Below, one piece after another: positions 1 to 64,000 of a stretch of 64,000 nucleotides of DNA. The translations under genes were made by a program, and so were the position numbers. Every line of letters begins with the position of its first letter. Position 1 is the stretch's first letter. This stretch comes from a virus (lineage: Duplodnaviria > Caudoviricetes). Location of the stretch: positions 78,019 through 142,018 of the IMG/VR virus record IMGVR_UViG_3300047539_000078, one strand, 5' to 3'. Below the pieces are notes generated by a model that worked only from the letters and a program-made list of their open reading frames with translations, had not been told where the DNA came from and did no database searches.

Positions 1-10
1 CGTTCCATAA

Positions 11-588
11 GTGACCATGTCACTTAACGGCTTTCAACCAGATGCAGCACTGCACACCGCCTTTTGGCGCAACCAAGAGAAAGACTTCCTCGGTCGCGTG
101 ACGAACGAAGTGTACGTCAACTTCGGCGATGTCAAGTGGTTCAAGACGAACCGTGCGGTGAATCCGTCCGTCGGAGGTGCGCAAAACCAAGTCCTCATCT
201 GGTACAATCCGAAGGAACAGAACCCCGATCCTGACCAGAAGCTCATCGGTCCCCCAGCCACGGCGCTCCTCACCGGCCTCGACTCTATCTGGAGCGGAAT
301 AGGCGGTACGCCGGGGTTCCAGCCGGATTCATCCATAGATTCAGGTTTCTGGCGCTGGCAGTACACGAATACGCATCGGGGCAGATCACCAACGAGACCT
401 ACTTGAACATGACGCTCGTGAAGTACATGAAGACCTCCCGCGTGTATTCCCCCGTGACCGGCGGGCAGACCGACATCGTGTCCCTGTGGTTCAACGTCCT
501 GACCCAGGACCGCAACCCCGACCTCGTCCTCGACAACGGTCCAAGTGCTGCGCTTCTCGCCCTCCTTCGACGGCATCTGGCTATTTAG
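11..588 (+). CDS. Hypothetical (probably virion) protein with two tandem internal repeats; split by a frameshift near 375
   Basis: ORFs 11-406 and 403-588 join. Repeat 1: GFQPD..FWR..TNEVYVN..K..KT.R..P..GG..V..W.N..PD..ALL; repeat 2: GFQPD..FWR..TNETYLN..KYMKTSR..PVTGG..V..WFN..PD..ALL. Confidence 0.6.
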
Positions 589-595
589 TAGGAAC

Positions 596-620
596 CGACT
601 TCCGCCCGCTTTAGAGAGGG
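596..620 (+). promoter_or_regulatory. Candidate phage late-promoter motif (GACTT-N7-C-WTWA-NW-GA)
   Basis: cgacttccgcccgctttagagaggg; similar elements at 27989-27965(-) and 35271-35295(+), all upstream of putative virion genes. Confidence 0.35.
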
Positions 621-655
621 ATTTTCTTCCCCAATTATCATTCTAAAGGATTTCC

Positions 656-1794
656 ATGGCGGACTTGACACCATCCAACCCACAACCGCCTCCAATCTCA
701 TTGACGCAGCTCCGCGTGCTCGCCCAACGCCGCCAGTACGGCGCTGGGTCCGTAATCTACACCCCCGCGCTCATCTACGTGGAGGACGCTGCGGGAAGCC
801 CACCGGCCCCGTACACCATCGTGATGACCGGCCAGGACGGCCTCATCAGTCCGACGCTGCTGCCCCCGTACACGCCGGGTTCCACGGTCCTGCTGGAGAC
901 GAACAGCACACCGAACACGCTATCCAAGACTATCCTGAACCTCAAGCAAGGCCCGAACATCGCCCTGGTGGCCGATGCCTTCGGCGGCGTGACGATTCAG
1001 CGCTTCCGGTACGATTTCTCACCAGCTTCACCCACATCACACCGGCGACAACACCACCGCTGACTATGACCGTGGACACCGGGGCGACCCTGTCCTATGC
1101 CAACAACGGCGTCGTCAATGCTAATGAAATCGGCAGCATCAACGTAAACGGCAATCTACCTACTCACGCCGGTGAGATTCTAATCTCCCAACCGGGCAAC
1201 GAGACCGCCGTGTGGGCGGACCCATTGGTTCAGGGCATCCAAGCCGACGGCACTACAGCATCTACAATCAACCCCGTGCTCATATCGGGGCGGGGACCGG
1301 ACGGCAACCAGCACGACATCGCCACGGACGACAGCGGCAACATCATCTTTCCGGGTTTCATATCGGTCAACAATTTTCCGACCGTCCTGTATGGGTCGCC
1401 TGCCCAAGAAGCGTTGAATTGCTACGTCGTGAACGAAATAGCCTTCGCGGGCAGCGTGGAAGTCACAAACTTCCCGTCGGTCCAGGTCGTTTCCGGCACC
1501 GTCGCCGTCGCGCCACTTTCCGCCGTAGGCGAACCACCCGCAAGCGCATCAGTAGGCATGTCGTCAGCGATGATACTGGCGTCCAATCCGTTGAGAAAGG
1601 GATGCTCTATCCAAAACACGGGCTCGGATGTGATTTCGCTCGCGTTTGGTGCCAGCGCAGCCGTGCTCTATTCGGGCACGGTTCTTTATCCGGGGTCCAC
1701 TTTCTACATGGATTCCCAAGACTTTACGACGCAACAGATAAACGCTATAGCATCCGATAGTAGCGGCAGCGTGAGCATCCAGGAGTACGAGTAA
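656..1794 (+). CDS. Virion fibre/appendage-like protein (frameshifted ~1000-1065)
   Basis: ORFs 656-1063 and 1066-1794; the bridge ..ITTGDNTTA.MTV matches ITTGINTSATMTV in 3974-5467; S/T/G/V-rich; shares the ILISQPGN..WADP.VQG module with 5477-7429. Confidence 0.6.
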
Positions 1795-1796
1795 AA

Positions 1797-3972
1797 ATGC
1801 CAGTTCTCACACCAGCACAGATAAACATCTATTCGGTGACAAGCACGAACAGCCCGTGGGGCACCGCCCCGGTCGGCAACCCGTCCGTGCTGGATGTCAA
1901 CGCCTGCCTGTTTGCGGGGAATATTCCGCTCTCGACGACCATCGTCGGATCACCAGCCGCAGAGGGCTTGAACGTCTACGTTCTGAATCCGCTCTCCGTA
2001 GCATTCCCATCAAACCTGCCCGTCACGCAGGACACTTCCCCGTGGGTGGTGAGCGGCACGGTCGCATTCAGCAACACAAGCATCCAGGTATCCAACTTCC
2101 CCGCGACGCAGGCTGTGACCCAATCCGGTGTGTGGAACATCACAAGCATCGCCAATCCGGTAGCGGTCACGGGCACATTCTGGCAGGCCACCCAGCCGGT
2201 GAGCGGATCGGTTTCCGTCTCAAACTTCCCAGCCGCCGTACCCTTCACCTTCACGAATTACGGCTCCCCCGCCGTCGAGGCTGCGAACGTATACGTGGTG
2301 AATCCCCTCTCCGTGACCTTCACGGAATCGACCATAGGCGTGACGCAGAACACATCGCCTTGGGTAGTGAGCGGCACCGTCTCAGTTTCCAACTTCCCGG
2401 CATCCCAGGCAGTCACGGGAACCTTCTGGCAAGCCGTCCAGCCGGTGAGCTTCACGACGCCATTCAGCATTGACTTGAACGACGGTTTCGGCAATGCCAT
2501 CAATTCCTCATCCTACGGTTCCCCGGCAGTCAATGCCCTGGACGTATACGTGGTCAACTCCACGTCGAGCAGCGTGACGCAGGGGACTTCCCCGTGGATC
2601 ACCGCCGACGAGCACATCACCAAGAATTTGAACCAGGATTCCGGCGGAAATGTGGGCGTGAACATCGAGAACACCGTCCCCGTCAGCAATGCTGCGTTGT
2701 CGGAGATGATGTTCACGTCTTACGGAAGCCCGCCATGCACCGCATTGAGCGTCTACGTCGTCAACCCGCTCACCGTCACATTCACGGAATCGACCATAGG
2801 CGTAACGCAATCAACAAGTCCTTGGGTGGTTAGCGGGTCCGTTTCCGTCTCGAACTTCCCGGCGACTCAGCCGGTGAGCAACGCAACCCTTTCCGAGATG
2901 TCCTTCACCAACTATGGCGGCAGCAGCCCCGCCGTGGAAGGGCTCAACGTATACGTTTTGAACCCGGTTTCGACCACCGCCGCAACGACTTCGGCCACCG
3001 TCCGCCGCGTGGACGAGCGCGACATCGGTCAACACCGCGCTTCAAGTCAATACCGCCGGGTATTCGACCGTCGTCTTCACGTTAAATCAGGGCTCGACCA
3101 TCACGGGCGGTATCGTCACGTTCGAGGCGTCCGACACGACCGCGTTCACGAATGCCTATCCGATAGTAGCGCAACCGGCGAACACCACTGGGAGTGCGCC
3201 CGTTACCACCTACACCTTTATTGCGAGCACGAACGCATCCTACACCGTCAACTGCGCGGGTCGCGCCGCCGTCCGCGTCCGATTGAGCACCGGCATACTC
3301 GGCACCGGTACGGTGAACGTGGGCGCGACAGCAAGCGCTGGTTCAACGTTCCCTCTCAATGTGGGCGTCACCACCACCGTGAATTGCAACCTGGTGAACC
3401 TGCACACCACCAACGCCGCCGCCGCCGCAGCGACCAGCCTGCTCGGAGTCATGCCCGCCGTGGCGAACGCCGTCGCCCCGGCATACACGGAAACATACAA
3501 CGTCCTGCTGTCCACGGACCTGAGCGGCAACCTGCGGACGATAGACGGACGGGAGACGTTCACGAACTACGGAAGCCCTCCGGTCGAGGCGCTGAACACG
3601 TACGTGGTCAACCCGCTCACCGTGACTTTCACGGAATCGACCCTCGCCGTAACCAACGCGGGAACATTCCCCGTGCAGGCGCAGGATGTATCACCCGCCA
3701 ACGCGAGTACGTCTCAGGTTTCCATTACTTCGACTGCTACCGCAATCGTCGTCGCGAGAGCCACGAGAAATTCCGTGAAGATCACCAACATGGGCACGAC
3801 GCCTATCTATCTCGGATTCACGAGCGGCGTCACGGTATCGACGGGAGACTTCCTCCCGGGCATCTTGGGGGCGTTCGTCGTCTACCCTACGCAGACGGGC
3901 GTGTGGGGCATCGTAGCCACGGGTTCATCCCCGCCTTCGGAAGTCGTCGCCGTAGCGGACGTTTGGAACTGA
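1797..3972 (+). CDS. Repetitive virion fibre-like protein (one frameshift at ~3000)
   Basis: Repeats VSNFPATQ, TSPWVVSG, YGSPxxEALNVYVVNPL; the frame opening at 3001 is the same frame as ORF 3283-3972. Confidence 0.7.
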
Positions 3973-3973
3973 T

Positions 3974-5467
3974 ATGATAAACGCAGGGTATCCCGCAGCG
4001 GCGGGCGGCGGATCATCGTTCTCCATCACGGGCGGGGCACCCGTAGCCAACGAATGGGTGGTTTCCATCACGGCGGCAGGCGTAGTGTCCCTGTCCCAGC
4101 CTGCGGCAGCCAACCTATCCGACGGAACCACTGGAACGGGCGCAATCGTCCTCGCAGACTCGCCGACCTTCACGTCGGGAATCACCGCTAACGGATTCCT
4201 CACCTCCGTCATAAGTGGGCAGGGGATGATCACATTCTATCCGAACGGCGGCGGCAACTTCATTGAGTCCACGACCTCGGACGGTAGCTCAAGCCAGTCC
4301 CTAACAATCTCTGGGCCGCTCGAAAGCAATATGACGGACTTGTTTTTGTATGCTACTACCATCTTTGTCCCCACAGGCTCAATCTCCGTGGGTGGTATCG
4401 GCATTGCTTGCAACGCATTGTACGCACTCACGATAAACCCGAACGGCTCCTTGACAATTACGGGCAATCCCGCCTTCACGGGAACGCCGACATTCTCTAA
4501 CCCAGTGGCGTTGGGAAGCTCCACGGCAACGACACAGAGCCCCGGAACGGACAATACCACAATTGCGACGACACAGTTCGTGACGACGGCAGTTGCCGGA
4601 GGCGGAGGAGGCGGAGCCTTCTCGGCAATCACGACGGGAATCAATACCTCCGCCACGATGACGGTTGGACCCGGCTCTACACTCACATTCAGCGGGGCTG
4701 GCTCGCCTCCGTACGAAGGGGAAATCAACGCCAACTTCCTGTACGGGGTCCAAATCGAACCGTATGCCCCTACCGTCGGGCAGGTGCTGACCGCCATCAG
4801 CACGACGGCGGCGCAATGGCAATCGCTGCCAGCAAGCTCGGTAATATCGGTATTCGGTCGCACGGGTGCGGTCATCGCGGTCAGCGGGGACTACACCGTG
4901 GCGCAGGTTACGGGAGCCGCAGCGCTCGCTGGTCCGACATTCACGGGAACGGTGACGATACCGACGCTTTCTGTGACGACCGTCACGGGCAACCCGTCCT
5001 TCACCGGGACGCCGACATTCAGCAACGCCTTAGCTTTGGGAAGCTCCACGGCTACGACCCAGAGCCCGGGAACGAGCAACACCACAATCGCGACGACACA
5101 GTTCGTCAATGCAGCCGTGGCCGCCGGTGGAGGTGGCGGAGGTGGCGGCTCCTGCAACGTTATTAGCGGCACGGGGATAGTGGTGTCTTCGGCGCTGGCG
5201 GGAAGCCCCGCCGTGGAAACATTCACGGTGAGTTTGGCTGTGGCAGCCATCCACAAGTACGCCGCGTCGATCGGCAACGGTTCAGACACGTCGTTCTTGG
5301 TCACGCATTCTCTTTCGACTACTGATGTCGTAGTGATGGCGTACAGCCTCAACCCGCCGAACGCCGTGGTGGATGTTGAGATTGAAATCACCGATTCAAA
5401 CGACGTGACGCTGAACTTCGCCACGGCTCCAACGGCGAACAGCGTCCGGGTCATCGTCATAGGATAA
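3974..5467 (+). CDS. Tail fibre/appendage-like protein
   Basis: Duplicated GNPxFTGTPTFSN..LGSSTATTQSPGTxNTTIATTQFV; VISVFGRTGAV fibre motif; C-terminal FLVTHSLST..DVVV..VRVIVIG domain typical of phage fibre proteins. Confidence 0.75.
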   Translation: MINAGYPAAAGGGSSFSITGGAPVANEWVVSITAAGVVSLSQPAAANLSDGTTGTGAIVLADSPTFTSGITANGFLTSVISGQGMITFYPNGGGNFIESTTSDGSSSQSLTISGPLESNMTDLFLYATTIFVPTGSISVGGIGIACNALYALTINPNGSLTITGNPAFTGTPTFSNPVALGSSTATTQSPGTDNTTIATTQFVTTAVAGGGGGGAFSAITTGINTSATMTVGPGSTLTFSGAGSPPYEGEINANFLYGVQIEPYAPTVGQVLTAISTTAAQWQSLPASSVISVFGRTGAVIAVSGDYTVAQVTGAAALAGPTFTGTVTIPTLSVTTVTGNPSFTGTPTFSNALALGSSTATTQSPGTSNTTIATTQFVNAAVAAGGGGGGGGSCNVISGTGIVVSSALAGSPAVETFTVSLAVAAIHKYAASIGNGSDTSFLVTHSLSTTDVVVMAYSLNPPNAVVDVEIEITDSNDVTLNFATAPTANSVRVIVIG

Positions 5468-5476
5468 GGAGATATT

Positions 5477-7429
5477 ATGGGTCAGTTAGCTTCAGACAAC
5501 TTCACACGTGCAAACGAGAACCCGCTGAGCGACGGCGGCAACTGGACAACCTTGCCCGGTTCCAACGCCTTGGAAATCTCATCGGATTTGTGCCAATCCG
5601 CGACGGCGGGAGGCATGGGCATCGGCTCTGCGGCGTATTGGAACGCCATCACTCCGCCGACGGACCAGTATTCATCCATCACCGTGGCGACCATTTCCAA
5701 CCTGAACGGCAACGGGACGGATGCGGCTGCAGTAGTCCGTGCGCAATCAGGAAGCAGTTCAATCTACTATGAAGGCGGCGTGGGTGCGCAGCAGTCCGGC
5801 ACGACCGGTCTCGGCAACTCGTGCTACCTCTGGATCGGCAAAGTCGACGTATCAAGTGAAACGGAACTTGCACAGGCAGTCGCAGTGGCAAACATCGGCG
5901 ATGTGTTCAACCTCACGGTGCACGGACCTACCCTCCTGCTTCGCCAGAACGGCGCGGTCGTTTTGATCGGGGCGGACTCTTCCCTCGTGAACGGATGGTT
6001 TGGCTTGCATTCCAAGTGCGATGCATCCATCACCACATCGCAGATGTCCGCGTGGAGCGCCGGAACACCGGTACTGAACCTCGCCCCGTTTGCGGATACG
6101 TTCGTCCGTGCCAACGGGGCATTGGGTGCCAACTGGCTGAACATCAACGTGGAAGGAACTCTGAGCATCTCAAGCGATGCGGTATACAACCCCGGAGGCG
6201 GCTACGGTGTGGAAGCATCCATCGGAGCCGACTATCTTCCCGACCAGTACGCCCAGACGACGTTGGTAGCCAACCAGGCTGGAAGCTACGCCGGTGTGGC
6301 GGTAAGAATTTCCGGTAATGGAACCGCCGCCCAGTACTCTATCCCGACCGCGAACGCCTCCTACTACACGTGGGTGATCGGCAACTCCAGCTCATACGTG
6401 CTCCAGAAGATCACCTCCGCCACGTCCGGCTCGCAAACATCCACGAACCTTTGGACCGGAAGCGGCACGGTGAGCAACGGCGACACCGTCCGTCTTGAAA
6501 TCCAGGGCAACACGCTGACATGCTATCGCAACGGTGTGGTCGTCACCACGTACACGGATGTATCCTCCCCGCTGGTGGGCGGACATCCGGGAATCGTCGT
6601 CTACAACGGCGGAACCAGCCCCACCGTGAACGCATTCCTTTCCGGGTCGTTCCGATCAATACCCATCCTGTCTTCCGCGACGGTGCAGTCCGGGGCTACA
6701 CTGTCCACCGCTGGCACGGGCGTCATCAACGCGAACCAGTTCGGCGGCATTTCCAGCATGGGCTCCGTGCCCACACACGAGGGGCAGCTTTTGATTTCCC
6801 AGCCGGGAAACTTGACGGCGGCATGGGCTGACCCGCAAGTACAGGGTTTGTATGCGGTGGGGTCGTTTCTCAATTCGCCGCCATCATACGTAGCCCCCAC
6901 CACGATCCAGCCCGTTCTCATTGGCGGTTCCGATTACGCCGGGTCTCCCGCCCTTTGGAATCTCAAGGTTGATTCGGGCGGTAAAATCTATGTCGGAAAT
7001 TTTCCGTCATTCACATTCACCTACGGCGGAAGCCCACCCACAGAAGGTCTGAATGTCTACGTGCTGAACACCACCTCCACCGAGGTTCCCGCCGCATCAG
7101 GCGGTGCCACGCCGAAGGGCTATCACATCGTGAACAACACCGTGCAGGCTATCAAGTCCACGTTCGGGCAGATATACGGCTACTACCTTGACAACACGGC
7201 CAACGCCGCCACGACTTATTTCCAGTTCTTCAACATTGTGGCTGGCTCGGTTTCGCTGGGATCATCGGCAGCCCTGTTCACCATTCCCGTTCCTGCGGGC
7301 TCGGCTGCGAACTTGAGCATCAGCCCCGGCTGGGCATTCACCACGGCGATATCGTTCGCCGCCACGACCACCTACAACGGCAGCACCTTCGCCGCCAATG
7401 CCGTTGACTGCACGATAGCGTTCAACTAA
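5477..7429 (+). CDS. Virion protein with two concanavalin/lectin-like beta-sandwich repeats
   Basis: Repeats start SDNFTRAN / ADTFVRAN and end in L.V.G.TL....NG; C-terminal beta-rich domain. Confidence 0.6.
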   Translation: MGQLASDNFTRANENPLSDGGNWTTLPGSNALEISSDLCQSATAGGMGIGSAAYWNAITPPTDQYSSITVATISNLNGNGTDAAAVVRAQSGSSSIYYEGGVGAQQSGTTGLGNSCYLWIGKVDVSSETELAQAVAVANIGDVFNLTVHGPTLLLRQNGAVVLIGADSSLVNGWFGLHSKCDASITTSQMSAWSAGTPVLNLAPFADTFVRANGALGANWLNINVEGTLSISSDAVYNPGGGYGVEASIGADYLPDQYAQTTLVANQAGSYAGVAVRISGNGTAAQYSIPTANASYYTWVIGNSSSYVLQKITSATSGSQTSTNLWTGSGTVSNGDTVRLEIQGNTLTCYRNGVVVTTYTDVSSPLVGGHPGIVVYNGGTSPTVNAFLSGSFRSIPILSSATVQSGATLSTAGTGVINANQFGGISSMGSVPTHEGQLLISQPGNLTAAWADPQVQGLYAVGSFLNSPPSYVAPTTIQPVLIGGSDYAGSPALWNLKVDSGGKIYVGNFPSFTFTYGGSPPTEGLNVYVLNTTSTEVPAASGGATPKGYHIVNNTVQAIKSTFGQIYGYYLDNTANAATTYFQFFNIVAGSVSLGSSAALFTIPVPAGSAANLSISPGWAFTTAISFAATTTYNGSTFAANAVDCTIAFN

Positions 7430-7430
7430 C

Positions 7431-8860
7431 ATGCCGACCCTAACCTATGTAGGCGGTACATCCGTCCAGCTTTCTGGCAGCGGCGGACCTCCTTATATCA
7501 CCAACATCACCTATAGCCCCACGCCAGGAAACCTCGTCGTCGTGGATGTCTACAACTTTGATTATGGCGACGGCGTCACGATTGACATTGGGGATAATGG
7601 CAGTGGTCAGTGGGGGACGGCGTTCTGCATCATTGACGGCGTGATTTCCGGAGACACTGGATCATTCACGAATGCGGGCACGGTCTATACGTTCTACCAA
7701 CTCGCCGCAGCCTCAGACATCACAACGATTACGCTAACGGTCAATGGAAACGTGACCGGAGCCGCGATCATCTCCGAATACAACACTACCAGCGGCTACT
7801 GGAACTTTGATCTTGCTTCTCGTACTACGCTGGCCGGGGGCGGTCTCACAACCATCGCCAATGCCATCGCAACATTCGCTACCAACCTGGTCGTATTCAC
7901 GGTTTCGTCTGGCAGACTACCAGCGATGCCTACACCTTCACTGGTGGAGACGCGGCTCGACAATCACCACTAACCAGCCACTGACGGGCGGTGCGTGCGT
8001 TCCTGACCACCACGGTAGCAAGCGGTCACCATGATCGAAACATCCGCCGCCTCTTACTCCCCTGAGGCAATCGACAGTGTCGTCAAGCTGTACGACCTTG
8101 GGATCTATTCTCGTTTCACGTTCTCCGTGACATCCAATGCTCCTGTAAACCCCCTCACCCTGATACCGAACACGAACCTTGTAGGCTGGTACCGTGCTGA
8201 CTTGGGGGCGAACAACGATGGTGAAAACGGGGTTCGTGTCTTAGTGGACTGGTCGGGGACAGGGGAACCTGGCAACCATACCGGGGGTAATGAAATCGGC
8301 CTCAGAGCAACGCTATCAACGGGCTTCCGGCTTTATACTTGAGTATGTCGACCTTTGGTTCAACAACCCGTTTCCGCTGACATCGAATTGCAGCGTGTTC
8401 ATCGTGTTCCAGTTGTCCAATACATCAAGTGCGCACTCGTTCTTCGCCGGTGAGGGCGGCAGCTTGAACTACTGGTTCTGCAAGGACAGCGGCCCCCGCT
8501 TCAGGGAGCCGACAGCACTATGAGGTGCGGATTTGGGTGCGGGCACCGCATTGGCAGACACACTCTGGCACCAGACGAACATGACGTATGACGGAATAAA
8601 TTTATTTCCGTAAAGACCAGGCTGCCGATGGAAACCACTCCCCAGGATACGGTCTTTCGAGTCCCGTACTACAGATGGGCGGCAACTACGGCGGCGGCGA
8701 AGAGACTGAGAACTTCGAGGGTTATGTTGCCGAAGTCATCGTCTACAACGCCGTGCTTTCGAGCACGAACATCGGTCTCGTCGAGACATACCTGCAACGG
8801 AAATACTTCCCTGCGCCGATCACGATCCGTCTCTTAGGTTTACTTGGGGTAGGAATGTAG
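7431..8860 (+). CDS. Virion protein with C-terminal LamG-like domain (several frameshifts)
   Basis: Fragments 7431-7973, 8031-8342, 8290-8523 and 8675-8860; LVGWYRADLG ... FEGYVAEVIVYNAVLS...VETYLQRKY is a LamG-like signature. Confidence 0.55.
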
Positions 8861-8871
8861 TATTATGGGGT

Positions 8872-9181
8872 ATGCCCGACACCCCATTGATGGCCACGCT
8901 TCTGATCATCGCCCGCGCCGTCGATGCGGAGTCCAAGAAGCATCCCGCCGCGCGGTACCTGCTATTTCATGGCCTGCCAGAACGCCATTCTGGACATTCA
9001 TCCGCCAGCCGCCGTGTGGATGTGGCAGGTCGTGAAGTGGCAGTCCCGCATCGAGCAGCACATCCAGGATTGCACCGCCTGCTGCCTCGGTCTTAATCCG
9101 CTTGACTGTCCCACGGCGATTCTGCTACAATCAATGTTGGTAAAGCATGAGAAGCGTTTGCTGGAGTCCGAGACTTGTTAG
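8872..9181 (+). CDS. Small Cys-rich hypothetical protein (frameshifted), leaderless start
   Basis: TATTAT at 8861-8866, ATG at 8872; ORFs 8872-9096 and 8924-9181 join; HxxxCxxC..C. Confidence 0.5.
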
Positions 9182-9456
9182 AACAATACGTTTACCCAGT
9201 CACAATCGTCCTTGACCGGTATCAAGGCGTCTATTCTGGGGCACCGTGGACGGCTTGGAACGAGTACGCCGATGGCGTTCCAGACGCCATCGATGCGGAT
9301 GATTGCTCTTGCGCGGAGTTTTGGGCGCGGGATGAGCACGGGCCGGTGGGACGCGGACTAACCCCGGACAGTGCGCTAGCAGATTTGTATTGGCAACTGA
9401 ATGAATTGAAGGACGATCAAGATGGAACCCCTTTACGAGATAATCCAAGCCGGTAG
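9175..9456 (+). CDS. Hypothetical phage protein
   Basis: 93-aa ORF coupled to its neighbours; DRYQGVYSG..W..W, VGRG.TP motifs. Confidence 0.55.
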   Translation: MLEQYVYPVTIVLDRYQGVYSGAPWTAWNEYADGVPDAIDADDCSCAEFWARDEHGPVGRGLTPDSALADLYWQLNELKDDQDGTPLRDNPSR

Positions 9457-10693
9457 CGGACGCCATATCAAGGCGTGGAAGAAGGGCGTGAACTTTGAGC
9501 AGGAAGCCATCCAACAGCTCATTGCCGCCGCCCAGCTTTCAGTCGTTCACCCGTATGTCGCCGCAATGCCGGATTGCCACAAAGGCTACGGCAGTACAGT
9601 CGGTTCCGTCATCCCGACGAAGGACGCTATAATTCCAGCCGCGATAGGCGTTGACATCGGATGTGGGATGTGCTATGTCCAGACTGATTTCGACCGCGAC
9701 GACCTGCCGTCGGACCTCTCCGAAATGCGCCCCGCGCTGGAAAAGGCGATCCCCAACGGGGGACCAGGCGAGCTGGGTGCATGGCCCGTCAACGTCCCTT
9801 CGCATATCCACACGGCATGGATGGATGACTTCGATTCGGAGTACGACGCCATCGGGAGCAAGTATCCCGACGTTATTTCCCCGTTCGCCCAGCGCCAGCT
9901 CGGCACCTTGGGGACTGGCAACCACTTCGTGGAACTCACGATTGAAAGCATCGGAAACAAGGTCGGGGTCTTGATCCACTCCGGCTCGCGGGGACTGGGC
10001 AACAAGATCGGCACCTACTTCACCGCGTTCGCTCGCCACTATTGCGAGGCGAACCACATAGGCTTGCCCGACCGCGACCTGGCGTACCTGCCACGGGGCG
10101 TAGAAGGTTTTGATGACTATCTGGCCGCCGTACGCTTTGCGCAGCGGTACGCAATGGCGAGCCGCACGATCATGGCGCGAGCGGCCTGCAATGTCCTCAT
10201 GACTTTCACCGGGTACCGCAGTATCGTGTCTTCGATCCCCACGGTGCATTGCCACCACAACTACATGGTGGAAGAGGTCCACAACGGGGAGAAGCTATTC
10301 ATCACCCGCAAGGGTGCCGTCCGTGCGCAGGCGGGAGATTTGGGGATCATCCCGGGTTCCATGGGAGTCAAGACCTTCATCGTCGAGGGGTTGGGTTCCG
10401 AGGACAGCTTCACATCGTGCAGCCACGGCGCGGGCCGCACCATGTCCCGCACGGCTGCCAAGAAGGCTTTCACCGTCGAAGACCATGTTTTGGCAACTGA
10501 AGGTGTGGAGTGCGACAAGACCGAGGACACCCTTGATGAAACGCCGGGAGCCTACAAGAACATCGACGACGTGATGGCGGCGCAGAGTGACCTCGTGCGC
10601 CCGCTTTACACCCTAAAGCAGTTCCTATGCGTCAAGGGGAAGAGCGAGGGGAAGCGCTGGGAGAAGAAAAAGAAGAAGGTGGCCGAGGCATGA
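9422..10693 (+). CDS. rtcB: RtcB 3'-phosphate/5'-OH RNA ligase
   Basis: MPDCHxGYG, GVDIGCGM, LGTLGTGNHFVE, IHSGSRG, HHNY, RKGA, PGSMG, SHGAGR, DETPGAYK motifs. Confidence 0.97.
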   Translation: MEPLYEIIQAGSGRHIKAWKKGVNFEQEAIQQLIAAAQLSVVHPYVAAMPDCHKGYGSTVGSVIPTKDAIIPAAIGVDIGCGMCYVQTDFDRDDLPSDLSEMRPALEKAIPNGGPGELGAWPVNVPSHIHTAWMDDFDSEYDAIGSKYPDVISPFAQRQLGTLGTGNHFVELTIESIGNKVGVLIHSGSRGLGNKIGTYFTAFARHYCEANHIGLPDRDLAYLPRGVEGFDDYLAAVRFAQRYAMASRTIMARAACNVLMTFTGYRSIVSSIPTVHCHHNYMVEEVHNGEKLFITRKGAVRAQAGDLGIIPGSMGVKTFIVEGLGSEDSFTSCSHGAGRTMSRTAAKKAFTVEDHVLATEGVECDKTEDTLDETPGAYKNIDDVMAAQSDLVRPLYTLKQFLCVKGKSEGKRWEKKKKKVAEA

Positions 10694-10953
10694 CGCCCGA
10701 AGAACTCAACCAGATAGGTATAGCTATATTCGGAGCCATAAAATGCTCATTCCCGGAGCATATGGTGCCGCTGCAGCAGGTCTTCAACGTCCTGAATACG
10801 CACTGCGGCGATGCGAGAATAAGCATTAAGAAGTGCAACGAGATGGGTTATATACAATACGAGTTTTACCGGGCGCTTGACGAGTCGTTAGTTGATGAAA
10901 ACCCGGCGCTAGATGAAAAACCCGCTTTAGAGGAGAAGACCGGATATGGATAA
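10690..10953 (+). CDS. Hypothetical protein
   Basis: ATG overlaps the rtcB stop. Confidence 0.5.
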   Translation: MTPEELNQIGIAIFGAIKCSFPEHMVPLQQVFNVLNTHCGDARISIKKCNEMGYIQYEFYRALDESLVDENPALDEKPALEEKTGYG

Positions 10954-11242
10954 GATGGACATACTTTTGCATTTCTACGCCGATTTCTTCATCGAGAAGG
11001 GCATCATCCCCAAGAAGGGCGGCGTCGCCAACGAGCACATCGCCTGGATGATCAACGAGTGCATCAGCATGCTCTCCAACCCCGGCGACACCGAGTACAA
11101 CTCCATGTACATGAAGATCAACCGCTGGGTCGGATTTGTGCAGGGGGTCCTTTGGAAAGAGGGACTCTTCACCATCGACCAGATGCGCGAGCATGTCGCC
11201 CTTGCGCATGCCGTCGAAACGGGGATGCGACAGTCCGTATGA
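10946..11242 (+). CDS. Hypothetical phage protein
   Basis: GGAG RBS; HIAWM..K.NRWVGFVQGVL motif. Confidence 0.65.
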   Translation: MDKMDILLHFYADFFIEKGIIPKKGGVANEHIAWMINECISMLSNPGDTEYNSMYMKINRWVGFVQGVLWKEGLFTIDQMREHVALAHAVETGMRQSV

Positions 11243-11643
11243 ACCCCCTGTTCGATTACGAATACGTCTGCTTCATGTTCTCCGGCCTGCGGGGTTGGGT
11301 GCCGCTCACGGCCCAGCATGAAATCACGCCGGAGAATCCGGTCACGTTCGTCCATGACGATTCCCGTCAAACCGCGATTTTCCGTGTGGATCATGTCGGC
11401 AACTTCTGGATGGACATCCATGATGAACAAGGCAACAGCTACAGCAAGATCGTGGAGTGCTCGCAGGAATACATGGAGAGCGAGTTCGGAAGCAAAATGC
11501 AAATCATCGAGATAACGCCGCCATTGCCTGAAGAGGCTGAAGTCTCCGACGCTACGGGGCCATTCACGCGGATCAGCAAGACCAAATGGGCGAGGGGCAA
11601 TCATGTCACAACAGGCGTTGGACGGCGTAATCCAAAAAATTGA
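11239..11643 (+). CDS. Hypothetical protein
   Basis: ATGA-coupled start at 11239; 3' end uncertain. Confidence 0.5.
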   Translation: MNPLFDYEYVCFMFSGLRGWVPLTAQHEITPENPVTFVHDDSRQTAIFRVDHVGNFWMDIHDEQGNSYSKIVECSQEYMESEFGSKMQIIEITPPLPEEAEVSDATGPFTRISKTKWARGNHVTTGVGRRNPKN

Positions 11644-12239
11644 CATAATCTGGGAGAATGTCGCAAAAATAGTCGTAGACCGCGATGAAAAAGAGCGTAG
11701 ATTGCGGCAAATAAAGGACTTGGCTCTATAATGTGGTGAATAATCCGCGGGATAGGGACGCCGTGGGCCTTGCAAAGCAAATCCTGAGCCTCATACCCTA
11801 GCGTTTCATCCCCAAGCGCTTCTTGAGCCGTTTCTGCGCAATCATCGGGGGTTTTAATGTCACTGCTGGCATCCTTCCGATCTTGGCCACGCAGGGCAAT
11901 CGCGTTCTGATCCGTCTGTGCGGTATCCGCCCGCAAGTGTATGGCTTGATTGCGCGAATCATGGCGATCCTCGCCGCGCATAGCAACTTCCTTTTGATCC
12001 TCATGCACCGTGCGCCATGTGGCAAATCCTTGGATGGCGATCATCGCCCCGGCGTATTCCTTGGTGAGTATTCCGTGTTTGGCGAGCCAGAATGCGGATG
12101 TTGCGAAGAACCCCGCAAGGACGAAGTTCCGCCCACCGGCCCATCCCCAAAATCGTACAGAGAGAATGATCGTCAGTTTGTTCCACATCGCTTTAAGCAT
12201 ATTAGTCAGATACTCCCTCGGATTCCAAGGACTCCGCAT
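11601..12239 (-). CDS. Small membrane protein, holin-like
   Basis: Two hydrophobic segments (NFVLAGFFATSAFWLA; YAGAMIAIQGFATW) followed by a charged tail; true end may be ~11800. Confidence 0.4.
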   Translation of the reverse strand: MRSPWNPREYLTNMLKAMWNKLTIILSVRFWGWAGGRNFVLAGFFATSAFWLAKHGILTKEYAGAMIAIQGFATWRTVHEDQKEVAMRGEDRHDSRNQAIHLRADTAQTDQNAIALRGQDRKDASSDIKTPDDCAETAQEALGDETLGYEAQDLLCKAHGVPIPRIIHHIIEPSPLFAAIYALFHRGLRLFLRHSPRLCQFFGLRRPTPVVT

Positions 12240-12244
12240 CGTCC

Positions 12245-14003
12245 TCATACTCGACCGGGGTATTGGCTGAGCGGCTTCGGCGGGGAACGGAATGAGTCGT
12301 TGATGTGGTCAATAGACGCACTCTTGTCGTAGCCACCGAAACCGTTGTAGGGGTCCTTCATCTTGACCGCGAAGTTCATCTCCCGCAGGGGTTCGTTGTC
12401 GTAGTAGTCGTTATTTCCGCCCTCGTCTTCTTCAACGTTGATGGCGATTTCGGCGGCGCGGCTGGTTTGGAGGACCACGTGCACCTTGCCTTCCCACGCG
12501 AACTTGTTGCCCCCACTTGCGTCGAACCGGACGAAGGTGTTCTCGTCTTCATCCGTGGCGTTCTCGACGGCGGTCGTGAGGTACTTGTTGACCTCGTTGC
12601 TGGTCCCGGACTCCAATCCGTACTGGTAGGCCGTGTCGAGGGTTCCGTATACATCGGTGTTGACCCCCGCGTCACCCTCAAGATAGCCGAGGAAATCCTT
12701 CACGTCGCCGACCACGTTCGGTTCCCACGTGAACTCATCCGTCCCGCCTTCCTTCTCGATGAAATCCTTCAACTCGTCGGGGTATGTTTGTTCCAGCGTC
12801 AACCCGATGTTATGGACGGTTTCCGGCTTGACATCGTCGAGCAGGTCGATCATGTCGCTCTTGCTCACGCCTTCCGTGCTGCTGGAATCGCTGTAGTCGT
12901 TTCCCTCGTCCTGTTTTTTGGCCCACTTCGCGGTGTCGTCCCCCCAATCGTCCACCAGTTCGCCCCAATCTCTGTACGTGGCGAGTATCAGTCCGTCCGA
13001 TACCCAGTTATCTTCCTTGGAGCCGAGAAGGGCGCAGATCTTTTTCTTGGCGATGGCGTCTAGCTTCGCGCCGAGGGTGACTCTATTCAAATGGAATACC
13101 CCCGTTCGCGTCAGATACATCTTGAGCGGCATCAGGGCTGGCTTGGTCTCGTAGATGTCGTTCTGTTCCGTCTCGGACAGATCTGATACGCTGAAGTTGT
13201 GGGACGGCATGTACCCGCCGCCGGTGATGCCTTCGATTCTCGGGTCCTTCAGGAGCGAGATGATGTACGGGTGGTAGCGTGCTGCCGGTTTCTCGTTCCC
13301 GCGTCCCTTCATCTCGCCCAACTGCTTGCTCTTCTGGTCGTAGATGAACGTGAGGTTCGGTTCCCAGTACGCCTTGTCCCCCTTCTTACGGGGCTCGCGC
13401 AGGCTGATGATGCGGTCGCCTGTGACCTGTCCCTGGTTGCCGCAATGCCCCATCGCCTTCGCCTCGGCGGGGCAGTAGCCTCGTGGCAAGCAGCCACCAC
13501 GCCCAGCCGTTGTCGAACTTGATGAAGATTTCGTCGCCTTCCTGCGGCTCAAGCATGCGTTTGCTTTCGTCGGCCTTCGCGAGCATGGCGTCTTCAAGCT
13601 CGCCGAACTCCCGGAGGAGTTCCTCCGGCGTCTGAAACTGGAATCTCTTGGACTGGATGTTCACGTCCTCCAACGCGAGGTAGTGCAGGAGCTTCCGCTT
13701 GAGCGGGGGCCAGATCGCCGTCAAATCGGAGGTGGGCTTGCCGGATTTCTGGGCGTATTCCTTTCTCGCATTGTCGAACGACCCTGCGGGGACGACCTTG
13801 ACATCCTCGGCTTGCTTGATCAGATCAAGGCGCACCCAGCGCAGGTACCACGTGATGCGGTCGGCCTTTTCGAGATGCTCCTTCGCCCATGCGACTTCCT
13901 TCTTGGCCATCGCTTCCCACGCGCCGGTCTGATTCGTGGCGGTGATGGACTTCAGGAACGACTTGAACATCTCCATGTAGTCGACGGCCAGGATGAGCAG
14001 CGG
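12245..14003 (-). other. Polyprotein C-terminal module: PcfJ-like domain plus acidic tail
   Basis: EAKAMGHCG, IISLR, EMKGRGNEKP. Confidence 0.65.
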
Positions 14004-17000
14004 CGACGCGAGCTTCATGTCGGCCATCTTGCGGATGGCCGAACGGTCCCATATCTGGTACTGCTCCGGGCTCAGGTCGTCCTCCTCGGTCCAGAAAGCC
14101 CCCTTGTAGCCCTGCTTCTGCAGGATGTCCGCCGCCGTGCGCTGCAGCATTTCGAAGTAGAAATCCTCGCCCCCGAACCCCTGGTAGTCGGCTGCCTCGG
14201 CGATTGTTTGCGGATCGTCCGTCAACCCCTGTATATAGGTGTCCTCGGGGAACGCCTCCTTGATTTCCTTCACCACCCGCAACACGTTTTGGCGTATGTC
14301 CTTGGGGATGGGATCGTCCCAGTGTCCGGTTTCGTGCAGGAGATCGTATGTGCTCGTGCCGTGGTATATGAAGTCGTCGTCTATCTGCGCATTCGTCTTG
14401 ACGGGGCCGTAATCGGCATAGCCCGTCCCTGCGGGACCGTAGAAGAAGCCCTCCGTATGCTCGGGTTCGGAGTGGCGCTCCACGTCCACCCATTCCGCGA
14501 CCTTGGAAGACTGGTGCCGTAGGCTGTCGGATTCCAGCCAATCCACGGTCTCCTCGACGCTCGTGAACTCCACGTTCCCCACGCCCCCGTTGCGCGTCCA
14601 CTCGATTATGACCCCATCGGTCGGATGCTCCATGATGTAGTCACGCATCTTCGCCTTGGAGCCGGAGTCCAGCGTCCCCACCTGGAAATTGGTGGAAGGC
14701 ACTGTCTTGTTGGCGACGCGCCAAGACCCCCACACGTTGAAGCGGATCGCCCCCTTGTCGAGCGCCTGTCTGACCAGCTTGACGGGGTCGTAGAAGACGG
14801 AACTGGATTCCGCGAGTCCCAGGCGCTGCGCCAGCAGGTTGTGCTCGTCGTGCACATTCTTGCAGTATTCCACGCTGCCATCCGGCATGATGAATCCGCC
14901 GTTGCGCCAGTTGCGACCGGCCTCCGTGAGAAGGTTCTCATTGACGGCTTCCTTTGCGCTGGCGGCCTTGGTTTGCTCGCCCATTTCGACCGCGTAGCCG
15001 AATCTCTCGTTCCACTGGGTCCAGAAGTCCTCGGGCAGCTTGCCGTAATGAACGACCATGCGAACCACGGTCTTGCCCTCGGCGTTCTTGTATACGTACT
15101 GGCGTCCGTCGCGGATTTCCACGACCGCCACGATGTGGTTGGAACCGGAGTATCCGATGGGGGTCGTCACGCGGGCCGTTGCACGGTAGCCCTTCTGCTC
15201 GTACGCCAGCGGGCGCATAGTGCGCGTGATCTGTTCTGCATGCTTGCGGAAGTCCGCTTCGCCTTGGGCCACGGACGGGAACAGCGTGTCCTTGGGCGGC
15301 GTCTCATCCCACTTGCCGTTGAACACTTCCGTGTACGACTTTCTTACATCGTAATCCTTCATGCCCTTGGCGAAGTGTGCGGCCAAGCGCCCGAGTGCAG
15401 GGAGCCATGTGTCGGTGACGAGCTGCTCCAAGCGGGCACGCAGGTCGGCGTGCATCTCCTTCTCCTGTTCCTTGAACTTGTAGTCGAACATTTCCATGGC
15501 GTGCTTGATGTAGTTCTTCTTGTATTCGGCCGCATTGGACTGCCAGCTCGCACTCACGCCAGGCTGGGTTGCGGCGATATAGACTATCGTGACGTGGTAC
15601 TGGCTGTCGCTGATGTGCTGGATCGGGGCTCCCAATGAACTCACGATGCTGTCCTCGTCGAGGAAGAACGTCTGCGGTTGGAGTTCCGCCACGACGACGA
15701 GCTTGCGGCCAGTCCCGTTCTGCCCGTTGTCGTCGCGGACGCTGCCGGTCGCGGTCATGAGGTTCTGCGTGACGTAGATGCCGCCGTAGGCTTCACGGCT
15801 AGGCGTGTGGATACCGGCATTCGGGTCGCTGTCCCAGTTCTTCTTCTTCCCCTCGGGAACGAGCCCCTCCGCTATGATGGAACGCAGGTTCTTGATGCTG
15901 GTCCCGTGATACCAGATGCCGCGCTTGGCGCTGAACTTCTCGATGTCGGCTTCGGGAGTGAGCTGTTCGGGTGTGGGGTTCCCGTTTATGCCCTTCCACA
16001 TGTAAATGTCGGACTCTTCGTCCTCATCCCCGTTTTCATTGGCTTCATAGGTGTAGTCGAAGCCCATCTTCTCCCAGAAGCCTGCGGAGTTACCGTCACC
16101 GGTGTCGCCCGCGACCAGGCGCAGGAGCTTGATGGTTTCGGGGATGGACGCCTCAAATTCCGTCCATGCCGTGCGACCGCCGCCCTTGCCGCGATCCTCG
16201 GGCTTGAGTTCGAACATGTCGATCCAAAGCGAACTGCCTTCCTGGTGGAATTCAAGTTTGCCTTTAAGACCCGCTGTCTTGGACGATTCCCGCCACTTGC
16301 GAACATCCGTCTTGACGGGCTCTTCCCCGGTTACCATCCAGCGGATGGCTTCGTCGGGCGTGAGCTTGTCAATGTAGTTCTGCGGATTGAAAAATTCAAT
16401 GCTGCAATGAATTATAGTCGCTTTGTACTTTCTTATGGTATTTGCTATGAGTTTGCGGGTTTCCGGCGTATCGTTCATCACGGTGAAGTCGGGATTCGTG
16501 GAACCCTGGACGCGGATATTGCCCGCACGTGCAGCTTCCGATACGACATCCGTTCCTTCAAACTCGCCGTCTTCGTCCACATCATCGTAATCTACGTCTA
16601 CCAGGCCATACCGCACGGCTACTTGCCAGTGCTGTTCACCGTTGCATGGGATGAATTTTCCGTTTGACGCCGCGATCCACCCCGCCGAAAGAAGTCCGGC
16701 GGCGTCCTTGAATAGCGAGGATTGGAGATTCAGGCCGGACGCGCTCGGCGGTTGGTCAGTCGTCTTAGCCTTATCACGCTCCCGCCACTTCGCAACAAGG
16801 TCAGCCTCCTCCTGCCGTTCCGCAATGAACTTAGGATCGGCTGGAGGCAGCTCCGTCGGGGCAGAATTCCAAAGCTCCTGCAGCTTGGCTTTTTTGTCAT
16901 CGTCCTGGGGGATGGTCCACTTGTCCCCGATCATGGACCCGTTCAGGAATACGGGGTCGGTCGTCTGGGTCATGCGAACGTTGGGATCGGGTGACTTTGA

Positions 17001-20000
17001 CTTATTCCACAGCCACCGGCTTACGCCCTTCCCTCCGATGCGGGTGGCCACGGCGAAGTATAGCTTGCCGCTCGGGAACTTACACAATGCGATCCAGTAC
17101 GGCTTCACTGGGGATTTATCTTGGACATACGATTCATCGGAATGCTCGGTGACAAAGTCCCCCCCGTACTTGGCGTTGTACTTGTCGGCATACAGTTTCC
17201 AACTGGGGCCATGCCCCGTTCCCTTCTGATTGCGGACGAACATCTTGTAGCCGACCGTCCCCATCCCTTCATAGCGCTGGAGTTCTTTAATGCCGTTGAC
17301 GAGCGAATCGGCATGGTGGCAAAGTTCATGGGCCAGGACGCGGCGCAGCGTGTTTTCATCGCCCACTATGGATTTTTGAACGTCTATGCGGGTGTTCGCA
17401 CCCCAGGACAACTGGTTGTTTTTGATTGCTATGCGCCAAGTGTCCTGTCCCCACCAGTTCGAACGCTGTTGGTTGACGATCTTGAGTTCCGGCTCCGGAA
17501 GTTCTTCCCCCAGAATCGGGAAAAGCTCCCGCATCACACGCTGCACTTGCGCCAGTTCTGATTGTGTTGCTGCAAGATGGGCCGTGTTCGTCTTCACCAC
17601 TTGGATTTGGCCGGAATCGAAGACGGCGTAGGATATGCCGCCGAATTCCCCCTCGCCTTCGTCGCAAACCACGCCGTCGTATCCCAGATGGCGGATTGCA
17701 TCCACGAACTTCTTGTCGTCCAGCAGCTTCCACTCCTGCCCTTGCTCGTCCACCCGCAGTTTATTGGCGTCTATGCCGTAGTTCTGCCACGGGAAATCAG
17801 GCAGAAGATTGTCGCGCAGTTCTTCCAGCAGCGTGTAGCGTGTCTTGCCCCCGTCGAACGGAAGGTCAGGTTGGCTCACATCGGCGTCGATCCACGATGC
17901 ATCACGGAAATCCAACGGGTTGTCGATGGTGATGTAGCACTGCTTGACGTAGCGCTTGTCCCCGTGCTGCTTGGTGCGGTTCTCCGCCCAGTTCCAAGCC
18001 ACCTGCGAGTCGGGGGTGAAGAAGTAGGCGTGCGTCTTAACCGTGTAAGAGATGCCGAAGAGCCCATGGGTCCGGTTCGCCACTTCCTGCGGGGCGAATT
18101 CCTCGAACATGTTGGGCGTGCCGTGGAATACGGGTCCGATTCGATTCGCCTTCTTGAACAGCTTGCCTACGCGAGTCGAACCGAATGTGCGCTTCGGATT
18201 ATCCCAAAAATTTTGGGCATCATTGGAGTGAGGCAATGAGGGTGCGATCTTCTTGCCGAGCAGCTTTTCGGCTGCGGAATACAATACGGACCCAATCCCC
18301 TGGCGGCGATGATTAGGTTCGACTTCAATGGCTCCCTCTATTTTATCTTCATACTTGGTGTGAGGACCCCCGAACGCACTTCCAACTACGCGGTCATCAT
18401 TGTCCACTACCCAAAAATTCCAATAGCCTTCTTCGGTGGATTGGAATGCATAAACACCGTACTCCTTAAAAGTGTCGACCTTTTTGGCTTGGGCTTTGTA
18501 GGTGTCCAGCCACATTTCGGTGAAACGTTCCCATCTTTCAGGGTCGTTTGACGGTCTGTTTTTATATTCAGCTAGCTTGCCCGTGCGAGTCACGCCGAGG
18601 TCGTAGGTTCCATCGACAGCCTCGCCGCCTTCCTCCACCAGCTTTTCGATCGAGGGCAGGCTCAATCCGAATCCACCGCCTCGACGGTCGGGCTGGTTCG
18701 CCCACCCGTTGGAGCCTTCCGGGTATTCCGTATAGCGGCGCGAATCGAGTTGCGGGCTGTCGGCGGTTTTCGTAACTCTAGACGGCTTTTCCAGACTGAA
18801 ATCGATATCCTCACCCTTTCTCACTAGTTTCTTAGTAAACGAACGTCCTTGGTATTCCATTTTTTTGTACATCCCAACCGTAGCGTCGAATTGAACGTTA
18901 TCCCCTAAGGAAAGACCTGCGGACCAGCCTCCTCCGGCAATCCACACATGGTCGGCGACTTCAGAACCGTTTTGCTTCAAATTTTCCATGCAAATGTAAC
19001 CCTTTCGCCCCATTGAACCCACAGTCCCAGTGAATGTCTTGCGTTCGTCTAAGAACTCCGCTAGTCGGTCGCGGGTTGAACTCTTCAGCAGCCAATGACC
19101 GACCTTGCTGCCGAGCACCCAATCGCCCTTGGGGGCGTACGAGGACTTGTCCCCGTGGAGCTGGTGATGCAGTTGTATGAACCACTCTGAGCGGAAATCG
19201 GAATGGGCGTCCACGAAATCGCTTCCGTACTTCCCGTTGAACTTCTGCGCGAAGTAAATCCACGGCCCCATGTGGGAGTCGTTGAACACCTGGGTCCGGT
19301 CGAACAGAGCCTTGTCGGGCTCCTTGCGCTCCGCCACACGCTTCATGTAGTCCATATAGGTCGCATAGTGGCATATCTCGTGAGCGAGCACGCGGCGGAA
19401 CAGATCTTCAGAGAGTGTGCATGCCTTCTCGACCGTGATCCATACATTGAGCTTGCTCGTCGTGCCGTTTATGTGGCATACCCCCATCGCTTTGGGGGAC
19501 AGGTTGTCTACGATCACGACACGGGGACGCTCGCTAACATCGGGGATCACGGACATCAGTTCCGCGACGATGGCATCGACATTCACGTCGGCTGTACTGG
19601 CTGCCACCTTGCCCGTGTTCTCCAGCCAATCGGTGACCTCAGGGACGCTGTTGAATTCCTCATATCCGCCTTTCCATTCTACGATGATGAAATCGATCTT
19701 GACGGGATCGGCGAAAAGGAATTCGGAAATCTCTCGCTTGACGGTCGAATTCAGGCGGGTGACCTCGATGTAGACCCCCGACTTCGCCCCGTAATCAGGG
19801 ACGATGCGGACGGCACCCTTGGTGAGGGCATCCGTCTCGCTCTTAAAGCCCAGTCTCAAAGCGAGATTGCCGTGAGTCTCGTTCTGGCGGGCATAGTATT
19901 CACCGTCTACGATCCAGCCCCCATCGCTGAAGATGGTGAACTCCTCATCTTTGGCGTAGGGTTCGGTGGGCACGTTGCGCATGTCCCATCCGCCCGTCTT

Positions 20001-23000
20001 GTCAAGCCACAGCCGAAATCCTTGAAACGCTCCTGGATGTTCAAGTCGACGATTTCTACTAACCCGGCGCTGCGTGTCCGTCTTGTCGAGCCACAGCCCA
20101 ATGGCGTGTCCGGTTTTTTGATCCCAGAACTCCTCCGCACCGGAACTGCTTCTGATGGATTCGTAGCCGAGGGACGCGAGGATGCCGCGAGATTCGTCGA
20201 AGTCGGACTGGTCGTCTGCCACGATGTCCGTACCGGCGCTCGCCGCCTTCTGGATGTACGGAACTTCCTTCATCACTTCCCGCCCTTCATAGATCAGCGG
20301 TTCCGCCCCCACGTTGTATCCTAGGAGGCGCAGCACCTTCATGTATTTGTTCGTCTTGTCGGGGCTTTGCGATACCGCATGCAGCTTGCCGTATGTGTCC
20401 AGCCACCCGTCGATCACCTGCTTGATGCCGTTCACGGTCTTGCGCCCATCGGCGGGCATCTCCGTCAGCGGCTGCGTATTCATGTGCTGGCTCTTGTCGG
20501 CCATGTTGAAGCCGCGACGCTGGATGCCGATCTGGAAGAAGTCCGGGATGAGTTCGGTGCCCATCAGGACGAGTTCATAGTCCCCGACTTCCGCCTCGTC
20601 AATGATGTAGCTGCCCGTCAGCTCTTCTATTTCGTCCCGGTTCTCCGGCGTGAGCGCTGCGGTCTTTCCGGCGAGCCCGTTCAGCGTGCGGGTGCCGCCT
20701 TCCACAAACCATCCCGCGAGGTCGCTGCGCGGGTGGACGAGGTTGAGGATGCGGTCGATGATCTGGAGCTTGTCCTCGGCTGTCTTGGCCTCCCGGAGAT
20801 TCAACGCCTCGTTTGAAAGGGCATTTGCCGCGTAGTCGCTGATTCTCCAGGACCCGTGCTCGTCATCGAAGAAAGACTCGTTGATTTCAAAGTAGTTTTC
20901 GGGAAGCCCCTCTTCAGTCAAATCAGTAGCGGTCAATTGGGCTCTCCGCATAGTCAAGCGGGTTGTTCATGCGTGTGCCCGGTCAGGATGTTGTTCACTT
21001 CGATCTTGTGGATGTTCGTGACGATGATGTCGGCAATCTTGTTGATGCCAGCCTCGTCCCGCACGAATCCGAGCTTCGCGTAGTCATTCCAGATTTTCTT
21101 CAGGCGTCCTGCGGGGACGAGCGTCCATTGCTGGCGGTATGCCTTGTCATTCAAATGGGCGGCGTACTCGCTCAACAGGGCGCTTGGGCGACCTATGTCA
21201 TGACCTTCTACGTGAGAGTACACCGTGTCTTCGGACGCGGCGGTCTTCGGCTTGACCATCCGCACCTGGTTCGGCTTGAACACGATGGCGTCGAAGGTCC
21301 CGTCCTTCTCGGGCAGGATCACGCCGTCGTAGTCCCGCTTGAGTTCCCCGAGGGAGTACTTCTCGTACTCCGCCCACCCGGCGGGGTTCTTTATGTTCAC
21401 GTACATCCCGAGGATGTGCTTCGCGCCGGAAGCGCCCGACTCCCCCCGCTCGATCTTGGAACGGTCGGAGGTGACCCAGAACACGCCCTGCGCCCCCTTG
21501 CCCATGTTCACGCGGGAGAACTGCTCGTTCGTCCCGTGGTAGCAGACGAGCGGCTTCCCTGCGGCGTCGACGACCTTGGAACCGGCGAACCAGGCATCGA
21601 GCGGCTGCGAGGCGAACACGGTTTGTTTTATGGTCTGTATGGCGTCGGGCGGGATATCGCCCAAGTACGCCGCCTGGCAGACGTATTTCATGCTGACCTG
21701 CCACGGACACAGCGCCCAGTTGTCCCCGCATTCGTTGCGGATGCTGGCCGGAACCTCTTGCCACATATCGGGAAGCTCGTAGTCATCAGGACGCAGGCGG
21801 TCTTTGTTCAGCTTCGAGAGGTCGATGCGGAGGACAACCCAATCCTTGTCAGCAACACCCCACATACCGGCATAATTCCGCGCCGTGTACTCGTCGCAGG
21901 CGATATAGATGGCCTTTCCCCACTCGACATGGGACTCAGACATATCAGACTTGAGGCCGTTTTTCAGGATATCACCCAAATTGGCTCTATCGGTTCCGTG
22001 ATAGCCGAACTTCGGCTCCTTGGCGGCGGAGGTCATGGACATGCCGGAGTTTTCCAGCCAGTCCACGCACTCCTGGCTGCCGTCGAATGACTCGGTCTCG
22101 CCAATCGCAACAGCATCAATGAAAATCTTGTACTCCGAGGGATGCGTGATCAGGTGGTCCTTCACCAATTGGCGAGTGTTGCCCGCACCCAGATCGTACA
22201 CCTCGATGCTGACTTCCTTGTTGTAGAAGGACACCCGAACTGCACCCGTTTCCAGGCATAGGCGACCGCAGAAGTGTAGTCGCTTTTCGGCGCTAATCCA
22301 AGTCGAGTCGCAGCCCGTCCATGGTCTTCGTTATACTCCAGAGGCAGCTCCTTGCCGTCTGCGGTGATCCAAAGTCCACGGACCCAACCGGCGGCGGTCT
22401 TCGGCTTCCCCATCAAGCTGTGCAGCTTGGCGTTGTCGTTTTTCAGGAGTTCCACGAGGCCGGGATGGAACGACCCCGGCTCGGTTTCCATTTTTTCGAG
22501 GACTTCTTCCAAAGGCATCCATTCGAGGGCATCCGTTTCCCACTCATGGGCATCCCCCGGGTTATATGCGAATTCGGCACCGACCACCCCGATGAAGTTG
22601 TGGTACTTGAACCCGCCGTCCGTGAAGACGTGCGCGGGAATGAGGTTGATGCCGCCACGGTACCCGGTCTCCTCGCCGAGTTCATTCTTGGCGCTCTGTT
22701 CCGGGGACATTCCCGATTTGACGGCACCGCCTATGGTGCCCCAGCAATCGCCTTGGTGAACCGCGTTGCTGCGCCACGCGAGACATACCGTACCTTTTGA
22801 CGGGCAGACTGGCAGGATGCCGGACGCCGCATCCCCCTCCCCGGCCCACTGGCCTTCCTCGATGTACCCTTCGGCGGCTGTCTTGCGGTCCCGGACGGCT
22901 TCCTTCGCCTTTAAATTGCCGCTCAAGACAAACCACTCGCCCTGCATCCCTGAGTAATGGCTTTCGCCTGGCCGGGCACGCATCCGCCAAGTCACTATGT

Positions 23001-26000
23001 CCGACAACTGTACTCCCTGGATTTTGCCGACGCTCTGCCAGACGAACCCGCGACCTTCCGCAAAATAGAAGGCGGTGTCCCAATTGGAGGACCATGAAAG
23101 GACTTCCCGGTGGCTCCCGGTCCATGTGGGGGTGCCACGGTAATGCCACTTTTCGTCGTACGCGCCGCTGTAGTGCGGTTCCCCACGGTATATGCACTTA
23201 CCGCCAAAAGCATTCGGCACGAACGGCGGGATGGTCTTGAGTATCGGAGCCAGTTTTTCGATGGGAGCATCGGGGACTTGCACATAGTCCACGACCATAT
23301 TCCAAAGCTCGTCGTCCTCGGCGATCTGGCGGCAAGCCTTGTCGTACTTGCTTTCAGCGGCGGTCTTGTACACGCTTCTGATTTGGCTCGGCTTGAAGAC
23401 CACCCATGTATCCCCGTCCCAAAGATCATCGAGTTCCGGATCGGACGTGATGCGGAGCCCGTCGTACCCGTTGCCCGCATCCATGAGCAGTTGTCCGTTT
23501 TCAAGTTGTCCGTTCAGGTATTCCGACGGGGAGATGGTCAACGGACGCTTGACGGACAATTGGACGGGGTGTACGTTGCTGCCCTCATCCTTGCCGGTGT
23601 ACTTGCTGGCGACATCCGGGTTGGCGGTAAAGAAAATCCCCTCTTCGCCAGACTTGAATTTTTCGAACTGGTGGATCGTGCCGTGATACACGGTCAAGGG
23701 GTTTCCTTGGGCATCGACGACCTTGGAACCGGCGAACCATTTGGGGTCTGCGGCACCGGCCTTGCGGTTCGGCGAGTACAGATTAGCCTTGTATTCGATC
23801 CGCTCCTCGAATGCGTTGCTTTCCAATGCCGTGTGGATTCTTGACAGGGCGCGGTCTAGGTGATTAGCGGCTTCTTCATAGTCCCCTGCCGCTGCCTCGG
23901 CTTCCGCATATATCATATCTCCGTTGGAATACTTGACGCGCTCATTCAGATAGTCAGAAATTCCTGGGCCGCTCTTCGTCTTTGCCAACGCCGTGAAGTC
24001 CTTGATGATGGTCACCATCTTGGGAAGCATCTGGACGTAGAGACGCCGGACTGCTATCGGGTTCTCATCCTTGCTGGAGTCAAACCACGCCTTGCGGGCG
24101 TCCATGTTGATGATTTCGTTGTGCATAGCGTACAGGCGCGAGTATGCATCCGCATCGCCAGCGGAGGCGGTCTTCTTCCCATGCTCAGTGTCAGCCGCGT
24201 CGTACACATCCACACGTATGACGGCTTCCGGCGGTACCAAGCCCGTACCCCGCCACAGGTCGCCTTCGACGTTCTTCAACCCCGACTTGATCTGGTCCAA
24301 TACGACCACGGCGAACTCGCCTTCAAAGTGTGTCCCGTGGTTATTGGGGTTCCACACTCTGCCGCAGCCTGTGAGGCACCCGTAGTACAGGGCGTCGTTG
24401 ATGTCGGTAGTGGCGTAGACTTCCTTGCTCTGGGACCACAAACCGTTCACGCGGATCGCCTCTGCGGCCTCCAAGCTGGTTCCGTGGTAAAGCTCGCCAG
24501 CGGAAGCGGTCTTGATCCCAAGCGGCACTGGCGTCTGCTTCTTGTCCTTCGACGAGAGTACGACCTCGTCTACCTGGAAGCTGATGCCCTCGAAGGCGTT
24601 GGAATTGCGGTAGCGCTCCGCGACCTCCGGCTTGACGAACGCGATGGTCACGTGCGGGGCGAATTCGAAATCCTCGGGGCGGTTTCCGAGGAACTTGTCG
24701 ACGACGCCGTGAAGCGCCGTGAGCTGCGGTGCTTGGACTAGTGCTACGATTGGGCACGTGCCCTTGCTGCTGGCACTCGGCTGGAAGACCTGTAGGCGGC
24801 CAAGCGTGGCTGTGAAAGGTGGCTGGTCGCGCAGGGCTCCCCCAAGCTTCTCCGCGTTTTCCTCGACGCCGTAGCGGACGGTGATATGCGGGGTTTTCTC
24901 GCGTCCATCCCCGGCCAGGTCGTCGTCGGGGATTGTGGAATTCCCCAGTTCAATGATTTTCTTCGCGGCTTCATCCGGCAGGTTGATGAGGACTATGGCT
25001 TGGGCTGCGGCGGTCTTGCTCTCTGCGGTCTTTCCAGCCGTGATGGTGATCGGACCTTCAGGGGACGGGTCCTCCCATCCTACGTTCGGGTCCTTCAGGA
25101 TTCCGGTGAGCATGATCTGTGCGCCGTCCTTGAGGCGGCACTCGTCCTCATCATCCCCAATGGATGGGTGGAGGTTTACGGACAGCGTCATATCCCAGTC
25201 CACCATGCTTGGGCTGGCGATATCCGCAGCAAGCGTCACATGATCGCCACGGGTTCCCCAGTGGGCTTCGGCTTTGTCTTCCGTCCACGACCAGAACACC
25301 CCGGCACCCGTCGTCTTCAGCGTTTGCCCTTTGGCGATTGAAATCTGCCGATAGACGGTGAGCGGAAAATCTATGGAGCGGTATATGCTCACTCTTTTGT
25401 CGTACTCGTATTCTAAGGAATCATGCGCCAACCGGAGGACTTGCTTCTCCTGCTGCGCCGGTGTCAGGGATTCGAAGTTCGGAACGCTTTCATCGGCGTA
25501 TTCGGCGAAATATCTCAACCCGTCGCCCAAGTCGGCGAGGAGTTTCTTCAGCCCTCCCTGTCTCTTCACCCATGCGTCGAAGTTCGGGAAGTTCGGTGCC
25601 GCCAATCCCTTCTTCAGCAAACCCGACTTGAATGCAGCCGTGATGGCCGGATTCTTCGGGTCGAACTTCCCGGCGTTGCCGATGGCGCTCTTGACTTTGG
25701 TCGGGTCCCAGATGATGTAGTGCTTGGTGCCCCACTCCATCTCCATGGGCTTACCCCAACGGGCGGGCGTGCCGAACTCGCTGTAGGCGTCCTGGATGAT
25801 GCCGTCGAAGCCCATCTCCCGGTACACATCGGCTATGAAACTGCTCTGCGCCTGGTTCCCTTCGTTATCCTCAAAGGAGTATTCACCGTTGCGTACAGCC
25901 TTTTCAAAATCCCAGGCATTGAAAGACCCGCCGCTGTTATCGATGATATCGCCCCACGCTTTTTGAACATCGGCGCTGTCGTATCCCGTCGCGGCGCGGT

Positions 26001-27142
26001 TCATCGCGTGGTACAGTTCAAGTCCGTTGCCTGAATCCTCACTGTCGTCGTCTTCGGCGATTTGAACCTCAAACATAGTGCCGCCGTTCTGTTGGACGAT
26101 GACTGGGTTTTGGATGCTGAGATACACGGGCAAGGTCATGCCTTGACTATGCCCGGCGATCTCAGTTGCAGCCTTTTCCTTTGCTTTGTTGTAAAGCTTT
26201 TGGTACTCGGACTCTGGGTCGCTGCTCCACTTCGGTGTATTTCCCGTACCGTCTTCATCTTCCCAGTTGCTCATGATCTCCTCGGCACGGTGCTCAATGC
26301 GGGAGGTAATGTCCGGACCTGTCTTAGTCGCGTAGTTCTCGCTCACGTCGTACCGGGAGGATGTGAAGTACAGCCCCTTGCCGTAGTAGTTCTCCGCATT
26401 CGTCTTGTCCGGGTCGAACGCCTCGAAGTCGTGCGTCGTGCCGTGGTAGACCACCAACGGCTTGCCGTCCTCGTCGCGCACCTTGGACTTGCCGAACCAC
26501 TGCTTGAAATTCTTGGTCTGCACCGCTGGCTTTTTTGCTTAGGTTTTGGCTGGAGAAGCTTCGGCTTAACCTTGGCTTAGGCTTTGACTTCGTCTTCGGT
26601 TGCTCCGGCTGTGTCGCAGGCTCGTCACGCTGCAGCACATCCTCGTCTTCATCCCGTTCGGGGAACTGCTGCGAGACCTCGGGGATTTCCGGTGCGATTT
26701 GCGTGGGAGATGCGGCGGTCTTCGATGTCCGGTTTTCCTCCACGGTTGCGCGGAAGTCCTCGATCGGGAATTGCTCTACCGCGCCGAGGCGTTCGTCCTT
26801 CCAGCTCTTGGGGTAGTGCTTCAGGTACAGGCTGGTGGCCTCATCAGCGGAGTCTGCACCCAAAACGCACTTGTATTCATCCGTCGTGCCATCCTCGTTT
26901 AATTGTTCTATGATATATGCATTGGGGGCATTCTCATTTGGTCCGATGTAGACATCCAAAGGCTCTTCGTCTCTTCCTAACGGAGCTTCATCCGCATCGG
27001 TTCCGATAAAGCCGTAATCCACGACCATCACGCGCTTCCAGGATTTGCCGTCTTTGTCTTCACCCTCACGGATGGAGCCTTCAGGCCACTCTACGACGAC
27101 GGGAATCCCTTGAAATGTTTTCTTTGTGTGCTCTGGCTTCAT
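12245..27142 (-). CDS. Giant polyvalent protein / effector polyprotein (~4,900 aa if frameshifts at ~26535, ~22255, ~20960 and ~13490 are corrected)
   Basis: Five consecutive ORFs (272, 1453, 426, 2523, 450 aa). Three junctions fall inside a domain (AVAYA|LETGAVRV, WAWWL|LPRGYC..MGHCG, NILTGHT|..ISDYAAN) and one in a K/P-rich linker; no clear RBS at the internal starts. Confidence 0.8.
15939..16268 (-). other. Polyprotein module: GNAT acetyltransferase 2
   Basis: LWIDMFELKPEDRGKGGG ... SAGFWEKMGF. Confidence 0.8.
16710..17567 (-). other. Polyprotein module: SprT-like zincin metallopeptidase 2
   Basis: VLAHELCH ... GHGPSW; paralogous to zincin 1 (K.N.KYG.DFV..HSD). Confidence 0.8.
18156..18566 (-). 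other. Polyprotein module: GNAT acetyltransferase 1
   Basis: IEVEPNHRRQGIGSVLY ... S.DAQNFW. Confidence 0.8.
19090..19598 (-). other. Polyprotein module: SprT-like zincin metallopeptidase 1
   Basis: VLAHEICH ... SHMGPW. Confidence 0.75.
22402..22872 (-). other. Polyprotein module: Nudix hydrolase
   Basis: WGTIGGAVKSGMSPEQSAKNELGEETG Nudix box. Confidence 0.85.
24514..25005 (-). other. Polyprotein module: 2H phosphoesterase, Acb1/T4 57B-like
   Basis: Two HxT motifs: PHITVRYG and APHVTIAF. Confidence 0.8.
25645..26523 (-). other. Polyprotein module: ART-PolyVal-type ADP-ribosyltransferase
   Basis: FKQWFGKSKV.DEDGKPLVVYHGT, GLYFT, VYLSIQNP, GFDGII, VKSAIGN.G.FD. Confidence 0.8.
26723..27142 (-). 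other. Polyprotein module: inorganic pyrophosphatase-like (InPase) domain
   Basis: E.P.GS.R.G.D.DG..W...M..DYG....D..PLDVYIGP....Y.I.Q....DE.K..LG. Confidence 0.8.
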
Positions 27143-27948
27143 TATGAGATATCCCAGTCTTTGCGTAACTGACGGACGGTAGTTCCCCAGTATCTTTTGA
27201 TGCGGGTACGTATGGCTTTTACGGACTTTAGGCCGAATTTTGCGGCTAGTTCGGGGAGTTCTAATCCTTCTCTGATGTAGGACTCCAGTGGTTCCTTAGC
27301 AATATGCGCATGCATAGACCCTTGGGGGCATTCCAGTCCCAGACCAAGGCGTGCGGGAATGGGGTTGGTGCCAAAATGGCGGACAGTTTCACGGCACAGT
27401 CTTGCTTTGGATATCCCCGTGCGCTTACGGATTTCTTTCATAGTCAACCCATCTCGGAAAAATTCCAGCAGTTCACATTTGCTTATCTGTGGAAACAATC
27501 TCAATCGGCTCGCTTGCTGACTTTTGCGAAGTTTAGCTCGATACTCAGATGAAGCCGCTCGTTTCAACGCCTTTTTGCTTATTTTCTCCTTTGCTTCCTC
27601 GGTCATTGGACCACCAAATCCGCCTTCATGGGCATTATACCCATTCGGCGTTAGCGTACCAAGGCTGGCAATGTAATGCCGTTCAAGGCTATCCAACTCT
27701 ATCTGAGTGTCGGCATAAGCCAGTACTCTTGTTTCAAAAGCGTTTGCCCCGTGCTTCAAAATAGCATTGTCTAGGATAGGCTGGTGCCCTGGGTTGGTTC
27801 TTAGATGGCGCAGCACCTCAGCCCATCGCACCTCTACCCCTCTGGTGGTTTGACCAACGTAGCCTTTTCCATTGACCGTGCATTGACGAAGATATACGGT
27901 ACCGTAGGGTTTGTCGGCTGCGGTGTGGTTTGGGTTGGTTCCAGGCAT
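27142..27948 (-). mobile_element. Free-standing GIY-YIG homing endonuclease
   Basis: GTVY...NGKGYVGQT..R, LE..YI, NGYN, NUMOD3-like MTEEAKEKIS, C-terminal HTH-like repeats; lower GC than flanks; stop overlaps the polyprotein ATG (TAATG). Confidence 0.85.
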
Positions 27949-28063
27949 CTTCGGACGGGCTCCGCCCTCAATTATGCGCCCCAAAGTCGGAAAAACGGGT
28001 ATTATACCGCATGCCGTCCCGTAGACCAGTTAGTTCAACAATACACTATCAAATCTATGGATA

Positions 28064-29341
28064 GTGAAACGGAGATATCCCACCTTGGCTAAGAAACCAA
28101 CAAGAGCCGCATCGAGAACCGTCCTTCTTTCGGAAATCAAGCGTATCGCCAAGCAGTTCCCGGACGCGGAAATCACCCGCGACTTCTTCCGGGCGAACTC
28201 CAAATACGAACGGGCCATCTACACATACTGGCCGAGCTTCCCCGCGTTCGCTATGGCTGCAGGCGTAAAGGTAGTAACCCCCCCGACGCCCGCCGTACCA
28301 CCCGCGCCTGCCGTCCCGATGTCGCCGGAGCAGAAGGTCGAACTTGAAAAAGACAAGATGAAGGCCAAGAAGGACGACCTGGCATCCAAGGTCAAGGTCC
28401 TGACGGAGCAGAATCTGCGCCTTGAGGGCGAACTGCTGGACGTGTTTTCCATTCGCGACCACACGCCCCAAGTCACGATCATCGTGCCGAAGGTAAGCTC
28501 CGGTACATCTGAATCCGTCGCCGTGTTCGTCGCCTCCGATTGGCACGTCGAGGAGAACGTAGAACCGGGAACAGTCGGCTTCCGTAATGAGTTCAACCTG
28601 GAAATCGCTGATATTCGCATCCAGAATTTCTTCAAGGGCTCTTTCCGCCTGTTTGACATCCTGCGCCGGGACACCACCATCAAGACCGTCATCCTGGCGC
28701 TCCTAGGCGATTTCATCACGAACACGATCCACGAGGACTTGCAGGAAAGCAACAACCTGATGCCCGGCGATGCCATCTACTTCGCCGAGAACAAGATCGT
28801 CTCCGGCATCTATTTCCTGCTTGAACAGTGCCCCAAGGATGTGACGTTCCTGATCGTTTGCCACAGCGGCAACCACGGGCGCATGACCAAGAAGCAGCGC
28901 GGCACCACGGAAGCCGGAAACTCTCTTGAGCACTATATGTACTACCATCTGCGGGACTTCTTCAAGGGCGAAGAACGCATCAAGTTCCAGATCGCGGAAG
29001 GCTACCACTCGTTGGTTCGCCTTTTCGACAACCACTATACGATCCGCTTCCACCACGGTCATTCCATCAACTACGGCGGCGGCGTTGGCGGCATCACCAT
29101 ACCGGTCCTCAAGGCCATCGACAAGTGGAACACCGGGGACAAGTTCATCAACCTCGATGTATTCGGCCACTTCCACCAGTTCATCGACTACGGGAATTTT
29201 GTTGCAAATGGCTCGCTGATAGGGCAAAATGATTTTGCGGTCAGAATCAAGGCCGCGTTCGAGAAGCCCCAGCAGGCGTTCTTCCTGGTCAACAAGAAGT
29301 GGAACAGCAAGACCATGGTGACGCCCGTATTCTTGGATTAA
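28064..29341 (+). CDS. Calcineurin-like metallophosphoesterase with N-terminal helical/coiled-coil region
   Basis: SDWH, LGD, GNHG, HHGH, GHFH motifs. Confidence 0.85.
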   Translation: MKRRYPTLAKKPTRAASRTVLLSEIKRIAKQFPDAEITRDFFRANSKYERAIYTYWPSFPAFAMAAGVKVVTPPTPAVPPAPAVPMSPEQKVELEKDKMKAKKDDLASKVKVLTEQNLRLEGELLDVFSIRDHTPQVTIIVPKVSSGTSESVAVFVASDWHVEENVEPGTVGFRNEFNLEIADIRIQNFFKGSFRLFDILRRDTTIKTVILALLGDFITNTIHEDLQESNNLMPGDAIYFAENKIVSGIYFLLEQCPKDVTFLIVCHSGNHGRMTKKQRGTTEAGNSLEHYMYYHLRDFFKGEERIKFQIAEGYHSLVRLFDNHYTIRFHHGHSINYGGGVGGITIPVLKAIDKWNTGDKFINLDVFGHFHQFIDYGNFVANGSLIGQNDFAVRIKAAFEKPQQAFFLVNKKWNSKTMVTPVFLD

Positions 29342-29350
29342 AGGACTATC

Positions 29351-29563
29351 ATGGCTGAAATTGTGTTCATGGGAACAATGGAAATCTTCGGGGACCCCAT
29401 ATTCGTGGTGTCCAAAACCAAGGTCGGGGCTCAGCGGGCGCTGTTCAAGTACTACCGCGACTACCCGGACCGCACCACCGATTTCAAGACATGGGCGGAA
29501 TTTGAGGATCAGTTCGGTCCTTGGATTATCTCGGGTGCTTGGGACCAGATCATGCATCCGTAA
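29351..29563 (+). CDS. Hypothetical protein
   Basis: AAGGA RBS, 70 aa. Confidence 0.55.
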   Translation: MAEIVFMGTMEIFGDPIFVVSKTKVGAQRALFKYYRDYPDRTTDFKTWAEFEDQFGPWIISGAWDQIMHP

Positions 29564-29571
29564 GAGGCGTT

Positions 29572-29913
29572 ATGAGCGAGTATGTGTGCGGAAGCTGCTA
29601 CAAGCTTGTCGATGCGAGCCGAGGCTTCAATCATGAAGACGGCTGTCCGAGAATAGAACGAACCGTGTTCATCATCGTGGAGACGGCTGCCGGACCTACT
29701 GGCGCAGTCCACACCTACGCGAGAGAGACGGAGTTCCGCCATATCCGCAAGGGCGACCGTTTCGTCTTCAATGAAGAGTCGTACGTGAACCCGCTGGCCC
29801 CCGATGCGAAGGTGTACACCGCCACCGGCGATGCCTATCCGTTCCCCAAGGTTGTCCTCGACAACGGTATAACGTACGACTCCCCAAGCAACTTTGCCGT
29901 GGATGTAGACTAG
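29572..29913 (+). CDS. Hypothetical protein with N-terminal CxxC..H...C
   Basis: GAGG RBS; CGSC..HEDGCP. Confidence 0.55.
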   Translation: MSEYVCGSCYKLVDASRGFNHEDGCPRIERTVFIIVETAAGPTGAVHTYARETEFRHIRKGDRFVFNEESYVNPLAPDAKVYTATGDAYPFPKVVLDNGITYDSPSNFAVDVD

Positions 29914-30113
29914 CAGGCGTGGCGCTTCATCGCCGCACGGCTGTGGAGCTGGGTGTCGCACCCCTTGCAGAAGCGACGCCCCATCGTGCCGAGGCGGCGG
30001 CTCAACTGGTGAGCCACCAACCCGGCGTAGTTCCCCCACTTGGAATGCGAGATTTTGTGCGTCCCCTTCCCGAGCTTGCGACCCTTCTTCCCCTTCTTTC
30101 GTGTTGCTTCCAT
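29910..30113 (-). CDS. Small basic protein with C2H2-like zinc finger
   Basis: AAGGAG RBS; FCKGCDTQLHSRAAMKRHAC. Confidence 0.55.
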   Translation of the reverse strand: MEATRKKGKKGRKLGKGTHKISHSKWGNYAGLVAHQLSRRLGTMGRRFCKGCDTQLHSRAAMKRHAC

Positions 30114-30123
30114 GACTTCTCCT

Positions 30124-30693
30124 TTAGTCCCACCAATCGAGTAAGCGCTTGCGAATCATGTTGCTCAAATACACCACATCCGCATCCTTCTGGGCGTTCT
30201 CCTTCTTAAAGAGCCGTGCGAACTCCTCCGCCTCCAGCTTGATTTCGGCCTCCGTCACGGCCTTTTCCTTCGAGATCGCCACTGCGGTGGTGAGGAGGCG
30301 TCCGTCCTTGTCCCAGCTATGCGGGATGTGTTCGACGTGCGTTTTGCCCCATTTTGCGTTGTGCTGTGCCTGCGGGATGTCGGCGTAGGCGTCCTCGTGG
30401 ATTCTCTTGCAGAGTGCCGCAGCGAGACGCAGTTCTGCGGCGCGTGATGACGAACTTGTGGAATGGCCGTGCCGGGTGTGGTATTCCGCCATGCGGCGGA
30501 ACTTGAACTCCCACAAGGCGAGCAGGAATGCGTGATCCCAGTCGCGGTCGAACCAGATGACGGGGAGATACAGCCACAGGTTTATCAGGCCGTATTTGAC
30601 ACAGCGGAATGGGTAGATAACGTCCGTCCAGATTTTTGACGAACGTTCACGGATGTCCCGAAAAAGGGATAGCAGCATGGAGTAACAATTCAT
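30124..30693 (-). CDS. Hypothetical phage protein
   Basis: NLW.YLPVIW.DRDWD..FL motif, ends in WWD. Confidence 0.7.
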   Translation of the reverse strand: MNCYSMLLSLFRDIRERSSKIWTDVIYPFRCVKYGLINLWLYLPVIWFDRDWDHAFLLALWEFKFRRMAEYHTRHGHSTSSSSRAAELRLAAALCKRIHEDAYADIPQAQHNAKWGKTHVEHIPHSWDKDGRLLTTAVAISKEKAVTEAEIKLEAEEFARLFKKENAQKDADVVYLSNMIRKRLLDWWD

Positions 30694-30960
30694 AGGTGTT
30701 GCCCCCTTGGCAACTAATGACCTGTGATGTTAATTTCCATGTGCCTCCTTGTTGAGACTGGTGAGATGACTACTAGACCATAATACCACTTCAGTAGGGA
30801 TTTTGGAAGTCAATTTTACCGGCGAGTGTAGACGTATACGAGGAAAGCAAGCAAGAGAATCCCGCAGAGACTGAAATACGCGAAAATTTCAAGTAGTGTT
30901 TTCATCCTTTCTCCTCATATGCTAAAGGATGCCACCGCTCGAAAATTTTTAGTTGGTGAT

Positions 30961-31356
30961 TTACTGAATCGTGGAACTTACCGGCTGTTCGTCTGAGGGA
31001 ACGCTTGGCGTCACTGGACTCGCTTCCGGCTTCGGTGCTTCAATCGGCTCGGCCTTGTAGCTGAACGTGATGGGCTCGTCTAGATTCTTGCCGTCGTCCT
31101 CTGCCGATGTCTCGGTCATGATGGAGACGCGCATCTCTCGGAATTGCTCGATGGTGCCGCGAGCGACGATAGCCTTGCCGCCCTGGGCGAGAAGCAATGC
31201 ACACACCAATGCGGACAGGCGGCTCTCGGATAGCTTGGACTTCTCCACCTGTTGAATCAGCGGGGCGGCCATCTTCTGGAATGCGCCCTCGGGGTCCATG
31301 ACGACTTCCTGCAATTGCTGGTGAAGTTGCTGGACGGTCTGCTGTGCCTCAAACAT
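30961..31356 (-). CDS. Hypothetical protein
   Basis: ORF with phage-like codon usage. Confidence 0.55.
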   Translation of the reverse strand: MFEAQQTVQQLHQQLQEVVMDPEGAFQKMAAPLIQQVEKSKLSESRLSALVCALLLAQGGKAIVARGTIEQFREMRVSIMTETSAEDDGKNLDEPITFSYKAEPIEAPKPEASPVTPSVPSDEQPVSSTIQ

Positions 31357-31413
31357 CTTCTTGCGGCGAGTGAATCCCGATCCCATTACTTTCCTCCCTT
31401 GGTGAACTGGATT

Positions 31414-31989
31414 TTAGGACCGAGACCGAAAGTCTTCTTGAGACGACGCTTTGTTCGGTACCGGGGGCGATCCCCCGTCGTGCATGTGACCAAAGACATC
31501 AAGGTTCACGTCAACCGCTGCGGTCTTGGGAGGGATTGATTGATCCCACACGCCCACGGGCAAATCGTTCAACGGCTTCACGGAGTTAGTGACTGGGGGC
31601 TTCGCCGGTGTTGCGGGGTCAACGAGCTGTGGAACGACCTTGCTGGCGGTCGGGTTGTACTTGCCGGTATCCGGATGCGGCTGGATGCCCTGCTCGATTA
31701 CGGAGTCGGCTGGCTTGACGGTGACTGTGGTAGCCCCGAAAGTTGGGTCCAGCTTCGGTCTCTCAGTGATCTTGGTCTCGAATTTCTCAGGGTCCTTGAC
31801 CTTTGGCGTCGTGGGTGTGGCCGTGTACGGCATGATCTTGGCGGCCTGCGTGGGATTGATGTAGAGTTCCCCGAGAATGGAGTTAGTGATGTGCATAGCG
31901 GTCATAGGCGAATTCTTCTTGAAGACTTGACCGTCAATGGTGAAAAAGTCACCGGGCTTCAAGGCAATCCATTTGTCCATGTTTCCCAT
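31414..31989 (-). CDS. Hypothetical Pro/Thr-rich protein
   Basis: AAGGA RBS; contains KTAA and GGSPP. Confidence 0.6.
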   Translation of the reverse strand: MGNMDKWIALKPGDFFTIDGQVFKKNSPMTAMHITNSILGELYINPTQAAKIMPYTATPTTPKVKDPEKFETKITERPKLDPTFGATTVTVKPADSVIEQGIQPHPDTGKYNPTASKVVPQLVDPATPAKPPVTNSVKPLNDLPVGVWDQSIPPKTAAVDVNLDVFGHMHDGGSPPVPNKASSQEDFRSRS

Positions 31990-32060
31990 GTTAGTCCTTT
32001 TAAGGAGCTAAGCCGGAGGCTACCTATTAAACCTACGGCCCGCTCCCCACTTCTGTGATA

Positions 32061-33783
32061 CTATGATACTACCGTTGCGCTGTTTTCATCGGCATTTTCT
32101 TTGGGGATGTCGATGCCACGGTCGGACAGGAATTTCTCAGCCAGCTTCTTGATGTAGTCAGCCTGGACCACCTGAAGCTTTGTAACCAAATCCTGATTGG
32201 GGTCCCGAAGCCCGGTGATCTGCTGTGTCTTCAGTCCAAGAACGTCCTGAACAACAGGGTCACTCCCATGTTCCGAAACGAGATAGTAAACCACGACGGG
32301 CTCATCCTGCCCATCACGCCAGACGCGCCCGATATTTTGTTCATGGACGCCCGGGCTCCAATCGAGTTCTCCGAATACGACGACATGTGCGACATCCTGG
32401 AGTCCGTCCGTGCCCTGTCCCGACCGTAAACTCATCATCATGACCTTGGAATCGCCGTAGATGAATGCCTTCTTGGAGGCTTCCTTCTGCGCCGGTGTCT
32501 CGGACCCGGTGTACATTACTGGATTGAATTGGGCCAGCCGTTCCAGCCATATCTCGTAGACTTCGCGGTGCCAACCGAACAGGATGACCTTTTCGTTATC
32601 GTTTTCGATGAGGAACTTGACGAACTCGGCGACGAACGGGGCTTTTGAGATGCCGGTCGCCTGCCGCATACGCATGTCAAACTCGCCCGCCGCCTGCATC
32701 TTCTCGCCCTTAAATGATTGGTTCTGCTTCATGATGGTCTTGGCGAGTTCTATGGCTTTGCCTTCCAGAGCGTTCCAGGACGGTAACATCCGTGTCAATG
32801 GTGTGCGGCACGACCGTGATTGCAGGAAGCTCTCTCCGCACCTGCTGGCGGGTTCTGCGCAGCATTATGCCCTCGTCCCGTGCGTAGGTTCCGAAAGCCT
32901 TGGGGTCCTTGATGGAGTCCTTCCCATAGGCGTGAGTGCACCATTCACGGTTGAACTCCTCGCGGGTGCCCAGGACATCCGGCTGGAGAACGTTCACGAC
33001 GTTGAAGATTTCCCCGCCGTAATTGTAGATTGGAGTGGCGCTCAGCCCGAGACGCCATTTTACATGCGATGCGACGTGCTGCGCCGCCTTGTACTTTAAG
33101 GAGCCGTCATGGCGTAGTTCTTGGCATTCGTCGAAGATGACGCTTTTCATGATTGGGGCGAGCGTGTCGGCCCAGCCGTGGAGCTTGTGGTAGGTTGAAA
33201 TGACGACATCGGGGAACTTGCCTTTTTTCACCAAGTCGTAAGGTGTACCCGTGCGCAATCGGTGCGAGGTCATCCCGTCCACGAATTTGTCGATCTGTTC
33301 CGCCCATTGGATCTGCATGTGGGATGGAACAACCACAAGGGTGGGCAAAAGCCGGGAATCGGTCAATCCCGCGATGCCGACCGCCGTCTTTCCGAGGCCT
33401 ACATCGTCAGCGAGGAGAAGTCCCCCGGCAGTCAGCCACATATTCGCAGCAAATGTTTGGTAATCTCGGGCTGGAAGCTTCATGTCGAACTTCTGGGAAG
33501 CTGTCATCCCGCTCAACAGCTTTTCAAGGATCGTGGCTTTTTCCTTGTACTCGCCCGACAAACTATCCATCATTTGCTGGGCATGCGAGTCCACATTCAG
33601 TGGGTAGCGCTGGAGAAACCATTCCAAGTCGCGGCTGGTCTCGGGGGTCGCACTAAGTTTGAAGGTGCCGTGGGCGGACTTGTCCACCTTGCCGAAGATA
33701 CGCTTCAGGCGGAGAGCTACGTGCGGCTCACACTCTATCATCCATAACTTATTCTTGTACTTGAGATTGCCGTAGAACCGCAT
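32061..33783 (-). CDS. SNF2/HARP-like SF2 helicase (frameshift ~32780)
   Basis: LLADDVGLGKT, IFDECQ, LSATPI.N, LRRT, GTDGLQ, DWSPGVHEQ..GRV.R.GQ. Confidence 0.9.
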
Positions 33784-34072
33784 CTTTGTATTCCTCGATG
33801 AGTTCAAGCAGGGCGTCGCCGTGGCAGGGAAACTTCGGGCGGCACCAACATCCCATGACCTTGCCTTCAAGTTCGGGAAGGGCATTCCAGAGTTCCGGCT
33901 TGGATCGGATGTATTCCTTGTATTGCTCTACGATTTTGTACCGTTCTTGGGGAGTATCGTTGCGGAGGGGAAACGGATTGCCCCACTTCGAGGCGGGGTA
34001 TTCCAGGAATGCACGTCCGATATATACATCGAATTGCGATTTTCTCACGTGGACGACCAGTATCTGGGGCAT
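33749..34072 (-). CDS. DUF4326-family protein
   Basis: DVYIGR..SKWGNPF, L.GK.MGCWC.P..CHGD. Confidence 0.85.
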   Translation of the reverse strand: MPQILVVHVRKSQFDVYIGRAFLEYPASKWGNPFPLRNDTPQERYKIVEQYKEYIRSKPELWNALPELEGKVMGCWCRPKFPCHGDALLELIEEYKDAVLRQSQVQE

Positions 34073-34098
34073 TTCCTATGATACCACGATTCGTGCGG

Positions 34099-34872
34099 TT
34101 AGAGGTTGGAGAATCGCCCGCCGCGTTCCACTTGTTCGCCGGGGCGGGCCGGATCAGGGAAGAACGGGCTAATGATGAAGACCAGATTGGGGCGCATAGG
34201 CATCGGGCGCTTCGTGCTGATCGGAAATAGGCCGACGCTGTCCGCGATGCGACCTACCTTTTTCGTCAACTCAGGGATGCCTTCACCCTCGAATGTGGTG
34301 AAGAACGGAATCATACCGCCGACTCCCGGAGGGATGGAGCCGCGACCGCAGATCCGGATTTGTGCGTTGAAGACGATTTCGACGGCATAGAGCGGCCACT
34401 GCCAGCCTTTCTGCTCCATTTTTCCTCGAACAGGTCCCAGCGCTCCAGGATGAGCGGTGCGAACGGCTTCGGGTCGATCCAGTTGAGGAAGTTCGTCGGG
34501 GTGCCGCCGACCCAGTCCGGCTGGAAGAAGTTGTTCGCCGGTTCCTCCGTGAAGTTCCCGTTGGCTAATCGCCTTGAAGCTGTTCCCCTGCGGCGGGGGC
34601 GGGTTGAATGGGGCCACATTGGTGCACTTCCACATGACTGTTCCGTCGAGGATGGTGCTCGCGACCTGTGCGCGATCGAGAAGCCATAGAGTGAACGGGT
34701 AGCCCCAATAGGTGCCGTCAGGGTTGGTGCCGCCGCCTGTCTCCCCGGTCGTCGTAGCCGTCCACGTGATGATGCGAATCTGGTTGTTGCTTATCAGACT
34801 CGTCCCAATCGCGAACTGTTCACGAGGCGTCCACGGCATGCCGCTGGTGCTTACGGTGGTCTTGTAGTCCAT
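34099..34872 (-). CDS. Probable virion protein with carbohydrate-binding-like N-terminus (frameshifted)
   Basis: W.P...F..G ... G.T...P.....DGTVMW motif; frame switches around 34570 and 34420. Confidence 0.4.
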   Translation of the reverse strand: MDYKTTVSTSGMPWTPREQFAIGTSLISNNQIRIITWTATTTGETGGGTNPDGTYWGYPFTLWLLDRAQVASTILDGTVMWKCTNVAPFNPPPPQGNSFKAISQRELHGGTGEQLLPAGLGRRHPDELPQLDRPEAVRTAHPGALGPVRGKMEQKGWQWPLYAVEIVFNAQIRICGRGSIPPGVGGMIPFFTTFEGEGIPELTKKVGRIADSVGLFPISTKRPMPMRPNLVFIISPFFPDPARPGEQVERGGRFSNL

Positions 34873-34889
34873 ACCAATGAATCAGAAAA

Positions 34890-35219
34890 TCAAAAGGATG
34901 TAATGTATACCAAGTAAAGGGATTTGCCGTTGGCGGATTCCGGTAGGGGCATATGCTTCATGCGCGTTGTCACGAGGATGAGGTCCTTGATGCCGGGGTG
35001 TTCCGCATACCGGAAGAGCTGGCGTATTACCGACGAGAGGGAGCCGTCCACCTTGACCTCTATGCCTATACCCGGTTCAGCCAAGAGAAAATCGATGCGA
35101 TCCTTCTTGGTGATCGGCACTTCCCGCTTGAAGGCTATCCCGTCCCCGGCGAGCAGTTGCCCGATACCGGCTTGGAGGTCCATCTCCCCGGAATAGCGGA
35201 AACGGGCGCTATGTATCAA
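34890..35219 (-). CDS. PD-(D/E)xK nuclease-like protein
   Basis: E..LQ, REV, RIDFL, IGIEVK, QL.RY. Confidence 0.75.
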   Translation of the reverse strand: MIHSARFRYSGEMDLQAGIGQLLAGDGIAFKREVPITKKDRIDFLLAEPGIGIEVKVDGSLSSVIRQLFRYAEHPGIKDLILVTTRMKHMPLPESANGKSLYLVYITSF

Positions 35220-35343
35220 CCGGCATAGTCCTTTAGGGGTTCGGTTTGAAGACTATATCGGACAAGTTTTTGACTTTCAACCTCTTAAATGAAATGCATT
35301 ATCTACGGGGTAGCTCCCCGACCTGAAACAGGAGAATACTGAC

Positions 35344-35767
35344 ATGTCGAATCCAGAATTTGTGCTAGCCCAGTTTGAAATCGGGGATGACGCCAAGGGT
35401 CTCGCCCGTGCAGCAACCTATCTTGCCCTGCAAATCTCGACCGGCAAGGCGACCAAGCTCGTCGCATCCGCAGTCTACAGCCGCGCCTCAGGGTCCGCGT
35501 TCCTCGTCCTCTTGCTTGGAACCGCATCATCCGCTGGCGGCGGCACGCTCGGCACCGTGTCGAGCCTTGAGGCGGAAATCGGGGAATCGAACATTGGACT
35601 CACGTCCTTTGCAGCCGCAGCGAACGTGCTCTACACAGGCGGCGGTTCACCGGCTCTCCGGTACTCGCCCACGTCCAGAGCTTCCAGGTGTATGCGCGTC
35701 AATCGGCCATCGCATTCGCCAGCATCGTGCTCTCGAACTAATACCCGCACAACCACAACGTCAATAG
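35344..35767 (+). CDS. Hypothetical (possibly virion) protein, frameshifted 3' part
   Basis: AGGAG RBS; internal repeat FEIGD..KGL / AEIGE..IGL; GGGSPA. Confidence 0.55.
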
Positions 35768-35798
35768 AGCCGACCCCTACAAGGGGTTGGCTTTTTTT
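35768..35798 (+). terminator. Rho-independent terminator
   Basis: AGCCGACCCC-TACAA-GGGGTTGGCT stem followed by a T-tract. Confidence 0.85.
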
Positions 35799-35885
35799 GT
35801 TTAGTCTAGGTCCAGTGTGAGGGGAGGATCGTCTTCCTCAAGGTCCTTGAAGTCAATGGCCTGGATAGGCTTTAGGGGGCGGGAA

Positions 35886-36047
35886 TTAGGCGGCGTGCAT
35901 GTCTTCCGCACGCTCTTGGTCTACTATGTGCTGCGTGAAGGGAAGCATGGCGCAGCGGAACCAGACGGCGACTACCTTGCCGTCCGGCCCGATCTCCACG
36001 TTTACTTCCCCAGTTTGATGAATGGTGCGGTCATGTCCGTATATCAT
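35886..36047 (-). CDS. Small protein absent from the ORF track (MIYGHDRTIHQTGEVNVEIGPDGKVVAVWFRCAMLPF...)
   Basis: 53-aa ORF; TATTAT 5 nt upstream of ATG; may extend through a frameshift. Confidence 0.55.
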   Translation of the reverse strand: MIYGHDRTIHQTGEVNVEIGPDGKVVAVWFRCAMLPFTQHIVDQERAEDMHAA

Positions 36048-36058
36048 CCCCTATAATA

Positions 36059-36887
36059 CTAGGGAATCTGCGGTGCCGCCGAGTCAAAGAACCCGACCGC
36101 CTGCAGTGCATTCACGCTAGCCGCGACATCTGCGTCATCTACGGCCACATTGGAGAACATGACGGCGTTCACAGCAATCGTAGGCACGAGAGATGAAGAC
36201 GACACCGTGAACGTCCCGTTTTGGGCAAGGCACGTGAACTGTGAGCTGTTGTCGACAACGCCGGTGCAATCGACCGCTGAGCCGACGTTGTTGATGCCGC
36301 TAAGAGAAGCCCCACCGTTAAGACTTCCCGGAACGTTAACATATGTCCCGGCCACCCCGTTCAGGTCAGAGGTCGTGGTCGTTATCGAGAGGTTGCCGCT
36401 CATAGCCAAGCCGGTCGGATTCCCCGAATAGATTTGGCTCCACGTCGGGTAGTGGATGTAGCCCCCGCCGTTGTACCAGCCCCACCACGGGTTGTTGTAT
36501 ATGATCGGGTAATGCACGCACGGGCAGCCATGATCAAGTCTGCAACCGCAGTTGTGGTAGTGATAGTGGTACTCATAGACTTGCTTGGTGAAGTCGATCC
36601 ACCCAGCCGGGGGAGGGAATCGTGCCGAGGATGCTCTCCAGGCTGTGCTTGGCACCCGCCAAGTTGCGGGACTCGCCGTCAAGGACGACGCGCATATCCG
36701 TCAGTTTCTTAAGTTCTTCGGTGTGTTTGGCGTTGAGCTTGGCGATCTTGGCGTCCAGAGCCTCGATGAGGGGCTTCTTGGCCTCCAAGTGCTTCTCCAC
36801 ATCCTTGAGCATCTTGGCGTAGCTCTTCTGTTCCGCCGTCAGCTTGACTTTCTTGGTCTTTGATACTGCCTTCTTCGGTCTTCCCAC
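36059..36887 (-). CDS. Coiled-coil plus His/Cys/Trp-rich hypothetical protein (frameshift ~36610)
   Basis: AGGAG RBS; ORFs 36573-36887 and 36059-36682 join. Confidence 0.55.
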
Positions 36888-36899
36888 GATGCTCTCCTG

Positions 36900-37340
36900 T
36901 TAAATGAATTCTCCAGCTCTTAAAAATCCATGAAACGAACCGCATTGAATGCTGCCCGCCCCGGCGTTGCAAGTCACCCCATGCTTATCAACATCAAGGA
37001 GCGGGGGCACCCCGTGGCGGACCCAGCAGCGGTGCAATGTGTCGTCCGGCTGCGTGCAGTTACTCGCCCGTGAGTCGATATCCCAATCCCCGCCCGGGGT
37101 GGCGACCATCAGGTGCGGTTCGGTCTCGTTGCCCCAGACTATATTCTTGGGATACCAAGTCGCCCACCACATAGCACCAACACCGAAATCGTGTGTGAAG
37201 CGCTTTTCCTCACCGGTTAACGGGTTGCGCCACCCTATGTGCGCATAAAACGGGGGCCAATCGTCTTCACTGTGGAAGAGAATGACATTCTTATCTAGTA
37301 TTGGCTCAATTAAAAAGCATTTGATTCCCATTGTCTTCAA
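36900..37340 (-). CDS. DUF6527-like Cys/His metal-binding protein
   Basis: HL.V..P.G.W.ID...HRCW...TC.AGAGSI....FHGFL..G. Confidence 0.55.
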   Translation of the reverse strand: MKTMGIKCFLIEPILDKNVILFHSEDDWPPFYAHIGWRNPLTGEEKRFTHDFGVGAMWWATWYPKNIVWGNETEPHLMVATPGGDWDIDSRASNCTQPDDTLHRCWVRHGVPPLLDVDKHGVTCNAGAGSIQCGSFHGFLRAGEFI

Positions 37341-37501
37341 AAAACAAACTCATAGTCACAAAACTAATTTAATTAGTGAACCTGCCACTATGATACTGGG
37401 TTTTTAACGATTTCACCAAAAATATGCGTTTCAGCATACGCTGAAACCGCCATGTAAGGTGATTGCCAAAAGCTTAGTATTATACAGGTTGAGGACAACT
37501 G

Positions 37502-38694
37502 ATGATTTTGACCTATGGAACCCCCGCACAGCTCAAGAAGTTGCAGGGGCAGAACTGGCATTACATCGAATTGCGCAGCGAGCACACGGTGGAGAACACC
37601 CTGCGTCGCATCGGCGATAAACTCCTCGGTATCTTCCGCAACGAGGCCGTTGAGGTCTTCGTTCCGGTGACGCGCCGCGACTTGGATGTATTCGAGCTTG
37701 AGACGAGTGTCTATGTCTACATCCGCTCCACGTCGTTTCCGTGCGTCATCCGCCTGAAGTCCGTCACCGGCGTAGTCAGCCTCGTTACTGAGGGCGACAT
37801 GAACCGTCCGTCTCGCGCCATCGCCGTGCCCGACAAATACGTCCAGGAGCGCATCAGCGTGATCAAGACCAAGTTCTTCGGTCGCGCCGAGGGCATCAAG
37901 GGTCGGGAGTTTCGTCCGCATCATCGACGGTGAGACACGCGATTACTGCGGTCATGTCCTTCTTTTGAGCGGCACCATGGCCTGCGTCAAGATAGACCTC
38001 AAGACCAAGAGCCTCTTGATCGAGACGCCTATCCGCAACCTGCTCAACCTTCCTAATGTCCCCGACAATCAGCGCGTCTTCTACCACTGCCCGCTGGTGA
38101 AGAAGCTCGCCGAGGACGGTAAAGTCGCGCTCATCACGGAGGACCTCAAGTTTTCTGAGAACGCCAACATGGGCAAGACCCTGCCTGAGATTCAACTGGA
38201 ACCCGAGCAGATCAAGAGATACAGCCGCCAGCGCACGGTGACCGCGCTCGTCAAGCGCCTCGTGACCGAAGGGATGACCGATCCCATAGCGTTGGCCAAG
38301 GAAGTCATCGTCGCCATCAAGAAGAAGGACATCAAGACCCCGAAGAACCTCCTCATCATCTATTGCATCATCAAGGACGCGCTGATGCGGGTCCACTTCA
38401 TGAAGAAGGACCCCCAAGCTGGAGAATTACCGGGATGTCATCCGCAAGCACGGGAAACAGTACAAGTTCAGCCCGTCTGACATTGCGGCTTTGGACCGCA
38501 CATTAGGTGTTCCGATCATGACCCTTGATCCCGCTAAGGATGGCCGAAGCCGCTCCGCCCGCGAGCAGAAACGCCAGCTTCGGGAATTGGAGCAAGAGCA
38601 GAAGGCCGTCGCGGCAGCAGAACCGAAGAAGCGCAAGACTAAATTGAAGGAGTCGAAGCATGAGCAGCCCACCCATTTCACCCAGCACGTATAG
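37502..38694 (+). CDS. NusG/RfaH-like transcription factor (NGN + KOW) with C-terminal extension; frameshifts ~37900 and ~38420
   Basis: NWHYIEL, EVFVP, YVYIR, V.GV..L (NGN); G.FVRIIDG...Y.G.V (KOW). Confidence 0.7.
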
Positions 38695-39501
38695 CGTACT
38701 CCCCGAGGTCACATTCTTGAAGGCTCACGAGAAGCTTATCATCGTGATCTTGCTTATCATCGGCATACTATTCGGCGTCGTCAAAGGCCTTGATGCCTGG
38801 TACTCCGTTGAAAAGCTCAAGTCCGACCAATTGGCGCAGCAGGTCGTCGCCGATCAGAAGCAGATCGCGGCTACTCAGCTGATCGCGGCCCAATTGCAGA
38901 AATCAGCCGTCCAGGACAAGGCTACGCTAACCGCCACGGTTCAAGCCGTAACGACTCAAAACGCCCGGATAAGCGCCCAGAACGCCTCCCTAGCGGCACA
39001 GAACGCGGCTCTGACGAAGTCCACAGCCGTCCAACAGGCAAAAGACGCTACTTTGACGCTTCCGCAGCTTGGGACCCCGCCCTCGTCCAGCTCGTTCCCA
39101 ACGTCAATCCGAAGGATTTCGTCGTGTCCGCCGATGGCAAGGATGCCGCCGTCGGCACGGATACCGCCCAAAAGGTGGTCTCCCAACTCGAACTCGTGCC
39201 GGACCTCCAAGCGCAGAATGCGAACCTCACTACTACAAACACGAATCTCGCATCGGAACTGACCGGCGAGGAGAAGCTTTCCGCCGAGCAAACTTCCTAC
39301 GAGGCCATTTTGGAGAAGGAAGTTGCTGCCCAGACGACGGTGATAGCCGATCAGCAGAAGAAGATCGACGACGCCCAGAAGCTGTGCAACCAGCAGATAG
39401 CGATCGAGAAGACCAACTCGAAGAAGAAGTTCGTTTCCGGATTGAAGTGGGGAGCGGGGATAGGCCTCGGAATCGCGATTGTTGTGGCACACTTCCTATA
39501 A
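38660..39501 (+). CDS. Membrane-anchored coiled-coil protein, spanin-like topology (frameshift ~39070)
   Basis: N-terminal TM (LIIVILLIIGILFGVV), Q/A/T coiled coil, C-terminal TM (WGAGIGLGIAIVVAHFL). Confidence 0.5.
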
Positions 39502-39905
39502 AATGAAAGAATGCCTTAAAGGATGTTTCAAGCTCTACTTGGCCTACATGGCTGCGGGTGCTGCCGCCATACCGGCGGGTATGGCCTACGCCTTCATTGC
39601 TATGAACGGACAGGCAAAGTGGTATGACGCCGCTATAGCGATTTTCGCGGGCTTCCTACTGGCACACCATGCATTCACCTATGTCTCTAAGAAACTAAAA
39701 TGCTAGGATACTATCACAGAAAGAACGGCAAAGCTTTTCATTGCTCATTTAGTGCATACCTGGATTGGACCCGCCGACGGTTCATGCATGTGCTAGTGCC
39801 GGAACTTGATGAGGGGAAGGTTTCCGTTGATTGCCTGATGAAGCTCAACAACGACACATTCACACGGCAATTGATGCTGATGGATTTGTACGGCTCTACC
39901 TACAA

Positions 39906-40472
39906 CTAGTAGACTTCCTTCAGGAACTCGGCGACGGATTTTACGCGGGGAAGGTCCACGTGCCGGTTGTAGGACGTGTCAAGCAGGCGGGCGTTGTGGT
40001 CGGGGATGGTAAGGCACTCTTCCACCGTCGATGGCAGATCGTCCAAACTCCACGGAATCCCCATCTCCCGCAGGAAGTGTTGCTTCATACCCGAACTTTC
40101 CACGACATGGACATTCTTGTCGGGAAGCCCGTTGATGGAAAGCCAAAGCTTTGTTTGTTTCTCAGTGGAATAACCCGTCGACGGCGACCGGCATGTCAGG
40201 AAGTGAACTAATCCTCCGCCGTGTTCGTCCACGTGATTACGCAAAGCTTCCACATTCTCCTCTAAGACCGGCATTTTCATCCAGAGGTTTTCGGACGCGA
40301 GCATATCCTTGAACACGGAATCAAACACGCCTTTCGGGAGGTCGGCGAAGTGGTACTTGGTGCAGATATAGTCATCGGGGATTTTGCCTGGGTGAAGGCG
40401 TCTGGTCACATCGATAGCGGCTGTCATGAAATCGCTCAGCACGCCGTCGAGGTCGATTGATATTCTGGTCAT
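39906..40472 (-). CDS. HAD-family 5'(3')-deoxyribonucleotidase-like protein
   Basis: IDLDGVL, FLTCR, T..WL, LDD, YN. Confidence 0.85.
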   Translation of the reverse strand: MTRISIDLDGVLSDFMTAAIDVTRRLHPGKIPDDYICTKYHFADLPKGVFDSVFKDMLASENLWMKMPVLEENVEALRNHVDEHGGGLVHFLTCRSPSTGYSTEKQTKLWLSINGLPDKNVHVVESSGMKQHFLREMGIPWSLDDLPSTVEECLTIPDHNARLLDTSYNRHVDLPRVKSVAEFLKEVY

Positions 40473-40480
40473 TTGCGGGT

Positions 40481-40912
40481 CTACATCGCACCCCGAGCTT
40501 TCCCCTGCAGGTACGATCCAAATTTCATGATGGCATCCGCCGTCAAATTGTCAACCGTTTCCTGGTACTCGCCGAGTTCATCGAAACCGACCCACTTCGC
40601 CGCACTGAACACGCCAGGCATCGGAATCGGTTCGATGTTGCCTTCTTTCCCGATAGGCTGCGCTATGGCGACGACCACTACATAGTGATGGTCGGGTTTG
40701 ATGTCTTCCGAGATGAAGATGGAGCCGCCGATGGTGACCGCGACGCCGGTCGTCTCGAATACGGCCTTCTGGGCTACGCCGTGCGCCGGTTGTCCAAAGC
40801 TGATTTCGGCCTTGGGTAGCGTCCATTGCTTGGATGCGGAGTCCTGCCCAAGCAGGAGTGATGTCTTGTTCATGACGATGACGGCTACTATGGGCAGGAC
40901 TTGCGGGGTCAT
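40481..40912 (-). CDS. Nudix-fold protein with degenerate Nudix box
   Basis: WTLPKAEISFGQPAHGVAQKAVFETTGV; HHYVVV; A.WV..DEL. Confidence 0.65.
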   Translation of the reverse strand: MTPQVLPIVAVIVMNKTSLLLGQDSASKQWTLPKAEISFGQPAHGVAQKAVFETTGVAVTIGGSIFISEDIKPDHHYVVVVAIAQPIGKEGNIEPIPMPGVFSAAKWVGFDELGEYQETVDNLTADAIMKFGSYLQGKARGAM

Positions 40913-40913
40913 T

Positions 40914-41321
40914 TTACGCCTCGTCTTCGCTCGCGCCGGTTCTGGTTCTTGAACTGGTGCCCGTCGTCGGTGTAGCGGAGGCGTTCGATACCGTGCTAGC
41001 GATTGTCGCTGGCGACGGTGCCGGTGCTGCGGGGGCCGTCGGTGCCGGTACAGGCGTCGTTGACGGGGCTCGTGCCGGGGCCTGCGTCGGCTTGATGAGT
41101 AGTTCCGCCGATGATTTGACCGCGACCGGTTCAGGGACCTTGGTTAACTCAGGGACGGGGACGGCGTTACCCGTTATCGCTGATGTTGGAAATCCAAGAA
41201 GGGGAGCCTGATGATGCCCGATCAGGATGTCAAGCTTTCCCGTAATGTTCGTGAGGTGGCTTTCGAAATTCTTCACGACCTTCTCGATAGCCGCAATTAG
41301 ATTCTTGTCGCTTTCTGCCAT
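40914..41321 (-). CDS. Hypothetical Pro/Ala/Thr-rich protein
   Basis: AGGAGG RBS. Confidence 0.55.
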   Translation of the reverse strand: MAESDKNLIAAIEKVVKNFESHLTNITGKLDILIGHHQAPLLGFPTSAITGNAVPVPELTKVPEPVAVKSSAELLIKPTQAPARAPSTTPVPAPTAPAAPAPSPATIASTVSNASATPTTGTSSRTRTGASEDEA

Positions 41322-41453
41322 TTTGAGTCTCCTCCTTGGAGATGGTGCGTCCCCAATATATTACCCGGATTTGCGGAAAAGCTTGCGGATTATCTTGGAC
41401 ACACCACCACGGTGCGGTTCTCAACCGAACTCACCGTTTAAAATGTCGGGGAT

Positions 41454-41738
41454 TCAATGAACAAGCGTGCCGTTGATGCGTATGCGGCTGGAGCGGGTCA
41501 TGTATTTGGCGATCGAGCGTGCGATAGCCCGCGTCGGGAAGAGGACCGGAATCATGGTCTCCTCCTTTCTCTTTGGACCACCTACGACGTAGAAGCCTTC
41601 GCCGCCTTCAGTCGTCCAGTATGACCACCACGGCTTGCGGTAATCGTTGAGCCGAAGGCGCTGGCCTTCATTCCGACCGAGGATGGTCGGCCTTGCAGGG
41701 TCGTTGTTGCCGCCGAAGAGATTTGTTATGAAGCTCAT
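41454..41738 (-). CDS. Hypothetical protein
   Basis: 94-aa ORF. Confidence 0.5.
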   Translation of the reverse strand: MSFITNLFGGNNDPARPTILGRNEGQRLRLNDYRKPWWSYWTTEGGEGFYVVGGPKRKEETMIPVLFPTRAIARSIAKYMTRSSRIRINGTLVH

Positions 41739-41856
41739 GTTGATATACTACCTCACTTTCACTTAAAGGGGAAGGAAAACATTTCACTTTTCCATTAGTG
41801 ATGGTAAGTTGTTCAAAACAATAGGTTTACAAACAATAGCCAAATTTGCGGCGGCT

Positions 41857-41866
41857 GTGGTATAAT
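41857..41866 (+). promoter_or_regulatory. Extended -10 sigma70-type promoter (GTGGTATAAT)
   Basis: Identical 10-mer also at 49515, 50932 and 62011, each before a gene start. Confidence 0.7.
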
Positions 41867-41886
41867 GTGCGTGGAGGGAAGACGCC

Positions 41887-42768
41887 ATGATCGTTGGTTG
41901 CGAGACGAAAGACGGGCTCATCATCACTCACTCCGAGGATTCCACATGCGAGGTCTGCGCCCCGATGCCAGACGCCAAATGCGAGGTTCCCAAACCCAAG
42001 CGTCCACGGCACAAGCACATTTTCTACGATGCCACGGTTTCTGAGTACCGTGATTGCATGTGCGGCACCCACCGCTGCAATCGCCCCAAGTGCGAAAAAC
42101 CGGCACTTGAAGACGGCGTCTTCTGCAAAAAACACAACCAGCCCGAAGTCTTCTGGAGCGTTGAACGCATTCAAGGGATTCTCGCCGCCCCGCTTGGCAC
42201 GTCCGTTCTTGAGAACGGCAAGACCGTCAACAATACATTCATCATCTATCGCTTCCTGCTCGCTATGTACAAGCGTCAGACCGCCGACGAGCAAGCGCAG
42301 GGCTTCACCAAGCAGGACAACGGCATCGGATTCTCGGGTATCGACTCCCAGTTCCTGTCAAGTGTCGCGGCTCGCGCTCAGCAGTACATCAAGGATCATC
42401 CCGACAACCGCTTCGGCCTTTCTGCCAGACAAGCCGTGACCGTGGCGAAATGCTTGAGGAAGTACGTCAAGACGCAGCTCGTGCGCATCGCCAACGAGAG
42501 CGTTGAGTCGGTTCCCGAGACATCTACGCCACCGACCTATCAGCAGGCTTTGACGGAGCAGTATCCGCAGGGAGTGCCGCTCACGCCGGTACTCGCCTAC
42601 GAACCGCACGAGCCCGTGGCGATGACCGCCATGCTTGAGGCCAAGAAGGCCGACAACCCGACCGCATACTTCGATCCGTTCGACGAGGGCGAGCCCATGA
42701 GCGAGCAAGCCGCCCGCGATTTCTGGAAGAAGCGCTTCGAATCTCACCCGTACAGGGGGAAGCAGTGA
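41887..42768 (+). CDS. Probable early protein with Cys-rich N-terminus
   Basis: GGAGG RBS; Y.RQT.DE...T...NG.GF...D...L motif; CxxC clusters. Confidence 0.65.
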   Translation: MIVGCETKDGLIITHSEDSTCEVCAPMPDAKCEVPKPKRPRHKHIFYDATVSEYRDCMCGTHRCNRPKCEKPALEDGVFCKKHNQPEVFWSVERIQGILAAPLGTSVLENGKTVNNTFIIYRFLLAMYKRQTADEQAQGFTKQDNGIGFSGIDSQFLSSVAARAQQYIKDHPDNRFGLSARQAVTVAKCLRKYVKTQLVRIANESVESVPETSTPPTYQQALTEQYPQGVPLTPVLAYEPHEPVAMTAMLEAKKADNPTAYFDPFDEGEPMSEQAARDFWKKRFESHPYRGKQ

Positions 42769-43001
42769 CGGCGAAAGACATCAAGGTCGGCTCGACGTAC
42801 GTGATACGCCACCACGGCGGTCAGCTATGCGCGGTGCGGGTCGAGGCAATCCTGCATAAGGAATCGCTAGGCGGTCGGTCTGCAACCCGGTACAGTTGCA
42901 CGAAGCTCAGCACGGGCAACGTGATAACGATAAAATCGGCGTCCAAGTTCAGACGCGAATACATGCCGACATACGTGCCGACGGAACCGGAGGAAATGTG
43001 A
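42765..43001 (+). CDS. Small SH3/KOW-like hypothetical protein
   Basis: DIKVG.TY...VRV. Confidence 0.55.
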   Translation: MTAKDIKVGSTYVIRHHGGQLCAVRVEAILHKESLGGRSATRYSCTKLSTGNVITIKSASKFRREYMPTYVPTEPEEM

Positions 43002-43182
43002 TCTCGACTGTTGATGTGACCCGTGATAGGCGTATGAGAGCCACAGATTACATCTTTAGTTTTTCATTGGTGCATCTGGACACCGAGAAAAGTCCACGAG
43101 GTATTCATTTGAGGCTAATGATTTTTCGAAGGTTCGTTAAGCTTCTTTTATCTAAGTGGAAAGTGAGTTAAGGAGGACGCCT

Positions 43183-43392
43183 ATGAAGATGGTATTCATC
43201 GATGCTCAGTTCCCAGACTTGCGCGGCGATTGCTACGCGAGCGGCAGGGGTTCTGGTTCTACGACGAAGGCGGCTATAAGCCGTGCGATCGGCAACCTGC
43301 TGAAGGACGGCAAGGTTCGCCGCAAGCGCATCAGCACCATCAAGATGACGGTCAGCATCACGGAGGCCTCCGATGGACCGCAAAGCGCTTGA
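43183..43392 (+). CDS. Small hypothetical protein
   Basis: AAGGAGG RBS. Confidence 0.6.
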   Translation: MKMVFIDAQFPDLRGDCYASGRGSGSTTKAAISRAIGNLLKDGKVRRKRISTIKMTVSITEASDGPQSA

Positions 43393-44050
43393 AAAGCAGT
43401 ACCAGGAGTTGTTCAACCTTACGACTTGCCGCGTGGTGTTCCAGGGTGGGTGGAAACCCCTGTCCCCGGAGGAAACCGGCAATTGGGAAGCCCGGGAAAG
43501 ACTCGCAAAGGAGATGAGAATGGTCGTAGCGCTTCCTAGCGCCGGTCGGTGTCCAAGAAAGCCGTTTGAGACCCACGGCTTCGCGGTGGGCTACGAGCGC
43601 AACGGCATCTATTCGGTTGAGTTTGTCCTATCCAACCTAGATAAGCTTGCGGACTTCTGCGGAGATGTGATACCATTGACATCGCTCCGGTATCACACTT
43701 TCGCACTGCGTACCGATTGCGTGAATTGCGGCGTCAAGGGCGTCTACTTCGCCAAGGAGCGGTCAGCTCTGCTGGTGAAGAACGCCGGGACCATCGGGGT
43801 GTGGCGTGCGATGTACAACGGTCGGGGGAACAGGCACAAGTGGCATCTGAACATGTACGCCATCAAGGATGGCCGCGAAGTGCTCATGACCAAGGATCAC
43901 ATCAAGCCGAAGTGCCATGGCGGACCGGATAAACTGGAAAACTTGCAAACGATGTGCGCACCGTGCAATTGCAGCAAGAAGGATAATACGCTCGACCTGC
44001 GGTACAATTGGCGGCGGATGAGCTACATGCAACCAAGGGAGAATCAGTGA
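43373..44050 (+). CDS. HNH endonuclease
   Basis: CVNCG ... MTKDHIKPK..GG.D..ENLQTMCAPCN..K. Confidence 0.85.
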   Translation: MDRKALEKQYQELFNLTTCRVVFQGGWKPLSPEETGNWEARERLAKEMRMVVALPSAGRCPRKPFETHGFAVGYERNGIYSVEFVLSNLDKLADFCGDVIPLTSLRYHTFALRTDCVNCGVKGVYFAKERSALLVKNAGTIGVWRAMYNGRGNRHKWHLNMYAIKDGREVLMTKDHIKPKCHGGPDKLENLQTMCAPCNCSKKDNTLDLRYNWRRMSYMQPRENQ

Positions 44051-44551
44051 GCGAACCCACACAGAACGGCGGTGGTCCGCGATGGGCCGACTGTTCTTTT
44101 TGCGGAGGGGAGATGTATGCCTACGGATCACACACCTGCAACCCTAACAAAGTGCGGTCGCTATCCCCTTCTCCCAAAAATGCAATCGACCCAGAAGAGG
44201 TAGTCGCCCAGGAACGGATGTACGACCTCCGGGGCAAGATGGATTCCCTGCGGGCTATCATCGATCTGGCGGACAAACACTATGAGCAAACTATCGAAGA
44301 ACGGCGGGCTCTGCTCTACAAGTTTCCTGGTTTGCGGTTCGGGACACGGGAGAAAGCCGCAACGACATTATGATTGCTCTTCACACCGCGCTGGACAAGG
44401 AATGGAACGCCGCCGTCCGGGCGTGCCAACAATTCCTCCTCGACAGTCCGACGTACCAGAAGCACAAACAACTTTGCTGGTGCGAGATGTGCGCCTACGT
44501 GCGGGGCAACGTCACCGAGATGAACAACATACTCAGGAAGGAAGAAAAATC

Positions 44552-44926
44552 ATGAGAACATTTGTCTTCGGCAGCAACCTGGCTGGTCATCATGGAGCTG
44601 GAGCTGCCCGCGTAGCGCTGCTCAAGCACGGGGCTATCTATGGCGTGGGCATCGGTCCGTCCGGCAACAGCTACGCTATCCCGACGAAGGACGAGGTCAT
44701 CGAATCCCTGCCGCTTGACCGCATCGCCGGGTATGTCAAGAGTTTCATGGAGTATGCCGCGTTGCACCCAGAGAAGGAATTCCAAGTGACGCAGATAGGC
44801 TGCGGGCTCGCGGGGTTCAAGGCGGAAGAGATTGCGCCGTTGTTCAAGGATTCCCCGGCGAACTGCTTCTTTGATGAGGCGTGGCTGCCGTGGTTCCCAG
44901 ACGCTAGATTTTGGGGGACGTTTTGA
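44552..44926 (+). CDS. A1S_2505-family (macrodomain-like) phage protein
   Basis: FVFGSNLAG.HGAGAA, SYAIPTKD, F.VT.IGCGLAG. Confidence 0.8.
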   Translation: MRTFVFGSNLAGHHGAGAARVALLKHGAIYGVGIGPSGNSYAIPTKDEVIESLPLDRIAGYVKSFMEYAALHPEKEFQVTQIGCGLAGFKAEEIAPLFKDSPANCFFDEAWLPWFPDARFWGTF

Positions 44927-45115
44927 TACTTCTGGCGCAAATCCACGACGGCGGCAAGAAGCTCGGGCACGCCGTGTTCGAAGAGGGGCGGGTGCCGCTC
45001 AAGCCGTGGAACTTCGTGGAGTCAAACGTGCTGTGGTTCACAATCGCCAAGTTCTTGAATTTAGAGGATTTACCGGAGATAGCCAAAAGAGAAGGGGTTG
45101 GGGTATAATACGGAC

Positions 45116-45811
45116 ATGGCACACTGGGACGAAAACACGCCTTTGGATCGGGCTATCCCCTTTGCCGCCCGTGCGCACGCTGGACTGACCGATCGCACCG
45201 GCAAGGAAGGACAGATTTGCCACGTCCTCCGCGTTGAGAAGAACGCCCACAAGCTTACCACCGACGAGCGCGTATGGATCATCGCGCTGTTGCACGACAC
45301 CGTTGAAGATACGCCTGTGACGCTCGAAGATATTAAGAAAGAGTTTGGCGAGGAAATCATGGAAGGTGTCAAGTCCGTGACACGCGGCTTCCGCGTTCGC
45401 GGCGAGGACCGCATGGTGTTCACGCCGCCGCCAGCCGAGCAGACCTGCGATTGCGAGCACACGCGCCGTTGCGCGAATCCAGCGCACCTATTCGAAAAAG
45501 AGAAGTATCGCCACTTCGTCCAGCGCTCCAAGCAGCATCCTCTCGGACGTATGGTCAAGATGGCGGACTTGCAGGACAATATGGCGCGGATCAAGTCTTT
45601 GCCGGAAGACGAGTGGGGGATGCTGGAAACCCGGTACGAACCGGCGATGGCATTTCTGCTTGACAAGGACGCCACGGAGTTCTACACTCCTCGCCAGCTT
45701 GAACGGAAGTGCAAGTTCTGCCGCAAGCCTTTTAGCGAACATATCGGCCCTGACCGCGAATGTCCCGTGCTCGGGGATAGCGATTATAAATTCAAAGGAG
45801 TAAAACAATGA
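45116..45811 (+). CDS. HD-domain (p)ppGpp hydrolase-like protein (Mesh1/SAH) with Cys-rich inserts
   Basis: A..AH.G..D..G....H..RV, ALLHDTVEDT, VKMAD..DN. Confidence 0.8.
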   Translation: MAHWDENTPLDRAIPFAARAHAGLTDRTGKEGQICHVLRVEKNAHKLTTDERVWIIALLHDTVEDTPVTLEDIKKEFGEEIMEGVKSVTRGFRVRGEDRMVFTPPPAEQTCDCEHTRRCANPAHLFEKEKYRHFVQRSKQHPLGRMVKMADLQDNMARIKSLPEDEWGMLETRYEPAMAFLLDKDATEFYTPRQLERKCKFCRKPFSEHIGPDRECPVLGDSDYKFKGVKQ

Positions 45812-46048
45812 GCCAAGACAGGCATTACACCGGGGAATGCGTCGTGGATGCAATATCAAGTTCCAATGTCGTCATCGGTTCCCTTAGGACGGCGGAGCCG
45901 GAGTTCGACCATGCCGTCGTCAGCAGGACGCAGGAAGGCCGAGTTGAGTTCTCGTGCAGTTCCGCCCCGACGAATGTCGCTTCGTTCTTCGACACTCTTC
46001 GCCGTTGCCCGTTTTGCAGGAAGCACAAACCACTCAAGGGGTAATGAC

Positions 46049-46555
46049 ATGAGAAAACTGCCGGACATGTCGGGGGAGGCGGAGGATTACTTCGCCGTCG
46101 TCAAGCGGATGCTGGCTGAATGCATCAAGCAGGGCGAGAAGGTGATTCCCCTGCACGCTATCCTCACGCTCAATCCGGAGGCCGCTGAGTCGTCCGGCCA
46201 ATCCCAGTGTATGGTCGTCCCCCAGTGGGAACAGGGCAACGAGAAGGAAAAAGCCGCCTGTCTCCAGAAATTTGCCGACCTATGCACGAGAGATGCGGAT
46301 TGCGTCATCTTGGCTGGGTGCGGGACAAGCTACCAGCCGAGACTCGGGACCGCTCCGTCGCTCTTCCTGTTCGTCACGATCTACCTTCCCGGTTACGAGT
46401 CGTGGACTACCGGCGTGACCTATGCCGTGTTCGACCAAGACATAGTTTACGGGGATGCATACAACTCCACCGACCATATACTTGAACCCTTCGCGTTGCC
46501 CAATATGTGGCCGTACATAGACGACTCTAAAACTGAGAGCGGCTATGTCAACTAA
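46049..46555 (+). CDS. Hypothetical protein
   Basis: ORF in coupled run. Confidence 0.5.
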   Translation: MRKLPDMSGEAEDYFAVVKRMLAECIKQGEKVIPLHAILTLNPEAAESSGQSQCMVVPQWEQGNEKEKAACLQKFADLCTRDADCVILAGCGTSYQPRLGTAPSLFLFVTIYLPGYESWTTGVTYAVFDQDIVYGDAYNSTDHILEPFALPNMWPYIDDSKTESGYVN

Positions 46556-47096
46556 GCGCATGGTCCTGACGGCCATGTGGATGGACCTCGTAGGTTCGCT
46601 GAGCGAGAGCGTGGAGGAGCAGATCGAGCGGGAGCGCGAATTTTTTGAGGAGGAGTTGGGCGTCAAGTTGGATGTCCATACTCCCCAGAATGTTCATCAG
46701 ATTCAGGTAGGGACGGAGTTGGTCCTGTTTGATTGGGGCGGTGCGCATTTCAGCGGCAAGGATCATTCCCGCGACCTGCTCCGCTGGGCAGAGGACAACC
46801 CGAGTTCATTGGTCGTCGTTATTTCTGATTTCACTTACGACCGCGCATTCCGCATAGCGATTGCGGAAGCGCTTTCCGAGGCCGGGGAAGCCGATGTCGC
46901 AGTCTCAGCATCTTGGTCCAAGTCGGCGGGGGATCGTTACAAGACCCCGATCCACAATGTGGTAGTCGAGCATGCCCTTGAAAACTTCATCCCTGCATGG
47001 TTCCGCAAGTCCGTCGGGGCGGATTCATGGACAGGCTCGTTGGAGTCTATTTGCGCAGTCATCCCGGTGAGACAGCCGAAAAGGAAGCGAAAATGA
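46545..47096 (+). CDS. Hypothetical protein, possible atypical receiver-like domain
   Basis: ELVLFDWGG and LVVVIS alpha/beta pattern. Confidence 0.35.
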   Translation: MSTKRMVLTAMWMDLVGSLSESVEEQIEREREFFEEELGVKLDVHTPQNVHQIQVGTELVLFDWGGAHFSGKDHSRDLLRWAEDNPSSLVVVISDFTYDRAFRIAIAEALSEAGEADVAVSASWSKSAGDRYKTPIHNVVVEHALENFIPAWFRKSVGADSWTGSLESICAVIPVRQPKRKRK

Positions 47097-47435
47097 AAGT
47101 CAAATGCGCTTGGAAAGTCACCCTACAGGAGGCATCCAATGTTCGAACAGGACGATAACCAGAAGCAGGCACCACAATTCAACACGGTCGGCACCCCGTG
47201 CACCGTTCCCGGTTGCACGTCCGGCAAGCCCGCTCTTCGCACCGTGGGCAAGGAATCGTTCTGCCAGGTGCACACACCGGAAGCTTTCGAGTCCGCCGCG
47301 CACCACGACCGTAACCGTACCATCGAGCAATATGCCGTTGTGGGCGACTTCGAGCCGGAAATCGAGGAAGTGGATGATACGTTCGACTTCAAGATTGATG
47401 TTGAACGCGAAGAGGAATCGTAGTAGACTGCCTAT

Positions 47436-47696
47436 ATGGGTTTCTTGACGGTCTTGCATTGGATGTCCGCTAACTATGGACTCACCTTGATTCTGGGCGG
47501 GGTGTTTATGGTCTTGACAACGGTGTTCCCAACTTGGGGAGAGCCCGAGAAGCGATCATGGTCCTTGTGGATGCTGATGGCCGTCTTGTGGTTATTTGTT
47601 TCATGGAGCACATTCTGGCGCACATTCCCGCCGGGGGTTCCTGCGCCGCCGCACCCGACATACTATCTCTCGACCCATTTGGATATAAAGCCATGA
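47436..47696 (+). CDS. Small two-TM membrane protein
   Basis: Two hydrophobic segments. Confidence 0.45.
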   Translation: MGFLTVLHWMSANYGLTLILGGVFMVLTTVFPTWGEPEKRSWSLWMLMAVLWLFVSWSTFWRTFPPGVPAPPHPTYYLSTHLDIKP

Positions 47697-48034
47697 AATC
47701 AGAGAACAAAACCAAAATCTTCGTGCAAAGAACTGAGGACATTCCTCGGTGCGGGCATTGGGTCATCCTCGACAATAAATCGATTTATATCCCCGGCGAT
47801 GAGCGGTCACGCTCAGCTCCGGGACATGGCTATCCTGAGAGCACGGAGCGCTATGTCTCCTATGTAGCCTACTTGGATCGGGAGGAATTTGAAGAGGATT
47901 TGAAGCGGTGCTCAGAGGATTCCGAGTTCACTGGGCGAGGCATCTACGTCGCGGGATCGTACGCGATTCAGCGCACGGTGGGGCTCATACCCCCGGATGA
48001 TAGCCGGTTCAATACCACGGGCGGTTTCCGATGA
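47693..48034 (+). CDS. Hypothetical phage protein
   Basis: SIYIPGDERSR.APGHGYPE motif. Confidence 0.6.
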   Translation: MKSENKTKIFVQRTEDIPRCGHWVILDNKSIYIPGDERSRSAPGHGYPESTERYVSYVAYLDREEFEEDLKRCSEDSEFTGRGIYVAGSYAIQRTVGLIPPDDSRFNTTGGFR

Positions 48035-48053
48035 AACAAGGTACTATACACAA

Positions 48054-48554
48054 ATGAGCGACCTAATACCAGCCATCAAGTACGAAATGAAGAATCCGAA
48101 ATGGGATTTGCGGTTCCTGAAACTAGCAAAGGAAGTGGCTTCCTGGTCGCGTGATCCGAGCACGCAGACCGGTGCCGTGATCGTCCGTCCGAACCGTTCC
48201 GTAGTGTCCGTGGGATTCAACGGCTTTCCTCAGAACATGCCCGACCTTCCCGAGCTTTATGCGAATCGGGAGGAGAAGTATTCCCGGATCGTGCATTGCG
48301 AAATGAACGCCTTCATATTCGCATACGGGGATGTTCAGGGCTGCACGCTCTACACTTGGCCGTTCGCGTCGTGTGACCGGTGCGCCGTCCACATGCTTCA
48401 GGCGGGAATCAAACGATTCGTATTCCCGACCCTTCCGCCGGACAAAGTGGAACGGTGGGGGGAACCGTTAGCACGCACCAAGAAGTATTTCAACGAATGC
48501 AAGGTGGAATACGAGGAAATCCTGGAACAGTTCCCACCACGGGAGACTGAATGA
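48054..48554 (+). CDS. dCMP deaminase
   Basis: WD.RF..LA, S.DPST..GAVI, GFNG, HCEMNA, CDRC. Confidence 0.9.
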   Translation: MSDLIPAIKYEMKNPKWDLRFLKLAKEVASWSRDPSTQTGAVIVRPNRSVVSVGFNGFPQNMPDLPELYANREEKYSRIVHCEMNAFIFAYGDVQGCTLYTWPFASCDRCAVHMLQAGIKRFVFPTLPPDKVERWGEPLARTKKYFNECKVEYEEILEQFPPRETE

Positions 48555-48959
48555 CGGAGCCTAAATACCACTCGTTTTTCAATCCCCGTCCGACCAAGAG
48601 TCACGTCCTGCGTTCCAAGGTGTTCAGAATCCTGCGGGATTACCAGGAGGGCAAAATCAAGGGGAACGGCACCGTGGTCGGGATGCTGGACATGCCGCTC
48701 ACGGCGGTCTACGACAAGATCAACGATGCGATAGACGAGTTCCAGAAGCCACGGTCATAACCATGGATAAGCCCACATGGACTGAAGAAACAATGAACAT
48801 CATCAACAAGCTGACGCCGGACATCAAGGGCAAGGCATTCGACCCGGATTGGTTCCTGCTGCGCCAAAGATTCGAAGAATTCGAGGGAGAACGAACCCAC
48901 CTTTTGTACGTGATCGATGAGATGCGCCAAGGGCGGTCTGGCTGCCGCAGGGACAAGTC

Positions 48960-49490
48960 ATGATTCTGCCGATTATACTGTGGGACGACCCCGTCCTCAA
49001 GATCGTCGCCGATGAGGTGCCTTCTACTGAGTTCGGCCCGGACATTGAACGCATCGGCATGGACATGATCGAAACGGTCAAGGCGTCCGCCAACGGCGTC
49101 GGTCTCTCCGGACCCCAAGTCGGAATATCGAAGCGCATTTTCGTTATGGCGCAGTCCTCACTGACTAAAAAAGACGATTGGTCTTATCTCATACTGGTCA
49201 ACCCCGTCATCGCGCTTTCGTCGCCTTCCTGGCATGGCGGCAGCACCGCCTACGGCCTAGAAGGGTGCCTTTCGTTCCCCGGCCTTTACGAGCAGGTCGA
49301 GCGGTCGAATAATGTGACAATGACCTATCAGAAGCCGGACGGCGAATTCGTACATATCAATATGGCTGGATGGGACGCACGCATCGTCCAGCACGAGGTC
49401 GACCATTTGGATGGGATCATGTTCTTCGACCGAATCAGCCGCCAGATGCGGAAGAGACTAATGCAGATGTGGGAAAAGAAGAAACGATAA
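48960..49490 (+). CDS. def: Peptide deformylase
   Basis: GVGLSGPQVG, EGCLS, QHEVDHLDG. Confidence 0.95.
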   Translation: MILPIILWDDPVLKIVADEVPSTEFGPDIERIGMDMIETVKASANGVGLSGPQVGISKRIFVMAQSSLTKKDDWSYLILVNPVIALSSPSWHGGSTAYGLEGCLSFPGLYEQVERSNNVTMTYQKPDGEFVHINMAGWDARIVQHEVDHLDGIMFFDRISRQMRKRLMQMWEKKKR

Positions 49491-49547
49491 AGTCTAGCCA
49501 TTTCATCCCCGCCCGTGGTATAATAGAGGCATGACGGAGGTAATTCA

Positions 49548-49853
49548 ATGAGCGTGAACGCCATCGCTGAATACGAGGTCAAGTGCCGATACGCGGAGAC
49601 TGGTATCGGCTGCTTCCGGGGGCATCTGTACCAGCTTGGTCCCGCGAACCCTGAAGACCCCAACCGTCCTTCCCACGGGGAAGCGATCATGGTCCTTGTG
49701 GAGGGCGAATACGTGAAGTGTCCCTGCTGTAACGGCACCGGACTTATCCTAACGCCCGCTGGAACACAACTCGTGGAGGTGCTTTGGCGGCACATCGAAC
49801 CTAAGGTCGTGGACTTGATTCATCAGTTCGGTCCCGGCGATAAGAACGCATAA
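49548..49853 (+). CDS. Small Cys-containing hypothetical protein
   Basis: GGAGG RBS; CPCCNGTG DnaJ-like zinc motif. Confidence 0.6.
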   Translation: MSVNAIAEYEVKCRYAETGIGCFRGHLYQLGPANPEDPNRPSHGEAIMVLVEGEYVKCPCCNGTGLILTPAGTQLVEVLWRHIEPKVVDLIHQFGPGDKNA

Positions 49854-49934
49854 TGGTGGTGGTAATCATTTGCGGGGCTCTGGTGCTAATCGCACTGCTG
49901 GCACATTGGCTCACGTCCGGAAAATAGGAGACGC

Positions 49935-50447
49935 ATGACCTGCCCGATCATCTATGAGTTCAGTAAGAAGACGCCGCACTTCTTCTTGTCCAACTTCTAC
50001 CCGTGCAAGATCGTCCTGCCTATGGACTTCCTGCCGATAGAGGACTTTGCGTCCGAGCAATTGGGTATGGCGAAGGAGCAGGTGTACGATTCTACGGAGC
50101 ATGCGTACCAGGCGTTGAAGACCGTCGTCGTGCGTGAGCGGGAACTAATTCGTGGCGCTTTTTCGCCCGGAGAGGCGAAGCGCATCGGCGGCAGCAAGTC
50201 CATAACCCTTCGTAAGGGCTGGGACGGCCTGAAGGTAGGCGTCATGGACCGGCTCCTGGAAATCAAATTCCAAGTCCCGGAACTTCACCAACTCCTGTTG
50301 GACACGAGTCCTAAGATGCTGGTGGAAGGCAACTACTGGCACGACCTCATGTGGGGGGTATGCTTTTGTGCAAAGCATCAAGGGGAAGGACGCAATGTGC
50401 TTGGGAAGCTTCTGATGAACCAGCGAAGTTTGGACACGCATGAGTGA
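49935..50447 (+). CDS. NADAR family protein
   Basis: FLSNFY, EHAYQA.K, P.EAK..G, W...K...M, KF, LL.T, LVEGN.W.D..WG, N.LGK.LM. Confidence 0.92.
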   Translation: MTCPIIYEFSKKTPHFFLSNFYPCKIVLPMDFLPIEDFASEQLGMAKEQVYDSTEHAYQALKTVVVRERELIRGAFSPGEAKRIGGSKSITLRKGWDGLKVGVMDRLLEIKFQVPELHQLLLDTSPKMLVEGNYWHDLMWGVCFCAKHQGEGRNVLGKLLMNQRSLDTHE

Positions 50448-50947
50448 CACGGACGCACTGAGGGATTTGGTGAAGGAGTGGCGGAAGAAATACTACGATC
50501 CCAACTCCTGTGAAGGTTTCTCCGGCCCAGAGGGATGCTGTCACGAAGAATGTATGAACGATTTGCTGGCCCTCCTGCCCGCACTAGATCAGCTACAGGC
50601 GAGCCACGATTTACTCCCTGACTGCGACAGATTGCGCCATTCGATGGGTTATGCGGTCTGTCCGGCTTGCGCTAACACGCCGGAGAACAAGGACATCGGG
50701 ATATTCCAAAAGAACAGAGTTCCCTCCTCTTTAGGCGTCAAGTACTTCCATGCATTCGTGTGCTTACTTCTTTTCGCTGGCGGCATCTACGTCAATGCGT
50801 TCGCGTTTCTCCAAGGGTTGCTGTTCATGCTGCTGGTGCTTTGGAACATCGGCGATCACCCTATGAATGAATCATTTGAGGAGTTCTTTGCACGTCTCAA
50901 GCGCCGGTTGTAGCCCTAAAGAACCATAATCGTGGTATAATGGGATC

Positions 50948-51154
50948 ATGACACTCGCAGAACAGTACGCGGCTATCGAATCAGAAGATGAGCGGTACGC
51001 CTTTTGTGAAGACCTTGGCGGGGTGGACCACCCTTTTTCCGATGCTCTCCTGTTTTCCGACGGCTCCGTATTCGATCTAGATGAAAACAAGGTCATTCCC
51101 ACGGAACTTTGGAATAGAGAGATGGCTGACCGAGAAGCTATGGGGGAATGGTAA
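50948..51154 (+). CDS. Small acidic hypothetical protein, leaderless
   Basis: GTGGTATAAT 6 nt upstream of ATG. Confidence 0.6.
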   Translation: MTLAEQYAAIESEDERYAFCEDLGGVDHPFSDALLFSDGSVFDLDENKVIPTELWNREMADREAMGEW

Positions 51155-51719
51155 AGTGCTTACCACGGCTCAATTCGCGGAGAAGTACGGCGACCCGAGG
51201 GCCTACTCCTACCGGGGGCAGTTCTACGACTCCCGCAAGGCGTCTACAGCGTGCATCTGCGGTCGCCACATCCGCTTTTGTTTTCTAGTACTTACGCCGA
51301 CTGGTTCCAAAATCACTATTGGATCATGCTGCTTCAAGTTCTTTCTCCCGCTAGCTGAAGTTCTGGAAGCATCGCAAGTCCTTCTCTTGCATACGACTCT
51401 GGAAGAAATGAAGGCCATCCGGGAAACCCAGCTCCGGGAAGCCGCCGCCTCATCCCGTACCGAGTGGAACAAGCTTCGCCGCGAAGCACTGAAACGCATT
51501 AGCGCCTACCACAAAGCCACAGGGAAAGAATGGCTACCTGAGGTCCTATTTGACCTGAAAGTTGCCCTGGAAGCGTCCCTGCCGCAGGGACAGCCAAATA
51601 AGCGAGCCGTCCGATGGCTCCGGACCAAGGCAGAGGTCCTCAAAAAGAAGCTTGCTACTGCTGACGCATGCCTAGTATTATCAGTCAGGCATGAAGAAAA
51701 CGCTCTCAATCAAAATTAA
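51081..51719 (+). CDS. Hypothetical zinc-binding protein
   Basis: CICG..I...F.....IGS.C motif; start uncertain. Confidence 0.6.
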   Translation: MKTRSFPRNFGIERWLTEKLWGNGKVLTTAQFAEKYGDPRAYSYRGQFYDSRKASTACICGRHIRFCFLVLTPTGSKITIGSCCFKFFLPLAEVLEASQVLLLHTTLEEMKAIRETQLREAAASSRTEWNKLRREALKRISAYHKATGKEWLPEVLFDLKVALEASLPQGQPNKRAVRWLRTKAEVLKKKLATADACLVLSVRHEENALNQN

Positions 51720-52588
51720 GATCTGTGGAATCCAAGTGGAGAATATCGCCCTTCGCCGGAAGATCGTCGCCGGTCACATCCAAGAGGTGCGTGAACTCGT
51801 CATCACCCTACCAGCGTTCGGAACATTCCCTATTGACGACGATATTGTCGTTTCAATCTACGATTCAGCATCCCCGCAGCCTCGAAAGTGGGAGGACATC
51901 CCAGCCTACGCTCTTAAGGAAGCGCTGCTTCTCGGCAAGTTTACGAAAAATTAAAATACCAATACCGTGGATGGGGGTACAAAATAGATGCCGAGAAAGA
52001 AAGCAGCCCAAGTGATCCCGCCGCCGAATATGGAAGAATTCGAGGACGAATTCGAAATTGAACCGGAGGAAGTCGAGACGGGATCAAACCGCTCCGGTCT
52101 TGACATTTACGACGAGAACGGCAACCTGATCAGCGAGGGCGAACCCACTTATATTGAAGAAGATGAAGAAATCGAGTCTGAGGACTAGCTCTTCGGACTA
52201 GCTGTTCCTCTGTCATGGGAGGAACTGGACATGCGTGAGACTCTTCTCTTTGACACCTATGCGGAAATGCCAGCCGTTCTTCAGAAAATACTTGCCGCAT
52301 ATCCTGCCGCAAAACTGATTCAGGAAGCCCGAGGCGATGCCGACTATTTCCCAGTCATCATCGATTTAGGACTCCTTGATGATCGCACGTGGTTTGAGTG
52401 GAGCATCGACAACGGTATCTTCCCCTACTGTTCCCGCTTGGTAGTGCTGCTCGCGACTTCCCGGCCTGAATGGATGAGTTACATCATTGAATCCCAGCGT
52501 TACAAACAAGCTGCGAAGAGATTGTCGAGCAGCTAGTATTATACCCCCGAGGGCGGCTCAACCGTCCGAGTTCAGCAAAGGGTATAAA

Positions 52589-53224
52589 ATGAAAAAAGCA
52601 AAGTCAGAATTAGTGTTCAATTGTGCCCAGACACCCCCGTCACGTCCGAATGACATCTTTCTAGGTTGGACAATCACCAAACAATTTGAAGGAGCAGCCG
52701 CTAGCGTTATAGTGGCAAAGGTCCTCAACAGATCAACCGCTGAGATGCTCGTGAACCTATTCAACAACGGCTTAGCCAAAAAGTGCCCCGATTGCGGCTA
52801 CGCCCCGGGCGAACGTGGTGATGACAATTCCCCCGCCAAGGAAGTCCGGCAAGCGGAGTGTGATGATCCCGTGGCGACCACAGTGCTCGGATATTCCATC
52901 CTGAATCCAAGACTTCGGGCGCTTGGTTCCTCTACTAACGACGGCATTCGGCTCACGTGGCCAGGCCCCGCATTTCTGGGACACGAACCGACCGAAGTCT
53001 ACATGGGTCAGGAAGCAGTCAGCGATCATGTGAAGTCCTTGGCGGGCCGCATCCTCACTATCATCGACGCTAGCTTTATGGAAGGCAGCCAGCGCACGGC
53101 CTTCAAAAGCCTCATCAAGCGAGAAGTCAGAACGACCATGAATCGCCTCATGGATTTCTTCATGCCAGGAGTTGCGTACGGTCGACAGACGGCGAAGGAT
53201 GACGAAGTAATGCAGGAGCTATGA
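52589..53224 (+). CDS. Hypothetical protein
   Basis: Follows a TAGTATTAT element; CPDCG. Confidence 0.55.
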   Translation: MKKAKSELVFNCAQTPPSRPNDIFLGWTITKQFEGAAASVIVAKVLNRSTAEMLVNLFNNGLAKKCPDCGYAPGERGDDNSPAKEVRQAECDDPVATTVLGYSILNPRLRALGSSTNDGIRLTWPGPAFLGHEPTEVYMGQEAVSDHVKSLAGRILTIIDASFMEGSQRTAFKSLIKREVRTTMNRLMDFFMPGVAYGRQTAKDDEVMQEL

Positions 53225-56200
53225 CCTGTCCGCTAATCACGCCGTATACGACCGAGTGGGGCATCAAGCCGGAGACGCTGGACAGACTCTATGCGCTGCG
53301 GTTATGGGAACCAGAGAGAGACGGCCAGGTTCCGTTCAAGTGGCCGTCCCTCCTCCGCACCCATCACCGCACCACCGGGGAGGAAATCCGAATCCGGGAG
53401 TACCAGAAGGTTGCCATCCACCACCTGACCCATATGTCCCGGTTCATCCTCGGGGACGCCGTGGGTCTAGGTAAGACCATTGATTGCATCGCCGCGACCG
53501 CCTACATCAAGGAGCGGTTTCCCGGCGTCAAGGTCATAGTCCTCACCACAAAATCCACGACATACCAATGGCGCTCCGAATACGAGGATTTCAGCGAGAT
53601 GCGGCCATTCGTGCTGCAGGACAAGTTCGCCAAGCTGAAGAGCTACGAAGCCCGCTATGCCCAGTTCGAGGCGTTCTTCGCCAGCGAAAAGATGGATGTG
53701 ATGATCGCCAAGTACAGTTCCCTGATCGGCAAGCGCCGCACTATCAACGCCGAGTGGGATGAGCACGGGAACGCCGTCACCCCCGGAACCGTGGAGAAGT
53801 TCTCCCCGGAGATGAAGCGGTTCTGCCAGATAGTCAAGCCGCACGGCGGGAATCTGATCCTCATCTTGGACGAAGGCCACAAGTTCATGCATTCAAGCCA
53901 GACACGGAAGCTCGTGTTGGCTCTCTCCAAGTACGCCACATCGGTATGGACGCTGACAGCCACGGCCATCAAGAACCGACTGGACGAGTTCTACGGAATC
54001 GGGTCCGCCATTGGAATCCGTCCCCTCGGCTATATGGACGACTTCCAGGAGAAGTTCTGTATCATCCACGATGTCCACATCGGTAATGGCCGCTTTAAGC
54101 CGATGATCCAGGGCTACCGGAACATTCCCGAGTTCAAGAATGCCATGCGCCCGTTCTTCCTTGGGCGGAGCCAGAAACAGGTCAAGGAACCGCTCCCGGC
54201 ACTGGTAACTACCTATCATGCAATCGATCTGAACGACGAGCAGTCCGACCTTCTCCTGAACAAGATTCCGAGCGGCGAGTTCCAACTCCCGTCGCGACTC
54301 ATCGAGCATCTCGGCGAGATTTACGAGGAGGAGCGCGACCCGAACAACAAGATGACGATGCTGTCGCTCTATCAGCTCGTCGCCAACCACCCGTGCCTCA
54401 TAGACCCTTCGGATACTAAGACCTTCTACACGAAGGCGTTGTCCCCCAAGGAGGAAGCGCTCCTCGACATGCTGGACGGCGACTTCGACGGGGAGAAGGT
54501 CATCGTGTATGCACAACCGCTTGACGCTAAAATAGCCACGCCAATCGGATGGAAGAAAAACGGCGATTTGATTGTCGGCGACCGAGTGCTTGACCCAGAT
54601 GGCGGGACCGCTGTCGTAGAAGACATTTACCCACAAGGTAAAAAAGCTATATACAGACTTGTTACCAAAAGCGGTGCGTCCACTGAATGCTCCGAAGATC
54701 ACCTGTGGACGCTTCAAACATACACCGACCGTTACAAACATACTGGTAAGTGGCGCACCCACCCATTAAAGAAAATCATCCAAAAGCCGCTATTGCGCAT
54801 GAACAAAAACGGCAGCAAGCAGTACCGCTATTTCCTGCCCGTACCGCAACCGGTGGAATTCCACCCGCAATACCTGCCTATGCCACCGTACACACTCGGT
54901 GTGCTCCTTGGAGATGGGGATATAACTCGCTCGGCAACCTTCTGCTCCGCAGATGATGGAATCGTTTCTCGCGTCCGCAAGGAGGCCCCGCCGTCTATCA
55001 ATGTAGTTAAACACGGCGGCATCCAATACGGGTTGACGACTATTATACCGCACCAGAAGGATAAACACGGCCACAACTTGTCAGGAAATAATATCTACAT
55101 CAATGCATTGCGAGACTTGCGCTTACTTGGGTTGGGATGTGAGGACAAACGCATTCCGCCCGCGTATATGTGCGGAACCGTCAAGGAACGTCTGTCGCTG
55201 TTGCACGGTTTGATGGACACGGATGGAACTATAGGACACAATAACCAGCCGAGTTTTTCCTCGGTTTCGGAGACACTTGCGAAGAACGTAGCGGAGTTGG
55301 TGCGATCACTCGGGGGTCTGGCGAGCGTACTCGGCCCATATAAATCATTTTTCATAAAGAACGGAATCAAGGCTGAAGGGCTCCCGCATTGGCAAGTCAA
55401 TGTTCGGACGCTAGAGAATCCGTTCCATCTGCGGCGTAAGGCTAAAAGATGGCGCTTCGCTGACATTGGCAATCCCATAAAATCCATAGAATTCGTCGGA
55501 TACAAGGAATGCCAGTGCATCCGCGTGTCTTCAAAGCGCTCCCTCTATCTGACGGATGACTACATCCCCACGCACAACACGAAGTACAAGTCCTGGATCA
55601 ACCGGCTGGAACGCCTCACGAAGGACGGCCACTTCACTAAGCGAAAGTTCCTGCGCATCACGGGGGCGGAGTCCGAGAAGCAGCGGGATGTCAATAAGCG
55701 GCTCTTCCAGGACCCCAACAGCGGGTACGACCTGATCGTCATCAACGCGGCTGGCATGGACGGCATCAATCTACAGTCCGCCGCGCACCTAATCCTCCTG
55801 GACGCTCCCTGGTCATGGGGCGACCTGATCCAGCTCGTTGGCCGCATGGTCCGCATGGCGTCGCCGCATAGCATGTGTACGCTCCATATCTTCGTCGCCA
55901 ACGGCACCATCGACGAATACACGATAGAGACGCTGAAGGGGAAGAAACAACTGTTCGAGGCCATCCTCGGGGAATCGCACTCGGCCGGACTGCTGGACGA
56001 CAAAGCCGCGTTCGACCTCACATCCGGCATGGACAGCATCGGAAGCGATGAGGAATTCCACGAGCTGCTCCGCACGCACTGCAAGTCGATGAGCATGGCC
56101 AAATTCGTGGGGGGCGTCCAACTCGTCAAGGCCATGGAGGACGAGGATTACGTCCCGATCTTCCAGCGGGGGAAGAAAGCCAGCAAGAAGAAGGACGGCC

Positions 56201-56244
56201 ACGAAGATTTGTTTGAAAAATGGGGAGGGGATACGGTATCATAG
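53221..56244 (+). CDS. SNF2-like SF2 helicase containing an intein
   Basis: LGDAVGLGKT, LDEGH, LTAT...N, DGINLQ, Q.VGRM.R. Confidence 0.92.
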   Translation: MTCPLITPYTTEWGIKPETLDRLYALRLWEPERDGQVPFKWPSLLRTHHRTTGEEIRIREYQKVAIHHLTHMSRFILGDAVGLGKTIDCIAATAYIKERFPGVKVIVLTTKSTTYQWRSEYEDFSEMRPFVLQDKFAKLKSYEARYAQFEAFFASEKMDVMIAKYSSLIGKRRTINAEWDEHGNAVTPGTVEKFSPEMKRFCQIVKPHGGNLILILDEGHKFMHSSQTRKLVLALSKYATSVWTLTATAIKNRLDEFYGIGSAIGIRPLGYMDDFQEKFCIIHDVHIGNGRFKPMIQGYRNIPEFKNAMRPFFLGRSQKQVKEPLPALVTTYHAIDLNDEQSDLLLNKIPSGEFQLPSRLIEHLGEIYEEERDPNNKMTMLSLYQLVANHPCLIDPSDTKTFYTKALSPKEEALLDMLDGDFDGEKVIVYAQPLDAKIATPIGWKKNGDLIVGDRVLDPDGGTAVVEDIYPQGKKAIYRLVTKSGASTECSEDHLWTLQTYTDRYKHTGKWRTHPLKKIIQKPLLRMNKNGSKQYRYFLPVPQPVEFHPQYLPMPPYTLGVLLGDGDITRSATFCSADDGIVSRVRKEAPPSINVVKHGGIQYGLTTIIPHQKDKHGHNLSGNNIYINALRDLRLLGLGCEDKRIPPAYMCGTVKERLSLLHGLMDTDGTIGHNNQPSFSSVSETLAKNVAELVRSLGGLASVLGPYKSFFIKNGIKAEGLPHWQVNVRTLENPFHLRRKAKRWRFADIGNPIKSIEFVGYKECQCIRVSSKRSLYLTDDYIPTHNTKYKSWINRLERLTKDGHFTKRKFLRITGAESEKQRDVNKRLFQDPNSGYDLIVINAAGMDGINLQSAAHLILLDAPWSWGDLIQLVGRMVRMASPHSMCTLHIFVANGTIDEYTIETLKGKKQLFEAILGESHSAGLLDDKAAFDLTSGMDSIGSDEEFHELLRTHCKSMSMAKFVGGVQLVKAMEDEDYVPIFQRGKKASKKKDGHEDLFEKWGGDTVS
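54511..55578 (+). mobile_element. Class-3-type intein (Ala1, WCT triplet) with LAGLIDADG homing endonuclease
   Basis: Starts AQPLDA; block B CSEDHLW; LGVLLGDG and LHGLMDTDG; block F CQCIRV; ends IPTHN/T; lower GC. Confidence 0.9.
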
Positions 56245-56247
56245 GGA

Positions 56248-56547
56248 ATGGGCAAGTTTGGGATCACCGGCATAACGCTGAGCGTTGAGTTTGGAGACAC
56301 CAGCTACGGTGCGGGCACCAAATCCTTCATGAATTTGCAGGCCCGCGTGTCCGATGGCGATTCCATCCCAGTAGAGACCCCAGAAACGGCAGTCGCTGCC
56401 GGAATGGATTTGTATTTGACAGCTTGGACGACGCTACTAGCCAGTCGCTTGGCCGTGGGAACCATCGGCAAGGAAGATTACCAAAAACACATGCGGATTC
56501 TCAAAGAACGCTTCAGCGCTGTCAAGGCAAAAATATGTCAACCGTAG
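56248..56547 (+). CDS. Hypothetical protein
   Basis: 99-aa ORF after the helicase. Confidence 0.6.
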   Translation: MGKFGITGITLSVEFGDTSYGAGTKSFMNLQARVSDGDSIPVETPETAVAAGMDLYLTAWTTLLASRLAVGTIGKEDYQKHMRILKERFSAVKAKICQP

Positions 56548-56822
56548 ACAAGAAGTATTCATGCAAGGACTGCTTGGGGACGTATTCCAACGCGGCGGAA
56601 TTCACCGAGCACATTCCCGAGTGCGTGCCGGTCGCCAACTCCGACATTCTCCTGAAGGACGCCGTCACGCTGCTTCGGCGCTTCGTGGTGAAGATGCGCA
56701 AGGGAGTCTTGATCGGGCGAAACCCGGGCGAGAAGGAAGAACTTGCCATCATCGAACTGGCCGACGCCACCGTGGACTGGATGAAGAGAAACGGTCTGCA
56801 AGGAAGCGCCCTGAGACAATGA
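56535..56822 (+). CDS. Small protein with C2HC-type zinc finger
   Basis: YSCKDC..Y.....F..HI.EC. Confidence 0.55.
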   Translation: MSTVDKKYSCKDCLGTYSNAAEFTEHIPECVPVANSDILLKDAVTLLRRFVVKMRKGVLIGRNPGEKEELAIIELADATVDWMKRNGLQGSALRQ

Positions 56823-57907
56823 GCACCGCAGCCATATTCAACGCCGTCAAGGCCGAGCAGTTGCTCGCCGGGTCGGACCTCCTGACCCAGATCGAGGAAT
56901 TCCGCAAGGAGCTTCGATACACGACGGACGGAATCGCGTTCAGCTACGACGACTACTACACCGTCCTGCAGAAGCAAATTTCAGCCCTGCCGCACTTGCA
57001 GCTCGACTCCGAAGTCCCGTCCGGGACGGAGAGCCAGTACCAGGTGATGCTCATCACGGCGCTGGAGAAAATCTACACCGACATCGAGCGCATCTCCCTG
57101 AAGCTTTCCCACTTCCAGTCCAAGATCAAGTCCGCCGAGGAACGGTCGGCGTCCATCAAGGCGTCGTTCGTGGCGTGGTATTCGCTTGCATTGGACGAAT
57201 ACCTCACGCAATGCGACAAGAAGCTTCCGGCGACCACGATTGCCAACCTAGCATCTTCCGAGTTTGAGCGTATGATGCAGGGCGTCAGCATCGAGCTTTC
57301 CAACATCGTGCTGGCCGTCAAGGTGCAGGTCGAAATCCTCAACAAGCGGAAGAAGACCGCGCAGGAGAAGTTCAGTCTCGGCAAGGATCAAGCCAATGCA
57401 TCCTGGACGGCTCGACTACTTCCAGCCGATAAGGGAACGTCGTCCGACCCGGGCGCACAAAGCCTGCTCGTGACGGACGAGGAGGAGGATTACGAAGTCC
57501 CGGCGTTCGTCTCTAAGCAGCCGAGCATCGGGAATGAACAGCCGCAGGCGGAGTTGCCAACAGTGCGGCAGGTACGAGTCATGGATGACCAAATCGAGCT
57601 TCCACATAAGCCGAAGGGCTTCTTCAAGGTAGGAGATGCGCAACCCGTGACGGGCGTGCTGCCGGGTCAGTTCATAGGTATCCACGAAGCTTTTCCTCCG
57701 CCCCATGCCGCACACGTGTCCGCCCCGCCCCGAGGCGTTCCGTGTCCCCTTTGCCATCCCGAGAGCATCCCGGAAGGCAAGAGCCTTGTCACCGTGCTGA
57801 CCGAATTCGCTATGTCTATGCCAATTGCGGTTGAACCCAAGCAGGCTCCTCACGAGAAACCCCGGCGCTTCATCAAACGGCGCAAGCCGGAACATCTCGG
57901 GTTATGA
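56819..57907 (+). CDS. Coiled-coil hypothetical protein
   Basis: Helical N-terminal 200 aa, ATGA-coupled. Confidence 0.6.
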   Translation: MSTAAIFNAVKAEQLLAGSDLLTQIEEFRKELRYTTDGIAFSYDDYYTVLQKQISALPHLQLDSEVPSGTESQYQVMLITALEKIYTDIERISLKLSHFQSKIKSAEERSASIKASFVAWYSLALDEYLTQCDKKLPATTIANLASSEFERMMQGVSIELSNIVLAVKVQVEILNKRKKTAQEKFSLGKDQANASWTARLLPADKGTSSDPGAQSLLVTDEEEDYEVPAFVSKQPSIGNEQPQAELPTVRQVRVMDDQIELPHKPKGFFKVGDAQPVTGVLPGQFIGIHEAFPPPHAAHVSAPPRGVPCPLCHPESIPEGKSLVTVLTEFAMSMPIAVEPKQAPHEKPRRFIKRRKPEHLGL

Positions 57908-58365
57908 TAGCCGACATCCGCATCGACACGAGCTATCGGGACAGCTTGTCAAAATACTCCGATAGCGACCTCGCGTCCGTTGAATCAGTGGAAATCCCTT
58001 GGGAAAGTTCGCAAATCGCGAAGATGGATCGGTTCCCCGACATGAAGTTCACGATCCTCGTGCGCGATGAGCGCATGATGGCGCAAGCCGCTGACCGGCT
58101 AGGGCGCACACTCCGGCTTAGTGTGGTGTGTGTCCAAGAGGCTGGATTGACCCTAGTCGACCGGAAGCATCCCAAGTGGCTGGAGTTCGTTCGGAAAAAC
58201 GGCCCTGTCGTAAGCCGGGGAGTTCTGTTACAATTGCTGAAGCGGGGCATCAAGCTCGGAAACCACCCGCCCCTTGCGCTGGTCGTCGATGACATGCTGG
58301 CGGGGGACATCCACGTCAAGGATGCGGATGTGTTCCTCCGACTCCACAAACTGAGAGGACTGTGA
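57904..58365 (+). CDS. Hypothetical protein
   Basis: Coupled ORF. Confidence 0.55.
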   Translation: MIADIRIDTSYRDSLSKYSDSDLASVESVEIPWESSQIAKMDRFPDMKFTILVRDERMMAQAADRLGRTLRLSVVCVQEAGLTLVDRKHPKWLEFVRKNGPVVSRGVLLQLLKRGIKLGNHPPLALVVDDMLAGDIHVKDADVFLRLHKLRGL

Positions 58366-58616
58366 TGTACCCAGAGTCGTCATGGGTCTGGTCGATGCGG
58401 GGCAAAGTCAATACACGGCTGCGAGAGGCACACAATTGCGGCGTCAATATCTGCATTGACATTATCCAAGCGAAGATTAAAAACCTAACCAAGCGGGACA
58501 GTATATACGGTACATGTCACCGAGGAGATAAGCAGTTATTCAACGAACTCATTGGGGAACTCCAGACAGCCTTGCTGCTTACCCGAAAACCAAAGAAGAA
58601 ATTGAGAGGACTGTGA
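58362..58616 (+). CDS. Hypothetical protein, paralogue A
   Basis: G...CI..IQAKI..QLFNEL shared with the next gene. Confidence 0.55.
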   Translation: MMYPESSWVWSMRGKVNTRLREAHNCGVNICIDIIQAKIKNLTKRDSIYGTCHRGDKQLFNELIGELQTALLLTRKPKKKLRGL

Positions 58617-59011
58617 TGGCTACGACAAAAACCGCAGAGCAACACGTTGAAAAACTGGTTCGTCTTCGACTCCGAAACGAAGGCATCGACGCCTGCATCG
58701 CCGTCATACAGGCGAAGATTGACTTCAACACCAACAAGATTATGTCCACGTACGTGGATTCCCCGAGCGGTCGCACGGAAACCATCGAGGAGGGCGAGTG
58801 GATGGGTAGCGCCTACGAGTGGCAGCTCTTCAACGAACTCAAGAAGAAATTCGAGGCATGCTCAAGCGCTGATGGAAATCATCCCCCTATATTCGCAGGA
58901 CGGCGGACCCCCGAAAGCCTACAAATGCGTTCGGTGCGGAGCCGTCACCAAGACATCCGTGGGGATAGACCGCCACCTGTGGCAGAAGCACAAGGTGCGG
59001 CACCAACTTGA
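58613..59011 (+). CDS. Hypothetical protein, paralogue B (3' end probably extended by an indel)
   Basis: GIDACIAVIQAKI..QLFNEL. Confidence 0.5.
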   Translation: MMATTKTAEQHVEKLVRLRLRNEGIDACIAVIQAKIDFNTNKIMSTYVDSPSGRTETIEEGEWMGSAYEWQLFNELKKKFEACSSADGNHPPIFAGRRTPESLQMRSVRSRHQDIRGDRPPPVAEAQGAAPT

Positions 59012-59072
59012 CCTTTTCTCAAATCCGACAAATAGAGGCCAATTCCCCCACGGCACATTGGCGACCGAATGA
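58872..59072 (+). CDS. Small C2H2 zinc-finger protein
   Basis: YKCVRCG....T..GI.RHL.QKH. Confidence 0.6.
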   Translation: MEIIPLYSQDGGPPKAYKCVRCGAVTKTSVGIDRHLWQKHKVRHQLDLFSNPTNRGQFPHGTLATE

Positions 59073-59539
59073 TCCACACTGATTTCTACCACTTCCCACC
59101 AAGTCGCATCACACCCCTCATTTGGTTGGGGAGCTATCAGAACGGTGCCGATCTTGCACTCGCCAACCCGCTTGATATCCGTGCGGTCCTCAACATCAGC
59201 ACCGAGGAACCGTACGCCAAGCGAGCCGGGATAGAATACAAGGAAATTCCGGTCGAGGACGGATGCGCCTTCCCCGACGCGGAGTTTCGAGCCTGCATGG
59301 ACTTCATGACGGAGCAGCACAAAAAGGGTGCCAAGATGCTCGTGCACTGCGCGGCGGGGATCAGCCGGTCGGCGAACACCGTGGCGGCATTCTTGCATGT
59401 CTCCGGCCAGATGCCCCTGGAGCTGGCTGTCCAGCACGTCAAGAAGTGCCGTCCCATCGTGATGCCCCACCCCAAAACCTACAACAGCATCAAGAAACTC
59501 TTGGGGGTGTGGCCGTACGGACTCGGTGGACTGGGATAA
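59069..59539 (+). CDS. Dual-specificity protein phosphatase
   Basis: IWLGS, AVLN, IP.ED, VHCAAGISRS. Confidence 0.92.
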   Translation: MIHTDFYHFPPSRITPLIWLGSYQNGADLALANPLDIRAVLNISTEEPYAKRAGIEYKEIPVEDGCAFPDAEFRACMDFMTEQHKKGAKMLVHCAAGISRSANTVAAFLHVSGQMPLELAVQHVKKCRPIVMPHPKTYNSIKKLLGVWPYGLGGLG

Positions 59540-59764
59540 TCTACTATCCAATCCCGTATAGGGGGATGCGATGGCCGAAGAACACCTAATCCTAATGATT
59601 GCGAACACCTACAAGAAGCTCCCGCCCGAGGAGCGCATGGTGAAGATTCGCAAGATTTGCCGGGAATCCCGCGATACCCGCGAGTTCATCAAGAACCGCT
59701 TCCCCGACATGTACCGCGAAGCATACCCGAACGGTCACACACCCGTGGATTACGAGGCTTTGTA

Positions 59765-60265
59765 ATGGCCGAAATCGTCAAGCCGCCCGCACGATACAAT
59801 GCCAAGGGGAAGTACGTCGTCTTCCTCGCTGGCACCATAGATCAAGGTCGTGGCGAGAACTGGCAGAAGCGTGTGGAGGAAAAACTCTCCGGTTTCGGAG
59901 ACTGGCTCCTGATCCTCAATCCCCGCCGCGATGACTGGGACTCTTCTTGGGAACAAACAATTGAAAACAAAGAGTTTAAGAACCAAGTGACCTGGGAATT
60001 AAACGGTCAGGAAGCCGCCGATATGGTGATGTTCGTCTTCGCCACGGACGAGGAGAACGCCAAGGAAGCCAAGGCACCCATCACGCTCCTTGAATTAGGG
60101 CTTTTCAGAAACAAGGAATGTGTGGTAGTATGTCCTAAGACCTTCTATCGGAAAGGAAATGTGGACATTGTCTGCGAACGCTATGGAATCCCCGTTTACG
60201 AAGATTTGGACACGATGCTTGACGACCTTATCCAGACTATTGCCGCATCGGAACCAGGGTCCTGA
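59765..60265 (+). CDS. Nucleoside 2-deoxyribosyltransferase-like protein
   Basis: VFLAGTI, WQ, NPRR.DWD, QV.WE, PITLLELG, Y.KGNV. Confidence 0.85.
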   Translation: MAEIVKPPARYNAKGKYVVFLAGTIDQGRGENWQKRVEEKLSGFGDWLLILNPRRDDWDSSWEQTIENKEFKNQVTWELNGQEAADMVMFVFATDEENAKEAKAPITLLELGLFRNKECVVVCPKTFYRKGNVDIVCERYGIPVYEDLDTMLDDLIQTIAASEPGS

Positions 60266-60667
60266 GTGCGACATCTGCCACAAGCATCACTTCCCCGTCA
60301 CCAACATCGAGGACGCCACGCCGGAATACGTGCGTGCGCACATCCGTCAATGGGAATCAAGACACCTGGAGGGCCAGCGCAAGCAATCGGAAAAAGTCAT
60401 GGCCGAGATTCGGGAACTGTGCCCGCTCCCCTTTGATGTACCCAAGGCCGAATCAGACATCAAGCAACGGATTGCTCTACACCGTCGTCGAAACCGAAGA
60501 TGACAGTTGGGTCTTCCGCTGCGACCCGTGCGGCCAGACGCAGGACATGGACGATTCCCTCACCCCGTTTCCCCACCTACCCGGCTGCCCCATGATTAAA
60601 GCCGATGCGCGGCCAATCACGCAGAAAGTAGTTGCACCCGCTAATCTACGGGTCTATACTCGTTTGT

Positions 60668-61186
60668 ATGGATACGGTTTTGGGTATTGCGGAAGCAGCC
60701 TATTTACTCAACAACTGCTACACCCTCGCAACACACTCAAGTTGCGCCAAGATGAAGTTCGGTAGCATCGTTGTTGATGTGATCGGAAATCATGCTGGGA
60801 GTGGTTGGAACCGTTCCCCGAACCCGGCCTGCAGCGATTGCGAGCATCTGTGCGCGGGCGGCATCCGCAAAGGCATCAAGTCGGGCACGCGGCTGGAACT
60901 CTGCTATGCAGTCCACGCCGAGCAGTGGGCCATCCTAGAAGCTGGACAAAAACCAAACGGCGGCGTCATCCTCGTGGCAGGCGTCAACGCCAAGGGTGAG
61001 AAGCACCTACGAGACAAGTCCCTCCCTCTGGGTCACCCCAACCGTGGATTCTATTGCAGCTTGTGCGCCAGAATGATATGGGCCGCCGGTCTCAAGGGCG
61101 TGTGGGTCGACGGCGTAGATGGTCCCATCTTCGAGACATTGGAAGAAATCTGGGCATCCAGCTACGCCGTGGGAGCGAGCGTCTGA
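60668..61186 (+). CDS. Second dCMP/cytidine deaminase-like protein
   Basis: SSC....G.IV, G.N, SGTRLELCYAVHAEQ, CSLC.RMI..AG. Confidence 0.8.
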   Translation: MDTVLGIAEAAYLLNNCYTLATHSSCAKMKFGSIVVDVIGNHAGSGWNRSPNPACSDCEHLCAGGIRKGIKSGTRLELCYAVHAEQWAILEAGQKPNGGVILVAGVNAKGEKHLRDKSLPLGHPNRGFYCSLCARMIWAAGLKGVWVDGVDGPIFETLEEIWASSYAVGASV

Positions 61187-61641
61187 TGCAGCGGTACGTG
61201 GTCGGGGTCGTCTTCGACGAAAAGATGCAGTATGTCCTTCTCATCCGCAAGAACAGACCGGAATTCATGGCCGGGAAGCTCAATGTCATTGGCGGGCACA
61301 TAGAGGAAGGCGAAACCGACAAGCACGCCGTCATGCGGGAAGTCTTCGAAGAGTCGGATGTCTACGGCGTCGAATGGCACGAGTTCCTCCGCCTGAAGCG
61401 GCCAAACAAGGAAATGATCGGCTTCTGGGCCGTGGGGAACATATGGGGTGCCCTTGGCAGAACCGACGAGGAGCCGCAAATCCACAATATCGCTTCAATA
61501 CCGGTTCTTTACATGGAAGGCAAGATGGTGATGGATACGGCATGGCTTATCATGATGGCGCACGAGGCGGCGATGCGGGGTACGTCGTACTACGTGCGGG
61601 ATACAACTGAGGGGGCGGATGCGTGGAGCACGTTAGAGTAA
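61186..61641 (+). CDS. Nudix hydrolase
   Basis: GGHIEEGETDKHAVMREVFEES. Confidence 0.9.
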   Translation: MQRYVVGVVFDEKMQYVLLIRKNRPEFMAGKLNVIGGHIEEGETDKHAVMREVFEESDVYGVEWHEFLRLKRPNKEMIGFWAVGNIWGALGRTDEEPQIHNIASIPVLYMEGKMVMDTAWLIMMAHEAAMRGTSYYVRDTTEGADAWSTLE

Positions 61642-62037
61642 GAGGGGATTGGTCTGTCAGCCCGCTGCGTGAGGCAAAAACACTCATTGCGGTTTTGAAG
61701 CAGGAAGGAATCGCCGGTGCTGGTCTGATCAAGGCGTTCGAGAAGTGGGCTCCCAAGATTCTGGGATACTCCCGCGCTGATATGGATGCCATGTACCGGG
61801 CGCAGACGGGCAAGCCCTTGAGCGATTACATCCTGCTCCAGCAGGCCGATAAGGTTTGTCGTTACAACGGTTTTGGCCCTGAGAAAGAGATGTTCAAAAA
61901 GGCTATTGCAAACGGCAGAACACTCCTAGTATCGCGTCTTAAGTAGGCGGGAAAGAAGACAAGTACTTTATAATCATACACTTACCGGATTAGCCCTTTC
62001 GCACGACTCCGTGGTATAATGCCTTCAGGGAGATAAA

Positions 62038-62646
62038 ATGAAAAAGGAAGACATCACGTTGGGAATGGAAGTAAAGGTGAGAGGGAAGGGGATCGCGGAA
62101 GTCATTGACCTCTGCCCTACTTACAAGTGCTACGTGAAGGTCCGCCTGAATTCCGGCGAGGAAACCATGTACGATGTTGTCTACATGTCACCAGCACCGC
62201 CGCCCAAGGCTAAGAAGCCGCTCCGCTCGTTCAACCCAGATCCCGCTCCCGCGTATGCCTTCATGGGATGGTGCGCCGTCAATTCCAACCTTTGGATGCC
62301 GACTTCTGCACCGCCGGAGGATTTCCAGAACGCATGGGAGGACATCTACGAGACTCAGAAGACCGACCCCACGGGCGTGACCAAGAAGGCGGAAGGCTCG
62401 ATCGGGACGTGCTTCGACATGGTCATCTCGAAGCCGTCGTGCGACACTGAAAAGCTGGGGAAGGCGCTTGGAGTGGAGTTCCACGATTTCTTCGGCGAGG
62501 CGAAGGCGTCAACCGTGCTCCTGTATGGCGCACGCAAGTGCTGGTTCTTCCACTTTCTCCGCCATGGCTTCAAAGACGGGAAGGGACCCCGCGACCTGCA
62601 AGCCATCCGTGCGACGGTCGACGCGGGGACGAAGGGCGACCTGTAA
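62038..62646 (+). CDS. Probable early protein with SH3/KOW-like N-terminus
   Basis: GTGGTATAAT at 62011 and GGAG RBS. Confidence 0.6.
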   Translation: MKKEDITLGMEVKVRGKGIAEVIDLCPTYKCYVKVRLNSGEETMYDVVYMSPAPPPKAKKPLRSFNPDPAPAYAFMGWCAVNSNLWMPTSAPPEDFQNAWEDIYETQKTDPTGVTKKAEGSIGTCFDMVISKPSCDTEKLGKALGVEFHDFFGEAKASTVLLYGARKCWFFHFLRHGFKDGKGPRDLQAIRATVDAGTKGDL

Positions 62647-62747
62647 GCAGGAGAAGAAAAATGGACTACCAGAAGCATTTCGACGATGGTGCGAAGTGTG
62701 GGGTTTGGGGAATTCTTATTTTGGGGAATTAGTCCTTTATTTTGGGG

Positions 62748-63899
62748 CTAGGCCTGTAGCGCTGTCAATGCGGAATCTATATCCGCCAAGGATTGCTTGT
62801 ACTCCGCCGTGAGGCGGGCCTTTTTTTCTACCAGCAATCCCAGCAATAGCGGTTTCGCTGATGCCTGGATTGTGACCGTGTCATTGACCGGCGAGACGGC
62901 GGGCGGCTTCTTCGTATATGTCCGTTTGGGTGTAGATGCCGCCACGATTGCGGGCTCCAAAACGGGGTTCAATTCCAAGTTGGTTTCCATGTATGCATCA
63001 TCTCCTATGTGGTGCGAAACTTCTTCTATCCGCTCCCCGATCCACCGCATCACGGGTACGGCCATGCTGTTCCCTATAGCTTCATATCTGGGTTTGTCGG
63101 GGCACTCATCGGCAGGCTTGTCGTTCCAGGGTATTCGGGTGTGCTCGCCAGGGAATCCTTGACGCTTTTCTTCTTCCCCCGGCGTGCAGGCACGAATTTG
63201 CCAAGTTCGTCCTTCTCCATACGGTCCAGGCGTCCCGTCGCCATGCAGAGTTCCTTCAACGACGACAACGCCTCTAGCGTTGCCATTTCCCGCGTTTCGG
63301 AGCGTAAGTGTAGGTATGCGCCCCGTTTTGCTATCCCCTCCCGCAGGGTAGTGATTGCGTGAAGGTCCGTCAAGAAGTACTTTTGCAGGTGGTTTCCGAT
63401 CGTTTCCAAGGTATCCGACCACAAAGACACGGGGACGGCTTTGCAGGAGTCCGAAGTATCGAGAGTCAAGAACTCGGTAAGCGAGCCCGTACCCGCACTC
63501 AGCCATTTTCCGGAGGATGGTTCCAAATACCCGCCCTCCGTCAAGCGACAAGACACCAGGGACGTTTTCCCAGACGAACCACTGCGGTTGCTTACTTTCG
63601 AGGATTTTGATATACTCAAGGGTGAGGTTTCCTTTCTGGGCTTCAAGGCCCCCCCGCTTCCCAGCTTGGGAGAAATCTTGGCAGGGGGTGCCTCCAACGA
63701 GGAGGTCTATGTGTTCAGCGAATTCCTTCTTGCCTGAGAGCTGCGTCATGTCCCCAAGGTTCGGGACTTTTTCATAGCGATACTTCAGCACCTCGCTGGG
63801 GAACGGGAGTATCTCTGAGAACCACGCGGGCTCCCAGCCAAGCCCGTGCCACGCGACCGTGGCCGCTTCTATCCCTGAACATACGGAACCGTATCGCAT
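62748..63899 (-). CDS. DNA (cytosine-5)-methyltransferase
   Basis: SVCSGI, GGTPCQ.FS, ENV.G, Q.R.R, QGFP, Y..IGNS; TATTAT 5 nt before ATG at 63899. Confidence 0.93.
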   Translation of the reverse strand: MRYGSVCSGIEAATVAWHGLGWEPAWFSEILPFPSEVLKYRYEKVPNLGDMTQLSGKKEFAEHIDLLVGGTPCQDFSQAGKRGGLEAQKGNLTLEYIKILESKQPQWFVWENVPGVLSLDGGRVFGTILRKMAECGYGLAYRVLDSRYFGLLQSRPRVFVVGYLGNDRKPPAKVLLDGPSRNHYPAGGDSKTGRIPTLTLRNAGNGNARGVVVVEGTLHGDGTPGPYGEGRTWQIRACTPGEEEKRQGFPGEHTRIPWNDKPADECPDKPRYEAIGNSMAVPVMRWIGERIEEVSHHIGDDAYMETNLELNPVLEPAIVAASTPKRTYTKKPPAVSPVNDTVTIQASAKPLLLGLLVEKKARLTAEYKQSLADIDSALTALQA

Positions 63900-64000
63900 G
63901 GTGTATAATACTGCAAGCACTGGAACATCATCCGGAAAACCCTGTGTTTGCGGAAAACATCAAAGGGTGGTATTATGTCTATGGGAGGATTTGGACAAGT

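Follow-up and report, generated by a model that had tools for sequence, protein, structure and literature searches.

Several large phages load enzymes and internal proteins into the prohead, where the head protease trims them, and eject them together with the DNA, as in the systems of T4 (Alt and IPI-III; gp21), phiKZ (gp175) and SPN3US (gp245). The motif of head proteases of the T4/phiKZ type is three residues long, L/I-x-E or A/S/G-x-E, and also occurs in capsid and scaffold proteins. In MARTX toxins, effector domains are freed in cis by an internal cysteine protease domain (CPD) acting at Leu-x linkers, while the sites of herpesvirus assemblin have the form V/L/I-x-A-S, with cleavage between Ala and Ser, and assemblin also cleaves itself to either side of its core. 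Iyer, Burroughs, Anand, de Souza and Aravind (2017; PMC5512222) described the polyvalent proteins that phages and conjugative elements encode. They predicted processing into separate domains by zincin autoprocessing, and their paper, from which the word 'linker' is absent, describes no junction motif. Neither a site nor a protease is known to have been defined for this processing.

The giant gene and its modules

The window, the whole stretch of 64,000 nucleotides analysed here, belongs to a 142 kb IMG/VR viral contig from an uncultured jumbo phage, with a CheckV completeness of about 42%. Its giant polyvalent-protein gene occupies positions 12245–27142 of the minus strand and was delineated from the ORF list, translations, Pfam and homologues. 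The gene has ~4,969 codons lying in five frames, the component ORFs being 26324–27142, 22162–26523, 20954–22234, 13386–20957 and 12245–13597, all on the minus strand. There are four frame breaks, probably representing five indels. As homologues encoded by single ORFs align through all four breaks, and many comparable ORF overlaps are found elsewhere on the contig, assembly indels are the likely cause of the five-frame reading. Break J1 (26529–26533) lies at an A6 run, is crossed by ~30 homologue alignments, and removal of one A connects the InPase linker with ART-PolyVal 1. Break J2 (22234–22236) lies at a GGG run within the first of four copies of a ~120-aa domain, and P0057 and P0012 align across it. 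Break J3 (20930–20966), inside module 14, probably consists of two close indels; a gene boundary at this position is ruled out, since the alignments of P0128, P0129 and P0007 run across it. Break J4 falls within the interval 13389–13660 of the PcfJ-like C-terminal module, which five homologue alignments cross, and most likely lies near 13486–13490. Read through these breaks, the gene is predicted to encode one polypeptide of about 4,970 residues with some 25 host-modifying enzyme modules.

Pfam domains in the giant protein include InPase, at least four ART-PolyVal domains, 2H, NUDIX, GNAT, a PARP/Tpt1-like domain and two SprT-like zincins. The preliminary description had recognized a phage polyvalent protein, and this assignment is borne out by the many unrelated effector domains (Pfam), the continuous chain (homologue alignments) and the viral nature of the IMG/VR contig. 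The HE.CH signature is kept in both zincin modules, as HEICH in the first (18771–19598; PF10263, E 4e-9, and a purpose-built clade HMM) and as HELCH in the second (16710–17567; the same kind of clade HMM, i-E 1e-62). The PcfJ-like C-terminal module (12248–14018) begins at a KMAD/MKLAS junction, has a model pLDDT of 88 and corresponds to a stand-alone gene of 599 to 642 aa in relatives; PcfJ-like modules were located at 77 loci. Its conserved Cys/His core bears a weak likeness to acetyltransferase folds (Z 6.4). This module was considered as a hidden protease and rejected, as Foldseek had no match at E <= 0.001 and the VIA-align matches, all to acetyltransferase folds, were only weak. Pfam found no cysteine-protease domain in any piece of the giant protein, and neither a MuF domain nor any other domain known from packaging was found in it.

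On the contig, which represents about 42% of a genome, Pfam S78, S77, HK97 capsid, ClpP, S49, Trypsin_2 and Prok-JAB gave no matches, and no capsid, portal or protease gene is recognizable. Putative 'head' ORFs at window positions 1797–7429 were rejected as capsid or portal genes, having no Pfam match and partial PHROG matches only; they have no conserved counterpart in either of the two complete related genomes considered below. The neighbours of the giant gene, here and in relatives L005 and L007, encode RtcB, helicases, a methyltransferase and homing endonucleases rather than head proteins; a KTA-rich polyvalent gene of relative L100 lies immediately after baseplate genes. Searches gave no close DNA or protein relatives among cultured phages, and a scan of IMG/VR with P0002 as a single protein gave no close relatives.

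The joint peptide at module borders

Neighbouring modules of the giant protein meet at a short peptide, [K/I]-T-A-[A/S], which takes looser K-x-A-[A/S/G] forms in the C-terminal half. Every minus-strand motif coordinate listed in the preliminary description was reproduced (e.g. KTAA at 26722, 25017 and 23367; KTAS at 24513 and 24174). KTAA at residue 141 (26711–26722; this and all following sites are on the minus strand) ends the InPase module; in P0012, P0126 and P0127 the InPase module likewise has this motif at its end, and different modules follow. ITAA at residue 501 (25633–25644) is located in the tail of ART-PolyVal 1, where distant relatives have NPDIRF/Y. A double site, KTAE-S-KTAA (residues 705–713; 25006–25032), separates an RSE-ART-like module from the 2H module, which itself ends in KTAS at residue 878 (24502–24513), followed by AGELYHGT. 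KTAS at residue 991 (24163–24174) comes after a small ART-like module, and KTAA at residue 1260 (23356–23367) ends ART-PolyVal 2, with 71 homologue alignments stopping just ahead of it. The NUDIX domain is placed directly between KTAA at residue 1421 (22873–22884) and KTAA at residue 1582 (22390–22401). An AlphaFold model of residues 488–1637, built on a patchwork alignment, had a pLDDT of 48 and was usable for NUDIX only; NUDIX is its sole confidently folded domain, and the confident block stops at the second of these KTAA copies. Stand-alone NUDIX proteins start and stop at about the positions of the two.

Further along the chain, KTAA at residue 1968 (21236–21247) ends ART-PolyVal 3, and module 15 starts with KTAA at residue 2163 (20655–20666), where P0007 reads KKAA, and ends with KAAS at residue 2302 (20238–20249), close to residue 2306 where the L005 alignment stops. 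KVAA at residue 2515 (19599–19610) lies after repeat R2 and before the first zincin, and KTAD-SPQL at residue 2795 (18759–18770) is a string that occurs twice in identical form in relative P0126. KTAG at residue 3625 (16269–16280) follows repeat R3, and KAAS at residue 4062 (14958–14969) aligns with KAAA of P0126. KTAE at residue 2123 (20775–20786), earlier taken for an intradomain copy, is indeed inside module 14, and the three homologues covering this position do not conserve it.

Counts made on the 4,969-residue read-through, with X placed at each frame break, show a strong excess of the core motif: KTA occurs 13 times versus 1.55 expected (Poisson P 1e-8), KTAA seven times versus 0.12 and KTA[AS] nine times versus 0.22. 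Of all tripeptides, only HGT, the catalytic one of the ART domains, is more enriched in the protein than KTA. Outside the giant protein, the remaining 40,041 residues encoded on the contig have no excess (KTA 15 versus 10.0, KTA[AS] 3 versus 1.6). For 12 of the 13 KTA sites, a homologue BLAST alignment ends at most 6 residues away on either side (background 38%, P 7e-5), and 10 of the 13 have at least two such ends (background 21%, P 2e-5). At these breakpoints the relatives have a different adjoining module. In L005, where the module order differs from that of the giant protein, alignment ends coincide with the motif (alignment end/motif residue: 145/141, 507/501, 710/710, 876/878, 2164/2163, 2306/2302, 2794/2795, 2858/2859 and 3481/3482).

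The wider K-x-A-[ASEDGN] list put forward earlier as a boundary motif stands for its enriched KTA core, but its looser members are not enriched by count (15 versus about 11 expected), and with nine of the 15 near a breakpoint (P 0.07) they do not exceed chance as a class. Individual members, namely KAAS 20249, KLAE 18578, KDAA 16709 and the KMAD/KLAS pair at 14030/14015, do fall on breakpoints in the comparison with a relative. The nine KTA[AS] copies are all confined to residues 141–2163, and over the last 2,800 residues the motif becomes sparse. The earlier claim that nearly every boundary has the motif is therefore valid for the N-terminal half but not for the C-terminal half. The forecast of ~25 products was too confident, as about 12–17 junctions have a convincing motif.

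KTA is also the top-enriched tripeptide in P0158 (20 versus 1.48), P0126 (12 versus 1.14), P0177 (11 versus 1.06) and P0130, proteins whose modules are largely different from those of the giant protein. In relatives the same upstream module retains the motif while the downstream module is replaced, and exchange between relatives falls exactly at the motif in homologue alignments, in agreement with the earlier suggestion that the modules are swappable. G002, one of two complete related genomes, has a degenerate x-T-A-A or K-x-A-A form. The idea that the motif is a general feature of all ART-PolyVal proteins was rejected, K.A[AS] being found upstream of only 18 of the 266 ART anchors that the first homologue set contains. 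The motif is a module-independent punctuation common to the relatives, specific to their clade and conserved as a peptide.

The motif is missing from stand-alone modules (PcfJ-like, 123-aa SprT-like) and from the C-terminal end of multi-module proteins. Several multi-module proteins open, whatever their first module, with a short leader ending in the motif (MSLLDKKTA.., MPEPTQNKTAG..), and the leader of P0158 has KTAA at residue 12. Its absence from stand-alone modules and protein ends and its presence in leaders are what would be expected of a cut site rather than of a tag.

Head proteins of complete relatives and the reading of the joint

Of the 164 ORFs of the contig, 53 have a counterpart in G001 and 31 in G002, two complete genomes of related jumbo phages; the median identity is about 41%, and the shared genes include those for tail and baseplate. 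In the head block of G001, which was anchored on portal and protease and whose limits were set after looking at the data, K.A[AS] occurs 32 times versus 13.0 expected (P 6e-6). The corresponding figures are 7 versus 1.6 in the polyvalent protein of G001 and 41 versus 34.6 in the remaining 68 kaa. The G001 head-maturation protease (phrog_18299) has KIAA at residue 36 and KAAS at residue 267, flanking its matched core (residues 82–239), the major head protein (phrog_2522) has KTAG at residue 18 and KLAAS at residue 25, and the portal has KTAA at residue 14. When all 316 ORFs of G002 are ranked by the motif, the top 13 include both polyvalent proteins, the major head protein and the protease, together with four proteins homologous to members of the G001 head block; the combined statistic for G002 was selected after looking at the data. 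In both genomes K-x-A-[A/S/G] is concentrated only in the protease, the capsid N-terminus, the portal, and scaffold-like and polyvalent proteins. The x of K-x-A-[ASG] is variable in the head proteins, whereas the giant protein strongly prefers T. The protease of the relatives has no match to Pfam S77 and a sub-threshold match to XkdF/S78_2. A Trypsin_2 gene of G002 was rejected as the head protease, as it sits among replication genes and not head genes.

This distribution indirectly supports what we consider the most likely role of the joint peptide, with a probability that we place at about even: it would be a processing site for the head-maturation protease of the phage, and the chain would be packaged, cut and delivered. 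The chain, or large pieces of it, would enter the prohead, where the phage's own protease would read the joint peptide in trans. Proteolytic cutting at the joints would give separate ART, 2H, NUDIX, GNAT, InPase and zincin enzymes, which would exit with the DNA at the next infection. Cleavage, the scissile bond, the protease that cuts, packaging and delivery are the parts of this explanation that we infer. The position of the L100 gene after baseplate genes counts in its favour. Against it count the location of the giant gene away from head genes here and in L005 and L007, the failure to find a packaging domain, the variable x in head proteins of the relatives, from which the link to the protease is drawn, the scarcity of the motif towards the C-terminus, the choice of the G001 limits and the G002 statistic after looking at the data, and a codon bias described below.

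The best-surviving alternative, which we nevertheless think unlikely, is that the joint is never cut and is a short, flexible, Ala-rich connector spread by module duplication and recombination. It would persist, on a supposition to which we give equally little credence, because recombinants joined at the connector keep their domains intact. Module shuffling exactly at the motif is what such a connector would produce, and the degenerate G002 form is compatible with it. The codons of the motif are likewise biased in the giant gene: AAG-ACC is used at nine of 13 sites versus 33% expected (P 0.008), and ACG, which accounts for 40% of Thr codon usage in the gene, at none of the 13, hinting at some DNA-level constraint or shared ancestry. 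However, the codons vary in L005, and the motif is retained in P0158 and P0177, which have few modules in common with the giant protein. A DNA-level repeat was rejected as the cause of the motif, since its flanks are not conserved and its codons vary in a relative, although the giant gene itself does have the codon bias just described. In several proteins, including the portal and the major head protein, the motif is 5–25 residues from the N-terminus with nothing upstream to join, and the enrichment in the relatives' head proteins, which are not modular, also argues against a mere connector.

It is less probable still, and on the whole improbable, that the joints are cut, before or after delivery, by a metallopeptidase of the polyvalent locus, either one of the two embedded SprT-like zincins, in which HExxH is retained, or a small SprT-like or JAB gene located just upstream in relatives. 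Such genes exist, a 123-aa SprT-like gene lying directly upstream of KTA-rich P0009 in L006 and a 151-aa Prok-JAB gene directly upstream of P0142 (11 KTA) in L099, and metallopeptidase processing is what Iyer et al. (2017; PMC5512222) predicted. But P0126 (12 KTA), P0012 (6) and P0177 (11) contain no recognizable peptidase domain, the zincin HMM has no match within ±10 kb of P0126 or P0012, nor a further one on the contig of the giant gene, and zincin-bearing P0007 has one KTA only. The metallopeptidase route also leaves unexplained the motif class in the capsid protease, capsid protein and portal of G001 and G002. As this class is common to head protease, capsid protein, portal and polyvalent proteins, the evidence favours predicted cutting by the head protease over cutting by the embedded zincins.

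The motif might instead be a short linear signal with a role unrelated to cutting, such as docking of a chaperone or packaging factor or modification by the protein's own transferases. Its low information content and exposed inter-domain placement would suit such a role, as would the many ART and GNAT modules, whose targets could be Lys or Thr. This reading is nevertheless very improbable: it has neither precedent nor partner, and the motif is distributed like known prohead-protease motifs, flanking the protease core, occurring at the capsid N-terminus and being dense in a scaffold-like protein.

Comparison with known systems

The giant multi-effector chain, with its ART-PolyVal, InPase, 2H, NUDIX, GNAT and zincin modules, and the mosaic module order among relatives agree with the polyvalent proteins of PMC5512222. 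Unlike those described, it has a defined tetrapeptide at its joints, which in relatives co-occurs with head-protease substrates, and a PcfJ-like C-terminal module instead of a MuF domain. A junction signal common to relatives and capsid-maturation substrates makes the 2017 prediction of processing a simple experiment. We propose tentatively, and with somewhat less assurance than the processing site itself, that K-T-A-[A/S] may be the cutting code of an uncharacterized group of jumbo-phage head proteases, faintly XkdF/S78_2-like, and that the phages would use it to load a freely reshuffled magazine of at least a dozen host-takeover enzymes into the capsid as one polypeptide, with exchange at the cut sites. 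If true, this would supply a new substrate rule for phage head proteases of a group so far unstudied; module borders, and hence new anti-defence enzymes, could be read directly off the sequences of hundreds of uncultured jumbo phages; and exchange at cut sites would mean that any new domain is released automatically.

As in MARTX, unrelated effector domains are strung together with short unstructured candidate sites between them, and domains are exchanged (between strains in MARTX). MARTX, however, is a bacterial secreted toxin with a CPD, whereas Pfam recognized no cysteine-protease domain in the giant phage protein. In pattern, the motif resembles the assemblin site: the presumed P1 residue would be Ala, followed by Ser or Ala as P1'. 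With the substrates of the T4/phiKZ type, the multi-module relatives share short N-terminal leaders finishing in the motif. The motif itself is K-T-A-[A/S] here, and K-x-A-[A/S/G] in relatives, instead of L/I-x-E or A/S/G-x-E, and whereas the T4/phiKZ type involves single proteins with one site, here one chain has a dozen or more internal candidate sites.

Contents and continuity of the giant gene

The IMG/VR viral contig (142,018 bp, the window being its last 64 kb) is rated 42% complete, which suggests a jumbo-phage genome of about 300 kb. The giant gene (27142-12245, minus strand) is read as five overlapping ORFs in three frames and encodes an InPase, at least four ART-PolyVal domains, a 2H phosphoesterase, NUDIX, GNAT and PARP/Tpt1-like domains and two SprT-like zincins; its product belongs to the polyvalent proteins as defined by Iyer et al. 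2017 (PMC5512222). The four frame breaks, J1-J4, are best read as assembly errors, because single-ORF homologues align uninterrupted through all of them and 18 more same-strand ORF overlaps of >45 nt are found elsewhere on the contig. On the minus strand, J1 is located in an A6 run, J2 in a GGG run inside a domain that occurs four times, and J3 in mid-module, where it probably holds two indels. The overlap of only 10 nt had suggested J3 as a gene boundary, which was rejected given its mid-module position and the alignments of the homologues P0128, P0129 and P0007 that pass through it. Translation through the gene, with X placed at each break, gives 4,969 residues.

The C-terminal ~590-aa module (12248-14018, minus strand) is a conserved gene, often stand-alone, on many 300-560-kb phage contigs (L005:24906-26834 and 77 IMG/VR loci, L009-L085). 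It has 19 invariant residues, C..E...MGHCGN among them, and the protein-atlas lead is PcfJ-like. In its AlphaFold model (pLDDT 88) the core (residues 152-303) is weakly similar to HAT1/MYST/GNAT acetyltransferase folds (Z 6.4). On the upstream side of the giant gene, the end of a GIY-YIG homing-endonuclease-like gene (27142-27984, minus strand) reaches one base into the start codon. Downstream (10975-12248, minus strand), ORFs of 266 and 215 aa, neither with a family match, share 175 nt in different frames; an indel has probably split a further gene here, whose start overlaps the giant gene's stop.

The junction motif and module borders

The preliminary description had proposed a K-x-A-[A/S] linker at domain boundaries, and all its motif coordinates were reproduced. 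In the read-through of 4,969 residues there are 13 KTA (1.55 expected), seven KTAA (0.12 expected) and nine KTA[AS] (0.22 expected), the last all within the first 2,163 residues. By enrichment KTA ranks second of all tripeptides, after HGT, which recurs as the ART catalytic motif, and the remaining contig proteome (40 kaa) has no KTA excess. The wider list has weaker backing, its K-x-A-[ASEDGN] forms lacking Thr numbering 15 versus about 11 expected. ACG makes up 40% of the gene's Thr codons but none of those at the 13 KTA sites (e.g. 26711-26722), and AAG-ACC is found at nine of them versus 33% expected (P 0.008); codon choice at the motif is more variable in the relative L005.

Module borders were approximated, independently of the motif, by the points at which BLAST alignments to about 125 homologues stop. 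Twelve of the 13 KTA sites are within 6 residues of an alignment end, versus 38% of all positions (P 7e-5); for the non-KTA variants P is 0.07. L005, a locus on a 332-kb contig, has many modules in common with the giant protein in a different order, and alignment ends against it coincide with the motif, give or take a few residues. Some weak variants are among these sites (KAAS 2302, KLAE 2859, KDAA 3482 and KMAD/KLAS 4375-80), and the last of them opens a module that in relatives forms its own gene (599 to 642 aa). AlphaFold was informative for NUDIX alone: the confident block has KTAA on both sides, and stand-alone NUDIX proteins start and stop at about these two positions. An unnamed ~120-aa domain, present four times (22049-22389, with J2 inside, 19611-20015, 16281-16697 and 14505-14957, minus strand), has a D/E-W-L-E motif near the end of each copy, and a junction motif comes after it.

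Distribution among relatives and in head genes

KTA is enriched (P < 1e-3) in 17 of the 222 homologues of at least 800 residues, and is the top-enriched tripeptide in P0158 (5,005 aa; 20 versus 1.48), P0126, P0177 and P0130, although P0158 and P0177 have few modules in common with the giant protein. An InPase or 2H module ends in the motif irrespective of the downstream module, and several multi-module proteins open with a short motif-terminated leader (e.g. MSLLDKKTA), whatever the first module. Stand-alone modules lack the motif, and it does not close multi-module proteins. The junction motif is clade-specific; in the first homologue set it is upstream of only 18 of 266 ART anchors. ART-PolyVal domains end in NPDIRF/Y in distant relatives and in NPxITAA in the clade of the giant protein. 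In distant giant polyvalent proteins (P0140, P0159, P0167, P0267 and others) N-P-D-I-R-F/Y-S closes each such domain, in up to 14 copies, at the position aligned with N-P-x-I-T-A-A in the clade of the giant protein, which suggests that other clades have a second junction signal. In L005 a NUMOD3 endonuclease gene divides the array into genes of 3,510, 1,151 and 642 aa (L005:20565-21491; L005:21451-24906), and the polyvalent array thus tolerates splitting.

Two complete related genomes, G001 (299,875 bp, terminal repeats) and G002 (332,300 bp), carry the PcfJ-like module and have 53 and 31, respectively, of the contig's 164 ORFs in common with it (about 41% median identity), a syntenic baseplate block included. 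In G001, K.A[AS] occurs 32 times (13.0 expected) in the block for which the portal and a PHROG 'head maturation protease' served as anchors, 7 times (1.6 expected) in the polyvalent protein and 41 times (34.6 expected) in the remaining 68 kaa; the limits of this block, and the combined statistic for G002, were fixed after data inspection, so P values are indicative only. The motif flanks the matched core of the G001 protease on both sides, and is found at residues 18-28 of the major head protein and residue 14 of the portal. When all 316 ORFs of G002 are ranked, the polyvalent proteins, protease and major head protein are among the top 13, as are a scaffold-like neighbour (11 sites) and further homologues of head-block proteins. 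The relatives' protease has no Pfam S77 match and a sub-threshold XkdF-like match, and no homologues of these motif-bearing head genes were found on the 142,018-bp contig, 42% complete. The contig's DnaB-like helicase (contig positions 37932-39710, plus strand; L002:17932-19710) has KTAS 27 residues before its C-terminus, and that of G001 (288384-289874) ranks second genome-wide for K.A[AS] (4 versus 0.3); these copies may be chance or mark a non-head substrate.

Fate of the joints

A head protease would cut the giant chain at its motif joints, a reading to which the sequences give about an even chance. Counted against it are the non-structural gene neighbourhood, the fact that no packaging domain was found, the sparseness of canonical sites in the C-terminal half and the codon bias at the motif. 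That the motif is simply an uncleaved joint is rather unlikely. Cutting by locus-encoded metallopeptidases is more doubtful still: both embedded zincins are catalytically intact, and two relatives have a small SprT-like or JAB gene immediately upstream of a KTA-rich ORF, but peptidases were not recognised in P0126, P0012 or P0177, nor in the 10 kb on either side of P0126 and P0012. The SprT-like gene (L006:5609-5980, 123 aa) and the Prok-JAB gene (L099:9549-10004, 151 aa) occupy the same slot, with a stand-alone InPase gene on one side and the KTA-rich giant ORF on the other, and may represent non-homologous replacement of a partner peptidase.

The polyvalent protein class and the idea of its processing are already known; no junction signal defined and tied to head-maturation substrates was found in the literature searched. 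The motif is distributed like the prohead-protease motif of T4 and phiKZ-type phages, although the code differs, being K-x-A-[A/S/G] with Thr strongly preferred in the effector chain.
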